Shown here: piece after piece, positions 1 through 64,000 of the stretch | Position numbering within the stretch: position 1 is the stretch's first letter | Layout: the number at the start of each line of letters is the position of its first letter | NCBI RefSeq assembly: GCF_055900595.2 | Contig: NZ_CM148325.1 | Reading direction: 5' to 3' (one strand) | DNA length: 64,000 bases | Made by a program: the position numbers and the translations under genes | The notes under the pieces: generated by a model | What the model saw: only the letters and a program-made list of their open reading frames with translations | What the model was told of the DNA's origin: nothing | The model's database searches: none

Positions 1-12540: not shown

Positions 12541-12840
12541 TCAAGCTAACGAACGCAGTGATAACTCAAAAATAATCATCTCGGCCTGGCATGAGAAGGT
12601 GAAGGCCGCATCAAGCTCAACTTGCCCCTCCAGATCCTTAATCTTATAGGCCACGCTGGCCCCTTCATCCGCAGAGGATGCAGCGGCGGCAAGCTCTTTC
12701 AGTTTAGTCATAAAGGACTCTGCTTCTTCGCGGGTGGCAAAAAAGCGCGAAAACTTACTGGTACAGTTGTCGTTATCAATCACCGTACCGATATCAATCG
12801 CACATCCTTTAGTACTGCATTTATCTACGACATCTTTCAT
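12541..12840 (-). CDS. yiiS: Conserved small protein YiiS (UPF0381/DUF406)
   Basis: [52 protein letters not shown]... 99 aa; co-oriented with uspD downstream. Confidence 0.88.
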
Positions 12841-13052
12841 AGGGCACCTCTGTATATTCGCCTCTCTGTCGATTACGACTTAAGAATAATGCGCCGTTAA
12901 GGGAAGAACAAACAAGTAATGATCTTATGGATTACCATTTTTTTTGATATTGCTTAAGGTGAAGAGATCAGAAGGATTTTCCGGGCATTGTCATTTTCAA
13001 CGTGGAAATAACAAACCCGGAAAAAAAATAGCAGTAAGAGATATATTAAAGG

Positions 13053-13493
13053 TTAATTACTTGATTTATTGTCGGCTTTATACTTCACATCCTGAGTGTC
13101 TTTACCATATTTATTTTCGCCTTGTGTGCCAACAAACGCACCAAGATCGATAAGCATCATCACCAGAATCAACGTCGGGACAAAACGCCCCACCGCCCAT
13201 TGCCAGACACCAGGTAAAATCGCCCAGTTACCCGCCAGCAGCATCCACGCCACAATCATCAGAAATGCCCATGCGCCGGAACGCCCGCGATCATGCAAGC
13301 GCTTAACGGTTACTGCCGCTGTTGGCCAAAGCAAGCACACAAGGCAAAACGCCGCGGTCTGAATATCGAGTAAATTTTTACCCGCCAGTGAGAAAAGCAC
13401 CAGCATGCCTGCGAACCACAGGCCTATCCAAATCCAGAAATCACGGCGTCCAATACGCCCTTTAAATGAAAATAACCATTGCTGTATGGTCAT
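13053..13493 (-). CDS. yiiR: Inner-membrane protein YiiR (DUF805)
   Basis: MTIQQWLFSFKGRIGRRDFWIWIGLWFAGMLVLFSL... 146 aa with several hydrophobic helices. Confidence 0.88.
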   Translation of the reverse strand: MTIQQWLFSFKGRIGRRDFWIWIGLWFAGMLVLFSLAGKNLLDIQTAAFCLVCLLWPTAAVTVKRLHDRGRSGAWAFLMIVAWMLLAGNWAILPGVWQWAVGRFVPTLILVMMLIDLGAFVGTQGENKYGKDTQDVKYKADNKSSN

Positions 13494-13593
13494 GTAAGTT
13501 CCTTGATGGTTGTCTTTTCCGGGATTCTACCCTTTTGACAAGGGCGACAGATATCGTTTTAATCGGAGCCAGTCATAACAAAAGGTACTGTCA

Positions 13594-14193
13594 ATGAAGC
13601 CAGGGTGTACGCTGTTTTTTCTCTTATGTTCTGCATTAACCGTTACAACAGCGGCGCATGCACAAACACCAGGTACGGCAACGACCGCGCCTTATCTGCT
13701 GGCTGGAGCCCCTACTTTCGATCTCTCCATCAGCCAGTTTCGAGAAGACTTTAACAGCCAGAACCCCAGCCTGCCACTGAACGAATTTCGTGCCATCGAC
13801 AGCAGTCCCGACAAAGCCAATCTCACTCGTGCTGCAAGTAAAATTAATGAGAACTTGTATGCTTCTACAGCGCTGGAGCGCGGTACCTTAAAAATCAAAA
13901 GCATTCAAATGACCTGGCTACCTATCCAGGGGCCAGAGCAAAAAGCCGCGAAAGCGAAAGCTCAGGAATACATGGCAGCGGTGATCCGCACACTCACCCC
14001 ATTAATGACCAAAACACAAAGCCAGAAAAAACTGCAGTCGCTACTAACGGCGGGGAAAAACAAACGTTATTACACCGAGACCGAAGGTGCACTGCGCTAT
14101 GTTGTCGCGGACAACGGCGAAAAGGGACTGACCTTCGCTGTTGAACCGATTAAGCTGGCGCTATCTGAATCGCTTGAAGGGTTGAATAAATGA
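13594..14193 (+). CDS. yiiQ: Secreted protein YiiQ (DUF1454), signal peptide
   Basis: MKPGCTLFFLLCSALTVTTAAHAQTPGTATTAPYLL... 199 aa. Confidence 0.88.
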   Translation: MKPGCTLFFLLCSALTVTTAAHAQTPGTATTAPYLLAGAPTFDLSISQFREDFNSQNPSLPLNEFRAIDSSPDKANLTRAASKINENLYASTALERGTLKIKSIQMTWLPIQGPEQKAAKAKAQEYMAAVIRTLTPLMTKTQSQKKLQSLLTAGKNKRYYTETEGALRYVVADNGEKGLTFAVEPIKLALSESLEGLNK

Positions 14194-14300
14194 CAAAAAG
14201 CAAAGCCTTTCCGCGGATGAATCTCTATACTGTTTCACAGACCTGCTGCCCTGCGGGGCGGCCATCTTCCTTTATTCGCTTATAAGCGTGGAGAATTAAA

Positions 14301-15068
14301 ATGCGACATCCTTTAGTGATGGGTAACTGGAAACTGAACGGCAGCCGCCACATGGTTCATGAGCTGGTTTCTAACCTGCGTAAAGAGCTGGCAGGCGTTG
14401 CTGGCTGTGCGGTTGCAATCGCACCACCGGAAATGTACATCGATATGGCGAAGCGTGAAGCTGAAGGCAGCCACATCATGCTGGGTGCGCAGAACGTGGA
14501 TCTGAACCTGTCCGGCGCATTCACCGGTGAAACCTCTGCTGCTATGCTGAAAGACATCGGCGCACAGTACATCATCATCGGTCACTCTGAACGTCGTACT
14601 TATCACAAAGAGTCTGACGAACTGATCGCGAAAAAATTCGCGGTGCTGAAAGAGCAGGGTCTGACTCCGGTTCTGTGCATCGGTGAAACCGAAGCTGAAA
14701 ACGAAGCGGGCAAAACTGAAGAAGTTTGCGCACGTCAGATTGACGCAGTGCTAAAAACTCAGGGTGCTGCAGCATTCGAAGGTGCGGTAATCGCTTACGA
14801 ACCAGTATGGGCAATCGGTACTGGCAAATCGGCAACTCCGGCGCAGGCACAGGCTGTTCACAAATTCATCCGTGACCACATCGCTAAAGTTGACGCTAAC
14901 ATCGCTGAACAAGTGATCATCCAGTACGGCGGCTCTGTAAACGCGTCTAACGCTGCAGAACTGTTTGCTCAGCCAGACATCGACGGCGCGCTGGTTGGCG
15001 GTGCTTCTCTGAAAGCTGACGCTTTCGCAGTGATCGTTAAAGCTGCAGAAGCGGCTAAACAGGCTTAA
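14301..15068 (+). CDS. tpiA: Triosephosphate isomerase
   Basis: [32 protein letters not shown]...[20 protein letters not shown]... 255 aa. Confidence 0.97.
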
Positions 15069-15077
15069 GTCTGACAG

Positions 15078-15100
15078 GTGCCGGATTTCATATCCGGCAC
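15078..15100 (+). terminator. Stem-loop after tpiA (gtgccggat-ttcat-atccggcac)
   Basis: Perfect 9-bp inverted repeat directly after the tpiA stop codon; the T-tract is weak. Confidence 0.45.
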
Positions 15101-15122
15101 TTACTTTCCTTAACTCCTCGCC

Positions 15123-15878
15123 TTAACGCAAAATCTCACACTGATGATCCTGGATTTCCTCGGCTGAAGCACGGTTCAGCGTCAGTAGATTTCGTTGTGT
15201 CGCCAGCAACACAAACGAATTATCACTCTGCCGCACCATCGCCAGCCCGTAGCTTCCCATATGTTCCCGCGCCTCAGGCACTTCTTCTGCAAGCATCATA
15301 AATGGGCTGCGTTGTACCAGTTCGCTTTCCGTTACCCGACGCGCCAGGTATTCATGCCCGTGCAAACCACCTGGCAGTGGCAACCAGCGGCTGCTGATGT
15401 TCGCCAGATTGTTATCCAGCTGTTCGCGCACATCAGGACGAATACAAGAGATATGAATATGAAAATGGTTTTGCGTACGCCCGGTGCGAGAGTTGATCGC
15501 CAAAGAAACCGCGCGATCGGGAACCGGCTGGCCGTATTTTTTGCTCATAAAATCACGCGCCTGCCAGGCCAACCAAAAGAAGTTCGGCGTTGAAGGATCG
15601 GTCAACAAAGGACTTTCAGTACCGTTAATACGATACGTTGGCATCAACAGATATTGCAGTGGGCCATTAAGATCTTTTAAAACCACGTATCCGGCATTAG
15701 GTTTGACTTCCGCACATGGCGAAGGATTTTGATTTTGCTGCTGATTGGGCAAACATTCCTCAAGGACAATCTTACGTAATGTATCCGACTCTTCACCGGT
15801 TAATTTCCAGTAACCAATACCGGCAGCCACAACGGCGATAACTATCATCACCAAAAAAAGAAGACCCGCTTTTTTCAT
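15123..15878 (-). CDS. cdh: CDP-diacylglycerol pyrophosphatase Cdh
   Basis: Internal ATG at 15878 gives [48 protein letters not shown]... (251 aa); ORF track extends 64 codons upstream. Confidence 0.92.
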
Positions 15879-15931
15879 CTTTTTTTCCCTGTACCTCAAA
15901 GAGATGCAAGGGTAACGCAAAATCGTGACAA

Positions 15932-15962
15932 ATAAAAAACCCGGTCGCGAGAAACCACCGGG
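15932..15962 (-). terminator. Rho-independent terminator of sbp
   Basis: cccggt...accggg inverted repeat; on the minus strand the hairpin is followed by TTTTTTATT. Confidence 0.5.
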
Positions 15963-15984
15963 TTTGATAATTATCCTGGGGAAA

Positions 15985-16974
15985 TCAGCGTTTGCTGATC
16001 TGATCGAACGTACCGCCGTTAGCAAAATGCTCTTTTTGCGCTTTCGTCCAGCCGCCGAACTCTTCATCAATGGTGAATAACTTCAATTTTGGAAACGCAT
16101 TTTCGTACTTTTTCGCTACCTCAGCGTCGCGCGGACGGTAGTAGTTTTTCGCGGCAATTTCCTGACCTTCTGGCGAGTAGAGATATTTCAGGTAGGCTTC
16201 CGCCACCTCTTTAGTACCTTTTTTCTCAACCACTTTATCGACCACCGACACGGTTGGCTCTGCGAGAATAGACTCACTCGGCGTGACGATTTCGAATTTA
16301 TCTTTCCCCAGTTCATTCGCTGCCAGTAGAGCTTCGTTTTCCCAGGCGATCAGCACATCGCCAATCCCACGCTCGACAAAAGTGTTAGTGGAGCCGCGCG
16401 CACCAGAATCCAGAACTTCGACGTTTTTATACAGTGCCCGAACAAAATCCTGCGCTTTTGCCTGATCGTTGTTGTTGTGGTGCAGCGCGTAGCCCCAGGC
16501 AGCCAGGTAGTTCCAGCGCGCGCCACCAGAGCTTTTCGGATTAGGCGTGATCACCGAAACACCCGGTTTAATCAGATCGTTCCAGTCATGGATCTGCTTC
16601 GGATTGCCCTTACGTACCAGGAAAACAATAGTGGAAGTGTACGGTGCGGAGTTATCCGGCAGACGTTTGATCCACTCTTTATCAATCCGCCCGCGTTCCG
16701 CAATTGCGTCCACGTCATAGGCCAGAGCCAGAGTGACAACATCAGCTTCAATACCATTGATTACCGACGTCGCTTGTTTGCCTGAACCACCGTGTGACTG
16801 ACGAATCACCACGTTATCGCCAGTTTGCTGTTTCCAGTGGGCGCTGAATGCCTTGTTGTACTGTTCGTACAATTCGCGCGTTGGATCATATGAAACGTTA
16901 AGAAGCTGAATATCCTTTGCCATAACGCTGGTTGCCGCCAGCAAAAATGTTAACCCTACGCCCCACTTGTTCAT
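15985..16974 (-). CDS. sbp: Periplasmic sulfate-binding protein Sbp
   Basis: [67 protein letters not shown]... 329 aa. Confidence 0.95.
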
Positions 16975-17139
16975 CGCCCGACTCTCTTATGTTGTGTTGT
17001 GATGAGCAAAGCGTGCCAGAAGGTTAACCAAACATTAAAGAATAAAAAAAGATTGGCTATAACTTGCGGGTATATGTTGGGGGATTAAAAAGGCGGAAGA
17101 AATCCGCCTCATATTGCTGACAAAGTGCGCTTTGTCCAT

Positions 17140-17245
17140 GCCATATGCGGCGCGAACGCCTTATACGGCCTACAAAAGTTTGCAAATTCAATAAATTGCA
17201 GAATTCATGTAGGCCTGGTAAGCGAAGCGCATCAGGCATTTTGCT
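17140..17245. repeat. REP elements
   Basis: GCGGCGCGAACGCCTTATACGGCCTAC and GTAGGCCTGGTAAGCGAAGCGCATCAGGCA motifs. Confidence 0.6.
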
Positions 17246-17292
17246 TCTGTCATCGGTTTCAGGCTAAAGGAATCTGCCTTTTTCCGAAATCA

Positions 17293-18255
17293 TTAATACA
17301 GTTTTTTCGCGCAGTCCAGCCAGTCGCCTTTGAACGGACGCTTCATGTTTTCGATAGCGTCGATGATGTCGTGGTGAACCAGCTGTTCGTTCTGGATACC
17401 TACACAACGACCGCCGTAACCTGCCAGCAGCAGTTCAATGGCGTAAGCACCCATACGGGAAGCCAGAATACGGTCGTAAGGCACCGGAGAACCACCGCGC
17501 TGAATGTGGCCCAACACAGTTGCACGGGTTTCACGACCGGTTTCTTTCTCGATGAAATGCGCCAGTTCGTCAACATCACACATATGTTCGGTAATCGCCA
17601 CGATCGCGTGTTTTTTACCTTTCGCGATACCCGCTTTGATTTCGTTTACCAGGTCTTCACGGCTGAATTCAACTTCCGGAACTACAACGAATTCACAGCC
17701 ACCGGCAATGGCCGCAGCCAGGGTCAGATCGCCACAATAACGACCCATCACTTCCACCACGGAAATACGCTGGTGAGAAGAAGAGGTGTCACGCAGACGG
17801 TCGATCGCTTCTACAACGGTGCTCAGCGCAGTGAAGAAACCGATAGTGTAGTCAGTGCCTTTGATGTCGTTGTCGATAGTGCCCGGCAGGCCGATGCACG
17901 GGAAGCCCATTTCGGTCAGACGCATTGCACCCATGTAGGAACCGTCACCACCGATAACCACCAGCGCGTCGATACCACGTTTTTTCAGGTTTTCGATAGC
18001 CACGGCGCGGATGTTCTCGTCGCGGAATTCCGGGAAACGCGCAGAACCGAGGAACGTACCGCCACGGTTGATCATGTCAGACACGCTGTAACGGTCTAGC
18101 TGTACCATACGGTCTTCATACAGACCCAGATAGCCGTCATAAATACCCATTACTTCCAGACCTTCTGTCAGCGCAGAACGAACAACCCCGCGAATTGCGG
18201 CGTTCATGCCTGGCGCATCACCGCCGCTTGTCAACACACCGATTTTCTTAATCAT
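17293..18255 (-). CDS. pfkA: ATP-dependent 6-phosphofructokinase I
   Basis: Internal ATG at 18255 gives [49 protein letters not shown]... (320 aa). Confidence 0.97.
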
Positions 18256-18435
18256 GACTACCTCTGAACTTTGGAATGCAAAATGAAATCTGTTGCCGGA
18301 AGTCTTCTTGCACATCGAAGTGATCCAACGAATGTGCAAATAGTATAACAATCACTTCCTGCTGAATTGATTCAGGTCAGGCCAAATGGCGGTATTTTAT
18401 ACACAAAATGCGGGTCTGGCTCTCTTTTATACTGA

Positions 18436-19338
18436 TTATGAAAGCATAGACCGTTTACCCTCCCTGGGTACGACGGAACAGGGATCCTGATGGATAATCA
18501 CATCCGATCCCGGAAAACGCCGTAAAATAGCCTGCTCTACCTGATCCGCCACCATATGTGCCTGAACCAAAGGCAGAGAGTCTTCCATTTCCAAATGAAT
18601 CTGAATAAAGCGGGTCGGCCCTGACTGCCGCGTGCGAAGATCGTGAGCGCCGCTAACACCCGGCCAGGAAGTCACGATATCAATAATTTCTTGCCGTTCC
18701 TCATCAGGTAATGCGCGATCCAGTAATGACTGTACCGCCTCATATCCCATGCGTAACGCGCTATATAAAATATAGATGCCGATTCCCAATGCAAACAGAG
18801 CATCGGCGCGATGCCAGCCGTACCAGGACAACCCCAGCGCCAGCAGAATTGCGCCGTTCATCATAACATCAGACTGGTAATGTAGCATATCAGCCCGCAC
18901 CGCCTGGCTTTGCGTCCGGCGCACCACCCACCGCTGAAACGAGACAAGGATAATCGTACAAATTAGCGCCACAATTGTCACGATAACCCCGACGCCTGGA
19001 TCTGTCATCGGTGTTGGAGATACCAGATGTTGAATACCCGTCAAAAACAGGAATAGTGCCGAACCGGAGATAAACATACTTTGCGCCAGCGCCGCGAGGG
19101 ACTCAGCTTTACCGTGACCAAACGAGTGATTATCGTCGGCAGGTTGCAGGGAATATCGCACCACCAGTAAATTCGTCAACGACGCGCCGATATCCACCAG
19201 CGAATCCACCAGCGCGGCGAGAATACTCACCGACCCGGTATACCACCATGCAAAAATTTTAATCAGCAATAGCAGCGAAGCCATCGCCGTTGCAGCAATC
19301 GCCGCCCGACTGACCAGCCGTCCATAAGATTGATTCAT
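18436..19338 (-). CDS. fieF: Cation diffusion facilitator (Fe/Zn efflux) FieF/YiiP
   Basis: Internal ATG at 19338 gives [51 protein letters not shown]... (300 aa). Confidence 0.92.
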
Positions 19339-19486
19339 AAATACTCCCGCTATCAACTGACGGTAGTATAACGGAAGCAAATCATCTGCAATGCATTAAG
19401 CAGTAGGCAAATTGAGGATAAAAAAAACCCCCACATCATGTGGGGGAAGACAGGGATGGTGTCTATGGCAAGGAAAACAGGGTTTA

Positions 19487-19987
19487 CTACTGGGAACGTG
19501 AGTTGCTACTACTCAATAGCTTCAACGATGAACTTTTTTGCCATTGCGTCACGTCGCGCAACTGCTCCATTCGTTGTTGATGTTTCTCGTTTAAAACCGC
19601 TTGCTGCTCCGGCGTTAACAGGCGATACATTTGATTGCGGACTTTTGCCATCTCAACCTGACGAGCAATTTGCTCATTCGCCATTTTTTCTGCCTGTGCG
19701 CGCACAGCGTTTTCATCAAATTTTTCTGCGGTGACAAGGCGATGCATTGTCTCCAGTTCGCTAACATTAACAGGCGGCTGTTCGTGCCGGGCCTGTTGCA
19801 TAAGATCTCGCATCTGCTGACGCTGATGTTCGGTTAAACTTATGCCGTCGAACATATGGCTCTGCGTACTGCGCTGCGTAAGTTCTTCACCCGGATGCCA
19901 GTTATCGCCTGAACCGACTTCAGCAGCGTGGCTTAATGAACTGACTGCCAGCGTTGAGGCCATGACGGCAGCGGTAACTATGCGCAT
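19487..19987 (-). CDS. cpxP: Periplasmic stress adaptor CpxP
   Basis: [40 protein letters not shown]... with two LTXXQ motifs ([18 protein letters not shown]). Confidence 0.93.
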
Positions 19988-20066
19988 CATTTGCTCCCAA
20001 AATCTTTCTGTCGCGATTCAACGATAGAGAGTTTACGATTCAGGCTGCAAACATGCGTCAGGGGGT

Positions 20067-20081
20067 GTAAAACAACGTAAA
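20067..20081. promoter_or_regulatory. CpxR-P binding site (GTAAA-N5-GTAAA) in the divergent cpxP/cpxRA control region
   Basis: GTAAAACAACGTAAA read directly; matches the CpxR consensus tandem repeat. Confidence 0.6.
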
Positions 20082-20136
20082 GTCATGGATTAGCGACGTC
20101 TGATGACGTAATTTCTGCCTCGGAGGTATTTAAACA

Positions 20137-20835
20137 ATGAATAAAATCCTGTTAGTTGATGATGACCGAGAGCTGACTTCCCTGTTAAAGGAGCTGCTCG
20201 AGATGGAAGGCTTCAACGTGATTGTTGCCCACGATGGGGAGCAGGCGCTTGATCTTCTGGACGACAGCATTGATTTACTTTTGCTTGATGTCATGATGCC
20301 GAAGAAAAATGGTATCGACACATTAAAAGCACTTCGCCAGACACACCAGACGCCTGTCATTATGTTGACGGCGCGTGGCAGTGAACTTGATCGCGTTCTC
20401 GGCCTTGAGCTGGGCGCAGATGACTATCTCCCGAAACCGTTTAATGATCGTGAGCTGGTGGCACGTATTCGCGCGATCCTGCGCCGTTCGCACTGGAGCG
20501 AGCAACAGCAAAACAACGACAACGGTTCACCGACACTGGAAGTTGATGCCTTAGTGCTGAATCCAGGCCGTCAGGAAGCCAGCTTCGACGGGCAAACGCT
20601 GGAGTTAACCGGCACTGAGTTTACCCTGCTCTATTTGCTGGCACAGCATCTGGGTCAGGTGGTTTCCCGTGAGCATTTAAGCCAGGAAGTGCTGGGCAAA
20701 CGCCTGACGCCTTTCGACCGCGCTATCGATATGCACATTTCCAACCTGCGTCGTAAACTGCCGGATCGTAAAGATGGTCACCCGTGGTTTAAAACCTTGC
20801 GTGGTCGCGGCTATCTGATGGTTTCTGCTTCATGA
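20137..20835 (+). CDS. cpxR: Envelope-stress response regulator CpxR (OmpR family)
   Basis: MNKILLVDDDRELTSLLKELLEMEGFNVIVAHDGEQAL... 232 aa. Confidence 0.97.
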   Translation: MNKILLVDDDRELTSLLKELLEMEGFNVIVAHDGEQALDLLDDSIDLLLLDVMMPKKNGIDTLKALRQTHQTPVIMLTARGSELDRVLGLELGADDYLPKPFNDRELVARIRAILRRSHWSEQQQNNDNGSPTLEVDALVLNPGRQEASFDGQTLELTGTEFTLLYLLAQHLGQVVSREHLSQEVLGKRLTPFDRAIDMHISNLRRKLPDRKDGHPWFKTLRGRGYLMVSAS

Positions 20836-22205
20836 TAGGCAGCTTAACCGCGCGCATCTTCGCCATCTTCTGGCTGACGCTGGCGCTGGTGTTGATGTTG
20901 GTTTTGATGTTACCCAAGCTCGATTCACGCCAGATGACCGAGCTTCTGGATAGCGAACAGCGTCAGGGGCTGATGATTGAGCAGCATGTCGAAGCGGAAC
21001 TGGCGAACGATCCGCCCAACGATTTAATGTGGTGGCGGCGTCTGTTCCGGGCGATTGATAAGTGGGCACCGCCAGGACAGCGTTTGTTATTGGTGACCAC
21101 CGAGGGCCGCGTGATCGGCGCTGAACGCAGCGAAATGCAGATCATTCGTAACTTTATTGGTCAGGCCGATAACGCCGATCATCCGCAAAAGAAAAAGTAT
21201 GGCCGCGTGGAACTGGTCGGTCCGTTCTCCGTGCGTGATGGCGAAGATAATTACCAACTGTATCTGATTCGTCCGGCCAGCAGTTCTCAATCCGATTTCA
21301 TTAACTTACTGTTTGACCGCCCGCTATTACTGCTGATTGTCACCATGCTGGTCAGTACGCCGCTGCTGTTGTGGTTGGCCTGGAGTCTGGCAAAACCGGC
21401 GCGTAAGCTGAAAAACGCGGCCGATGAAGTTGCCCAGGGAAACTTACGCCAGCACCCGGAACTTGAAGCGGGGCCACAGGAATTCCTTGCCGCTGGTGCC
21501 AGTTTTAACCAGATGGTCACCGCGCTGGAGCGCATGATGACCTCTCAGCAGCGTCTGCTTTCTGATATCTCTCACGAGCTGCGCACCCCGCTGACGCGTC
21601 TGCAACTGGGTACGGCGTTATTGCGCCGTCGTAGTGGTGAAAGCAAGGAACTGGAGCGTATTGAAACCGAAGCCCAGCGTCTGGACAGCATGATCAACGA
21701 CCTGTTGGTGATGTCACGTAATCAGCAGAAAAACGCGCTGGTGAGCGAGACATTGAAAGCCAACCAGTTGTGGAGCGAAGTGCTGGATAACGCGGCGTTC
21801 GAAGCCGAGCAGATGGGCAAGTCGTTTACAGTTAACTTCCCGCCGGGGCCGTGGCCGCTGTACGGCAACCCAAACGCCCTGGAAAGCGCGCTGGAAAACA
21901 TTGTTCGTAATGCTCTGCGTTATTCCCATACGAAGATCGAAGTAGGCTTCGCGGTAGACAAAGACGGTATCACCATTACGGTGGATGATGATGGTCCTGG
22001 CGTTAGCCCGGAAGATCGCGAGCAGATTTTCCGTCCGTTCTATCGCACCGATGAAGCGCGCGATCGTGAATCTGGCGGTACGGGCTTAGGGCTGGCGATT
22101 GTCGAAACAGCTATCCAGCAGCACCGTGGTTGGGTGAAGGCAGAAGACAGCCCGCTGGGCGGTTTGCGGCTGGTGATTTGGCTGCCGCTGTATAAGCGGA
22201 GTTAA
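20832..22205 (+). CDS. cpxA: Envelope-stress sensor histidine kinase CpxA
   Basis: MIGSLTARIFAIFWLTLALVLMLVLMLPKLDSRQ..., H-box SHELRTPLTRL; overlaps the cpxR stop by 4 nt. Confidence 0.97.
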   Translation: MIGSLTARIFAIFWLTLALVLMLVLMLPKLDSRQMTELLDSEQRQGLMIEQHVEAELANDPPNDLMWWRRLFRAIDKWAPPGQRLLLVTTEGRVIGAERSEMQIIRNFIGQADNADHPQKKKYGRVELVGPFSVRDGEDNYQLYLIRPASSSQSDFINLLFDRPLLLLIVTMLVSTPLLLWLAWSLAKPARKLKNAADEVAQGNLRQHPELEAGPQEFLAAGASFNQMVTALERMMTSQQRLLSDISHELRTPLTRLQLGTALLRRRSGESKELERIETEAQRLDSMINDLLVMSRNQQKNALVSETLKANQLWSEVLDNAAFEAEQMGKSFTVNFPPGPWPLYGNPNALESALENIVRNALRYSHTKIEVGFAVDKDGITITVDDDGPGVSPEDREQIFRPFYRTDEARDRESGGTGLGLAIVETAIQQHRGWVKAEDSPLGGLRLVIWLPLYKRS

Positions 22206-22211
22206 ACTCCG

Positions 22212-22300
<89 letters not shown>

Positions 22301-22310
22301 TCTCCGGGGG

Positions 22311-22985
22311 TTATTTTCCCCACAACCGCCGTGAAAAATCTTCAATCTTGCCGCTAAGTCGGCGCTTCTGCATCGTTCGCGTCCAGCTTTTCGATAGTCC
22401 GGCTGCGGAAAGCAAACGGTGATACTGCTCATCATCAAACGGCATATGCCATGCGATAGCAGCAGCCTCCTGCACGGTCACATCACTGACACGAGAAACC
22501 AACTCCAGCGGCGCATCAGCAGATACCAACCCTGGCGCAATCACGCTATACAACCACCCCACTTTACCCGTGTTTTGCATCAACTGCGCTATATCGCTGA
22601 TATCAAAATGGTAATTGAGTTTATAGCAAGGGGAGCGTGGCTGGCTGACCTGAATAAATGCCTCTCCCCAGCGGAAAATATCGCCAATATAAACATTACT
22701 TTCCGTCAGACCGTCGGTTGAGAGATTTTCGCCAAACGCAGGCGCAACAAACAACTCCGCCTGTTCCGGAAATTCCCGCGCCCAGTAGAGATAGTGCTCA
22801 CGAGGATAATGACACAGCGCTCTGTCTGGCCCGCCGTGAACCTTCTTCTCCACCTGCTCGTCACCTTCCAGCCCCAGCTCCGTCAGCATCAACTCACCAT
22901 CAACCTGGATTTTGGCAATTGCGCTGGGTTTGCCTTCGGGATAAGCCTGAATCTTGCCCGTGTATACATCAACCGGATATCGCAT
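22311..22985 (-). CDS. yiiM: MOSC-domain protein YiiM
   Basis: Internal ATG at 22985 gives MRYPVDVYTGKIQAYPEGKPSAIAKIQVDGELMLTELGLEGDEQ... (224 aa). Confidence 0.88.
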   Translation of the reverse strand: MRYPVDVYTGKIQAYPEGKPSAIAKIQVDGELMLTELGLEGDEQVEKKVHGGPDRALCHYPREHYLYWAREFPEQAELFVAPAFGENLSTDGLTESNVYIGDIFRWGEAFIQVSQPRSPCYKLNYHFDISDIAQLMQNTGKVGWLYSVIAPGLVSADAPLELVSRVSDVTVQEAAAIAWHMPFDDEQYHRLLSAAGLSKSWTRTMQKRRLSGKIEDFSRRLWGK

Positions 22986-23133
22986 CTGTTCCCTCTCCAC
23001 GAGAAATTTCCCCATTAGACCATATTTATTTTATGTCAGGCGTGCTGTTTTCGCGGTATGTATCCAGGCAGGAGCTCAATCGCAAACCGGACGAACGTTA
23101 GTTCATCCGGCTGTGGGGATTAAGGAAGCAGGT

Positions 23134-24117
23134 TTATTTTACCGTGCCTAAAATTTCGATTTTCGCCACTCTGGCTTTGACTTTACGTGACCAGATAGAG
23201 GTAAGAATTGGCACCAGAATCGAAGTCACAATGACCGCCGTCGCGACCAGCGAAGTTGCTGCCGGAGCCATCGGTTTAAACGCAGGCACCATTTCAGCAA
23301 TCAGCACAGGTGTCGCTACCGCGGCCCCTGCGGAACTGGAAGCGGCAATTCCGGCAGTACCATCGCCACCGCCAATCAATTTATCGGCGATAATCAACGG
23401 AATACCGGTCACGATAATTACTGCCACACCCAACAGGATCCCCAGCAAACCTGTCTGGGCAATTACAGTCAAATCAATGGTATTGCCCAGCGCGAAGGCA
23501 AAGAATGGAATCAGCGTCTGCACCGCTTTGCTGAAAAATTCTCGTAATTCAGGGTCAAGGTTCCCAAGGGCAAAGCCCACCAGGAACGGTAATACTGCGC
23601 CGACGAAAACATGCGGTTCAAACGAGGCAATCCCGGCAGTGCCCAGAATAATCATCGTCATGAGCGGCCCGGACTCCAATGACATCAACACAAATGCCCC
23701 AGCTTCTTCTTTCGTACCGTACTGCTGCATGATGGAAGCGTAAAGTCCGCCGTTGGTCATATCCATCGCCGCCACCAGCGCCAGCGTTGAAAGTCCGGCA
23801 AAGAATCCAACTTCAACACCATGTTCCGGAATAATGCGCGAGGCAATTGCCGCAACCACCCACGCGACGGCAATTTTTGTTACCACCAGCGTACCGGATT
23901 TACGCAATACCGTTCCCGTCGCGCTTAATTTTATTGACGCCCCCATGCAAAAAAACCACACCGCCAGAATGGGCACCGTACCGGTAATCATCCCGTTGGT
24001 GAATGATCCAAAATATTTCCCCGCCCCCGGCGAGAAGGTGTGGCACAGTGCGCCAAGGAATAGCGGGACGAGCATCATCCCCCCCGGGATTTTTTCAATC
24101 GAGCGTTTTATCTGCAT
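23134..24117 (-). CDS. kdgT: 2-keto-3-deoxygluconate permease KdgT
   Basis: Internal ATG at 24117 gives [38 protein letters not shown]... (327 aa), polytopic. Confidence 0.92.
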
Positions 24118-24376
24118 TTCCATCACCTGTCGGCATATTTTTAAGGGCTGATGCGTAATTCCTCAACGGAGCATCAGTGTTGATGAAAACGAAGATAGAC
24201 ATTCATTTAATCAATAAAAGTGATCAAAACCACATCAATTGAAACACCGTTTTATTTTTATCGGATCATTGTTTTTATTTTGAAATTGATCACAAAAAAA
24301 CCACCGCCGTTGGCGATGGTTCATTTTTTAAGCTGATATGCGGCGTAAACGCCTCATTGCAGCAGGCGGCAAATGA

Positions 24377-24997
24377 TTATTTTTTCGCCGCGAAACGTGC
24401 CGCTGCTTCGTCCCAGTTCACCACGTTCCAGAACTCTTTGATGTAGTCAGGACGGCGGTTCTGGAATTTCAGGTAGTAAGCATGTTCCCACACATCCAGG
24501 CCCAGAATCGGGAAGCCGGAAGCGCCAGAAATAGCTTCACCCATCAGCGGGGAGTCCTGGTTAGCAGTAGAAACCACCGCCAGTTTATCGCCTTTCAGCA
24601 CCAGCCATGCCCAGCCGGAACCAAAGCGGGAAGCTGCCGCTTTCTCAAATTCTGCTTTGAAGTTATCAACGGAGCCGAAGTCACGTTCGATAGCCGCTTT
24701 CAGGTCACCCTGTAAGGTGGTGCCTTTTTTCAGACCTTTCCAGAACAGGCTGTGGTTAGCGTGACCGCCAGCGTTGTTGCGCAGTACGGTTTTCTTGTCT
24801 GCTGGCAGCTGGTCCAGTTTGGCGATCAGCTCTTCAACCGGCAGGTTGGCAAATTCTGGCAGGCTTTCCAGCGCCGCGTTGGCGTTGTTGACGTAGGTCT
24901 GATGGTGTTTGGTGTGGTGGATTTCCATGGTCTGCTTATCGAAGTGCGGTTCCAGGGCATCGTAAGCATACGGCAGGGATGGCAGGGTATAGCTCAT
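24377..24997 (-). CDS. sodA: Manganese superoxide dismutase
   Basis: [44 protein letters not shown]... 206 aa. Confidence 0.97.
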
Positions 24998-25067
24998 ATT
25001 CATCTCCAGTATTGTCGGGCGGCCGATTGTTAATGCCGCGTAAGCAGTTGGTTCATTATAGTTAATT

Positions 25068-25089
25068 AAATGATATTGAAAATGATTAT
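25068..25089 (-). promoter_or_regulatory. Fur-box-like element in the sodA promoter
   Basis: Minus strand reads GATAATCATTTTCAATATCATT, resembling the GATAATGATAATCATTATC Fur consensus. Confidence 0.45.
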
Positions 25090-25281
25090 CAATGCCGTAC
25101 TTTTCGTAAGGGTATGGTTTTGCAGGAAAATGCCCGAGATGTGAAGCAAATCACCCACTTAATGCCGTGATTGCCAGTAAATCGACAACGGCGGCAACAG
25201 GCGAAAGGTTAATCGACAGCACGATTTTTACACTCATCTCGTCGGAGATGTGACGCGGCGAAAAATGATGAGGATAAGAAG

Positions 25282-26316
25282 ATGAGTAACGCGATTACGA
25301 TGGGGATATTTTGGCATTTGATCGGCGCGGCCAGTGCAGCCTGTTTTTACGCGCCGTTCAAAAAAGTAAAGAAATGGTCATGGGAAACCATGTGGTCAGT
25401 CGGTGGGATTGTTTCGTGGATTATTCTGCCGTGGGCCATCAGCGCCCTGTTACTACCGAATTTCTGGGCGTATTACAGCTCGTTTAGTCTCTCTACGCTG
25501 CTGCCTGTTTTTCTGTTCGGCGCTATGTGGGGGATCGGTAATATCAACTACGGCCTGACCATGCGTTATCTCGGCATGTCGATGGGAATTGGCATCGCCA
25601 TTGGCATTACGTTGATTGTCGGTACGCTGATGACGCCAATTATCAACGGCAATTTCGATGTTCTGATTAATACCGAAGGCGGACGCATGACGTTGCTCGG
25701 CGTTCTGGTGGCGCTGATTGGCGTAGGGATTGTAACTCGCGCCGGGCAGTTGAAAGAGCGCAAGATGGGCATAAAAGCCGAAGAGTTCAACCTGAAAAAA
25801 GGGCTGGTGCTGGCGGTGATGTGCGGCATTTTCTCTGCCGGGATGTCCTTTGCGATGAGCGCCGCAAAACCGATGCATGAAGCAGCTGCCGCACTGGGCG
25901 TCGATCCACTGTATGTCGCTCTGCCAAGCTATGTTGTCATCATGGGAGGCGGCGCGATCATCAACCTCGGTTTCTGCTTCATTCGTCTGGCAAAAGTGAA
26001 GGATTTGTCGCTAAAAGCCGACTTTTCACTGGCAAAACCGCTGATCATTCACAACGTGTTACTCTCGGCACTGGGCGGTTTGATGTGGTATCTGCAATTC
26101 TTTTTCTATGCCTGGGGCCACGCCCGCATTCCGGCGCAGTATGACTACATCAGCTGGATGCTGCATATGAGCTTCTATGTATTGTGCGGCGGTATCGTCG
26201 GGCTGGTGCTGAAAGAGTGGAACAATGCAGGTCGCCGTCCGGTAACGGTGTTGAGCCTCGGTTGTGTGGTGATTATTGTCGCCGCCAACATCGTCGGCAT
26301 GGGCATGGCGAATTAA
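25282..26316 (+). CDS. rhaT: L-rhamnose-proton symporter RhaT
   Basis: [51 protein letters not shown]... 344 aa, polytopic. Confidence 0.95.
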
Positions 26317-27251
26317 TCTTTCTGCGAATTGAGATGACGCCACTGGCTGGGCGTCATCCCGGTTTCCCGGGTAAACACCACCGAAAAATAGTTACTATCT
26401 TCAAAGCCACATTCGGTTGAAATATCACTGATTAACAGGCGGCTATGCTGGAGAAGATATTGCGCATGACACACTCTGACCTGCCGCAGATATTGATTGA
26501 TGGTCATTCCAGTCTGCTGGCGAAATTGCTGACGCAAAACGCGCTCACTGCACGATGCCTCATCACAAAATTCATCCAGCGCAAAGGGACTTTTCAGGCT
26601 GGCCGCCAGCCGGGTAATCAGCTTATCCAGCAACGTTTCGCTGGATGTTGGCGGCAACGAATCACTGGTGTAACGATGGCGATTCAGCAACATCACCAAC
26701 TGCCCGAACAGCAACTCTGCCATTTCGTTAGCAAACGGCACATGCTGACTACTTTCATGCTCAAGCTGACCGATAACCTGCCGCGCCTGTGCCATCCCCA
26801 TGCTACCTAAGCGCCAGTGTGGTTGCCCTGCGCTGGCGCTAAATCCCGGAATCGCCCCCTGCCAGTCAAGATTCAGCGTCAGCCGCTCCGGGCAATAAAT
26901 AATATTCTGCAAAACCAGATCGTTAACGGAAGCGTAGGAGTGTTTATCGTCAGCATGAATGTAAAAGAGATCGCCACGGGTAATGCGATAAGGGCGATCG
27001 TTGAGTACATGCAGACCATTACCGCGCCAGACAATTACCAGCTCACAAAAATCATGTGTATGTTCAGCAAAGACATCTTGCGGATAACGGTCAGCCACAG
27101 CGACTGCCTGCTGGTCGCTGGCAAAAAAATCATCTTTGAGAAGTTTTAACTGATGCGCCACCGTGGCTACCTCGGCCAGAGAACGAAGTTGATTATTCGC
27201 AATATGGCGTACAAATACGTTGAGAAGATTCGCGTTATTGCAGAAAGCCAT
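26313..27251 (-). CDS. rhaR: AraC-family activator RhaR (start codon uncertain; a shorter annotated form is possible)
   Basis: Frame contains [43 protein letters not shown]...; C-terminal AraC HTH; 312-aa form taken from the ATG at 27251, which overlaps rhaS by 17 nt. Confidence 0.88.
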
Positions 27252-28071
27252 CCCGTCCCTGGCGAATATCACGCGGTGACCAGTTAAACTCTCGGCGAAA
27301 AAGCGTCGAAAAGTGGTTACTGTCACTAAATCCGCAGCGATAGGCGATGTCTGTAACGCTGGCCTCGCTGTGGCGTAGCAGATGTCGGGCTTTCATCAGT
27401 CGCAGGCGGTTCAGGTAACGCTGAGGCGTCAGTCCCGTTTTCTGCTTAAGCTGCCGATGTAGCGTACGCAGCGAAAGAGAAAATTGATCCGCCACGGCAT
27501 CCCAATTTACCTCATCGGCAAAATGGTCCTCCAGCCAGGCCAGAAGCAAGTTGAGACGTGATGCGCTGTTTTCCAGGTTCTCCTGCAAACTGCTTTTACG
27601 CAGCAAGAGCAGTAATTGCATAAACAAGATCTCGCGACTGGCGGTCGAGGGTAAATCATTTTCCCCTTCCTGCTGTTCCATCTGTGCAACCAGCTGTCGC
27701 ACCTGCTGCAACACGCTGTGGTTAACGCGCCAGTGAGACGGATACTGCCCATCCTGCTCTTGTGGCAGCAACTGATTCAGCCCGGCGAGAAACTGAAATC
27801 GATCCGGCGAGCGATACAGCACATTGGTCAGACACAGATTATCGGTATGTTCATACAGATGCCGATCATGATCGCGTACGAAACAGACAGTCCCACCGGT
27901 GATGGTATAGGGCTGCCCATTAAACACATGAATACCCGTGCCATGTTCGACAATCACAATTTCATGAAAATCATGATGATGTTCAGGAAAATCCGCCTGC
28001 GGGAGCCGGGGTTCTATCGCCACGGACGCGTTACCAGACGGAAAAAAATCCACACTATGTAATACGGTCAT
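27235..28071 (-). CDS. rhaS: AraC-family activator RhaS
   Basis: [55 protein letters not shown]... 278 aa. Confidence 0.93.
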
Positions 28072-28199
28072 ACAGGCCTCCTGATGTCGTCAACACGGCG
28101 AAATAGTAATCACGAGGTCAGGTTCTTACCTTAAATTTTCGACGAAAAACCACGTAAAAAACGTCGATTTTTCAAGATACAGCGTGAATTTTCAGGAAA

Positions 28200-31084
<2,885 letters not shown>

Positions 31085-31087
31085 ACA

Positions 31088-31135
31088 CTGCCGGATGCGG
31101 CGCGAGCGCCTTATCCGGCCTACGGGTCGTGCATC
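31088..31135. repeat. REP element between rhaA and rhaD
   Basis: GCCGGATGCGGCGCGAGCGCCTTATCCGGCCTAC. Confidence 0.6.
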
Positions 31136-31166
31136 CGACAACACCGAATTTACAGGAACACAGAAC

Positions 31167-31991
31167 ATGCAAAACATTACCCAGTCCTGGTTTGTCCAGG
31201 GAATGATCAAAGCCACCACCGACGCCTGGCTGAAAGGCTGGGACGAGCGCAATGGTGGTAACCTGACGCTGCGCCTGGATGACGCCGATATCGCACCGTA
31301 TCACGACAACTTTCATGCACAACCGCGCTATATCCCGCTCAGCCAGCCCATGCCTTTACTGGCAAATACACCGTTTATTGTCACCGGCTCCGGCAAATTC
31401 TTTCGTAACGTCCAGCTTGATCCTGCGGCTAACTTAGGCGTCGTAAAAGTCGACAGCGACGGCGCGGGCTACCACATTCTCTGGGGGCTAACTCACGAAG
31501 CCGTTCCAACCTCTGAACTTCCGGCTCACTTCCTTTCCCACTGCGAGCGCATTAAAGCCACCAACGGTAAAGATCGGGTGATCATGCACTGCCACGCCAC
31601 CAACCTGATCGCCCTTACCTACGTACTGGAAAACGACACCGCGCTCTTCACTCGCCAGCTTTGGGAAGGCAGCACCGAGTGTCTGGTAGTGTTCCCGGAT
31701 GGCGTCGGCATTTTGCCGTGGATGGTGCCCGGCACGGACGAAATCGGCCAGGCGACCGCACAGGAAATGCAAAAACATTCGCTGGTGTTGTGGCCCTTCC
31801 ACGGCGTCTTCGGCAGCGGTCCGACACTGGATGAAACATTCGGTTTAATCGACACCGCAGAAAAATCAGCACAAGTATTAGTGAAGGTTTATTCGATGGG
31901 CGGCATGAAACAGACCATCAGTCGTGAAGAGCTGATAGCACTCGGCCAGCGTTTCGGCGTTACACCACTTGCCAGTGCGCTGGCGCTGTAA
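31167..31991 (+). CDS. rhaD: Rhamnulose-1-phosphate aldolase
   Basis: Internal ATG at 31167 gives [39 protein letters not shown]... (274 aa). Confidence 0.97.
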
Positions 31992-32000
31992 GGAGCAAAT

Positions 32001-32315
32001 ATGATCCGCAAAGCCTTTGTCATGCAGGTTAACCCCGACGCCCACGAAGAGTATCAGCGTCGGCATAATCCAATCTGGCCGGAACTGGAAGCAGTGTTGA
32101 AATCTCACGGTGCGCATAACTACGCCATTTACCTCGACAAAGCGCGTAATCTGCTGTTTGCCACGGTAGAGATTGAATCTGAAGAACGGTGGAATGCGGT
32201 AGCCAGTACTGATGTTTGCCAACGTTGGTGGAAGTATATGACCGACGTTATGCCAGCTAACCCGGATAACAGCCCAGTCAGTAGCGAGCTGCAAGAAGTG
32301 TTTTACCTGCCTTAA
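32001..32315 (+). CDS. rhaM: L-rhamnose mutarotase
   Basis: [64 protein letters not shown]... 104 aa. Confidence 0.93.
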
Positions 32316-32355
32316 TGAGTTGCGGTGCCGGAAAATATCCAGCACCGCGCCTTCA

Positions 32356-33750
32356 TCAGAAGAAGTATTTAAAGCGAACGCGTGCGCCGTAACGGTCATC
32401 AGTATCATCACCGTGTTTTTTATCACCGTCGCTATCCAGAATGGAGTAATAAGTACCAAGGTAAATATTAAAGTTCTCCATATCCATCACATTAGCGAAC
32501 TGATAAGACGCATGAATGGTGTGAATGGTGTACGTCCCTTCATCATCAATCCAGCAGTCGTTATCACAAACTACACCGCTGAATTCATCAATCTTATTGT
32601 GCGCGTAGATATAACCCAGCTCGAAACGTTTCCACAGCGCGTTAATCCCGGCAGTGAAATCTTTTTCATTATTAGCATCTAAATAGGCGGTATTAAGATT
32701 AACCACGACGCCATTTTCCGGATCCGTTTTCAGGCCATTCCAGGTCATGCTCATACCATAGCCGGTACGATCGGACTGATCGACAAAATTACCCTTGCTA
32801 TCGGTATAACCATAAGCATTATTTACTACGTTCGCTTCCATCGCTGCGGAAACGGTGAATTCTTCCGTCGGCGACCAGGCAATTACCGGACGCAGATAAG
32901 CAACATTTTTCTGCTGCTCCATATCGCGTCCATGATAATTACCGTCATTATATAAAGATGTTCCGTCTTCAAGTAACGTGTTTAATTCAAAATACCAGTT
33001 ATCGAGTTGTTTGCTGACGAGGAAATTACCGCCAGCGTTAGAGCGCCCTCGGCCCTCTTTCATCATATAGATATAACCGCTGCCATCGTCATAAAGATCG
33101 TTCGCAGTATTACCGGAATGTTCAACAAAGGTATCCTGATTCAGCGGGAACATATCGTAGGCTTCAAAACGGCCTACTTTGACCTTCCAGTCGTTTTCTT
33201 TGCCAAAGAAGAATACCGCATCATCGATATTTACTGAACCGTGCATATCCCCCAGCGGTTGTGCGGAGAACCCGGCGAAATAACCATTATCCAGTTTTCG
33301 CATACCATCAAAACCTAACAGAATACGACCATTGAGATTCCACTGTTCATTAGTGGGATCGCTATTCACATCAGCGTTGGTCATTGCCAGCAGGCCATGA
33401 TTACTTTCCGCATCCATATTAAATTCTACGTCGCCGTAGATTTTTAAATCGCCATAACCTGAAAGCAAAAGATTAGGTGAGGTGGAATTTTTCTTTGCAG
33501 ATTCCGCCGTTGCCTGTCCATTAACCGGCGTATTGCCCTGGGCAGCTTTAATTTCGCGGATCTCAGCGGCTTGTTGTGTCTGCAGCTGTTTAACCTGGCT
33601 CTCTGCTTTTGCTGCCCGCATTTCTGCCGCTTCCAGGCGTTCTTCCAGCAATGCCATGCGTTGTTCCAGCGTTAAATGCTGTGTTTTTGCCATTCCGGTA
33701 CTACATGCCAATAATAAACCGATGGCTAAAGATAATGTCGATTTTTTCAT
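32356..33750 (-). CDS. Putative outer-membrane sugar-type porin (signal peptide, ~60-aa N-terminal coiled coil, beta-barrel with C-terminal aromatic residue); ScrY/OprB-like architecture
   Basis: MKKSTLSLAIGLLLACSTGMA signal peptide; heptad-like LTLEQRMALLEERLEAAEMRAAKAESQVKQLQ; Gly/Tyr/Asn-rich alternating barrel strands; ends ...RFKYFF. Family call is by architecture only. Confidence 0.62.
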   Translation of the reverse strand: MKKSTLSLAIGLLLACSTGMAKTQHLTLEQRMALLEERLEAAEMRAAKAESQVKQLQTQQAAEIREIKAAQGNTPVNGQATAESAKKNSTSPNLLLSGYGDLKIYGDVEFNMDAESNHGLLAMTNADVNSDPTNEQWNLNGRILLGFDGMRKLDNGYFAGFSAQPLGDMHGSVNIDDAVFFFGKENDWKVKVGRFEAYDMFPLNQDTFVEHSGNTANDLYDDGSGYIYMMKEGRGRSNAGGNFLVSKQLDNWYFELNTLLEDGTSLYNDGNYHGRDMEQQKNVAYLRPVIAWSPTEEFTVSAAMEANVVNNAYGYTDSKGNFVDQSDRTGYGMSMTWNGLKTDPENGVVVNLNTAYLDANNEKDFTAGINALWKRFELGYIYAHNKIDEFSGVVCDNDCWIDDEGTYTIHTIHASYQFANVMDMENFNIYLGTYYSILDSDGDKKHGDDTDDRYGARVRFKYFF

Positions 33751-34226
33751 TATTTACGTTCCCTGAAATAAAAGAGACCCTACGCTTTCCAAAAGGAATA
33801 CGTATATAGAGAAATATAAGGTGTGCACTTTCTAATTTTTAATCCAACTTCAGCAGGCCGATGGATAGTATCCCGCTGCATAATATGAGTAAATCCGCTG
33901 ATTTCCTGGAACGTGAGGAATATAACAATAGTGCCGTTTTTAACTAAATATCGTAAAAAATATTAGATATAATTCACGCTGACTCATAAGCCACAAATAT
34001 AAATAACCTTGCTGCAAAATATGTGCGGCAGTTAAACATTCACAACATCATTAAATAATGATTTTTTATTCACTGCATTTATTTTTCCCATCAATATGTG
34101 CCTTACACCGCAAAATTTATCCTTCACTCTGCCTTATATTGTCACGACTTCACGACATATCCGCGCTCATCACAAAACCGCCCCGCCGTTACAATTAACT
34201 ATAATATTTTTTCATGGAGTCCAATA

Positions 34227-34673
34227 ATGGCAGCACTTACTGCAAGCTGTATTGACCTGAATATTCAGGGCAATGGCACTTATTCCGTTCTGAAGCAGTT
34301 GGCGACAATGGCGTTACAAAACGGTTTTATCACCGACTCACATCAATTCCTGCAAACCCTGCTGGTGCGCGAAAAAATGCACTCCACCGGTTTTGGTTCT
34401 GGTGTCGCCGTGCCGCACGGTAAAAGCGCCTGTGTTAAACAACCGTTCGTATTATTCGCTCGCAAAGCGCAGGCCATTGACTGGAAAGCCAGCGATGGCG
34501 AAGACGTCAATTGCTGGATCTGCCTCGGCGTGCCGCAAAGTGGCGAAGAGGATCAGGTCAAAATCATCGGCACACTGTGTCGCAAAATTATCCACCAGGA
34601 TTTTATCAACCAACTGCGACAAGGCGACGCCGTCCAGGTGCTTGCTTTGTTAAATCAAACCCTCAGCTCATAA
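34227..34673 (+). CDS. frvA: PTS fructose-like EIIA component FrvA
   Basis: Internal ATG at 34227 gives MAALTASCIDLNIQGNGTYSVLKQLATMALQNGFITDSHQF... (148 aa), with the GVAVPHG phosphorylation-site motif. Confidence 0.9.
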   Translation: MAALTASCIDLNIQGNGTYSVLKQLATMALQNGFITDSHQFLQTLLVREKMHSTGFGSGVAVPHGKSACVKQPFVLFARKAQAIDWKASDGEDVNCWICLGVPQSGEEDQVKIIGTLCRKIIHQDFINQLRQGDAVQVLALLNQTLSS

Positions 34674-34683
34674 GGAAGTGGCG

Positions 34684-36135
34684 ATGGAGTCATCCTTACG
34701 TATTGTCGCGATCACCAACTGCCCCGCCGGGATCGCTCACACCTACATGGTGGCGGAAGCCCTGGAACAGAAAGCCCGTTCTCTCGGTCATACCATTAAA
34801 GTTGAAACTCAAGGATCAAGCGGCGTCGAAAACCGCTTATCCAGCGAAGAGATTGCCGCTGCCGATTACGTGATTCTCGCTACCGGGCGTGGCCTGAGCG
34901 GTGATGATCGCGCGCGATTTGCCGGGAAAAAGGTTTATGAGATTGCCATCTCCCAGGCGCTGAAAAATATCGACCAGATTTTCAGTGAATTACCGACAAA
35001 CTCACAACTTTTTGCCGCAGATAGCGGCGTGAAGCTCGGCAAACAGGAAGTGCAAAGTGGCAGCGTAATGAGCCATCTGATGGCGGGCGTCTCTGCGGCG
35101 CTGCCGTTTGTCATCGGTGGCGGTATCCTGGTGGCGCTTGCCAACATGCTGGTGCAGTTCGGTTTGCCGTATACCGATATGTCGAAAGGTGCGCCGTCGT
35201 TTACCTGGGTGGTTGAATCCATCGGTTATCTCGGTTTCACCTTTATGATCCCCATCATGGGCGCTTATATTGCCTCGTCGATTGCCGATAAACCCGCTTT
35301 CGCTCCGGCGTTTCTGGTTTGTTATCTGGCGAACGACAAAGCCCTGCTCGGCACCCAGTCTGGCGCGGGCTTCCTCGGTGCGGTGGTGCTTGGGCTGGCG
35401 ATTGGCTATTTCGTCTTCTGGTTCCGTAAAGTGCGCCTTGGCAAAGCATTACAACCGCTGCTCGGTTCCATGCTGATCCCGTTCGTTACTCTGCTGGTTT
35501 TTGGCGTACTGACTTACTACGTTATCGGACCGGTGATGTCCGACCTCATGGGCGGGTTGCTGCACTTCCTGAACACCATTCCTCCGTCAATGAAGTTTGC
35601 GGCGGCGTTTCTGGTTGGTGCGATGCTGGCATTCGATATGGGCGGCCCCATCAACAAAACCGCCTGGTTCTTCTGCTTCTCTCTGCTGGAAAAACACATT
35701 TACGACTGGTACGCCATCGTCGGCGTTGTCGCGCTAATGCCGCCTGTCGCGGCGGGTCTTGCGACGTTCATTGCGCCCAAACTGTTTACTCAACAGGAAA
35801 AAGAAGCCGCCAGTAGCGCCATAGTGGTCGGTGCCACAGTCGCAACCGAACCGGCTATTCCTTACGCTCTGGCAGCCCCGTTGCCGATGATTACCGCCAA
35901 TACGCTGGCGGGCGGTATTACCGGCGTGCTGGTGATCGCTTTCGGAATCAAACGGCTGGCACCGGGTTTGGGTATCTTTGACCCGCTGATCGGCCTGATG
36001 TCGCCGGTAGGTTCATTTTATCTGGTGCTGGCGATTGGCCTCGCGCTGAACATTTCATTCATTATCGTCCTGAAAGGATTATGGTTACGCCGCAAAGCCA
36101 AAGCTGCGCAACAGGAGCTTGTCCATGAACATTGA
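34684..36135 (+). CDS. frvB: PTS fructose-like EIIBC component FrvB
   Basis: MESSLRIVAITNCPAGIAHTYMVAEALEQKARSLGH... (EIIB Cys motif), followed by a polytopic EIIC domain. Confidence 0.92.
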   Translation: MESSLRIVAITNCPAGIAHTYMVAEALEQKARSLGHTIKVETQGSSGVENRLSSEEIAAADYVILATGRGLSGDDRARFAGKKVYEIAISQALKNIDQIFSELPTNSQLFAADSGVKLGKQEVQSGSVMSHLMAGVSAALPFVIGGGILVALANMLVQFGLPYTDMSKGAPSFTWVVESIGYLGFTFMIPIMGAYIASSIADKPAFAPAFLVCYLANDKALLGTQSGAGFLGAVVLGLAIGYFVFWFRKVRLGKALQPLLGSMLIPFVTLLVFGVLTYYVIGPVMSDLMGGLLHFLNTIPPSMKFAAAFLVGAMLAFDMGGPINKTAWFFCFSLLEKHIYDWYAIVGVVALMPPVAAGLATFIAPKLFTQQEKEAASSAIVVGATVATEPAIPYALAAPLPMITANTLAGGITGVLVIAFGIKRLAPGLGIFDPLIGLMSPVGSFYLVLAIGLALNISFIIVLKGLWLRRKAKAAQQELVHEH

Positions 36136-37195
36136 GTTACTGCAACAGTTGTGCGAAGCCAGCGCCGTCAGCGGCGATGAACAGGAAGTTCGCGACATTC
36201 TGATAAACACGCTGGAACCCTGCGTGAATGAGATCACCTTCGATGGTCTGGGCAGCTTTGTTGCCCGTAAGGGGAATAAAGGGCCGAAAGTTGCCGTTGT
36301 CGGGCATATGGATGAAGTCGGCTTTATGGTCACCCACATCGACGAGAGCGGTTTTCTGCGTTTTACCACCATTGGCGGCTGGTGGAATCAGTCGATGCTC
36401 AACCACCGGGTAACCATACGCACACACAAGGGAGTGAAAATCCCTGGTGTAATTGGCTCCGTCGCCCCACATGCGTTAACCGAAAAGCAAAAGCAACAAC
36501 CGCTGTCATTTGATGAGATGTTCATTGATATTGGCGAAAACAGTCGCGAAGAAGCGGAAAAACGCGGCGTGGAAATTGGCAATTTTATTAGCCCGGAAGC
36601 CAATTTTGCCTGCTGGGGCGAAGATAAAATGGTCGGCAAGGCGTTGGATAACCGCATCGGCTGCGCAATGATGGCTGAGCTATTGCAGACGGTGAATAAC
36701 CCCGAAATTACGCTGTATGGCGTTGGCAGTGTGGAAGAAGAAGTTGGGCTACGCGGGGCGCAAACCTCGGCTGAACACATTAAACCGGATGTGGTGATCG
36801 TGCTGGATACCGCTGTCGCGGGCGATGTTCCAGGCATTGATAACATTAAATATCCGCTGAAACTGGGCAACGGGCCGGGGCTGATGCTGTTTGACAAGCG
36901 GTACTTCCCCAACCAGAAACTGGTAGCAGCGTTAAAAAGCTGTGCCACGCAGAATGATTTACCGCTGCAATTTTCCACCATGAAAACCGGAGCGACGGAT
37001 GGCGGGCGCTACAACGTGATGGGCGGCGGGCGTCCGGTTGTCGCGCTGTGCCTGCCAACGCGTTATCTGCACGCTAACAGCGGCATGATTTCAAAAGCCG
37101 ATTACGATGCTCTGCTCACGTTGATACGGGATTTTCTGACCACCTTAACCGCGGAGAAAGTCAACGCGTTTAGCCAGTTCCGTCAGGTGGATTAA
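36125..37195 (+). CDS. frvX: M42-family peptidase/cellulase-like protein FrvX
   Basis: MNIELLQQLCEASAVSGDEQEVRDILINTLEPCVNEITFDGLGSFVARKG... 356 aa. Confidence 0.92.
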   Translation: MNIELLQQLCEASAVSGDEQEVRDILINTLEPCVNEITFDGLGSFVARKGNKGPKVAVVGHMDEVGFMVTHIDESGFLRFTTIGGWWNQSMLNHRVTIRTHKGVKIPGVIGSVAPHALTEKQKQQPLSFDEMFIDIGENSREEAEKRGVEIGNFISPEANFACWGEDKMVGKALDNRIGCAMMAELLQTVNNPEITLYGVGSVEEEVGLRGAQTSAEHIKPDVVIVLDTAVAGDVPGIDNIKYPLKLGNGPGLMLFDKRYFPNQKLVAALKSCATQNDLPLQFSTMKTGATDGGRYNVMGGGRPVVALCLPTRYLHANSGMISKADYDALLTLIRDFLTTLTAEKVNAFSQFRQVD

Positions 37196-38943
37196 TGCTA
37201 AACGAACGCCAGTTAAAGATTGTCGATCTGCTGGAGCAACAGCCACGCACGCCTGGCGAGCTGGCGCAACAGACTGGCGTTTCCGGCAGGACCATCCTGC
37301 GTGATATTGACTATCTCAACTTTACCCTTAACGGCAAAGCCCGCATTTCCGCCAGTGGCAACGCGGGCTATCAGCTGGAAATCTTCGAGCGTCGCAGCTT
37401 TTTTCAGTTGCTGCAAAAGCACGATAACGACGATCGGCTGCTGGCGCTGTTATTACTGAATACCTTCACTCCCCGTGCGCAACTCGCCTCGACGCTTAAT
37501 TTGCCAGAAACCTGGGTAGCAGAGCGCCTGCCCCGCCTGAAACAGCGCTATGAACGCAGTTTTTGTCTCGCCAGTCGCCCCGGCTTAGGTCATTACATAG
37601 ATGAGACGCAAGAGAAACGCATTATTTTGCTGGCAAATCTGTTACGCAAAGATCCGTTTTTAATTCCGCTGGCGGGCGTAACACGAGACAATTTTCAACA
37701 ATTAACCACCGCCTGCGAAAAGCAACGTCGCTGGCCGCTGATGCAAGGCGACTATCTCTCAAGCCTGATTCTGGCTATTTACGCGTTGCGTAATCAGCTT
37801 ACTGACACATGGCCTGAATATCCCGGTAGCGAGATAAAACAGATTGTTGAATATAGCGGCCTGTTTCTTGGTGATAACGCTGTAAGAACGTTGACGGGGT
37901 TGATAGAAAAACAGCATCAACAGGCGCAGGTTATTTGTGTCGATAATGTGCTGGCATTGCTGCAAAGGGTGCCGGGCATTGCGTCATTGAATATTATTGA
38001 TACGCAGCTGGTTGAGAATATTACCGGGCATTTATTACGTTGCCTTGCCGCGCCGGTGTGGATTGGAGAGCACCGCCAAAGCAGCATGAATAACCTGAAA
38101 GCCGCCTGGCCTGCGGCCTTTGATATGAGTCTGCACTTTATTACGCTACTGCGTGAACAACTCGATATTCCCCTTTTCGACAGCGATCTGATTGGTTTGT
38201 ATTTTGCCTGTGCGCTGGAACGGCATCAAAACGAACGCCAGCCGATCATTTTGCTCTCTGATCAAAACGCGATTGCCACTATTAATCAGCTCGCCATTGA
38301 GCGCGACGTCCTGAATTGTCGGGTGATTATTGCCCGCTGCTTAAGCGAACTGGTTGCCATTCACGAAGAGATTGAGCCGTTATTGATCATTAATAACAGC
38401 CATTATTTACTGGATGACGCGGTCAATAATTGCATCACTGTAAAAAATATCATTACGGCTGCCGGTATCGAACAAATAAAACATTTTCTGGCGACGGCAT
38501 TTATTCGCCAGCAACCGGAGCGTTTTTTTTCTGCCCCCGGAAGTTTTCATTATTCGAATGTACGTGGTGAAAGCTGGCAACATATTACCCGGCAAATATG
38601 TGCGCAATTAGTGACGCAACACCACATTACCGCCGATGAAGCACAACGGATCATCGCCCGCGAAAGCGAAGGCGAAAACCTGATTGTTAATCGTCTCGCC
38701 ATCCCACATTGCTGGAGCGAACAGGAACGACGTTTTCGTGGATTTTTTATTACCCTCGCCCAACCGGTTGAGGTGAATAACGAAGTAGTTAACCATGTGC
38801 TGATCGCCTGTGCCGCCGCCGATGCGCGTCATGAGCTAAAAATATTTAGCTATCTTGCCAGCGTATTGTGCCAGCATCCGGCAGAGGTTATTGCCGGGTT
38901 AACAGGATATGAGGCATTTATGGCGTTACTTCACAAGGGGTGA
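37195..38943 (+). CDS. frvR: Transcriptional regulator FrvR (N-terminal HTH, PRD/PTS regulatory-like domains)
   Basis: MLNERQLKIVDLLEQQPRTPGELAQQTGVSGRTILRDIDYLNF... 582 aa; start overlaps the frvX stop. Confidence 0.9.
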   Translation: MLNERQLKIVDLLEQQPRTPGELAQQTGVSGRTILRDIDYLNFTLNGKARISASGNAGYQLEIFERRSFFQLLQKHDNDDRLLALLLLNTFTPRAQLASTLNLPETWVAERLPRLKQRYERSFCLASRPGLGHYIDETQEKRIILLANLLRKDPFLIPLAGVTRDNFQQLTTACEKQRRWPLMQGDYLSSLILAIYALRNQLTDTWPEYPGSEIKQIVEYSGLFLGDNAVRTLTGLIEKQHQQAQVICVDNVLALLQRVPGIASLNIIDTQLVENITGHLLRCLAAPVWIGEHRQSSMNNLKAAWPAAFDMSLHFITLLREQLDIPLFDSDLIGLYFACALERHQNERQPIILLSDQNAIATINQLAIERDVLNCRVIIARCLSELVAIHEEIEPLLIINNSHYLLDDAVNNCITVKNIITAAGIEQIKHFLATAFIRQQPERFFSAPGSFHYSNVRGESWQHITRQICAQLVTQHHITADEAQRIIARESEGENLIVNRLAIPHCWSEQERRFRGFFITLAQPVEVNNEVVNHVLIACAAADARHELKIFSYLASVLCQHPAEVIAGLTGYEAFMALLHKG

Positions 38944-38975
38944 ACTGTGTCGGATGCGCCGCATCCGACACTGCA
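38944..38975. repeat. REP-like palindrome / terminator hairpin between frvR and yiiG
   Basis: GTGTCGGATGCGCCGCATCCGACAC inverted repeat. Confidence 0.45.
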
Positions 38976-38998
38976 TTTATCACCAAAATCAAAAACAT

Positions 38999-40054
38999 TT
39001 AACGCAGGCGATTATAATCATCGACCATTTCGTTGTACTCACGTAATGCTCTCGGGAAAGAGTCGTCGACCATCCAACTTGTGTTTGCATCCTGAAGTTG
39101 CTCTTTATCCCAGTCAGAATACGGAACTTTATCTCTGACGCGGCGAACATATTTTTTAGCCTCGAGCTGATATTGATCTGCCGAACTAATGAACGAGGAA
39201 TTCATGCCGCCTTTATCCGCTTCTTTGGCCTGTGCCACCAGCGTTTCAAGTTCAGTCACTTTCTTCATTGCCGCTTCTGCATCAAACTTATCTTGCGATA
39301 TCAGGTTATTAATTTGTTTCGCTGAAATCATGACTGCCAGAGAGTAGTAGTTGAATGTTTTCCCTTCTCTTTGTTCAATATTTTGCAGTTCCGCAAGCTG
39401 GCGCTTATCGTTAATTTCCTGAATCGCCGCATGATAAGATTCTGCTACAGGTTCAAAGGCTTCAAGATTTTTTAAGAATGTCTGGTGCAGCGTTTTCCCT
39501 TTCGCAAACGCATCGTCTTTATAATTTTCCTGGGTGTAATATTTTTCCATTTCGTTAATGGTATTACCCAACGCCACGGCAGCATCAATATAACTCACCG
39601 CCACGCCATCAATAGGTTGCAGCGCAGGCGTTAACGCCACAGCACTTTTTACGCCTTTTTCACACTCAGCGAGGTTGGATTCACTAATACCGTAGATACC
39701 ATAAACAGTACGCTCTTCACCGGTAGGGCCCTGTTTAAAATCTTTCAGCCAGTCAGCATAACGCGCCAGACTGCTCTGTACAGGGATCTGTAACTTGTTG
39801 TAGCACTTGATATAGACATCCATTTTTTCGTCGAAAACCGCTTGTTCATCGACCACCGGTTGAGCAGGCGTTTCAGGTTTAACTTCTGCTTTTGCAACGG
39901 GAGCTTCAGCAGGTTTCGCTTCAGGAGCTGGTGCGGCAGGTTGACTATTGGCAGGCGGGGGCGTTTCTGTTTCGGATTTTTTATCGTCACAACCCGTGAG
40001 ACCGAGGGCCATTATGGCGACTATAATAGCGGAAGATAATAAATTCCTTTTCAT
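38999..40054 (-). CDS. yiiG: Lipoprotein YiiG (DUF3829)
   Basis: MKRNLLSSAIIVAIMALGLTGCDDKKSETETPPPANSQPAAPAPEAKPAEAP... lipobox LTGC, 351 aa. Confidence 0.9.
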   Translation of the reverse strand: MKRNLLSSAIIVAIMALGLTGCDDKKSETETPPPANSQPAAPAPEAKPAEAPVAKAEVKPETPAQPVVDEQAVFDEKMDVYIKCYNKLQIPVQSSLARYADWLKDFKQGPTGEERTVYGIYGISESNLAECEKGVKSAVALTPALQPIDGVAVSYIDAAVALGNTINEMEKYYTQENYKDDAFAKGKTLHQTFLKNLEAFEPVAESYHAAIQEINDKRQLAELQNIEQREGKTFNYYSLAVMISAKQINNLISQDKFDAEAAMKKVTELETLVAQAKEADKGGMNSSFISSADQYQLEAKKYVRRVRDKVPYSDWDKEQLQDANTSWMVDDSFPRALREYNEMVDDYNRLR

Positions 40055-40166
40055 TTAATTGCCTTATAAATAGATAAATAAGAGTGTGAATATAATAAAT
40101 GAAAAAAGAAAATGTCACTACACGCGTTTTGTTTATAAATAAATCGATAATATTCATAAAATGAAT

Positions 40167-40201
40167 AAGTCCTGTAATTTAATTTCTAAATCACAGGACT
40201 T
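40167..40201 (-). terminator. Long imperfect hairpin (aagtcctgt...acaggactt) downstream of the 768-aa gene; probable terminator of the two-gene insertion operon
   Basis: 9-bp perfect outer inverted repeat with AT-rich interior; T-rich tract follows on the minus strand. Confidence 0.4.
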
Positions 40202-40264
40202 ATTTTAATTAACGGCACAACCTTTGCGGGAGGGAGTGTCATGTCCCCCACCATTAATCATGCA

Positions 40265-42571
40265 CTACATCCCGTAGCGTTCAGCAATAGCAGCATGCTT
40301 CTCTTCATTCGCCCCGGCTTCTTTGGCGAGACGCCACCAGCACAATGGATGTTCCCAGTCAGCGGTCAATTCGTGCAAGGTCTTATCGATATCACCTTTA
40401 GAAATTGAACGCGGCGCACTGATAACAAAGTAGAATGCAGGCAGCGGTTCAGCGCCTTCTCCTTGATGACTGTCCGTTAATGTATAGTCGTCATTACTGT
40501 TGCTCCAGTAGTACCAGTTTCGTTCACGGAGCGCCTCACGGAAAGTATTAAACTCTTCTTCACCAGGCATGACACCTTCGCAGAACCAGGACTCGCCGTA
40601 TTCGGTCGGGATAATGGTTTGCAGGCAGGCATAAAGTGGCGTGAAATTCTTCCGTTCTTCCTCATCCTCTGGTTGGGTATTCAACATTTCTGCATCGAAT
40701 ACCACAACCTCATCAACATGTTGCGGATAATCGGTGCGGTAAGTTGGCTCAATGATCCTTGCTGTTACCGGCCCAATACGTTGAGCATAGTAATAGCGGT
40801 ATTCATAATTTTCCCGGAAGCGGATGTTTAACAGCCCCCATTTTTCGTCAATAAAACCTTCACCTTCCGTAAGTTCGATTTCCAGTTCAGCAGCAATAGC
40901 ACGAACCAAATCCCATTGTTGCAGGATGCTGGCGGTCGCCATGATATCCCACTGGAGATTGCGAATATCTTCTTCACGGCTAATCATCAGTTGCTGCAAT
41001 TGTTGTAAATAATCCAGCTGTCGATCCCAGGCTTCCTGTTTTTGTGCTGCCCAGGAGCACATGCGATAAACGCCAACCCACTCACGCCCTTTTTCGTGTT
41101 GCAGCAACTGTTGCCCAATCGACTCCAGTTCACTCCAGTCTTCCTGTTGGTTGATCACTCGCGCACGGAACCACAAGGCCATATGTAGCAGCCCCGCCTG
41201 TTCATACTGCTTCGCCAGGTGCTCAATGGTTTGCAGATCGTCACGGTGGAGCAATAAATCCAACAGATCGAAGCAAAGACCATTATCTTCCTGGATGTGG
41301 CTTTCGACGTAGCGTTGCAGAAGTTCAATCGACTCATCAATCGCATTACAGGCGTTTAACGCATTGACCAGTTTGCCCAGCAATTCCGCATCATCTGGCG
41401 CGTTCAGGTAAGCGCGGCGGAATGTTTCGACGTCTTTTTCTGGATCTGGTTGCGTTTCTTCATCGCTATTTTCAGGTACTTCTACAACCGGACGAGCAAG
41501 CAACTCTGCTTCTTTGGCGGCGATTTTTTCACTCAGTTCGAGAAACTCACGATCAACCCCCAGTAACACGCGTAATTTTGGAATGTGTCGCTGGGCCAGT
41601 TTCATCGCTATTTTGGCAACCCAGACGGATTCACGCTCCAGCGCCAGGGTAATTTGCAGTTTCGCCAGATTCACCACTTTACGGTGCGCGCCGGCCTGCG
41701 AACGATGCTCCAGCATTTTTTGGATAATGCGCGCCAGCTGCCAGTTGTTTCTTTGTGGATGGCGAGGCAGTAGCGCAGTGATGATCTTGATCCAAATCCC
41801 CCACGAAAAAGGCGTAAGATCAGCCCAGCGCGGCAACTCAGCCCATACGTCTTCGTCCTGTCCACACAACGCCATGATATACAGTTTTTTCAACTGATAA
41901 CTGATACGGTCGCGCCCCCAGTAATCATTTTCTTCTGCCAGTTCATCAATCAATTTGCGTGCTTCATCGTAACGCTGCAGTTCAATCAAAATATCGGCAC
42001 GGGTATTCAATAATGCTTCAATATCATCGTCACCGGATGCTTTAACCGCGTCGATTTGCCGATCCAGGTACGCCAATGCCTCTTCTGCTCTTTTGGAATC
42101 TATCAGTGCGCTGGCATATTCGGTGGACAAACACTGAAAACAGCTCCAGGTTGCATCAATTCGCGCAATGGTTTCTTCACATACTGCCATGCGTTCATTC
42201 GCCCAGCCAGGCGCATCAATATTTTCGTAGCAGGCAGATAAATCCTGGGTAACGCAGATAGATTGCGGGCAATCTTTTGCCTCTTCCCGGTGTGCTTTTT
42301 CAAACAGCGCCACCACGTCTGGCAGCACTTTTTCGCCTTCTTCGCGGTTAGTCAGACGATGGCGCATTTCCCAGTGACCAATAAAAATCTCCAGCCAGGG
42401 ATTTTTCGCCACCTGGGTAAGCGCTTTTACTTCTGGTAATAGCGAATCGCATTTTTCCATTTGCAGGTGCATAACGCTTTCCGAATAATCATCAATAAGC
42501 TGCGGAATATACTCCTGTCCGGCATCGCGTAATTCCTGACTATATTTATTGTACCATTCCCATATATTCAT
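40265..42571 (-). CDS. Hypothetical 768-aa, predominantly helical, acidic protein; second gene of the HtpG-paralog operon; no motif recognised
   Basis: ATG at 42571 with AAGGA RBS, one nucleotide after the stop of the upstream HSP90-like gene (translational coupling). No Walker A, nuclease or protease motif seen by eye. Confidence 0.7.
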   Translation of the reverse strand: MNIWEWYNKYSQELRDAGQEYIPQLIDDYSESVMHLQMEKCDSLLPEVKALTQVAKNPWLEIFIGHWEMRHRLTNREEGEKVLPDVVALFEKAHREEAKDCPQSICVTQDLSACYENIDAPGWANERMAVCEETIARIDATWSCFQCLSTEYASALIDSKRAEEALAYLDRQIDAVKASGDDDIEALLNTRADILIELQRYDEARKLIDELAEENDYWGRDRISYQLKKLYIMALCGQDEDVWAELPRWADLTPFSWGIWIKIITALLPRHPQRNNWQLARIIQKMLEHRSQAGAHRKVVNLAKLQITLALERESVWVAKIAMKLAQRHIPKLRVLLGVDREFLELSEKIAAKEAELLARPVVEVPENSDEETQPDPEKDVETFRRAYLNAPDDAELLGKLVNALNACNAIDESIELLQRYVESHIQEDNGLCFDLLDLLLHRDDLQTIEHLAKQYEQAGLLHMALWFRARVINQQEDWSELESIGQQLLQHEKGREWVGVYRMCSWAAQKQEAWDRQLDYLQQLQQLMISREEDIRNLQWDIMATASILQQWDLVRAIAAELEIELTEGEGFIDEKWGLLNIRFRENYEYRYYYAQRIGPVTARIIEPTYRTDYPQHVDEVVVFDAEMLNTQPEDEEERKNFTPLYACLQTIIPTEYGESWFCEGVMPGEEEFNTFREALRERNWYYWSNSNDDYTLTDSHQGEGAEPLPAFYFVISAPRSISKGDIDKTLHELTADWEHPLCWWRLAKEAGANEEKHAAIAERYGM

Positions 42572-42572
42572 T

Positions 42573-44408
42573 TTATTTTCCTTGATTAATTAAGACAGGA
42601 ATAACCTGAGTAAAATCTTCCAGTGCCTGGTGTAAATCCCACTGCTGTTCTTTATTACCGCTGGAGCACAAAATCACTTTCAGCGATTTTAATAACCGTA
42701 ATGCTGCCGCTGGCTGTTGATGGTGTTGTAATGCCGTCACCAGTTGCATGACACAGGGGTTATTAAGATTGATATACAGACTTGAAGTTTTAGTCTTTTG
42801 GATTTGCGAGGTAAATTGCCGCGCCAGCATTAACGCTGCGGTGCTGATGCGTTTATCTGCGTCATCCTGTTCGAGAATTTGTTTTAATTCTGCTTCGCGG
42901 TCTGGCGTAACCACTAACGGTAAAACGGCGGGTTCGAAGCGGGAGATAATTAATTGCTCGCCATCGCAAAGATGCTCTTCCAGATAAGCAACCTGCTCTT
43001 CGGGTAATTCTGCCAGGCTGAACAACTGCTCATTACCCGTTTGCGTACCGACTTCGATAATCCGGCAGTGATATAACAGCGCCCAACGACGTAAAAATGG
43101 CACCACCGCATAACGATCGCCACGGGCTACGGGCCGTTGCAGAATATGAAACAACATCTCTTCAAAACCGCCGTCGCGGCTTAACAGAATATGAATACTG
43201 TTATTAACGCGTAAATCCTTCGCCAGCAGCGCACCTTTTGACGTTGGCACCTGCAGGCGATCTTTGAGTAAATCACACAGACGATCATCACACAAGGCCG
43301 CACCCAGCAACGCTTCGTTGTGGCGCATTAATACACGCCGCCAGATTTCTGGCTGATTTTGTGCGAGATCGGACAAACCAGAAATCAGCGCCTCTTTTAA
43401 CGCCTCCTGCACCGCAACCCAGGTTTCGTCCCGCTGGAGATCTTCCCGGCTCGCCGTAGGCGTTAGTTTCGATGACTCAATCACGCCGCCAATAAATCCG
43501 GCCCAGGGAGGTAACAACTCACGCGCTTCATCATCCAGTAACATACCGCGCAAAAACAGCGACAGGTTACGGTTATCGCTGGTGCCGTAGGTTGCGCCAT
43601 CCTGAATCCATAAAATCCCAACCGCGTCGCTCATCCCCACGGGCACCACCGGAATGGTGCAAATCGGTTCGAAGGAGGATTCAAACTGTGCGGCAAAGGC
43701 GAGATTTTTACGCTGTACCAGCGCGCGGTGCATGGTTACGCCTTCAGGGGCAACTTCACGCCACGGTGGTTGCAGTTTATTCACCGGCTCGCGGGCATCA
43801 CCGACATAGACTGGTTCGTGCAGCAATATGCAATAGCGTGAAAGAACGCGGTTCAGCAAATTGTTACTCGCCAGATGGCTGTACTCTTCTTTGAGCGTCA
43901 GAATCACCTGCGTACCCGTTTCCGAGGACTGATGCGGCGTAACGGTATATTTTTGCCCGTCGGTAGAGTGGTATTTCCAGCTCTGATCCGGCGTTTGCCA
44001 GGATGTGGTCAACACCGTGACCTCTTTTGCCAGTACAAAGGCCGACAAAAAACCGAGGCCGAACATACCAATTAAACCGGTGTTGTCATCCTGCTGGCGC
44101 AACATTCGGGTATAACCCACGCCCACTGTAGCAAGGAAGCCGTGAATTTCGCTTTCTGTCAGACCCGCACCGGTATCAGTAATAGTGATAGTGGACTTCG
44201 CCACGTCAGCCACCACACGAATTTGGTTATCCTTTGGCGCATCGGGCTGCTCAATCCTGCGACGCACAATCGCATCATGGCCGTTCTGCACCAGCTCGCG
44301 CACGGCAACTACGGGAGTGGAGTAAAGATGCTTACTAAGCACCTCAATTAAACCGTTTAAATTAACTTCTGTAGAATATGAACTGCCAGGTAACTGTAAT
44401 GTACTCAT
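42573..44408 (-). CDS. HSP90/HtpG-family GHKL ATPase paralog (611 aa), divergent from housekeeping HtpG
   Basis: Bergerat-fold motifs present: N-box RELVQNGHDA (codons at ~44271-44300), G1 ITDTGAGLT, G2 GMFGLGFLSAFVLAKEVTV (compare HtpG GQFGVGFYSAFIVADKVTV); middle-domain similarity GMLLDDEARELLPPWAGFIGGVIESSKLTPTASREDLQRD (compare HtpG [39 protein letters not shown]). Confidence 0.8.
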   Translation of the reverse strand: MSTLQLPGSSYSTEVNLNGLIEVLSKHLYSTPVVAVRELVQNGHDAIVRRRIEQPDAPKDNQIRVVADVAKSTITITDTGAGLTESEIHGFLATVGVGYTRMLRQQDDNTGLIGMFGLGFLSAFVLAKEVTVLTTSWQTPDQSWKYHSTDGQKYTVTPHQSSETGTQVILTLKEEYSHLASNNLLNRVLSRYCILLHEPVYVGDAREPVNKLQPPWREVAPEGVTMHRALVQRKNLAFAAQFESSFEPICTIPVVPVGMSDAVGILWIQDGATYGTSDNRNLSLFLRGMLLDDEARELLPPWAGFIGGVIESSKLTPTASREDLQRDETWVAVQEALKEALISGLSDLAQNQPEIWRRVLMRHNEALLGAALCDDRLCDLLKDRLQVPTSKGALLAKDLRVNNSIHILLSRDGGFEEMLFHILQRPVARGDRYAVVPFLRRWALLYHCRIIEVGTQTGNEQLFSLAELPEEQVAYLEEHLCDGEQLIISRFEPAVLPLVVTPDREAELKQILEQDDADKRISTAALMLARQFTSQIQKTKTSSLYINLNNPCVMQLVTALQHHQQPAAALRLLKSLKVILCSSGNKEQQWDLHQALEDFTQVIPVLINQGK

Positions 44409-44680
44409 TTTTCAATACTCATAATCCATCACCTACTATTGAAAATACATTGCTGTTTTTTACAACCGGTGCAAGGTTTGTTATTTGCATTCACTCATCG
44501 GAAACATTTATTTATTGACGCGATGATTAAAACAAAATGTCTTATATAAATAATGATTAATTCTTAAAGGATTAATGCGACTGGAGTATATCGATATAAC
44601 CCGGATTTAACGAGATAATTTCTTGTGGTGAAATTATTATTTGAATGCTGAATAATATATTGAGGATTATTTAATAGAAA

Positions 44681-44712
44681 AATAAAACCGCAATCCAGAA
44701 TCAGAATTGCGG
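44681..44712 (-). terminator. Rho-independent terminator of fdhD
   Basis: ccgcaat-(11-nt loop)-attgcgg hairpin followed on the minus strand by TTTTATT. Confidence 0.5.
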
Positions 44713-44719
44713 TATTTCT

Positions 44720-45556
44720 TTAATTATGAATCAATCGCTGCGGATGAGTATAAACCGTTGCCCGACCCGGCTTACAAAAGCCCACCAGCGTCAAATTACA
44801 ACGCTCAGCCACTTCTACGGCAAGCGTGGTCGCGGCAGACACCGCAAACAAAATCTCGACGCCGCACATCGCTGACTTTTGCACCATTTCATAACTGGCA
44901 CGACTGGAAACCAGCACCGCACCTTGCAGCCAGCTTTCCCCTTCTTGTGACCGGCGGCCTAACAGTTTATCCAGCGCCACATGGCGACCCACGTCTTCAT
45001 GCCCGCCTACCAGTTCGCCAGATGGCAACATCCAGGCAGCGGCGTGAGTACAACCAGTCAGTTGCCCCACTGGCTGGAAATCATTGAGATGGCGTAATGC
45101 ATCATCCAGTTTGTTGAGATCAAATGTCTGAGTGAACGGCAGCGACTGCACCGGTTTACCGATGTCATTAAGTTGCTCCACGCCGCACACGCCACATCCC
45201 GTACGTCCCGCCAGTGCCCGACGACGCTCCTTCAACCCCATAAAGCGGCGGCTGGAAAGCTCAATTTGCACTTCCAGACCATTACAGGAAGGAACGACAT
45301 CCATACCGAAGATATCGCGCGGACTTTCGATAATCCCCTCGGAAAGCGAAAAACCGAGCGCAAAGTATTCAAGGTCTTTGGGCGACGCCATCATCACCAC
45401 ATGCGAAATGCCGTTGTAGACCAGCGCAACGGGAACCTCTTCCGCCACCTCATCTAACCGTGGGTGTTGTAAATCGTCACGCCGCCATAACTCAATTTGA
45501 CGAACACCTGTGACATTTGTCACATTTTTGATTTCTTTTTGCTGTGTTTTTTTCAC
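44720..45556 (-). CDS. fdhD: Formate dehydrogenase accessory sulfurtransferase FdhD
   Basis: [59 protein letters not shown]... 278 aa. Confidence 0.93.
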
Positions 45557-45749
45557 TTTCTATTAACCGGATAAGAACACACACACCAACATTATGGTAT
45601 TCTGTTACAAACCCTTCCTGGATGGAGGGAAATTGAGCCAATTCTGGACCTTTGCGGCCCCTTCCGCAAAGAAAAATAACTCCCACTCCCTGCACACGCA
45701 GCAAGCGAATGTAAATGGGACGTGACAATGTCGAAACAAGGAGCAATCC

Positions 45750-48700
45750 ATGCAGGTCAGCAGAAGGCAGTTCTTTAAGATCTGCGCTGGCGGTATGGCA
45801 GGCACCACGGCAGCGGCACTGGGTTTTGCACCCAGCGTAGCACTCGCGGAAACCCGGCAGTATAAACTGCTGCGCACCCGCGAAACCCGTAATACCTGCA
45901 CCTATTGTTCCGTAGGCTGTGGGCTGTTGATGTACAGCCTCGGTGACGGAGCAAAAAACGCCAAAGCATCTATCTTCCATATCGAAGGTGACCCGGATCA
46001 CCCGGTCAACCGCGGTGCACTTTGTCCGAAAGGCGCTGGCCTGGTGGATTTCATCCACTCCGAAAGCCGTCTGAAGTTTCCGGAATACCGTGCGCCAGGT
46101 TCTGATAAATGGCAGCAAATCAGTTGGGAAGAGGCGTTTGATCGCATTGCCAAACTGATGAAAGAAGACCGCGATGCTAACTACATTGCGCAAAACGCCG
46201 AAGGCGTGACTGTTAACCGCTGGCTCTCCACCGGGATGTTGTGTGCTTCCGCGTCGAGTAACGAAACCGGCTATTTAACGCAAAAATTCTCCCGCGCGCT
46301 GGGTATGCTCGCGGTCGACAACCAGGCGCGTGTCTGACACGGACCAACGGTAGCAAGTCTTGCTCCAACATTTGGTCGCGGTGCGATGACCAACCACTGG
46401 GTCGACATCAAGAACGCCAACCTCGTCGTGGTGATGGGCGGTAACGCCGCTGAAGCACACCCGGTCGGGTTCCGCTGGGCGATGGAAGCCAAAATTCACA
46501 ACGGCGCGAAGCTGATTGTGATCGATCCTCGCTTTACGCGTACGGCGGCGGTGGCTGACTACTATGCCCCTATTCGTTCCGGTACTGACATTGCTTTCCT
46601 GTCAGGCGTATTGCTGTACCTGCTGAACAATGAAAAATTCAACCGCGAATACACCGAAGCCTATACCAACGCCAGCCTGATCGTGCGTGAGGATTACGGC
46701 TTTGAAGATGGCCTGTTCACCGGCTACGACGCGGAAAAACGCAAGTACGATAAATCCTCCTGGACCTACGAGCTGGACGAAAACGGCTTCGCCAAACGCG
46801 ATACCACGCTGCAACATCCGCGCTGCGTGTGGAACTTGCTGAAACAGCACGTTTCCCGTTATACGCCAGATGTGGTTGAAAACATCTGTGGTACGCCGAA
46901 AGACGCGTTCCTGAAAGTCTGCGAATACATCGCCGAAACCAGTGCTCACGATAAAACTGCCTCGTTCCTTTACGCGCTCGGCTGGACGCAACACTCCGTT
47001 GGTGCGCAAAACATTCGAACGATGGCGATGATCCAGCTGCTGCTCGGCAATATGGGGATGGCAGGCGGCGGCGTTAACGCCCTGCGCGGTCACTCCAACA
47101 TTCAGGGGCTGACGGACCTGGGGCTGCTGTCGCAGAGCCTGCCAGGTTACATGACGCTGCCAAGCGAGAAGCAGACCGATCTGCAAACCTACCTTGCCGC
47201 CAACACGCCGAAACCGCTGCTGGAAGGCCAGGTTAACTACTGGGGCAATTACCCGAAATTCTTCGTCTCCATGATGAAGGCCTTCTTTGGTGATAAAGCG
47301 ACGGCAGAAAACAGCTGGGGCTTTGACTGGTTGCCGAAGTGGGATAAAGGCTACGACGTCCTGCAATACTTCGAGATGATGAAAGAGGGCAAGGTCAATG
47401 GCTATATCTGCCAGGGCTTTAACCCTGTTGCCTCATTCCCGAACAAAAACAAAGTGATCGGTTGTCTGTCGAAACTGAAGTTCCTCGTCACTATCGACCC
47501 GCTGAACACTGAAACCTCTAACTTCTGGCAGAACCACGGTGAGCTGAACGAAGTGGACTCGTCGAAGATCCAGACCGAAGTGTTCCGTCTGCCATCGACC
47601 TGCTTCGCGGAAGAGAATGGTTCAATCGTTAACTCCGGTCGCTGGTTGCAGTGGCACTGGAAAGGTGCGGACGCCCCGGGGATTGCGCTGACTGATGGCG
47701 AGATCCTCTCCGGTATCTTCCTGCGCTTGCGCAAGATGTACGCCGAACAGGGTGGCGCGAACCCGGACCAGGTGCTGAACATGACCTGGAACTACGCCAT
47801 CCCGCATGAGCCGAAGTCGGAAGAAGTGGCGATGGAGAGCAACGGTAAGGCGCTGGCCGATATTACCGATCCGGCAACCGGGGCGGTTATCGTCAAGAAA
47901 GGCCAACAACTTAGCTCGTTCGCACAACTGCGCGATGACGGTACCACCTCCTGTGGCTGCTGGATTTTCGCCGGTAGCTGGACGCCAGAGGGCAACCAGA
48001 TGGCGCGCCGTGATAACGCCGATCCGTCTGGCCTCGGTAACACGCTGGGCTGGGCATGGGCATGGCCGCTTAACCGCCGCATTCTGTATAACCGCGCCTC
48101 CGCAGATCCGCAGGGTAACCCGTGGGATCCGAAGCGTCAGTTGCTGAAATGGGACGGCACCAAATGGACCGGCTGGGATATTCCGGACTACAGCGCAGCG
48201 CCTCCGGGCAGTGGCGTCGGGCCGTTTATCATGCAGCAGGAAGGCATGGGGCGTCTGTTTGCCCTCGATAAGATGGCGGAAGGTCCGTTCCCGGAACACT
48301 ACGAGCCGTTTGAAACGCCGCTGGGAACTAACCCACTGCATCCAAACGTTATCTCGAACCCGGCTGCACGTATCTTTAAAGACGACGCCGAAGCATTGGG
48401 TAAAGCCGATAAGTTCCCGTATGTCGGAACCACCTATCGTCTGACCGAGCACTTCCACTACTGGACCAAACACGCGCTGTTGAATGCGATTTTGCAGCCA
48501 GAGCAGTTTGTGGAAATCGGTGAGTCGCTGGCGAATAAACTTGGCATTGCTCAGGGCGATACCGTGAAAGTCTCCTCCAACCGTGGCTATATCAAAGCCA
48601 AAGCGGTGGTGACCAAACGTATTCGCACGCTGAAAGCGAATGGCAAAGATATCGATACCATCGGTATTCCGATTCACTGGGGCTATGAAGGTGTTGCGAA

Positions 48701-48800
48701 AAAAGGCTTTATTGCCAATACGTTAACGCCATTCGTTGGTGATGCGAACACGCAGACGCCGGAGTTTAAGTCCTTCCTTGTGAATGTGGAAAAGGTGTAA
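45750..48800 (+). CDS. fdoG: Formate dehydrogenase-O catalytic subunit FdoG (selenoprotein; in-frame UGA at 46335-46337 decoded as Sec; Tat signal)
   Basis: MQVSRRQFFKICAGGMAGTTAAALG (twin-arginine) ... the ORF track shows two same-frame ORFs (45750..46337 and 46386..48800) separated only by a TGA; Mo-bisPGD family. Confidence 0.93.
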
Positions 48801-48812
48801 CGGAGACGACAT

Positions 48813-49715
48813 ATGGCTTATCAATCTCAAGATATCATTCGTCGTTCCGCGACTAACGGTCTGACCCCCGCGCCTCAGGCGCGGGACTTCCAGGAAGAAG
48901 TGGCGAAACTCATCGACGTCACCACCTGTATCGGCTGTAAAGCCTGTCAGGTGGCGTGTTCAGAGTGGAACGACATTCGCGATACCGTCGGCAATAACAT
49001 TGGGGTGTACGACAACCCCAATGATTTAAGCGCCAAATCGTGGACGGTGATGCGCTTCTCGGAAGTGGAGCAGAACGACAAACTGGAATGGCTGATCCGT
49101 AAAGACGGCTGTATGCACTGTTCCGATCCAGGCTGCCTGAAAGCGTGTCCGGCGGAAGGGGCAATTATTCAGTATGCCAACGGTATCGTCGACTTCCAGT
49201 CCGAGCAGTGCATTGGTTGCGGTTATTGCATTGCGGGCTGTCCGTTCGACATTCCGCGCCTCAACCCGGAAGACAACCGCGTTTATAAATGTACGCTGTG
49301 CGTTGACCGCGTGGTGGTTGGGCAAGAACCGGCCTGTGTGAAAACCTGCCCGACGGGTGCGATTCACTTCGGTACGAAAGAGTCGATGAAAACGCTGGCG
49401 AACGAGCGCGTGGCGGAGCTGAAAACCCGTGGTTACGACAATGCGGGTCTGTACGATCCGGCAGGCGTGGGTGGTACACACGTTATGTACGTGCTGCACC
49501 ATGCTGACAAGCCGAATCTGTATCATGGCTTGCCGGAGAACCCGGAAATCAGCGAAACCGTGAAATTCTGGAAAGGCATCTGGAAACCGCTCGCAGCTGT
49601 TGGCTTTGCGGCTACCTTCGCGGCCAGTATCTTCCACTACGTGGGTGTCGGTCCGAACCGTGCGGATGAGGAAGAGAATAATCTGCACGAAGAGAAAGAC
49701 GAGGAGCGCAAATGA
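48813..49715 (+). CDS. fdoH: Formate dehydrogenase-O iron-sulfur subunit FdoH
   Basis: [53 protein letters not shown]..., four Cys clusters, C-terminal TM helix. Confidence 0.96.
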
Positions 49716-50347
49716 AACGACGTGACACCATCGTGCGCTACACCGCGCCGGAACGTATCAACCACTGGATCACCGCCTTCTGCTTCATCCTGGCGGCGGT
49801 GAGCGGGCTGGGCTTTTTGTTCCCTTCCTTCAACTGGTTGATGCAAATCATGGGCACACCGCAGCTGGCGCGCATTCTGCACCCGTTTGTCGGCGTGGTT
49901 ATGTTTGCCTCGTTCATCATCATGTTTTTCCGTTACTGGCATCACAACCTAATCAATCGGGATGATATCTTTTGGGCGAAGAATATTCGTAAGATCGTCG
50001 TCAACGAGGAAGTAGGTGACACCGGGCGTTATAACTTCGGTCAGAAATGCGTTTTCTGGGCGGCGATTATTTTCCTGGTCCTGCTGCTGGTGAGCGGTGT
50101 GATTATCTGGCGTCCTTATTTTGCGCCTGCTTTCTCAATCCCGGTGATCCGATTCGCGTTAATGCTGCATTCATTTGCCGCAGTGGCGTTAATTGTGGTT
50201 ATCATGGTGCATATCTACGCCGCCCTTTGGGTGAAAGGCACGATTACCGCCATGGTGGAAGGATGGGTTACCAGCGCCTGGGCGAAGAAACATCACCCGC
50301 GCTGGTACCGTGAGGTCCGCAAGACAACGGAAAAGAAAGCTGAATGA
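49712..50347 (+). CDS. fdoI: Formate dehydrogenase-O cytochrome b556 subunit FdoI
   Basis: [38 protein letters not shown]... 211 aa, four TM helices. Confidence 0.95.

Positions 50348-64000: not shown

Follow-up and report, generated by a model that had tools for sequence, protein, structure and literature searches.

The open reading frame at 32356..33750 (minus strand) is a real, intact gene for a porin of the RafY family (Pfam Porin_8, TCDB 1.B.15). Probably this RafY-family glycoporin is a wide diffusion channel, an orphan with a CRP-type promoter and a vertically inherited resident of the rhaM side of its locus. The gene is of an already known, ordinary kind and reveals no new type of system. 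An orphan rafY ortholog, it encodes 464 amino acids plus a stop codon from an ATG start and carries the RefSeq product label "carbohydrate porin" (WP_000749944.1). It fills the gap between the stop of rhaM (32001..32315, plus strand) at 32315 and the start of frvA (34227..34673, plus strand) at 34227. The reading frame is far beyond chance because it matches a Pfam profile with E=3e-154 and because dN/dS among E. coli alleles is 0.05-0.08 with dS up to 0.215, which is strong purifying selection. Convergence with rhaM is seen in most orthologs; the divergent adjacency to frvA is not conserved. Within the window (the whole 64-kb stretch of DNA analysed) the neighbours are rha and frv genes, and no homologs of rafA, rafB or rafD and no rhamnosidase genes were found. 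A scan of the porin against NCBIfam gave no meaningful match and an Rfam scan of 32200-34300 gave a single match at chance level.

The Pfam match is to PF16966 ("Porin-like glycoporin RafY", Porin_8), with 513.9 bits against a cut-off of 25, and it spans the whole profile (positions 1-372 of 372), aligned to residues 104-464 of the porin. Hallmarks of the RafY family found in the protein are a Sec signal peptide, a C-terminal aromatic residue (Phe) and 16 predicted strands, the number given for 1.B.15 by TCDB (PMC4827864). Membership of a LamB/ScrY or OprB-like family, as proposed in the earlier note, was not borne out. PF02264 (LamB/ScrY barrel) was absent among the Pfam matches at E up to 1, neither the OprB profile PF04966 nor the general-porin (OmpF/OmpC type) profiles matched, and the predicted barrel has 16 strands, not the 18 of LamB/ScrY; only the coiled-coil extension recalls ScrY. 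A PDB sequence search gave chance matches only (E ~0.8-1) and no sequence relative.

Residues 1-21 (MKKSTLSLAIGLLLACSTGMA; 33688..33750, minus strand), followed by K, have the usual features of a Sec signal peptide; the alignment shows hardly any variation at Ala21, and the AlphaFold model has a helix over residues 4-16 within this segment. Residues ~25-72 (33535..33678, minus strand) form an N-terminal coiled-coil extension, presumed to be periplasmic. One heptad register of this segment has 73% hydrophobic a/d positions, against 29-43% for the other six, and AlphaFold predicts a single helix over residues 28-71 (pLDDT ~85). The heptad-rich segment of the earlier note is thus present as a coiled coil, but at ~45-50 residues it falls somewhat under the ~60 claimed. 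Sugarporin_N (PF11471) matches residues 27-54 with 15.3 bits, below its 25.7-bit cut-off; several homologs of the porin have a precomputed PF11471 match, and many RafY-family members have no such extension.

The remainder of the protein, residues 100-464 (32359..33453, minus strand), is a predicted 16-stranded β-barrel with a terminal Phe (AlphaFold2, pLDDT 81). Its Gly/Tyr/Asn-rich character and final F are as previously described: the porin contains D 10.7%, G 9.9%, N 9.9%, Y 6.3% and F 6.0% and ends in ...RFKYFF. By structure comparison the predicted barrel is closer to classical porins than to ScrY or LamB. Between strands 5 and 6 lies a long loop (residues 195-240; 33031..33168, minus strand) in which AlphaFold places no strand. 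It is the most conserved stretch of the family, with invariant residues dense in FEAYDMFPLNQDTF...GYIYMMKEGRGRS, and by analogy it is likely to be a constriction loop like L3 of classical porins. Signal peptide, N-terminal coiled coil and β-barrel together support the reading of this gene as an outer-membrane carbohydrate-type porin; a porin profile matches, the structure prediction contains a barrel and K-12 lacks the gene.

The closest known system is the porin that ends plasmid rafRABD operons, which is 78-79% identical over 97-100% of its length. The plasmid porin is found on pYDC107_184 and many IncF plasmids, 3' of genes for a LacI regulator, an α-galactosidase, an MFS permease and a GH32 protein. 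RafY of the plasmid raf operon (pRSD2-type) likewise has 464 amino acids and is built in the same way, from a signal peptide, a coiled coil and a barrel. In the sequences compared, plasmid rafY shares 77-78% identity with the E. coli chromosomal gene but only 65-70% with the orthologs of other genera. The chromosomal gene differs in being solitary, without rafR, rafA, rafB and rafD, in its GC content (44.5% versus 39.6% for plasmid rafY) and in having its own promoter with a CRP-like site, which the plasmid copy lacks. Linkage to rafR/rafA/rafB/rafD, absent here, is present for same-slot orthologs in Klebsiella, Superficieibacter and Enterobacter sp. ENT03; it is a trait of the founding RafY member and not a Pfam or TCDB criterion for the family.

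In the Klebsiella and Superficieibacter rafR-rafA-rafB-porin clusters (L011, L048, L019 and L026) the porin is orthologous (69-75% identity) and occupies the same slot beside rhaM; in L011, L019 and L026 it also shares the upstream CRP-like motif with the E. coli porin. These four genomes keep a LacI-type regulator, a GH36 α-galactosidase and a LacY-type permease next to it; in E. coli, Citrobacter and Kluyvera the porin stands alone. The O157:H7 counterpart of the gene, present without rafRABD, has been called rafY2 (PMC4809568), and isolates of E. coli that have rafY and lack rafABD are also on record (PMC12987596).

ScrY and LamB (PF02264) are also outer-membrane oligosaccharide channels, and ScrY has an N-terminal coiled-coil extension in common with the porin described here. 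Work by Ulmke and colleagues from 1997 is said to have found that RafY complements lamB and scrY mutants. OprB (PF04966) has no comparable coiled coil at its N-terminus. Identity to the porin is only 8-14% for DcaP of Acinetobacter baumannii and for the classical 16-stranded trimeric porins OprP, Omp32, OmpU and OmpF/OmpC, none of which shares a Pfam family with it; their substrates differ as well, with dicarboxylates given for DcaP and phosphate for OprP. GlyP of Klebsiella pneumoniae is a RafY-family porin which, when up-regulated, gives carbohydrates another way in and changes how the strain fares in competition; its pore is described as larger than those of OmpK35/36 (bioRxiv 10.64898/2026.03.29.715108). 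GlyP, likened here by family and description, shares its operon with genes for a LacI-type repressor, a permease and a hydrolase, unlike the solitary porin of this locus.

Comparison of loci shows the porin to be an old occupant of its position. Every ortholog of at least 69% identity (69-85%) is held in the same slot, between frv or azlCD and rhaM, in eight genera: Escherichia, Citrobacter, Kluyvera, Trabulsiella, Pseudocitrobacter, Superficieibacter, Klebsiella and an Enterobacter species. In three of these (Klebsiella, Superficieibacter and the one Enterobacter species) rafR-rafA-rafB lie beside the porin, which rafRAB adjoins in L020 as well as in the four clusters named above. Paralogs also adjoin sugar transporters and glycosidases (GH32, GH36, GH38 and GH78, with MFS or PTS transporters). 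Among complete E. coli genomes the porin is present in 2557 of 5426 (~47%), and it is intact in O157:H7, a BL21 derivative, Nissle 1917 and MS7163.

The absence of the gene from K-12, suspected in the earlier note, was confirmed in strain NCM3722, where rhaM and frvA are just 300 bp apart. By blastn, homology between the window and the NCM3722 locus stops directly after the rhaM stop and restarts at 34092; the segment absent from K-12 (32317..34091) is replaced there by 164 unrelated bp, in which blastn found no remnants of the porin. On reading the sequences, weak K-12 similarity may reach ~34040. Since orthologs hold the same slot in eight genera, K-12 has lost the porin, as has about half of E. 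coli, and the gene is not a recent insertion; because so many strains have lost it, it is dispensable. It had been described as wedged between its neighbours and AT-richer than the flanking operons. The composition is as claimed (GC is 0.445 in the porin and 0.353 in the intergenic region upstream of it, whereas rhaBADM has 0.547 and frvABXR 0.520), but the implied insertion is contradicted by the same-slot orthologs. Low GC is typical of the gene in every genus tested and is a trait of the gene itself, not a mark of recent transfer.

The upstream region contains a CRP-like site, TGTTATATTCCTCACG (33912..33927, minus strand), with two mismatches to TGTGA-N6-TCACA and its centre ~61.5 bp upstream of the predicted transcription start. 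Of 19 chromosomal orthologs, 18 preserve both CRP-type half-sites, with a variable 6-bp spacer between them. Such conservation suggests catabolite-controlled expression from the porin's own promoter, and CRP would be expected to bind at 33912-33927. As the site departs from the consensus identically in all orthologs (TGTtA / TCACg), it could belong to another regulator. The predicted sigma-70 promoter (33865..33893, minus strand) consists of a -35 element TTTACT (33893-33888), a 17-bp spacer and a -10 element TACTAT (33870-33865), with a start near 33858. A -35-like element lies at fixed spacing from the TGTTA-N6-TCACG motif in 17 of the 18 motif-bearing sequences. It reads TTTAC in 15 of them and GTTAC, TTTCA or TTCCA elsewhere, and none is recognisable in Klebsiella L011. 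Where counted, a -10-like TAnnnT hexamer is usually found 16-17 bp past this element, which puts the CRP-like site at -61.5. A generic promoter scan did not call the proposed promoter and offered 33842..33813 instead; shuffled sequence yielded at least as many candidates in the generic promoter and terminator scans. The conserved block TGTTATATT was considered as an extended -10 and dropped, as Kluyvera, Klebsiella and others read TGTTATCTC and the CRP-type half-sites are invariant.

Immediately before the ribosome-binding site, the predicted 5' UTR of ~108 nt (33751..33858, minus strand) contains a small hairpin, CGTATTCC-TTTT-GGAAAGCG. The hairpin shows paired changes in Citrobacter and is present in both the MFE and centroid folds. 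A structured regulatory RNA was rejected, as the whole region is no stabler than shuffles (z=0.27), leaving only this small conserved hairpin. Between the convergent rhaM and porin genes, a stem-loop at 32322..32348 (-20.9 and -27.9 kcal/mol; z -4.9 and -7.8) is likely to be a two-way terminator, though it has no T-run and was not called by the terminator scan.

Once its signal peptide is cleaved, the porin, presumably trimeric, would comprise two parts, a ~45-residue coiled coil in the periplasm and a 16-stranded barrel in the outer membrane, with the conserved strand 5-6 loop probably lining the channel. By homology to the 78-79%-identical plasmid raf porin, it is most likely a wide, weakly selective diffusion channel through which di- to tetrasaccharides (raffinose, sucrose, maltose and similar) could cross the outer membrane at low concentration. 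The gene appears to be transcribed alone, from its own promoter and with apparent CRP activation in a class I arrangement, so that expression would be expected when preferred carbon sources are scarce. The 64-kb window offers no raf partner or rhamnosidase that would point to a physiological substrate in this strain. The porin would be a vertically inherited occupant of the chromosomal slot next to rhaM.

Uptake of the substrate of the cryptic frv PTS, a role put forward in the earlier note, is scarcely credible. The porin is divergent from frvA over a shared intergenic region of 476 bp and the order frvA-porin-rhaM recurs in Trabulsiella (L022), but the distribution of the genes largely refutes such a role: the phylogroup-B2-type strains MS7163 and Nissle 1917 have an intact porin and a deletion of the entire frv operon, while K-12 has frv and no porin. 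Furthermore, Citrobacter and Kluyvera have azlCD and a regulator in between, or no frv nearby. Service to rhamnose metabolism, likewise raised in the earlier note in the form of rhamnose oligomers, with rhamnose oligosaccharides or glycosides entering through the porin to feed the neighbouring rha pathway, is also very unlikely, even though the rhaM side is the constant one. Across the eight genera the porin is convergent with rhaM, at a distance of 47-300 bp in 15 of the loci examined and a larger one where other genes have been inserted, and the other flank varies (frv, azlCD plus regulator, or raf). An IncI-γ/K1 plasmid has the porin, rhaM and rhaD as a single block, and in Phytobacter (L024) and Budvicia (L027) paralogs that are 63-64% identical lie directly 3' of, and on the same strand as, genes for an MFS transporter and a GH78 α-L-rhamnosidase. 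However, gene order is well conserved among these genera anyway, so adjacency alone is weak; the porin is convergently transcribed from a separate promoter, the window has no rhamnosidase, and the closest orthologs with a catabolic partner join raf genes (α-galactosidase) rather than rhamnosidase genes.

It is very improbable that the gene is a decaying, functionless remnant of a former chromosomal raf operon. The raf partners are missing from the window, about half of E. coli lacks the porin, an IS1-mediated deletion in HS30-1 has left only the last 25 codons, and truncated variants of 342 and 367 amino acids occur in protein databases (P0057 and P0027). Against decay, none of the five E. coli alleles examined has a broken reading frame, dN/dS stays low despite dS of up to 0.215, the promoter elements are conserved across genera and orphan orthologs are also kept in Citrobacter, Kluyvera, Pseudocitrobacter and Trabulsiella. 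An alignment of upstream regions showed no similarity to rafB or rafD that would indicate remnants upstream of the porin.

A broader interpretation, tentative and rather unlikely, is that the orphan porin belongs natively to the rha-side slot of the enterobacterial chromosome, as a conserved 'scavenging' channel switched by CRP, and that plasmid raf regions may recombine with it. If so, its presence or absence (~47% versus 53% of E. coli) would alter which oligosaccharides are scavenged, possibly including rhamnosides. Permeability to large antibiotics, phages and bacteriocins could also change, an effect of this type having been reported for up-regulated GlyP in porin-deficient K. pneumoniae. 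Many E. coli in wide use or of medical importance, among them O157:H7, Nissle 1917, BL21 derivatives and strains of the B2 type (for example MS7163), have an extra large-channel porin that K-12 does not; therefore, K-12 data on outer-membrane permeability or oligosaccharide uptake may not transfer to them. The practical value is modest. The locus would serve as an example of chromosomal and plasmid copies being exchanged, and of a single gene that persists from, or predates, a modular sugar-utilisation cluster.

The minus-strand ORF between rhaM (stop at 32315) and frvA (start at 34227), which runs for 464 codons from an ATG at 33750 to 32356, is best read as encoding a stand-alone RafY-type glycoporin. 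The predicted protein has a Sec signal peptide of typical form (MKKSTLSLAIGLLLACSTGMA) and, over residues 25-72, a single heptad register in which 73% of a/d positions are hydrophobic (29 to 43% in the other registers). Asp, Gly, Asn, Tyr and Phe abound in the remainder, whose last residues are ...RFKYFF. The gene has a GC content of 0.445 and the 476-bp region upstream one of 0.353, against 0.547 in the rha genes and 0.520 in the frv genes. These features bear out the earlier note, which described an ORF with a signal peptide at this junction, AT-richer than the flanking operons, with a heptad-rich N-terminal segment and a Gly/Tyr/Asn-rich barrel ending in F.

Pfam profile PF16966 (Porin-like glycoporin RafY) matched residues 104-464 over its entire length (E=3e-154, 513.9 bits; threshold 25). 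The Pfam search gave no match to the LamB/ScrY or OprB profiles, and PF11471, the ScrY-type N-terminal extension, scored 15.3 bits, under its threshold of 25.7; NCBIfam and a PDB sequence search returned nothing useful. Of the ScrY/OprB-like architecture proposed in the earlier note, the layout of coiled coil plus barrel holds, but the protein is a RafY, outside the ScrY/LamB and OprB families. It shares its general layout with ScrY, and its function is probably similar in kind. The RafY family is small (233 clusters at 50% identity), with the coiled coil missing in many members. The porin is 78-79% identical to one carried by many IncF plasmids, 3' of genes for a LacI-type regulator, an alpha-galactosidase, an MFS permease and a GH32 hydrolase, an arrangement which is rafRABD-rafY.

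An AlphaFold2 model built from 48 sequences (mean pLDDT 81, pTM 0.71) has one long helix (residues 28-71) followed by 16 strands within residues 100-463. It scored 19.6 against OprB, 18.0 against ScrY and 17.5 against LamB, with the same picture from Foldseek. Residues 195-240 (46 residues, between strands 5 and 6) have no predicted strand and are the best-conserved part of the RafY family; by position they would match constriction loop L3 of classical porins. The model is consistent with published reports that the pore of RafY is of the general diffusion type and not specific (Andersen et al. 1998, as cited in PMC4827864), and that its pore is larger than those of OmpK35/36 (bioRxiv 10.64898/2026.03.29.715108). 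The predicted strand 13-14 loop holds a C-x3-C pair (residues ~395-401, VVCDNDCW) found in most close homologs; it is missing in homologs P0043 and P0121 and is C-x4-C in P0037. The pair may form a disulfide, and the loop is extracellular if strand 1 begins on the periplasmic side.

Among 5426 complete E. coli genomes, 2557 carry the porin at a coverage of at least 80%. The rhaM-porin-frvA arrangement of the window occurs in 1378 genomes. The gene is intact in O157:H7, the BL21 derivative Rosetta2(DE3) and MS7163, and encodes 457 aa in Nissle 1917. As the earlier note had supposed, it is missing from K-12: the rhaM-frvA gap of NCM3722 is only 300 bp, homology with the window ends directly after the rhaM stop and restarts at 34092, and 1775 bp of the window are replaced by 164 unrelated bp. 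In HS30-1 an IS1 element deleted all but the last 25 codons. MS7163 and Nissle 1917 retain the porin but lack the whole frv operon; a yiiG remnant and fdhD come next. Among E. coli porin alleles dN/dS was 0.05-0.08 and dS reached 0.215, which marks them as old alleles under strong purifying selection.

Two further observations concern the flanks. Across 31900-34700 the rhaD-rhaM and frvA-frvB flanks are only ~92-93% identical to those of K-12-like strains, and only 17 records are at least 99% identical; together with the dS between porin alleles, this makes the locus, or the entire strain, look unusually divergent by E. coli standards. In E. coli E69 and an O111:H8 strain a gene for a fucO/rhaZ-like Fe-dependent alcohol dehydrogenase lies immediately 5' of rhaM, as in Citrobacter and Klebsiella; the window and K-12 are without it.

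All homologs with at least ~69% identity occupy the same chromosomal slot, mostly convergent with rhaM. These include orthologs in Citrobacter (81-85% identity), Kluyvera (79-84%) and Trabulsiella (70%, with frvA-porin-rhaM order as in the window), and also in Pseudocitrobacter, Superficieibacter, Klebsiella and one Enterobacter species. The far flank varies by genus. Some loci have frv there, others azlCD with an HTH/cupin regulator. A third type, with rafR-rafA-rafB (genes for a LacI-type regulator, a GH36 alpha-galactosidase and a LacY-type permease), is seen in Klebsiella (L011, L048), Superficieibacter (L019, L026) and Enterobacter sp. ENT03 (L020); rafRAB may have been added beside the porin in these or lost from beside it in the others. 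The porin gene lies 7-9 GC points under its flanks in all genera tested, indicating that AT-richness is a trait of the gene and not a mark of recent transfer. Most simply, the porin has long resided in this slot, and K-12 and other E. coli lineages lost it.

Distant RafY-family members (50-65% identity) adjoin other sugar systems: an MFS permease and GH78 alpha-L-rhamnosidase in Phytobacter and Budvicia, and elsewhere a GPH-type permease, a LacY-like permease with GH32, a PTS EIIBC with GH32, or GH38. At two Buttiauxella loci (L025, L033) the porin is convergent with lsrK- and lsrR-looking genes followed by ABC-transporter genes, which may be an autoinducer-2 uptake cluster; Pfam confirmed the FGGY-kinase domain only.

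Plasmid and chromosomal copies appear to have mixed. A 2750-bp block (4840-7589) of the IncI-gamma/K1 conjugative plasmid pRHB27-C22_5 (CP057400.1) shares 98.5% identity with the chromosomal segment rhaD-rhaM-porin (window 31162-33911); its neighbours are genes for an MFS transporter and GH32, and it stops one base before the CRP-like site upstream of the porin. In eight plasmid records the porin matches the chromosomal type at 99% identity or more. Plasmid raf or sucrose-type regions thus seem to have recombined with the chromosomal locus. Another E. coli porin, P0029 (78% identity overall), is a mosaic: its N-terminal third is of plasmid RafY type, and its central and C-terminal barrel (columns ~300-440 of the protein alignment) is near-identical to the chromosomal porin, which suggests exchange between the two.

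The motif TGTTA-N6-TCACG lies upstream of 18 of the 19 chromosomal orthologs, with invariant half-sites and a variable spacer; in the window (33912-33927) it has two mismatches to the CRP consensus. In most orthologs a -35-like element follows at a fixed distance 3' (15 of the 18 sequences with the motif have TTTAC here), with a TAnnnT-like hexamer 16-17 bp beyond. The predicted -35 (TTTACT, 33893-33888) and -10 (TACTAT, 33870-33865) of the window put the predicted start of transcription near 33858; relative to it the motif is centred at about -61.5, where CRP classically sits in a class I promoter. From sequence, a CRP class I promoter is probable; the plasmid rafY copy is without the motif. 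A strong stem-loop between the convergent stop codons (32322-32348; predicted -20.9 and -27.9 kcal/mol) probably terminates both the rhaM and porin transcripts despite having no T-run. In the predicted 5' untranslated region, a small hairpin is preserved by paired changes in Citrobacter; taken whole, this region folds no more stably than shuffled sequence does, and it has no Rfam match. In K-12 a perfect match to the CRP consensus (TGTGAGTAAATCACA, ~3515-3535 of locus L002) stands in the 164-bp filler 5' of frvA. The corresponding upstream region of the window, covered over 33740-34240, gave no such site, and frvA regulation may therefore differ between the two types of locus.

The earlier note suggested that it could take up the substrate of the frv PTS, a link contradicted by gene distribution, since the porin occurs without frv in B2-type strains and frv without the porin in K-12. 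Its alternative, uptake of rhamnose oligomers, draws on the conserved adjacency to rhaM and on paralogs adjoining GH78 genes, but this is circumstantial and the 64-kb window holds no rhamnosidase gene; nor does it hold raf genes. Given the purifying selection on it, the gene is unlikely to be a functionless leftover, although its having been lost repeatedly shows that strains can do without it.

Databases already hold this gene and the family it belongs to, and the literature mentions that E. coli can have it as an orphan. For a strain with the same sequence across this stretch, RefSeq annotates it as a carbohydrate porin (WP_000749944.1), a rafY homolog without rafRABD (rafY2) is described in O157:H7 (PMC4809568), and only 23 of 45 rafY-positive E. 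coli isolates had a complete rafABD operon (PMC12987596). Added here are the slot conserved across genera, with rafRAB beside it in some, the 16-strand, classical-porin-like model, the probable CRP class I promoter and the evidence that it has exchanged sequence with plasmid copies. They add useful detail rather than a new kind of system, for a RafY-type porin that would have a catabolite-sensitive promoter of its own and supply a wide outer-membrane channel for small oligosaccharides.

What the first reader, a model, noticed from the sequence alone, without database searches (positions are those of the whole stretch)
40055..44719. Two-gene operon (divergent HtpG/HSP90-family ATPase + 768-aa unknown partner) inserted between yiiG and fdhD: candidate uncharacterised system
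In the K-12 order as I recall it, yiiG and fdhD are adjacent. Here about 4.6 kb lies between them, carrying two co-oriented genes with a 1-nt gap between stop and start, which implies translational coupling. The upstream protein (42573..44408) has the full Bergerat ATPase motif set (RELVQNGHDA N-box, DTGAGLT G1, GMFGLGFLSAF G2) and a middle-domain block clearly related to HtpG, yet is far too diverged to be the housekeeping chaperone, which normally sits elsewhere on the chromosome. The partner (40265..42571) is large, acidic and helical, with no Walker, nuclease, protease or HEPN-type motif I can confidently see. AT-rich non-coding flanks (40055..40264 and 44409..44719) hold a long hairpin at 40167..40201 and the fdhD terminator. 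There is no integrase, IS or tRNA. A dedicated HSP90-like ATPase locked to one partner protein, sitting as an insertion between core genes, is the arrangement seen for accessory stress or defence modules (GHKL ATPases recur in conflict systems), but I know of no named system with this composition.
Basis: partly seen in the sequence, partly recalled or inferred. Interest (0 to 1): 0.8.

Follow-up and report, generated by a model that had tools for sequence, protein, structure and literature searches.

The report
Hsp90 paralog with dedicated TPR partner
Between fdhD and yiiG this E. coli carries an ancient, widely conserved two-gene operon, a divergent Hsp90-family ATPase coupled to a 768-residue TPR protein of unknown function (PA1068/PA1069 in Pseudomonas aeruginosa); it looks like a dedicated chaperone pair rather than a phage-defence island, and I found no paper that studies the pair.

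Summary
Two co-oriented genes, 42573..44408 and 40265..42571 on the minus strand with a 1-nt gap, lie between fdhD and yiiG. These two genes are adjacent in K-12.

The first gene encodes a catalytically intact Hsp90-family ATPase. It falls below the curated cut-offs for HtpG and for 'HSP90 family protein', so it is a separate clade, nearest Group C (hsp90C). The second gene encodes a TPR solenoid with an invariant Cys-rich N-terminal module and a C-terminal alpha/beta domain seen only in this family.

The pair is in 254 of 5426 complete E. coli genomes, always at this locus. It is also downstream of fdhD in E. whittamii, cryptic Escherichia, Superficieibacter and a Salmonella. It occurs as a strictly two-gene unit in Pseudomonas aeruginosa, Xanthomonas, Stenotrophomonas, Betaproteobacteria, Acidobacteria and Chloroflexi. 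The Hsp90 gene lies directly upstream in 74 of 75 loci with enough DNA to judge.

The defence reading finds no support: the partner has no PADLOC hit, neighbours are not defence genes, the pair is essentially absent from plasmids and phages, and both genes are under strong purifying selection.

Best reading: a dedicated Hsp90-paralog plus TPR-partner chaperone machine with unknown clients. I found no paper describing it.

The parts
44719..44743 (-). True 3' end of fdhD (...PQRLIHN*). It is the right-hand copy of an imperfect direct repeat that brackets the extra segment.
   Evidence: BLAST of the K-12 empty site against the window: the K-12 stretch CCGCAGCGTTTGAGCAATTAATTAA aligns to both junctions.
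44687..44713 (-). Intrinsic terminator of fdhD in this strain (10-bp stem followed by a T run).
   Evidence: Terminator scan; sequence read.
44409..44686 (-). AT-rich upstream region of the operon, presumed to hold the promoter. Some blocks are conserved between Escherichia and Salmonella.
   Evidence: GC 0.35; upstream alignment of six taxa. The consensus scan found no sigma-70 promoter on this strand here, so the promoter position is inferred only.
44405..44422 (-). Conserved 5-codon upstream ORF (MSIEK*). Its TGA overlaps the ATG of the Hsp90 gene (ATGA). It is preceded by an AGGTGA Shine-Dalgarno sequence at 44429..44434.
   Evidence: Sequence. Conserved in four Escherichia alleles and in Salmonella Infantis (MSVEK*); Superficieibacter has an in-frame extension instead. 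A role in translation is inferred.
42573..44408 (-). Hsp90-family ATPase, 611 aa, of a non-canonical clade nearest 'Group C / hsp90C'. It has a GHKL N-domain and an Hsp90 middle domain with the catalytic Arg loop. The C-terminal tail is not conserved.
   Evidence: - Pfam: HATPase_c_3 and HSP90.
- NCBIfam: NF010683 288 bits against a cut-off of 455; NF003555 (HtpG) 198 bits against 371.
- PDB: best matches TRAP1 and HtpG, E about 1e-30, residues 10-359.
- Family alignment.
40886..42571 (-). Partner protein residues 1-562, an all-helical TPR-like solenoid in two blocks separated by a linker at residues 360-376.
   Evidence: AlphaFold2 model with mean pLDDT 91.7. Foldseek against PDB returns only generic TPR scaffolds such as IFT-A, Ctr9, APC/C and OGT. 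Pfam TPR hits are weak.
42131..42271 (-). Invariant Cys-rich module of the partner: C101-P-Q-S-x-C106 ... C114 ... C144-x-x-C147. H66, W67, D110 and E133 nearby are also invariant. Candidate metal or redox site.
   Evidence: Invariant columns in a 38-sequence alignment spanning 27-76% identity. These motifs were specific enough to retrieve 157 genomes. Metal binding itself is not tested.
40268..40837 (-). Partner residues 579-768, a family-specific alpha/beta (ferredoxin-like) C-terminal domain with the conserved motifs RTGPVTA, QH, VVFDA and PEDEEE.
   Evidence: - Domain model with pLDDT 94.5.
- AFDB50 hits are almost all proteins of this same family.
- No significant PDB sequence match.
40205..40229 (-). 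Relic copy of the fdhD 3' end (encodes PQRLCR*). It is the left-hand copy of the imperfect direct repeat.
   Evidence: Alignment to the K-12 empty site; sequence.
40164..40204 (-). 19-bp-stem hairpin that terminates the operon. It is the homolog of the hairpin that follows fdhD directly in K-12.
   Evidence: Terminator scan; K-12 alignment.

Best explanation
The segment is a two-gene operon encoding a dedicated Hsp90-paralog machine.

**Shown**
- Gene 1 is a member of the Hsp90 family with every residue needed for ATP binding and hydrolysis. It belongs to a clade separate from housekeeping HtpG.
- Gene 2 is a cytoplasmic, acidic protein of about 770 aa. It has a TPR superhelix, an invariant Cys/His-rich N-terminal module and a family-specific C-terminal alpha/beta domain.
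- The two genes are adjacent, co-oriented and tightly spaced or overlapping in bacteria from several phyla. They are inherited together and are both under strong purifying selection.

**Inferred**
- The two proteins form a stoichiometric complex.
- The Hsp90-paralog dimer supplies the ATP-driven clamp cycle.
- The TPR protein acts as its obligate co-chaperone or adaptor. It holds or selects a client on the TPR surface and couples this to the ATPase through its conserved N- and C-terminal modules. The Cys cluster may serve as a metal or redox element.
- The system serves cytoplasmic protein maturation or stress physiology. In P. aeruginosa the homologous PA1069 protein is expressed, is linked to AmrZ, biofilm and calcium conditions, and is not heat-induced. 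It is not an anti-phage system.

The clients are unknown.
For: **Components**
- Hsp90 identity and intact catalytic motifs.
- Partner architecture.

**Linkage**
- The gap is 1 nt in the window. In relatives the genes share one base (L007), overlap by 4 nt (L090) or are 22-86 nt apart.
- The Hsp90 gene lies directly upstream on the same strand in 74 of 75 genome loci with enough upstream DNA and in two distant metagenomic members.
- No third gene is conserved across 30 genera.
- All 254 E. coli genomes that carry one gene carry both.
- Pairwise distance matrices of the two proteins correlate at r = 0.94.

**Selection**
- dN/dS is 0.03-0.04 for the ATPase and 0.08-0.10 for the partner.

**Housekeeping-type distribution**
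- PA1068/PA1069 sits between a LysR gene and the bra ABC transporter. PMC4053335 states that PA1069 appears operonic with an Hsp90 gene.
- 26 Xanthomonas and 17 Stenotrophomonas representative genomes are among the 80 loci kept.
- The fdhD synteny is shared by Escherichia, Superficieibacter and Salmonella.

**Expression of PA1069**
- Detected in proteomes (PMC5541441, PMC4053335).
- AmrZ ChIP peak and 3.2-fold RNA change (PMC3946381).
- About 4-fold lower at 46 C (PMC4957987).

**Sister clade**
- Two Streptomyces 'HSP90 family protein' genes are each followed by a large ORF. In S. globosus this is a non-orthologous 1033-aa TPR protein that starts directly after the Hsp90 gene's annotated end.
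Against: - No physical interaction, ATPase effect or client has been shown; everything after the domain assignments is inference from gene linkage.
- The Hsp90 paralog has no conserved C-terminal EEVD-like tail, so the known eukaryotic mode of TPR docking does not apply.
- In two taxa the partner homolog has no Hsp90 gene nearby: Thorsellia and Nonomuraea.
- The reverse question, whether the Hsp90 paralog ever occurs without the partner, was not tested outside E. coli.
- The invariant Cys/His/Asp/Glu residues could mean the partner is itself an enzyme or metalloprotein rather than an adaptor.
- Loss from about 95% of E. coli shows the pair is dispensable there.
Confidence: 0.5

Rival explanations
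1. The partner is the end product rather than a helper. It would be a novel metalloprotein or enzyme, with an active or metal site built from the invariant C101/C106/C114/C144/C147, H66, D110 and E133. The Hsp90 paralog would be its private maturation or activation factor, so the partner is a dedicated client.
For: - The most conserved part of the partner is a compact cluster of invariant Cys, His, Asp, Glu and Trp residues, unlike a plain TPR scaffold.
- Protein length is conserved within 752-801 aa in the 26 taxa compared.
- The C-terminal domain is family-specific and carries invariant motifs.
- One-to-one gene linkage.
Against:
Confidence: 0.22
2. It is an anti-phage or conflict system. 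The TPR protein would sense a phage protein, and the GHKL/Hsp90-like ATPase would switch on a toxic or abortive response.
For: - Presence in E. coli is patchy (4.7% of genomes), at a fixed site between core genes.
- The ATP-binding region gives weak PADLOC hits to TmtA profiles (best 22.8 bits, E 5e-6).
- A different 877-aa Hsp90-like ATPase on a Pseudanabaena plasmid lies among TIR, helicase, TPR, VWA and AAA genes.
- TPR sensors are common in defence systems (general knowledge).
Against: - The partner has no PADLOC hit. The ATPase hits cover only the Bergerat fold of profiles 1300-1800 positions long.
- Of 20 immediate neighbours in 10 genera, none gave a real PADLOC hit; one gave a weak dynamin/LeoA match.
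- Plasmids: 3 of 72,556 records, and by their size (11.85 Mb and 0.85 Mb) two of these look like chromosomal or megaplasmid replicons.
- Phages: the only hit in 50,697 records is a Salmonella whole-genome shotgun contig. None of 2.9 million viral contigs matched.
- Widespread among housekeeping genes in P. aeruginosa, Xanthomonas and Stenotrophomonas.
- dN/dS 0.03-0.10, with no region of positive selection.
- No nuclease, protease, NADase, pore or other effector domain.
Confidence: 0.1
3. It is a regulatory switch. The pair would control the activity or stability of one signalling or transcription protein (for example in biofilm or calcium responses), much as eukaryotic Hsp90 holds kinases and receptors.
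For: - PA1069 changes with AmrZ, calcium and biofilm conditions (PMC3946381, PMC4053335).
- PA1069 appears in a BatR pull-down list (PMC13411936).
- A regulator gene often lies just upstream: LysR in P. aeruginosa, AraC-type in Xanthomonas.
Against: - No regulator or other gene is conserved next to the pair across genera.
- The expression data are entries in omics lists, not targeted experiments.
Confidence: 0.1

Closest known systems
Bacterial HtpG (hsp90A), the housekeeping Hsp90 of E. coli
   Same: Same superfamily and domain order: GHKL N-domain with E-x-x-x-N, DxGxG and GxxGxG, and a middle domain with the catalytic Arg loop. It aligns to HtpG and TRAP1 structures over residues 10-359.
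   Different: - Only 198 bits on the HtpG model, whose cut-off is 371.
- About 26-31% identity to Hsp90-type genes in the phage collection.
- Encoded with an obligate partner gene.
- The P. aeruginosa homolog's partner transcript falls at 46 C (PMC4957987).
- Dispensable in most E. coli.
- The literature states that no obligate co-chaperone of bacterial Hsp90 is known (PMC3708813).
'HSP90 family protein' NF010683 / PRK14083 and the Group C (hsp90C) HtpG paralogs of Chen et al. 2006
   Same: - It is the best-scoring curated model, aligned almost end to end (residues 13-570).
- Gamma-proteobacterial non-A copies were placed in Group C (PMC1525184).
- Two Streptomyces members of this model's clade are also followed by a large ORF, a TPR protein in S. 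globosus.
   Different: - All partner-linked proteins tested score 249-292 bits, well below the 455-bit cut-off, so they form their own clade. PGAP names them only 'ATP-binding protein'.
- The Streptomyces partner is not homologous to this one outside generic TPR.
- Group C assignment rests on the paper's text, not on a tree computed here.
Eukaryotic Hsp90 with TPR co-chaperones (Hop/Sti1, PP5, CHIP, FKBP51/52)
   Same: An Hsp90 ATPase working with a TPR-containing protein, and the idea of an adaptor that brings clients to the clamp.
   Different: - The partner is much larger and carries two family-specific modules.
- The resemblance is functional analogy, not homology.
GHKL ATPases of conflict systems (MORC/paraMORC, TmtA; TmtA as the Tiamat protein is my recollection, not verified)
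   Same: The Bergerat ATP-binding fold, with weak PADLOC hits to TmtA over residues 13-137.
   Different: - The match is limited to the nucleotide-binding fold.
- The middle domain is clearly Hsp90-type.
- There is no associated restriction, nuclease or other effector gene and no defence-island context.

Membership tests
Hsp90 superfamily | Bergerat ATP-binding motifs (catalytic Glu and Mg-binding Asn, DxGxG, GxxGxG) | tested here: met
   R37-E38-L39-x-Q41-N42, D78-x-G80-x-G82 and G114-x-F116-G117-x-G119-F120 are invariant in 9 diverse members. They align to the same motifs in TRAP1. Pfam HATPase_c_3, E 2.9e-9.
Hsp90 superfamily | Hsp90-type middle domain with the catalytic Arg loop (…SRExLQ…) | tested here: met
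   Pfam HSP90 over residues 274-353. T318-A319-S-R321-E322-D-L-Q325 is invariant and aligns to SRELLQ of TRAP1.
Hsp90 superfamily | C-terminal dimerisation domain | tested here: inconclusive
   The NF010683 alignment runs to residue 570 of 611, and the 400-560 region is conserved in the family. No structural model of this protein was made, and no PDB alignment extends beyond residue 363.
Housekeeping HtpG (NF003555) | Whole-protein score above the curated cut-off (371 bits) | tested here: not met
   198 bits; 174-192 bits for six relatives.
'HSP90 family protein' NF010683 | Whole-protein score above the curated cut-off (455 bits) | tested here: not met
   288 bits; 249-292 bits for six partner-linked relatives.
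Eukaryote-type Hsp90/TPR co-chaperone pair | Conserved acidic C-terminal peptide (MEEVD) on the Hsp90 for the TPR clamp | tested here: not met
   The last 30 or so residues are variable in sequence and length across 26 taxa, with no EEVD.
Eukaryote-type Hsp90/TPR co-chaperone pair | TPR repeats in the partner | tested here: met
   Pfam TPR_12 and TPR_19 are weak in this protein and stronger in relatives. The high-confidence helical solenoid matches TPR scaffolds.
Known anti-phage defence systems (PADLOC-DB 2.0) | Proteins match the system's HMMs | tested here: not met
   Partner: no hit. ATPase: only weak hits to the N-terminal fold of TmtA and REase_II profiles, at most 22.8 bits.
Known anti-phage defence systems (PADLOC-DB 2.0) | Enrichment next to other defence genes or on mobile elements | tested here: not met
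   - 0 of 20 immediate neighbours gave a real hit.
- 3 of 72,556 plasmid records.
- No genuine phage record and no viral contig.
- Only a small sample of neighbours was scanned.
Integrative genomic island | Integrase, IS or tRNA at the border, and flanking direct repeats | tested here: inconclusive
   No integrase, IS or tRNA. An imperfect direct repeat of the fdhD 3' end does bracket the segment, consistent with an old insertion into, or deletion across, the end of fdhD.

The most novel reading that the evidence does not exclude
This is the first obligate partner system of a bacterial Hsp90. An ancient Hsp90 paralog would work only as a complex with a dedicated TPR protein, whose Cys-rich module makes the machine metal- or redox-responsive. 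If so, Hsp90-plus-TPR-adaptor machines exist in bacteria independently of the eukaryotic MEEVD mechanism. Non-canonical bacterial Hsp90 paralogs in general (this clade, and the Streptomyces clade with its own TPR protein) would then be two-component machines.
Probability: 0.35. Interest if true: 0.8.

Novelty: new variant of a known kind. Interest (0 to 1): 0.6.

Why it matters
- Bacterial Hsp90 is usually described as working without obligate co-chaperones (stated in PMC3708813). The non-canonical paralogs hsp90B and hsp90C were set aside in the one large evolutionary study found here.
- A paralog that is genetically locked to one large TPR protein across several phyla gives a concrete system for asking how Hsp90 machines acquire partners and clients.
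- The system is tractable. It is present in P. aeruginosa PAO1, plant-pathogenic Xanthomonas, Stenotrophomonas maltophilia, EPEC E2348/69 and some ST131 E. coli.
- It also assigns a context to about 550 clusters (at 50% identity) of 'hypothetical / tetratricopeptide repeat' proteins.
- It corrects the expectation that this E. coli locus is a defence island.

Tried and rejected
- **Third homolog search.** A search with an Hsp90-paralog profile was meant to find distant members and test whether they ever lack the partner. It listed only near-identical Escherichia proteins and gave no answer.
- **DefensePredictor.** The main text and 12 supplements contain none of the four RefSeq accessions of this pair. 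The phrase 'molecular chaperone HtpG' appears only in a table of product names that could not be tied to this family.
- **Literature searches.** Searches for the pair, 'Hsp90xo', PA1068/PA1069 and TmtA/Tiamat found only omics-table mentions of PA1069 and the general paralog classification.
- **Full-length Foldseek against PDB.** Only generic TPR scaffolds.
- **Cys-cluster geometry.** It could not be examined because model coordinates are not returned.
- **Heat-shock or sigma-54 promoter.** A reading of the upstream region by eye showed nothing convincing, and the sigma-70 scan found no site on the coding strand there.
- **Positive selection.** Rejected. The variable stretch at partner residues 150-270 has dS of 0.7-2.0 and dN/dS of about 0.05-0.2, which indicates a recombination mosaic.
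- **Shared ancestry with the Streptomyces 1033-aa partner.** Rejected (hhalign probability 18% and 0.3%).
Full report
**1. Observation**

The junction reads ...AAA TAA A ATG..., a 1-nt gap. GC falls to 0.35-0.41 in both flanks. A 19-bp-stem hairpin lies at 40164..40204 and a terminator follows fdhD at 44687..44713. No tRNA lies in 36000..49000, and no ORF for an integrase or transposase lies in the segment. In K-12, yiiG and fdhD are separated by 152 bp.

**2. Junction anatomy**

Aligning the K-12 empty site to the window shows that the last 25 nt or so of fdhD is present twice. The functional end is at 44719..44743 (...PQRLIHN*). A relic is at 40205..40229 and would encode PQRLCR*. The relic is followed directly by the hairpin, which in K-12 follows fdhD (...PQRLSN*). 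The extra DNA is therefore about 40230..44718. It is bracketed by an imperfect direct repeat, it carries its own fdhD terminator, and the original fdhD hairpin now terminates the new operon. This fits either an old insertion into the end of fdhD or a deletion across the repeat in the empty alleles. The data do not decide between the two.

**3. Distribution in Escherichia and relatives**

- The pair is in 254 of 5426 complete E. coli genomes. It is always chromosomal, single-copy and at this locus.
- Allele classes are about 100, 94.4, 94.0 and 91.4% identical to the window. Carriers include EPEC E2348/69 and some O25b:H4-ST131 strains.
- The window is identical over the 5.8-kb query to E. coli E200086 from stool in Mali. 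RefSeq annotates the genes there as 'ATP-binding protein' and 'tetratricopeptide repeat protein'.
- Other sources name the first protein 'Hsp90xo protein', 'heat shock protein (Hsp90-family)' or 'molecular chaperone HtpG'. It also occurs in E. fergusonii, E. ruysiae, E. whittamii and unnamed Escherichia clades.
- The fdhD-[pair]-yiiG order is shared by E. whittamii, Escherichia sp. MOD1-EC7003 and Superficieibacter sp. 1612_C1, where the proteins are 87% and 73% identical to the window's; Escherichia sp. E1V33 shows the pair followed by yiiG, its contig ending upstream.
- In Salmonella Infantis SARB27 the pair again lies downstream of fdhD.
- The arrangement is therefore old in this part of the Enterobacteriaceae. 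It is not a recent acquisition by one strain.

**4. The ATPase**

- Pfam finds HATPase_c_3 and the Hsp90 middle domain.
- The best solved relatives are TRAP1 and HtpG, at E about 1e-30 over residues 10-359. The catalytic Glu/Asn box, DxGxG, GxxGxG and the middle-domain SRExLQ loop all align.
- These residues are invariant in nine members from distant taxa.
- The protein scores 288 bits on NF010683 'HSP90 family protein' (cut-off 455) and 198 bits on HtpG NF003555 (cut-off 371).
- Six partner-linked relatives from Pseudomonas, Xanthomonas, Holophaga, a Chloroflexi MAG and two metagenomes score 249-292 and 174-192 bits.
- This is a distinct Hsp90 clade without a curated model. It is nearest to what Chen et al. 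called Group C, where non-A copies from gamma-proteobacteria were placed (PMC1525184).
- Press et al. excluded hsp90B and hsp90C from their analysis. They also noted that no obligate bacterial Hsp90 co-chaperone is known (PMC3708813).
- The C-terminal tail is variable and has no EEVD-like motif.

**5. The partner**

- There is no PADLOC, NCBIfam or PHROG family and no significant PDB sequence match. Pfam finds only weak TPR repeats, in this protein and in 38 relatives.
- The family is large and uniform. A profile search finds 551 clusters (at 50% identity) at E below 1e-30, and nearly all of the 150 listed are 730-800 aa, apart from a few truncated ones.
- An AlphaFold2 model built on 38 sequences is confident, with mean pLDDT 91.7. 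Residues 1-562 are helical hairpins in two blocks, and residues 579-768 form an alpha/beta domain.
- The whole model matches only generic TPR scaffolds.
- In AFDB50 almost all top hits to that domain are proteins of this same family (or fragments of them). They include members from Actinomycetota and Myxococcota.
- The alignment shows a striking set of invariant residues in the first 150 positions: W6, G18, E47, W59, H66, W67, C101, P102, Q103, C106, D110, Y115, D119, E133, C144 and C147, with C114 nearly invariant. This suggests a metal, redox or catalytic site. It could not be tested here.
- The protein is acidic (pI 4.70) and rich in Trp. PSORT notes in the Salmonella record call both proteins cytoplasmic.

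**6. Linkage**

- A scan of one genome per species found 157 genomes with the partner's two signature motifs.
- The 80 loci kept include 26 Xanthomonas and 17 Stenotrophomonas representatives. They also include P. aeruginosa PA7, Phytobacter, Kosakonia, Budvicia, Lysobacter, Psychrobacter, Wohlfahrtiimonas, Azovibrio, Azoarcus, Duganella, Variovorax, Holophaga, and Chloroflexi and Alphaproteobacteria MAGs.
- The Hsp90 paralog lies directly upstream on the same strand in 74 of the 75 loci that have enough upstream DNA. The same is true in Cronobacter, P. aeruginosa and Xanthomonas contigs and in two distant metagenomic members.
- Clustering all flanking ORFs from 30 genera finds no third conserved gene.
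- The ATPase is much better conserved than the partner: 52-62% identity against 30-40%. Their pairwise distances correlate at r = 0.94.
- There are two exceptions. In Thorsellia a NadV-like gene and an 850-nt gap lie upstream. In Nonomuraea a 25%-identical full-length homolog lies between miaA/dapF and an SDR gene.
- P. aeruginosa neighbours (a LysR gene, the five bra-type ABC transporter genes, then flagellar rod genes) fit PA1067 to PA1077. PMC4053335 says PA1069 appears operonic with an Hsp90 gene. The pair is therefore PA1068/PA1069; the locus numbering is partly from my own knowledge.

**7. Is it a defence system?**

- The partner has no PADLOC hit. The ATPase gives only weak hits to the ATP-binding fold of much longer TmtA profiles.
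- Immediate neighbours in ten genera gave no real PADLOC hit in 20 proteins.
- The partner is found in 3 of 72,556 plasmid records. By size, two of these (0.85 Mb and 11.85 Mb) look like chromosomal or megaplasmid replicons.
- Its single hit in the phage collection is a Salmonella whole-genome shotgun contig. No match exists in 2.9 million viral contigs.
- Phage records contain only distant HtpG-like genes.
- Between Escherichia alleles, dN/dS is 0.03-0.04 for the ATPase and 0.08-0.10 for the partner. For comparison, yiiG is 0.21 and fdhD is 0.03.
- The variable stretch at partner residues 150-270 has very high dS (0.7-2.0). That indicates recombination between old alleles rather than diversifying selection.
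- No effector domain is present.
- These results do not exclude a defence role, but nothing supports one. I note that a different 877-aa Hsp90-like ATPase on a Pseudanabaena plasmid does sit among TIR, helicase, TPR, VWA and AAA genes.

**8. What it most likely does**

Several points argue for two subunits of one machine:
- tight spacing or overlap of the two genes;
- near-universal adjacency across phyla;
- joint inheritance;
- strong constraint on both genes.

I take the ATPase to provide the Hsp90 clamp cycle. I take the TPR protein to be its obligate co-chaperone or adaptor, or alternatively its dedicated client. The Cys-rich module is a possible metal or redox element.

Omics data from P. 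aeruginosa show that PA1069 is made under ordinary growth (PMC5541441, PMC4053335). It has an AmrZ ChIP peak and a 3.2-fold RNA change (PMC3946381). Its transcript is lower, not higher, at 46 C (PMC4957987). This is not a classical heat-shock gene.

A parallel exists in the sister clade. Two Streptomyces 'HSP90 family protein' genes are each followed by a large ORF. In S. globosus this is a non-homologous 1033-aa protein with TPR repeats that starts directly after the Hsp90 gene's annotated end. A Paenibacillus Hsp90-like gene overlaps a 353-aa ORF. Dedicated partners may be a general feature of non-canonical bacterial Hsp90s. This rests on three examples only.

**9. Comparison and novelty**

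- The ATPase is a member of the Hsp90 superfamily. It is not HtpG and not NF010683 by the curated thresholds.
- The pair works like an Hsp90/TPR co-chaperone system only by analogy, because the defining EEVD docking feature was tested and is absent.
- I found no paper that describes the pair.
- I rate it a new variant of a known kind, an Hsp90 chaperone system with a fixed, novel partner. Interest is 0.6. A chaperone specialist would find an obligately partnered bacterial Hsp90 unexpected, and the system is easy to test. The mechanism remains inferred, and the defence reading that motivated the original score is not supported.

Noticed in passing
window 44405..44434 (-): A 5-codon upstream ORF (ATG AGT ATT GAA AAA TGA) with a good Shine-Dalgarno sequence (AGGTGA, 6-nt spacer) ends in an ATGA overlap with the start of the Hsp90-paralog gene. 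It is conserved in four Escherichia alleles and in Salmonella Infantis. Superficieibacter has an in-frame N-terminal extension instead. It may couple or tune translation of the operon.
   Followed up: partly
window 38999..40054 (yiiG): yiiG is unusually polymorphic. Against strain 1380 it shows dS 0.52 and dN/dS 0.21. In many E. coli genomes only 10-14% of the 5.8-kb query matches, and the neighbouring gene is annotated as a divergent 'DUF3829 domain-containing protein' (rows H22-H30).
   Followed up: no
window 41760..42120 (partner residues about 150-270): Synonymous divergence between Escherichia alleles of the partner gene jumps from about 0.1-0.4 to 0.7-2.0 in this stretch, while dN/dS stays at about 0.05-0.2. 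This indicates an old recombination mosaic inside the gene.
   Followed up: partly
window 45750..48800 (+): The formate dehydrogenase alpha-subunit gene appears as two ORFs (45750..46337 and 46386..48800). The first ends at an in-frame TGA. RefSeq annotates one 3051-nt CDS. From general knowledge of fdoG/fdnG this is the selenocysteine codon.
   Followed up: partly
window 32356..33750 (-): A 464-aa ORF, annotated 'carbohydrate porin' in the identical RefSeq record, lies between rhaM and frvA. I do not recall a gene there in K-12, so it may be another variable gene in this region.
   Followed up: no
window 52978..54831 (-): A continuous 617-aa ORF lies where the E200086 RefSeq record annotates a transposase plus an incomplete 'hypothetical protein' pseudogene. 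Downstream ORF coordinates also differ from that record, so the window and the record may differ here.
   Followed up: no
L095 4989..9959; L098 5950..10907: In Streptomyces globosus and S. chartreusis, the genuine 'HSP90 family protein' gene is followed by a large ORF. In S. globosus it is an uncharacterised 1033-aa protein with TPR repeats, unrelated to the 768-aa family, that starts directly after the Hsp90 gene. In S. chartreusis the ORF is up to 1121 aa and was not characterised.
   Followed up: partly
L096 5210..12790: On a Pseudanabaena plasmid, an 877-aa Hsp90-like 'ATP-binding protein' lies next to genes for a TIR protein, a 1417-aa DEAD/DEAH helicase, a TPR protein, a VWA protein and an AAA ATPase. 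This looks like a defence-type context for a different Hsp90-like clade.
   Followed up: no
L073 3902..4754; L094 1..12268: Two partner homologs have no Hsp90 gene beside them. In Thorsellia anophelis an 850-nt non-coding gap lies after a NadV-like gene. In Nonomuraea gerenzanensis the homolog lies between miaA/dapF and an SDR gene. I did not check whether the ATPase is encoded elsewhere in these genomes.
   Followed up: partly
window 42573..44408 (protein residues 127-415): The Hsp90 paralog matches PHROG family phrog_32952 (unknown function) at E 7.7e-18. Some phage gene families therefore contain Hsp90 middle-domain relatives. Phage records hold only distant HtpG-like genes, for example in Lak megaphages.
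   Followed up: partly

Follow-up and report, generated by a model that had tools for sequence, protein, structure and literature searches.

The window, a stretch of 64,000 nucleotides (NCBI RefSeq assembly GCF_055900595.2, contig NZ_CM148325.1), is part of an Escherichia coli chromosome and shows 99.96% identity to NZ_CP098223.1 over all 64,000 bases, with 21 mismatches and two single-base indels. It carries the genes for the three subunits of formate dehydrogenase-O (FDH-O) followed by the accessory gene fdhE, with fdhD lying divergently upstream of fdoG (Table 1), and this gene order is the layout of the K-12 fdo locus. A 3.5-kb query around the in-frame TGA of fdoG matched all but one of 5426 complete E. 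coli genomes (5425). The predicted FdoG protein begins with a twin-arginine signal (SRRQFFK, residues 4–10) and contains Fe4S4, molybdopterin and MGD-binding domains (Pfam PF04879, PF00384 and PF01568). In the RefSeq annotation of near-identical genomes, the gene is a single 3051-nt CDS that runs through the TGA. A match to the FdoG-1 5′-UTR thermometer was also noted around the start of the gene (45581–45779), with a sub-threshold score of 32 bits (threshold, 50 bits).

Table 1. Features of the fdo locus and its surroundings, with positions counted from the first base of the window.
Feature	Position	Strand	Basis or remark
TPR protein, gene of the insertion	40265–42571	−	
HSP90-family GHKL ATPase, gene of the insertion	42573–44408	−	
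fdhD, formate dehydrogenase accessory sulfurtransferase (divergent)	44720–45556	−	TIGR00129, 335 bits; annotation
fdoG, catalytic alpha subunit of FDH-O	45750–48800	+	1016 codons including Sec196; one RefSeq CDS of equal span
Full bacterial SECIS (UGA, lower helix, apical hairpin and 3′ flank)	46332–46390	+	Rfam SECIS_3
UGA codon 196, almost certainly read as selenocysteine, the active-site molybdenum ligand	46335–46337	+	Alignment to 1KQF; mass spectrometry in PMC3636253
SECIS lower helix (46338–46347 with 46372–46380)	46338–46380	+	Register ambiguous in this sequence
Apical SECIS mini-hairpin GG-U-AGCAA-GUC-UUGCU-CC, presumed SelB-binding part	46349–46366	+	Folds; Rfam structure line
fdoH, iron–sulphur beta subunit of FDH-O	48813–49715	+	TIGR01582, 479 bits; annotated fdoH
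fdoI, cytochrome b556 gamma subunit of FDH-O	49712–50347	+	NF007924, 453 bits; annotated fdoI
fdhE, formate dehydrogenase accessory protein	50344–51273	+	NF002925, 603 bits; annotation

PGAP calls this CDS "fdnG / formate dehydrogenase-N subunit alpha", which would make it the gene for the catalytic subunit of the paralogous enzyme FDH-N. FDH-N is the nitrate-inducible, anaerobic enzyme, and FDH-O is the constitutive isoenzyme that is expressed with oxygen present. This naming can draw on the fact that TIGR01553, the model for the FDH-N alpha subunit, is the only NCBIfam equivalog model matching the protein, and on a SECIS element that is identical in both paralogues. However, the product has 99.8% amino acid identity to K-12 FdoG (b3894) and only 77.0% to FdnG (21.8% to FdhF), and fdoI scores 453 bits against the FDH-O cytochrome b556 model compared with 244 bits against the FDH-N gamma model. 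Furthermore, fdoH, fdoI and fdhE downstream and the divergent fdhD reproduce the K-12 fdo arrangement, and a second copy with approximately 75% identity, which is the real fdnG, is found elsewhere in E. coli genomes. An identity as fdnG is therefore extremely improbable; fdoG is the correct name, and the PGAP label is an imprecision at the level of paralogues. The name fdoG given in the earlier note was upheld by the identity to FdoG and the fdo synteny, and its warning that the gene is easy to mis-annotate was apt, as the paralogue's name on this CDS illustrates.

The reading frame from 45750 to 48800 ends with TAA, and its sole internal stop is the TGA at codon 196. In the program-made ORF list, this one frame appears as two ORFs, 45750..46337 (195 aa, ending with the TGA) and 46386..48800 (804 aa); the gap up to 46386 is produced by the ORF lister, which opens a new ORF only at the following ATG. 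Given that there is a single internal stop in the frame, the TGA alone parts the two ORFs, just as the earlier note had described, down to the coordinates. The TIGR01553 profile leads to the same position, since its matches are contiguous, with profile positions 1–194 before the TGA and 196–1009 after it, and the one residue left between the two halves places the TGA exactly there. In K-12, an in-frame TGA likewise occurs exactly once in each of three formate dehydrogenase genes (fdoG codon 196, fdnG codon 196 and fdhF codon 140).

A search of solved structures, with Cys in the query at the selenocysteine position, aligned codon 196 with the non-standard residue X196 of the FdnG structure 1KQF, and the context VDNQARV-X-HGPTVASLAPTFGRGAMTNHW was identical in the window protein and 1KQF. 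Using mass spectrometry, Zorn et al. detected the peptide VU196HGPTVASLAPTFGR in purified Fdh-O and Fdh-N, in which Cys was never found at position 196, and reported that a selC mutant translates fdnG and fdoG only as far as codon 196 (PMC3636253). The window encodes exactly this peptide. The structural alignment and the mass spectrometry thus bear out the proposal that the TGA is the selenocysteine codon of FDH-O.

The sequence surrounding the TGA matched the Rfam family SECIS_3 (RF01989) at 46332–46390 over the full length of the model (1–59 of 59), scoring 84.3 bits where the gathering score is 63 bits (E 1.8e-19). The related family SECIS_2 (RF01988) reached only 28.1 bits against its threshold of 70. 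When the U of UGA is numbered nt 1 (window coordinate = 46334 + n), the spacer between the UGA and the apical hairpin, CACGGACCAAC, comprises 11 nt (nt 4–14), and the hairpin reads G15 G16 [U17] A18 G19 C20 A21 A22 / G23 U24 C25 / U26 U27 G28 C29 U30 C31 C32. All constructs folded with ViennaRNA formed this apical hairpin, with U17 (46351) bulged in all folds and G23 (46357) and U24 (46358) located in the loop. The SECIS of E. coli has three hallmarks, namely an upper stem-loop positioned 11 nt from the UGA, a bulged U17 and a loop containing G23 and U24, and SelB is contacted by U17 and G23 (PMC8659212). All three hallmarks are present in fdoG, at the distances found in fdhF. Below the apical hairpin the picture was less sharp: the lower helix in the Rfam register contains two non-Watson-Crick oppositions (A-G and A-C), the ViennaRNA minimum free energy fold moves the register by one nucleotide and includes a bulged G, and the weak covariation in this helix gives no clear preference for one register. 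The expected SECIS hairpin directly 3′ of the TGA was accordingly confirmed by both the SECIS_3 score and the folds, and the span 46335–46400 to which the earlier note had drawn attention takes in the whole element.

Folding of 46338..46390, which had been proposed as a check, gave a divided result in that the hairpin did form, but its energy was statistically not distinctive. The free energies of 46335–46385 (51 nt) and 46338–46390 (53 nt) were not below those of shuffled sequences (z −0.76 and −0.42, respectively), whereas two shorter constructs, a core of 43 nt and the apical hairpin of 18 nt, gave z values of about −2.1. The fdhF SECIS is the experimentally validated and biochemically dissected prototype of these elements, and in the same shuffle test it yielded a z of +0.26. 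Free energy was therefore discarded as a SECIS criterion in both directions. Because the energy is uninformative, the case for a more-than-chance structure rests on the covariance-model score and on covariation.

To examine covariation, one genome per species was scanned with the pattern TGACAYGGNCCNACNGTNGCNWSNYTNGCNCC, in which the peptide U-H-G-P-T-V-A-(S)-L-A-P is fixed and third codon positions are free. The scan yielded at least 120 stretches with 121 sites, and together with the window's own site these gave 57 distinct 48-mers among the matches listed. They originated from Enterobacterales, Pasteurellaceae, Pseudomonas, Burkholderiales, Rhizobiales, Thiobacillus and a relative of Geobacter, so that the 57 distinct sites listed span Gamma-, Beta- and Alphaproteobacteria in addition to the Geobacter relative. 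The two variable pairs of the apical helix, 18-30 (Val/Ala codons) and 21-27 (Ala/Leu codons), join third codon positions on both sides. Among the matches listed, pair 18-30 was GC in 36 of the 57 distinct sites, AU in 14, GU in six and CG in one, and pair 21-27 was AU in 34, CG in 16 and GC in seven; no broken case of either pair occurred among these 57 sites. Variation is thus confined to two of the seven apical pairs, each of which shows double changes (38 cells), although the sites are phylogenetically non-independent and the other five pairs are fixed, or nearly so, by the search pattern. All cells were paired (100%), compared with 30%–55% for slid partners, and none of 500 shuffles reached the observed pairing or covariation score.

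Positions that remained constant were equally informative. Among the matches listed, nt 15, the last base of the Thr codon and the partner of C32, was G in 57 of 57 sites, and the Ser codon was AGU in 57 of 57, even though the pattern allowed AGC and TCN. Since Ser is always encoded by AGU, G23 and U24 are preserved, and U17, G23 and U24 were all invariant (57 of 57 among the matches listed) despite a degeneracy that permits change at nt 23–24. In contrast, the third positions of the adjoining Gly, Pro and second Thr codons were freely variable. These patterns bear on the alternative that 46338–46400 is conserved by protein constraint alone, with HGPTVASLAPTFGRGAMTNHW as an active-site peptide and the hairpin as an incidental by-product. 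That the peptide is identical in FdoG and FdnG and close to those in Desulfovibrio FDH structures would fit such a reading, as would a fold energy no better than that of shuffles. Protein constraint alone, however, does not account for a Thr codon held at ACG and a Ser codon held at AGU next to free third positions, or for two third-position pairs that co-vary without a broken pair among the matches listed, and we regard it as having a negligible chance of being correct. Taken together, the comparison of sequences clearly indicates that the constraint on 46338–46400 goes beyond the protein sequence.

A further argument for constraint on the RNA as well as on the protein is provided by the two paralogues within E. 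coli. Although fdoG and fdnG have only 75.3% nucleotide identity overall, their longest identical run extends over 71 nt (46332–46402), covering the UGA and the SECIS, and the next longest is 37 nt; identity of this extent between paralogues so diverged is more than amino acid conservation alone could produce. Constraint on the protein and the RNA together is enough to account for it. Upkeep of the identical stretch by recurrent gene conversion, or an extra role of the element such as SelB titration or Sec-dependent regulation, is an unlikely addition, although, if it were true, purifying selection on a combined coding and RNA signal would not be the whole explanation.

With the SECIS established, it can be asked whether fdoG might nevertheless be a pseudogene, in which the TGA acts as a real stop that leaves a 195-aa fragment and the remainder is either untranslated or restarted at the ATG at 46386. 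The split in the ORF list would be expected under such a reading, and UGA is normally a stop codon at which, even in selenocysteine contexts, release factor 2 (RF2) competes (PMC4513850). The TGA, however, is shared with K-12 fdoG, fdnG and fdhF, and an 86-nt query over the element hit 5425 of the 5426 E. coli genomes, at a median of two places per genome and with at least 99% identity in 5321 of 5433 records. Moreover, the 820 codons after the TGA are intact and 99.8% identical to those of functional FdoG, an above-threshold Rfam SECIS follows the codon, and Sec196 has been detected by mass spectrometry in FdoG (PMC3636253). A nonsense mutation is therefore hardly conceivable here, and the same four lines of evidence (the universal TGA, the intact codons, the SECIS and the detection of Sec196) vindicate the earlier judgement that the gene is not a pseudogene.

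The most consistent explanation is that the TGA at 46335–46337 is codon 196 of fdoG and is recoded as selenocysteine through the downstream SECIS, a reading that we consider almost certain. Within the 64-kb window, none of the sel genes and no tRNA gene of any kind were found, and the annotation of a near-identical strain likewise shows none there. With the K-12 genes as queries, selA-selB and selD were each detected in 5425 of 5426 complete E. coli genomes and selC (tRNA-Sec) in 5424, and this species-wide prevalence strongly implies that selA, selB, selC and selD are present in the source strain. From the literature, we infer that selenocysteine is actually incorporated, and the element bound by SelB, in this strain as well.

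The proposed sequence of events would begin as the ribosome nears the UGA, when the mRNA at 46338–46380 is expected to fold into the SECIS stem-loop. The apical hairpin would then be bound by the C-terminal domain of SelB, carrying GTP and Sec-tRNA(Sec). The SelB-GTP-Sec-tRNA(Sec) complex holds the apical SECIS via the C-terminal winged-helix domain of SelB (PMC8124441, PMC4513850, PMC8659212). The Sec-tRNA(Sec) would stem from selC, whose product receives serine and is then converted by SelA with selenophosphate that SelD supplies. SelB could thereby compete with RF2 to bring selenocysteine into the A site. In the finished enzyme, which is predicted to be exported by the Tat system and to face the periplasm, Sec196 would ligate the molybdenum of the bis-MGD cofactor.

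The selenocysteine codon and SECIS of fdoG are already known and constitute a textbook case of bacterial recoding, and we agree with the description of the feature as known biology, given that the same Sec196 codon and SECIS occur in K-12 fdoG. At least the 57 nt after the UGA have the same bases in the window, K-12 fdoG and K-12 fdnG, and the proposed comparison of the element with those of fdnG and fdhF accordingly found identity with the former and agreement with the latter in spacing, U17, G23 and U24. The fdnG copy thus shares the UGA and SECIS in full, and its Sec196 is resolved in 1KQF. The fdhF SECIS consists of the UGA followed by CACGGCCCAUC and GGUUGCAGGUCUGCACC; fdoG has in common with it the 11-nt spacer, the bulged U17 and the distances to G23-U24 in the loop, and the first 11 nt after the UGA (CACGGnCCAnC) are nearly alike in both. 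The apical stems differ, with 4 bp above the bulge, a GGUC loop and a 17-nt mini-hairpin in fdhF but 5 bp, a GUC loop and 18 nt in fdoG. The fdhF element encodes HGPSVAGLHQ at Sec140 of a cytoplasmic enzyme that is 22% identical to FdoG.

The practical value of the present analysis lies solely in annotation quality, in that ORF callers treating TGA as a stop would produce two fdoG fragments or a pseudogene. The covariation at synonymous sites exemplifies RNA structure inside a coding sequence and confirms the content of the Rfam family.

Compared with the window, K-12 fdoG (b3894) is the same gene with the same codon number for selenocysteine and the same operon context; the two differ at 62 of 3051 nucleotides (99.8% amino acid identity), and there are no nucleotide differences over fdoG nt 541–701. 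The one local difference between the strains lies upstream of the fdo locus, where two genes are inserted between yiiG and fdhD; this insertion is missing from K-12 and was found in only 254 of 5426 E. coli genomes. Elsewhere in the window, matches to REP-type elements (naRNA4 and ES036) and to a ClpQY promoter element were observed, and a transposase with a truncated ORF lies at 52978–54792. Finally, the closest reference strain has yihT, rhaT and cdh flagged as pseudogenes, but all three genes are intact in the window.

The longest identical nucleotide run between fdoG in the window and K-12 fdnG, which encodes the alpha subunit of formate dehydrogenase-N, was 71 nt (46332-46402), in an overall identity of 75.3%; the second-longest run was 37 nt. 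The 71-nt run falls exactly on the selenocysteine codon (UGA) and the SECIS hairpin element immediately 3' of it, a position that fits an overlapping constraint on protein and RNA, while gene conversion between the paralogues may also have produced this local identity. In identical genomes, RefSeq/PGAP called the CDS at 45750-48800 'fdnG, formate dehydrogenase-N subunit alpha', whereas this CDS, adjoining fdoH and fdoI, is the fdoG orthologue. This paralogue-naming imprecision is systematic and stems from the single NCBIfam equivalog model, TIGR01553. Upstream, the Rfam model of the FdoG-1 5' UTR thermometer (RF02778) gave a sub-threshold match over the 5' UTR and start region of fdoG (45581-45779, +; 32 bits, where the gathering score is 50; E 5e-5), with good alignment in the 3' half, containing the ribosome-binding site and start codon, and poor alignment in the 5' half.

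The interval between fdhD and yiiG in the window holds two additional genes that K-12 lacks. The encoded ATPase scored 288 bits against NF010683, under the cutoff of 455, and PADLOC returned weak matches to TmtA N-termini; no family match was found for the accompanying TPR protein. Among 5426 complete E. coli genomes, only 254 carry the insertion, in most cases at 90-95% identity; it could represent a candidate accessory or defence-like module. Between yiiE and fabY, neither the transposase gene nor the adjoining truncated ORF matched any NCBIfam model, and the region they span (52978-54792) is probably what remains of an inserted IS element.

The ORFs of cdh, rhaT and yihT are intact in the window, whereas the annotation of NZ_CP098223.1, the closest reference strain at 99.96% identity, marks all three as pseudogenes with a frameshift or an internal stop. 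The two single-base indels between these sequences fall at ca. 13029 and ca. 15309, the latter within cdh. The remaining Rfam matches, all over the gathering score, are ordinary for E. coli.

Features located in the window
Feature	Position	Strand	Description
cdh	15124-15878		intact ORF
rhaT	25282-26316		intact ORF
yihT	60994-61872		intact ORF
HSP90-family/GHKL ATPase	within 40265-44408	-	611 aa; HATPase_c_3 and HSP90 Pfam domains
TPR protein	within 40265-44408	-	768 aa
Transposase gene	52978-53892	-	yiiE-fabY interval
Hypothetical ORF	53905-54792	-	C-terminally truncated; adjoins transposase gene
ClpQY (hslVU) promoter element	2439-2496		Rfam
ES036/CssrF	17175-17216, 51477-51519		Rfam
naRNA4/CssrE	22220-22297		Rfam; REP-derived
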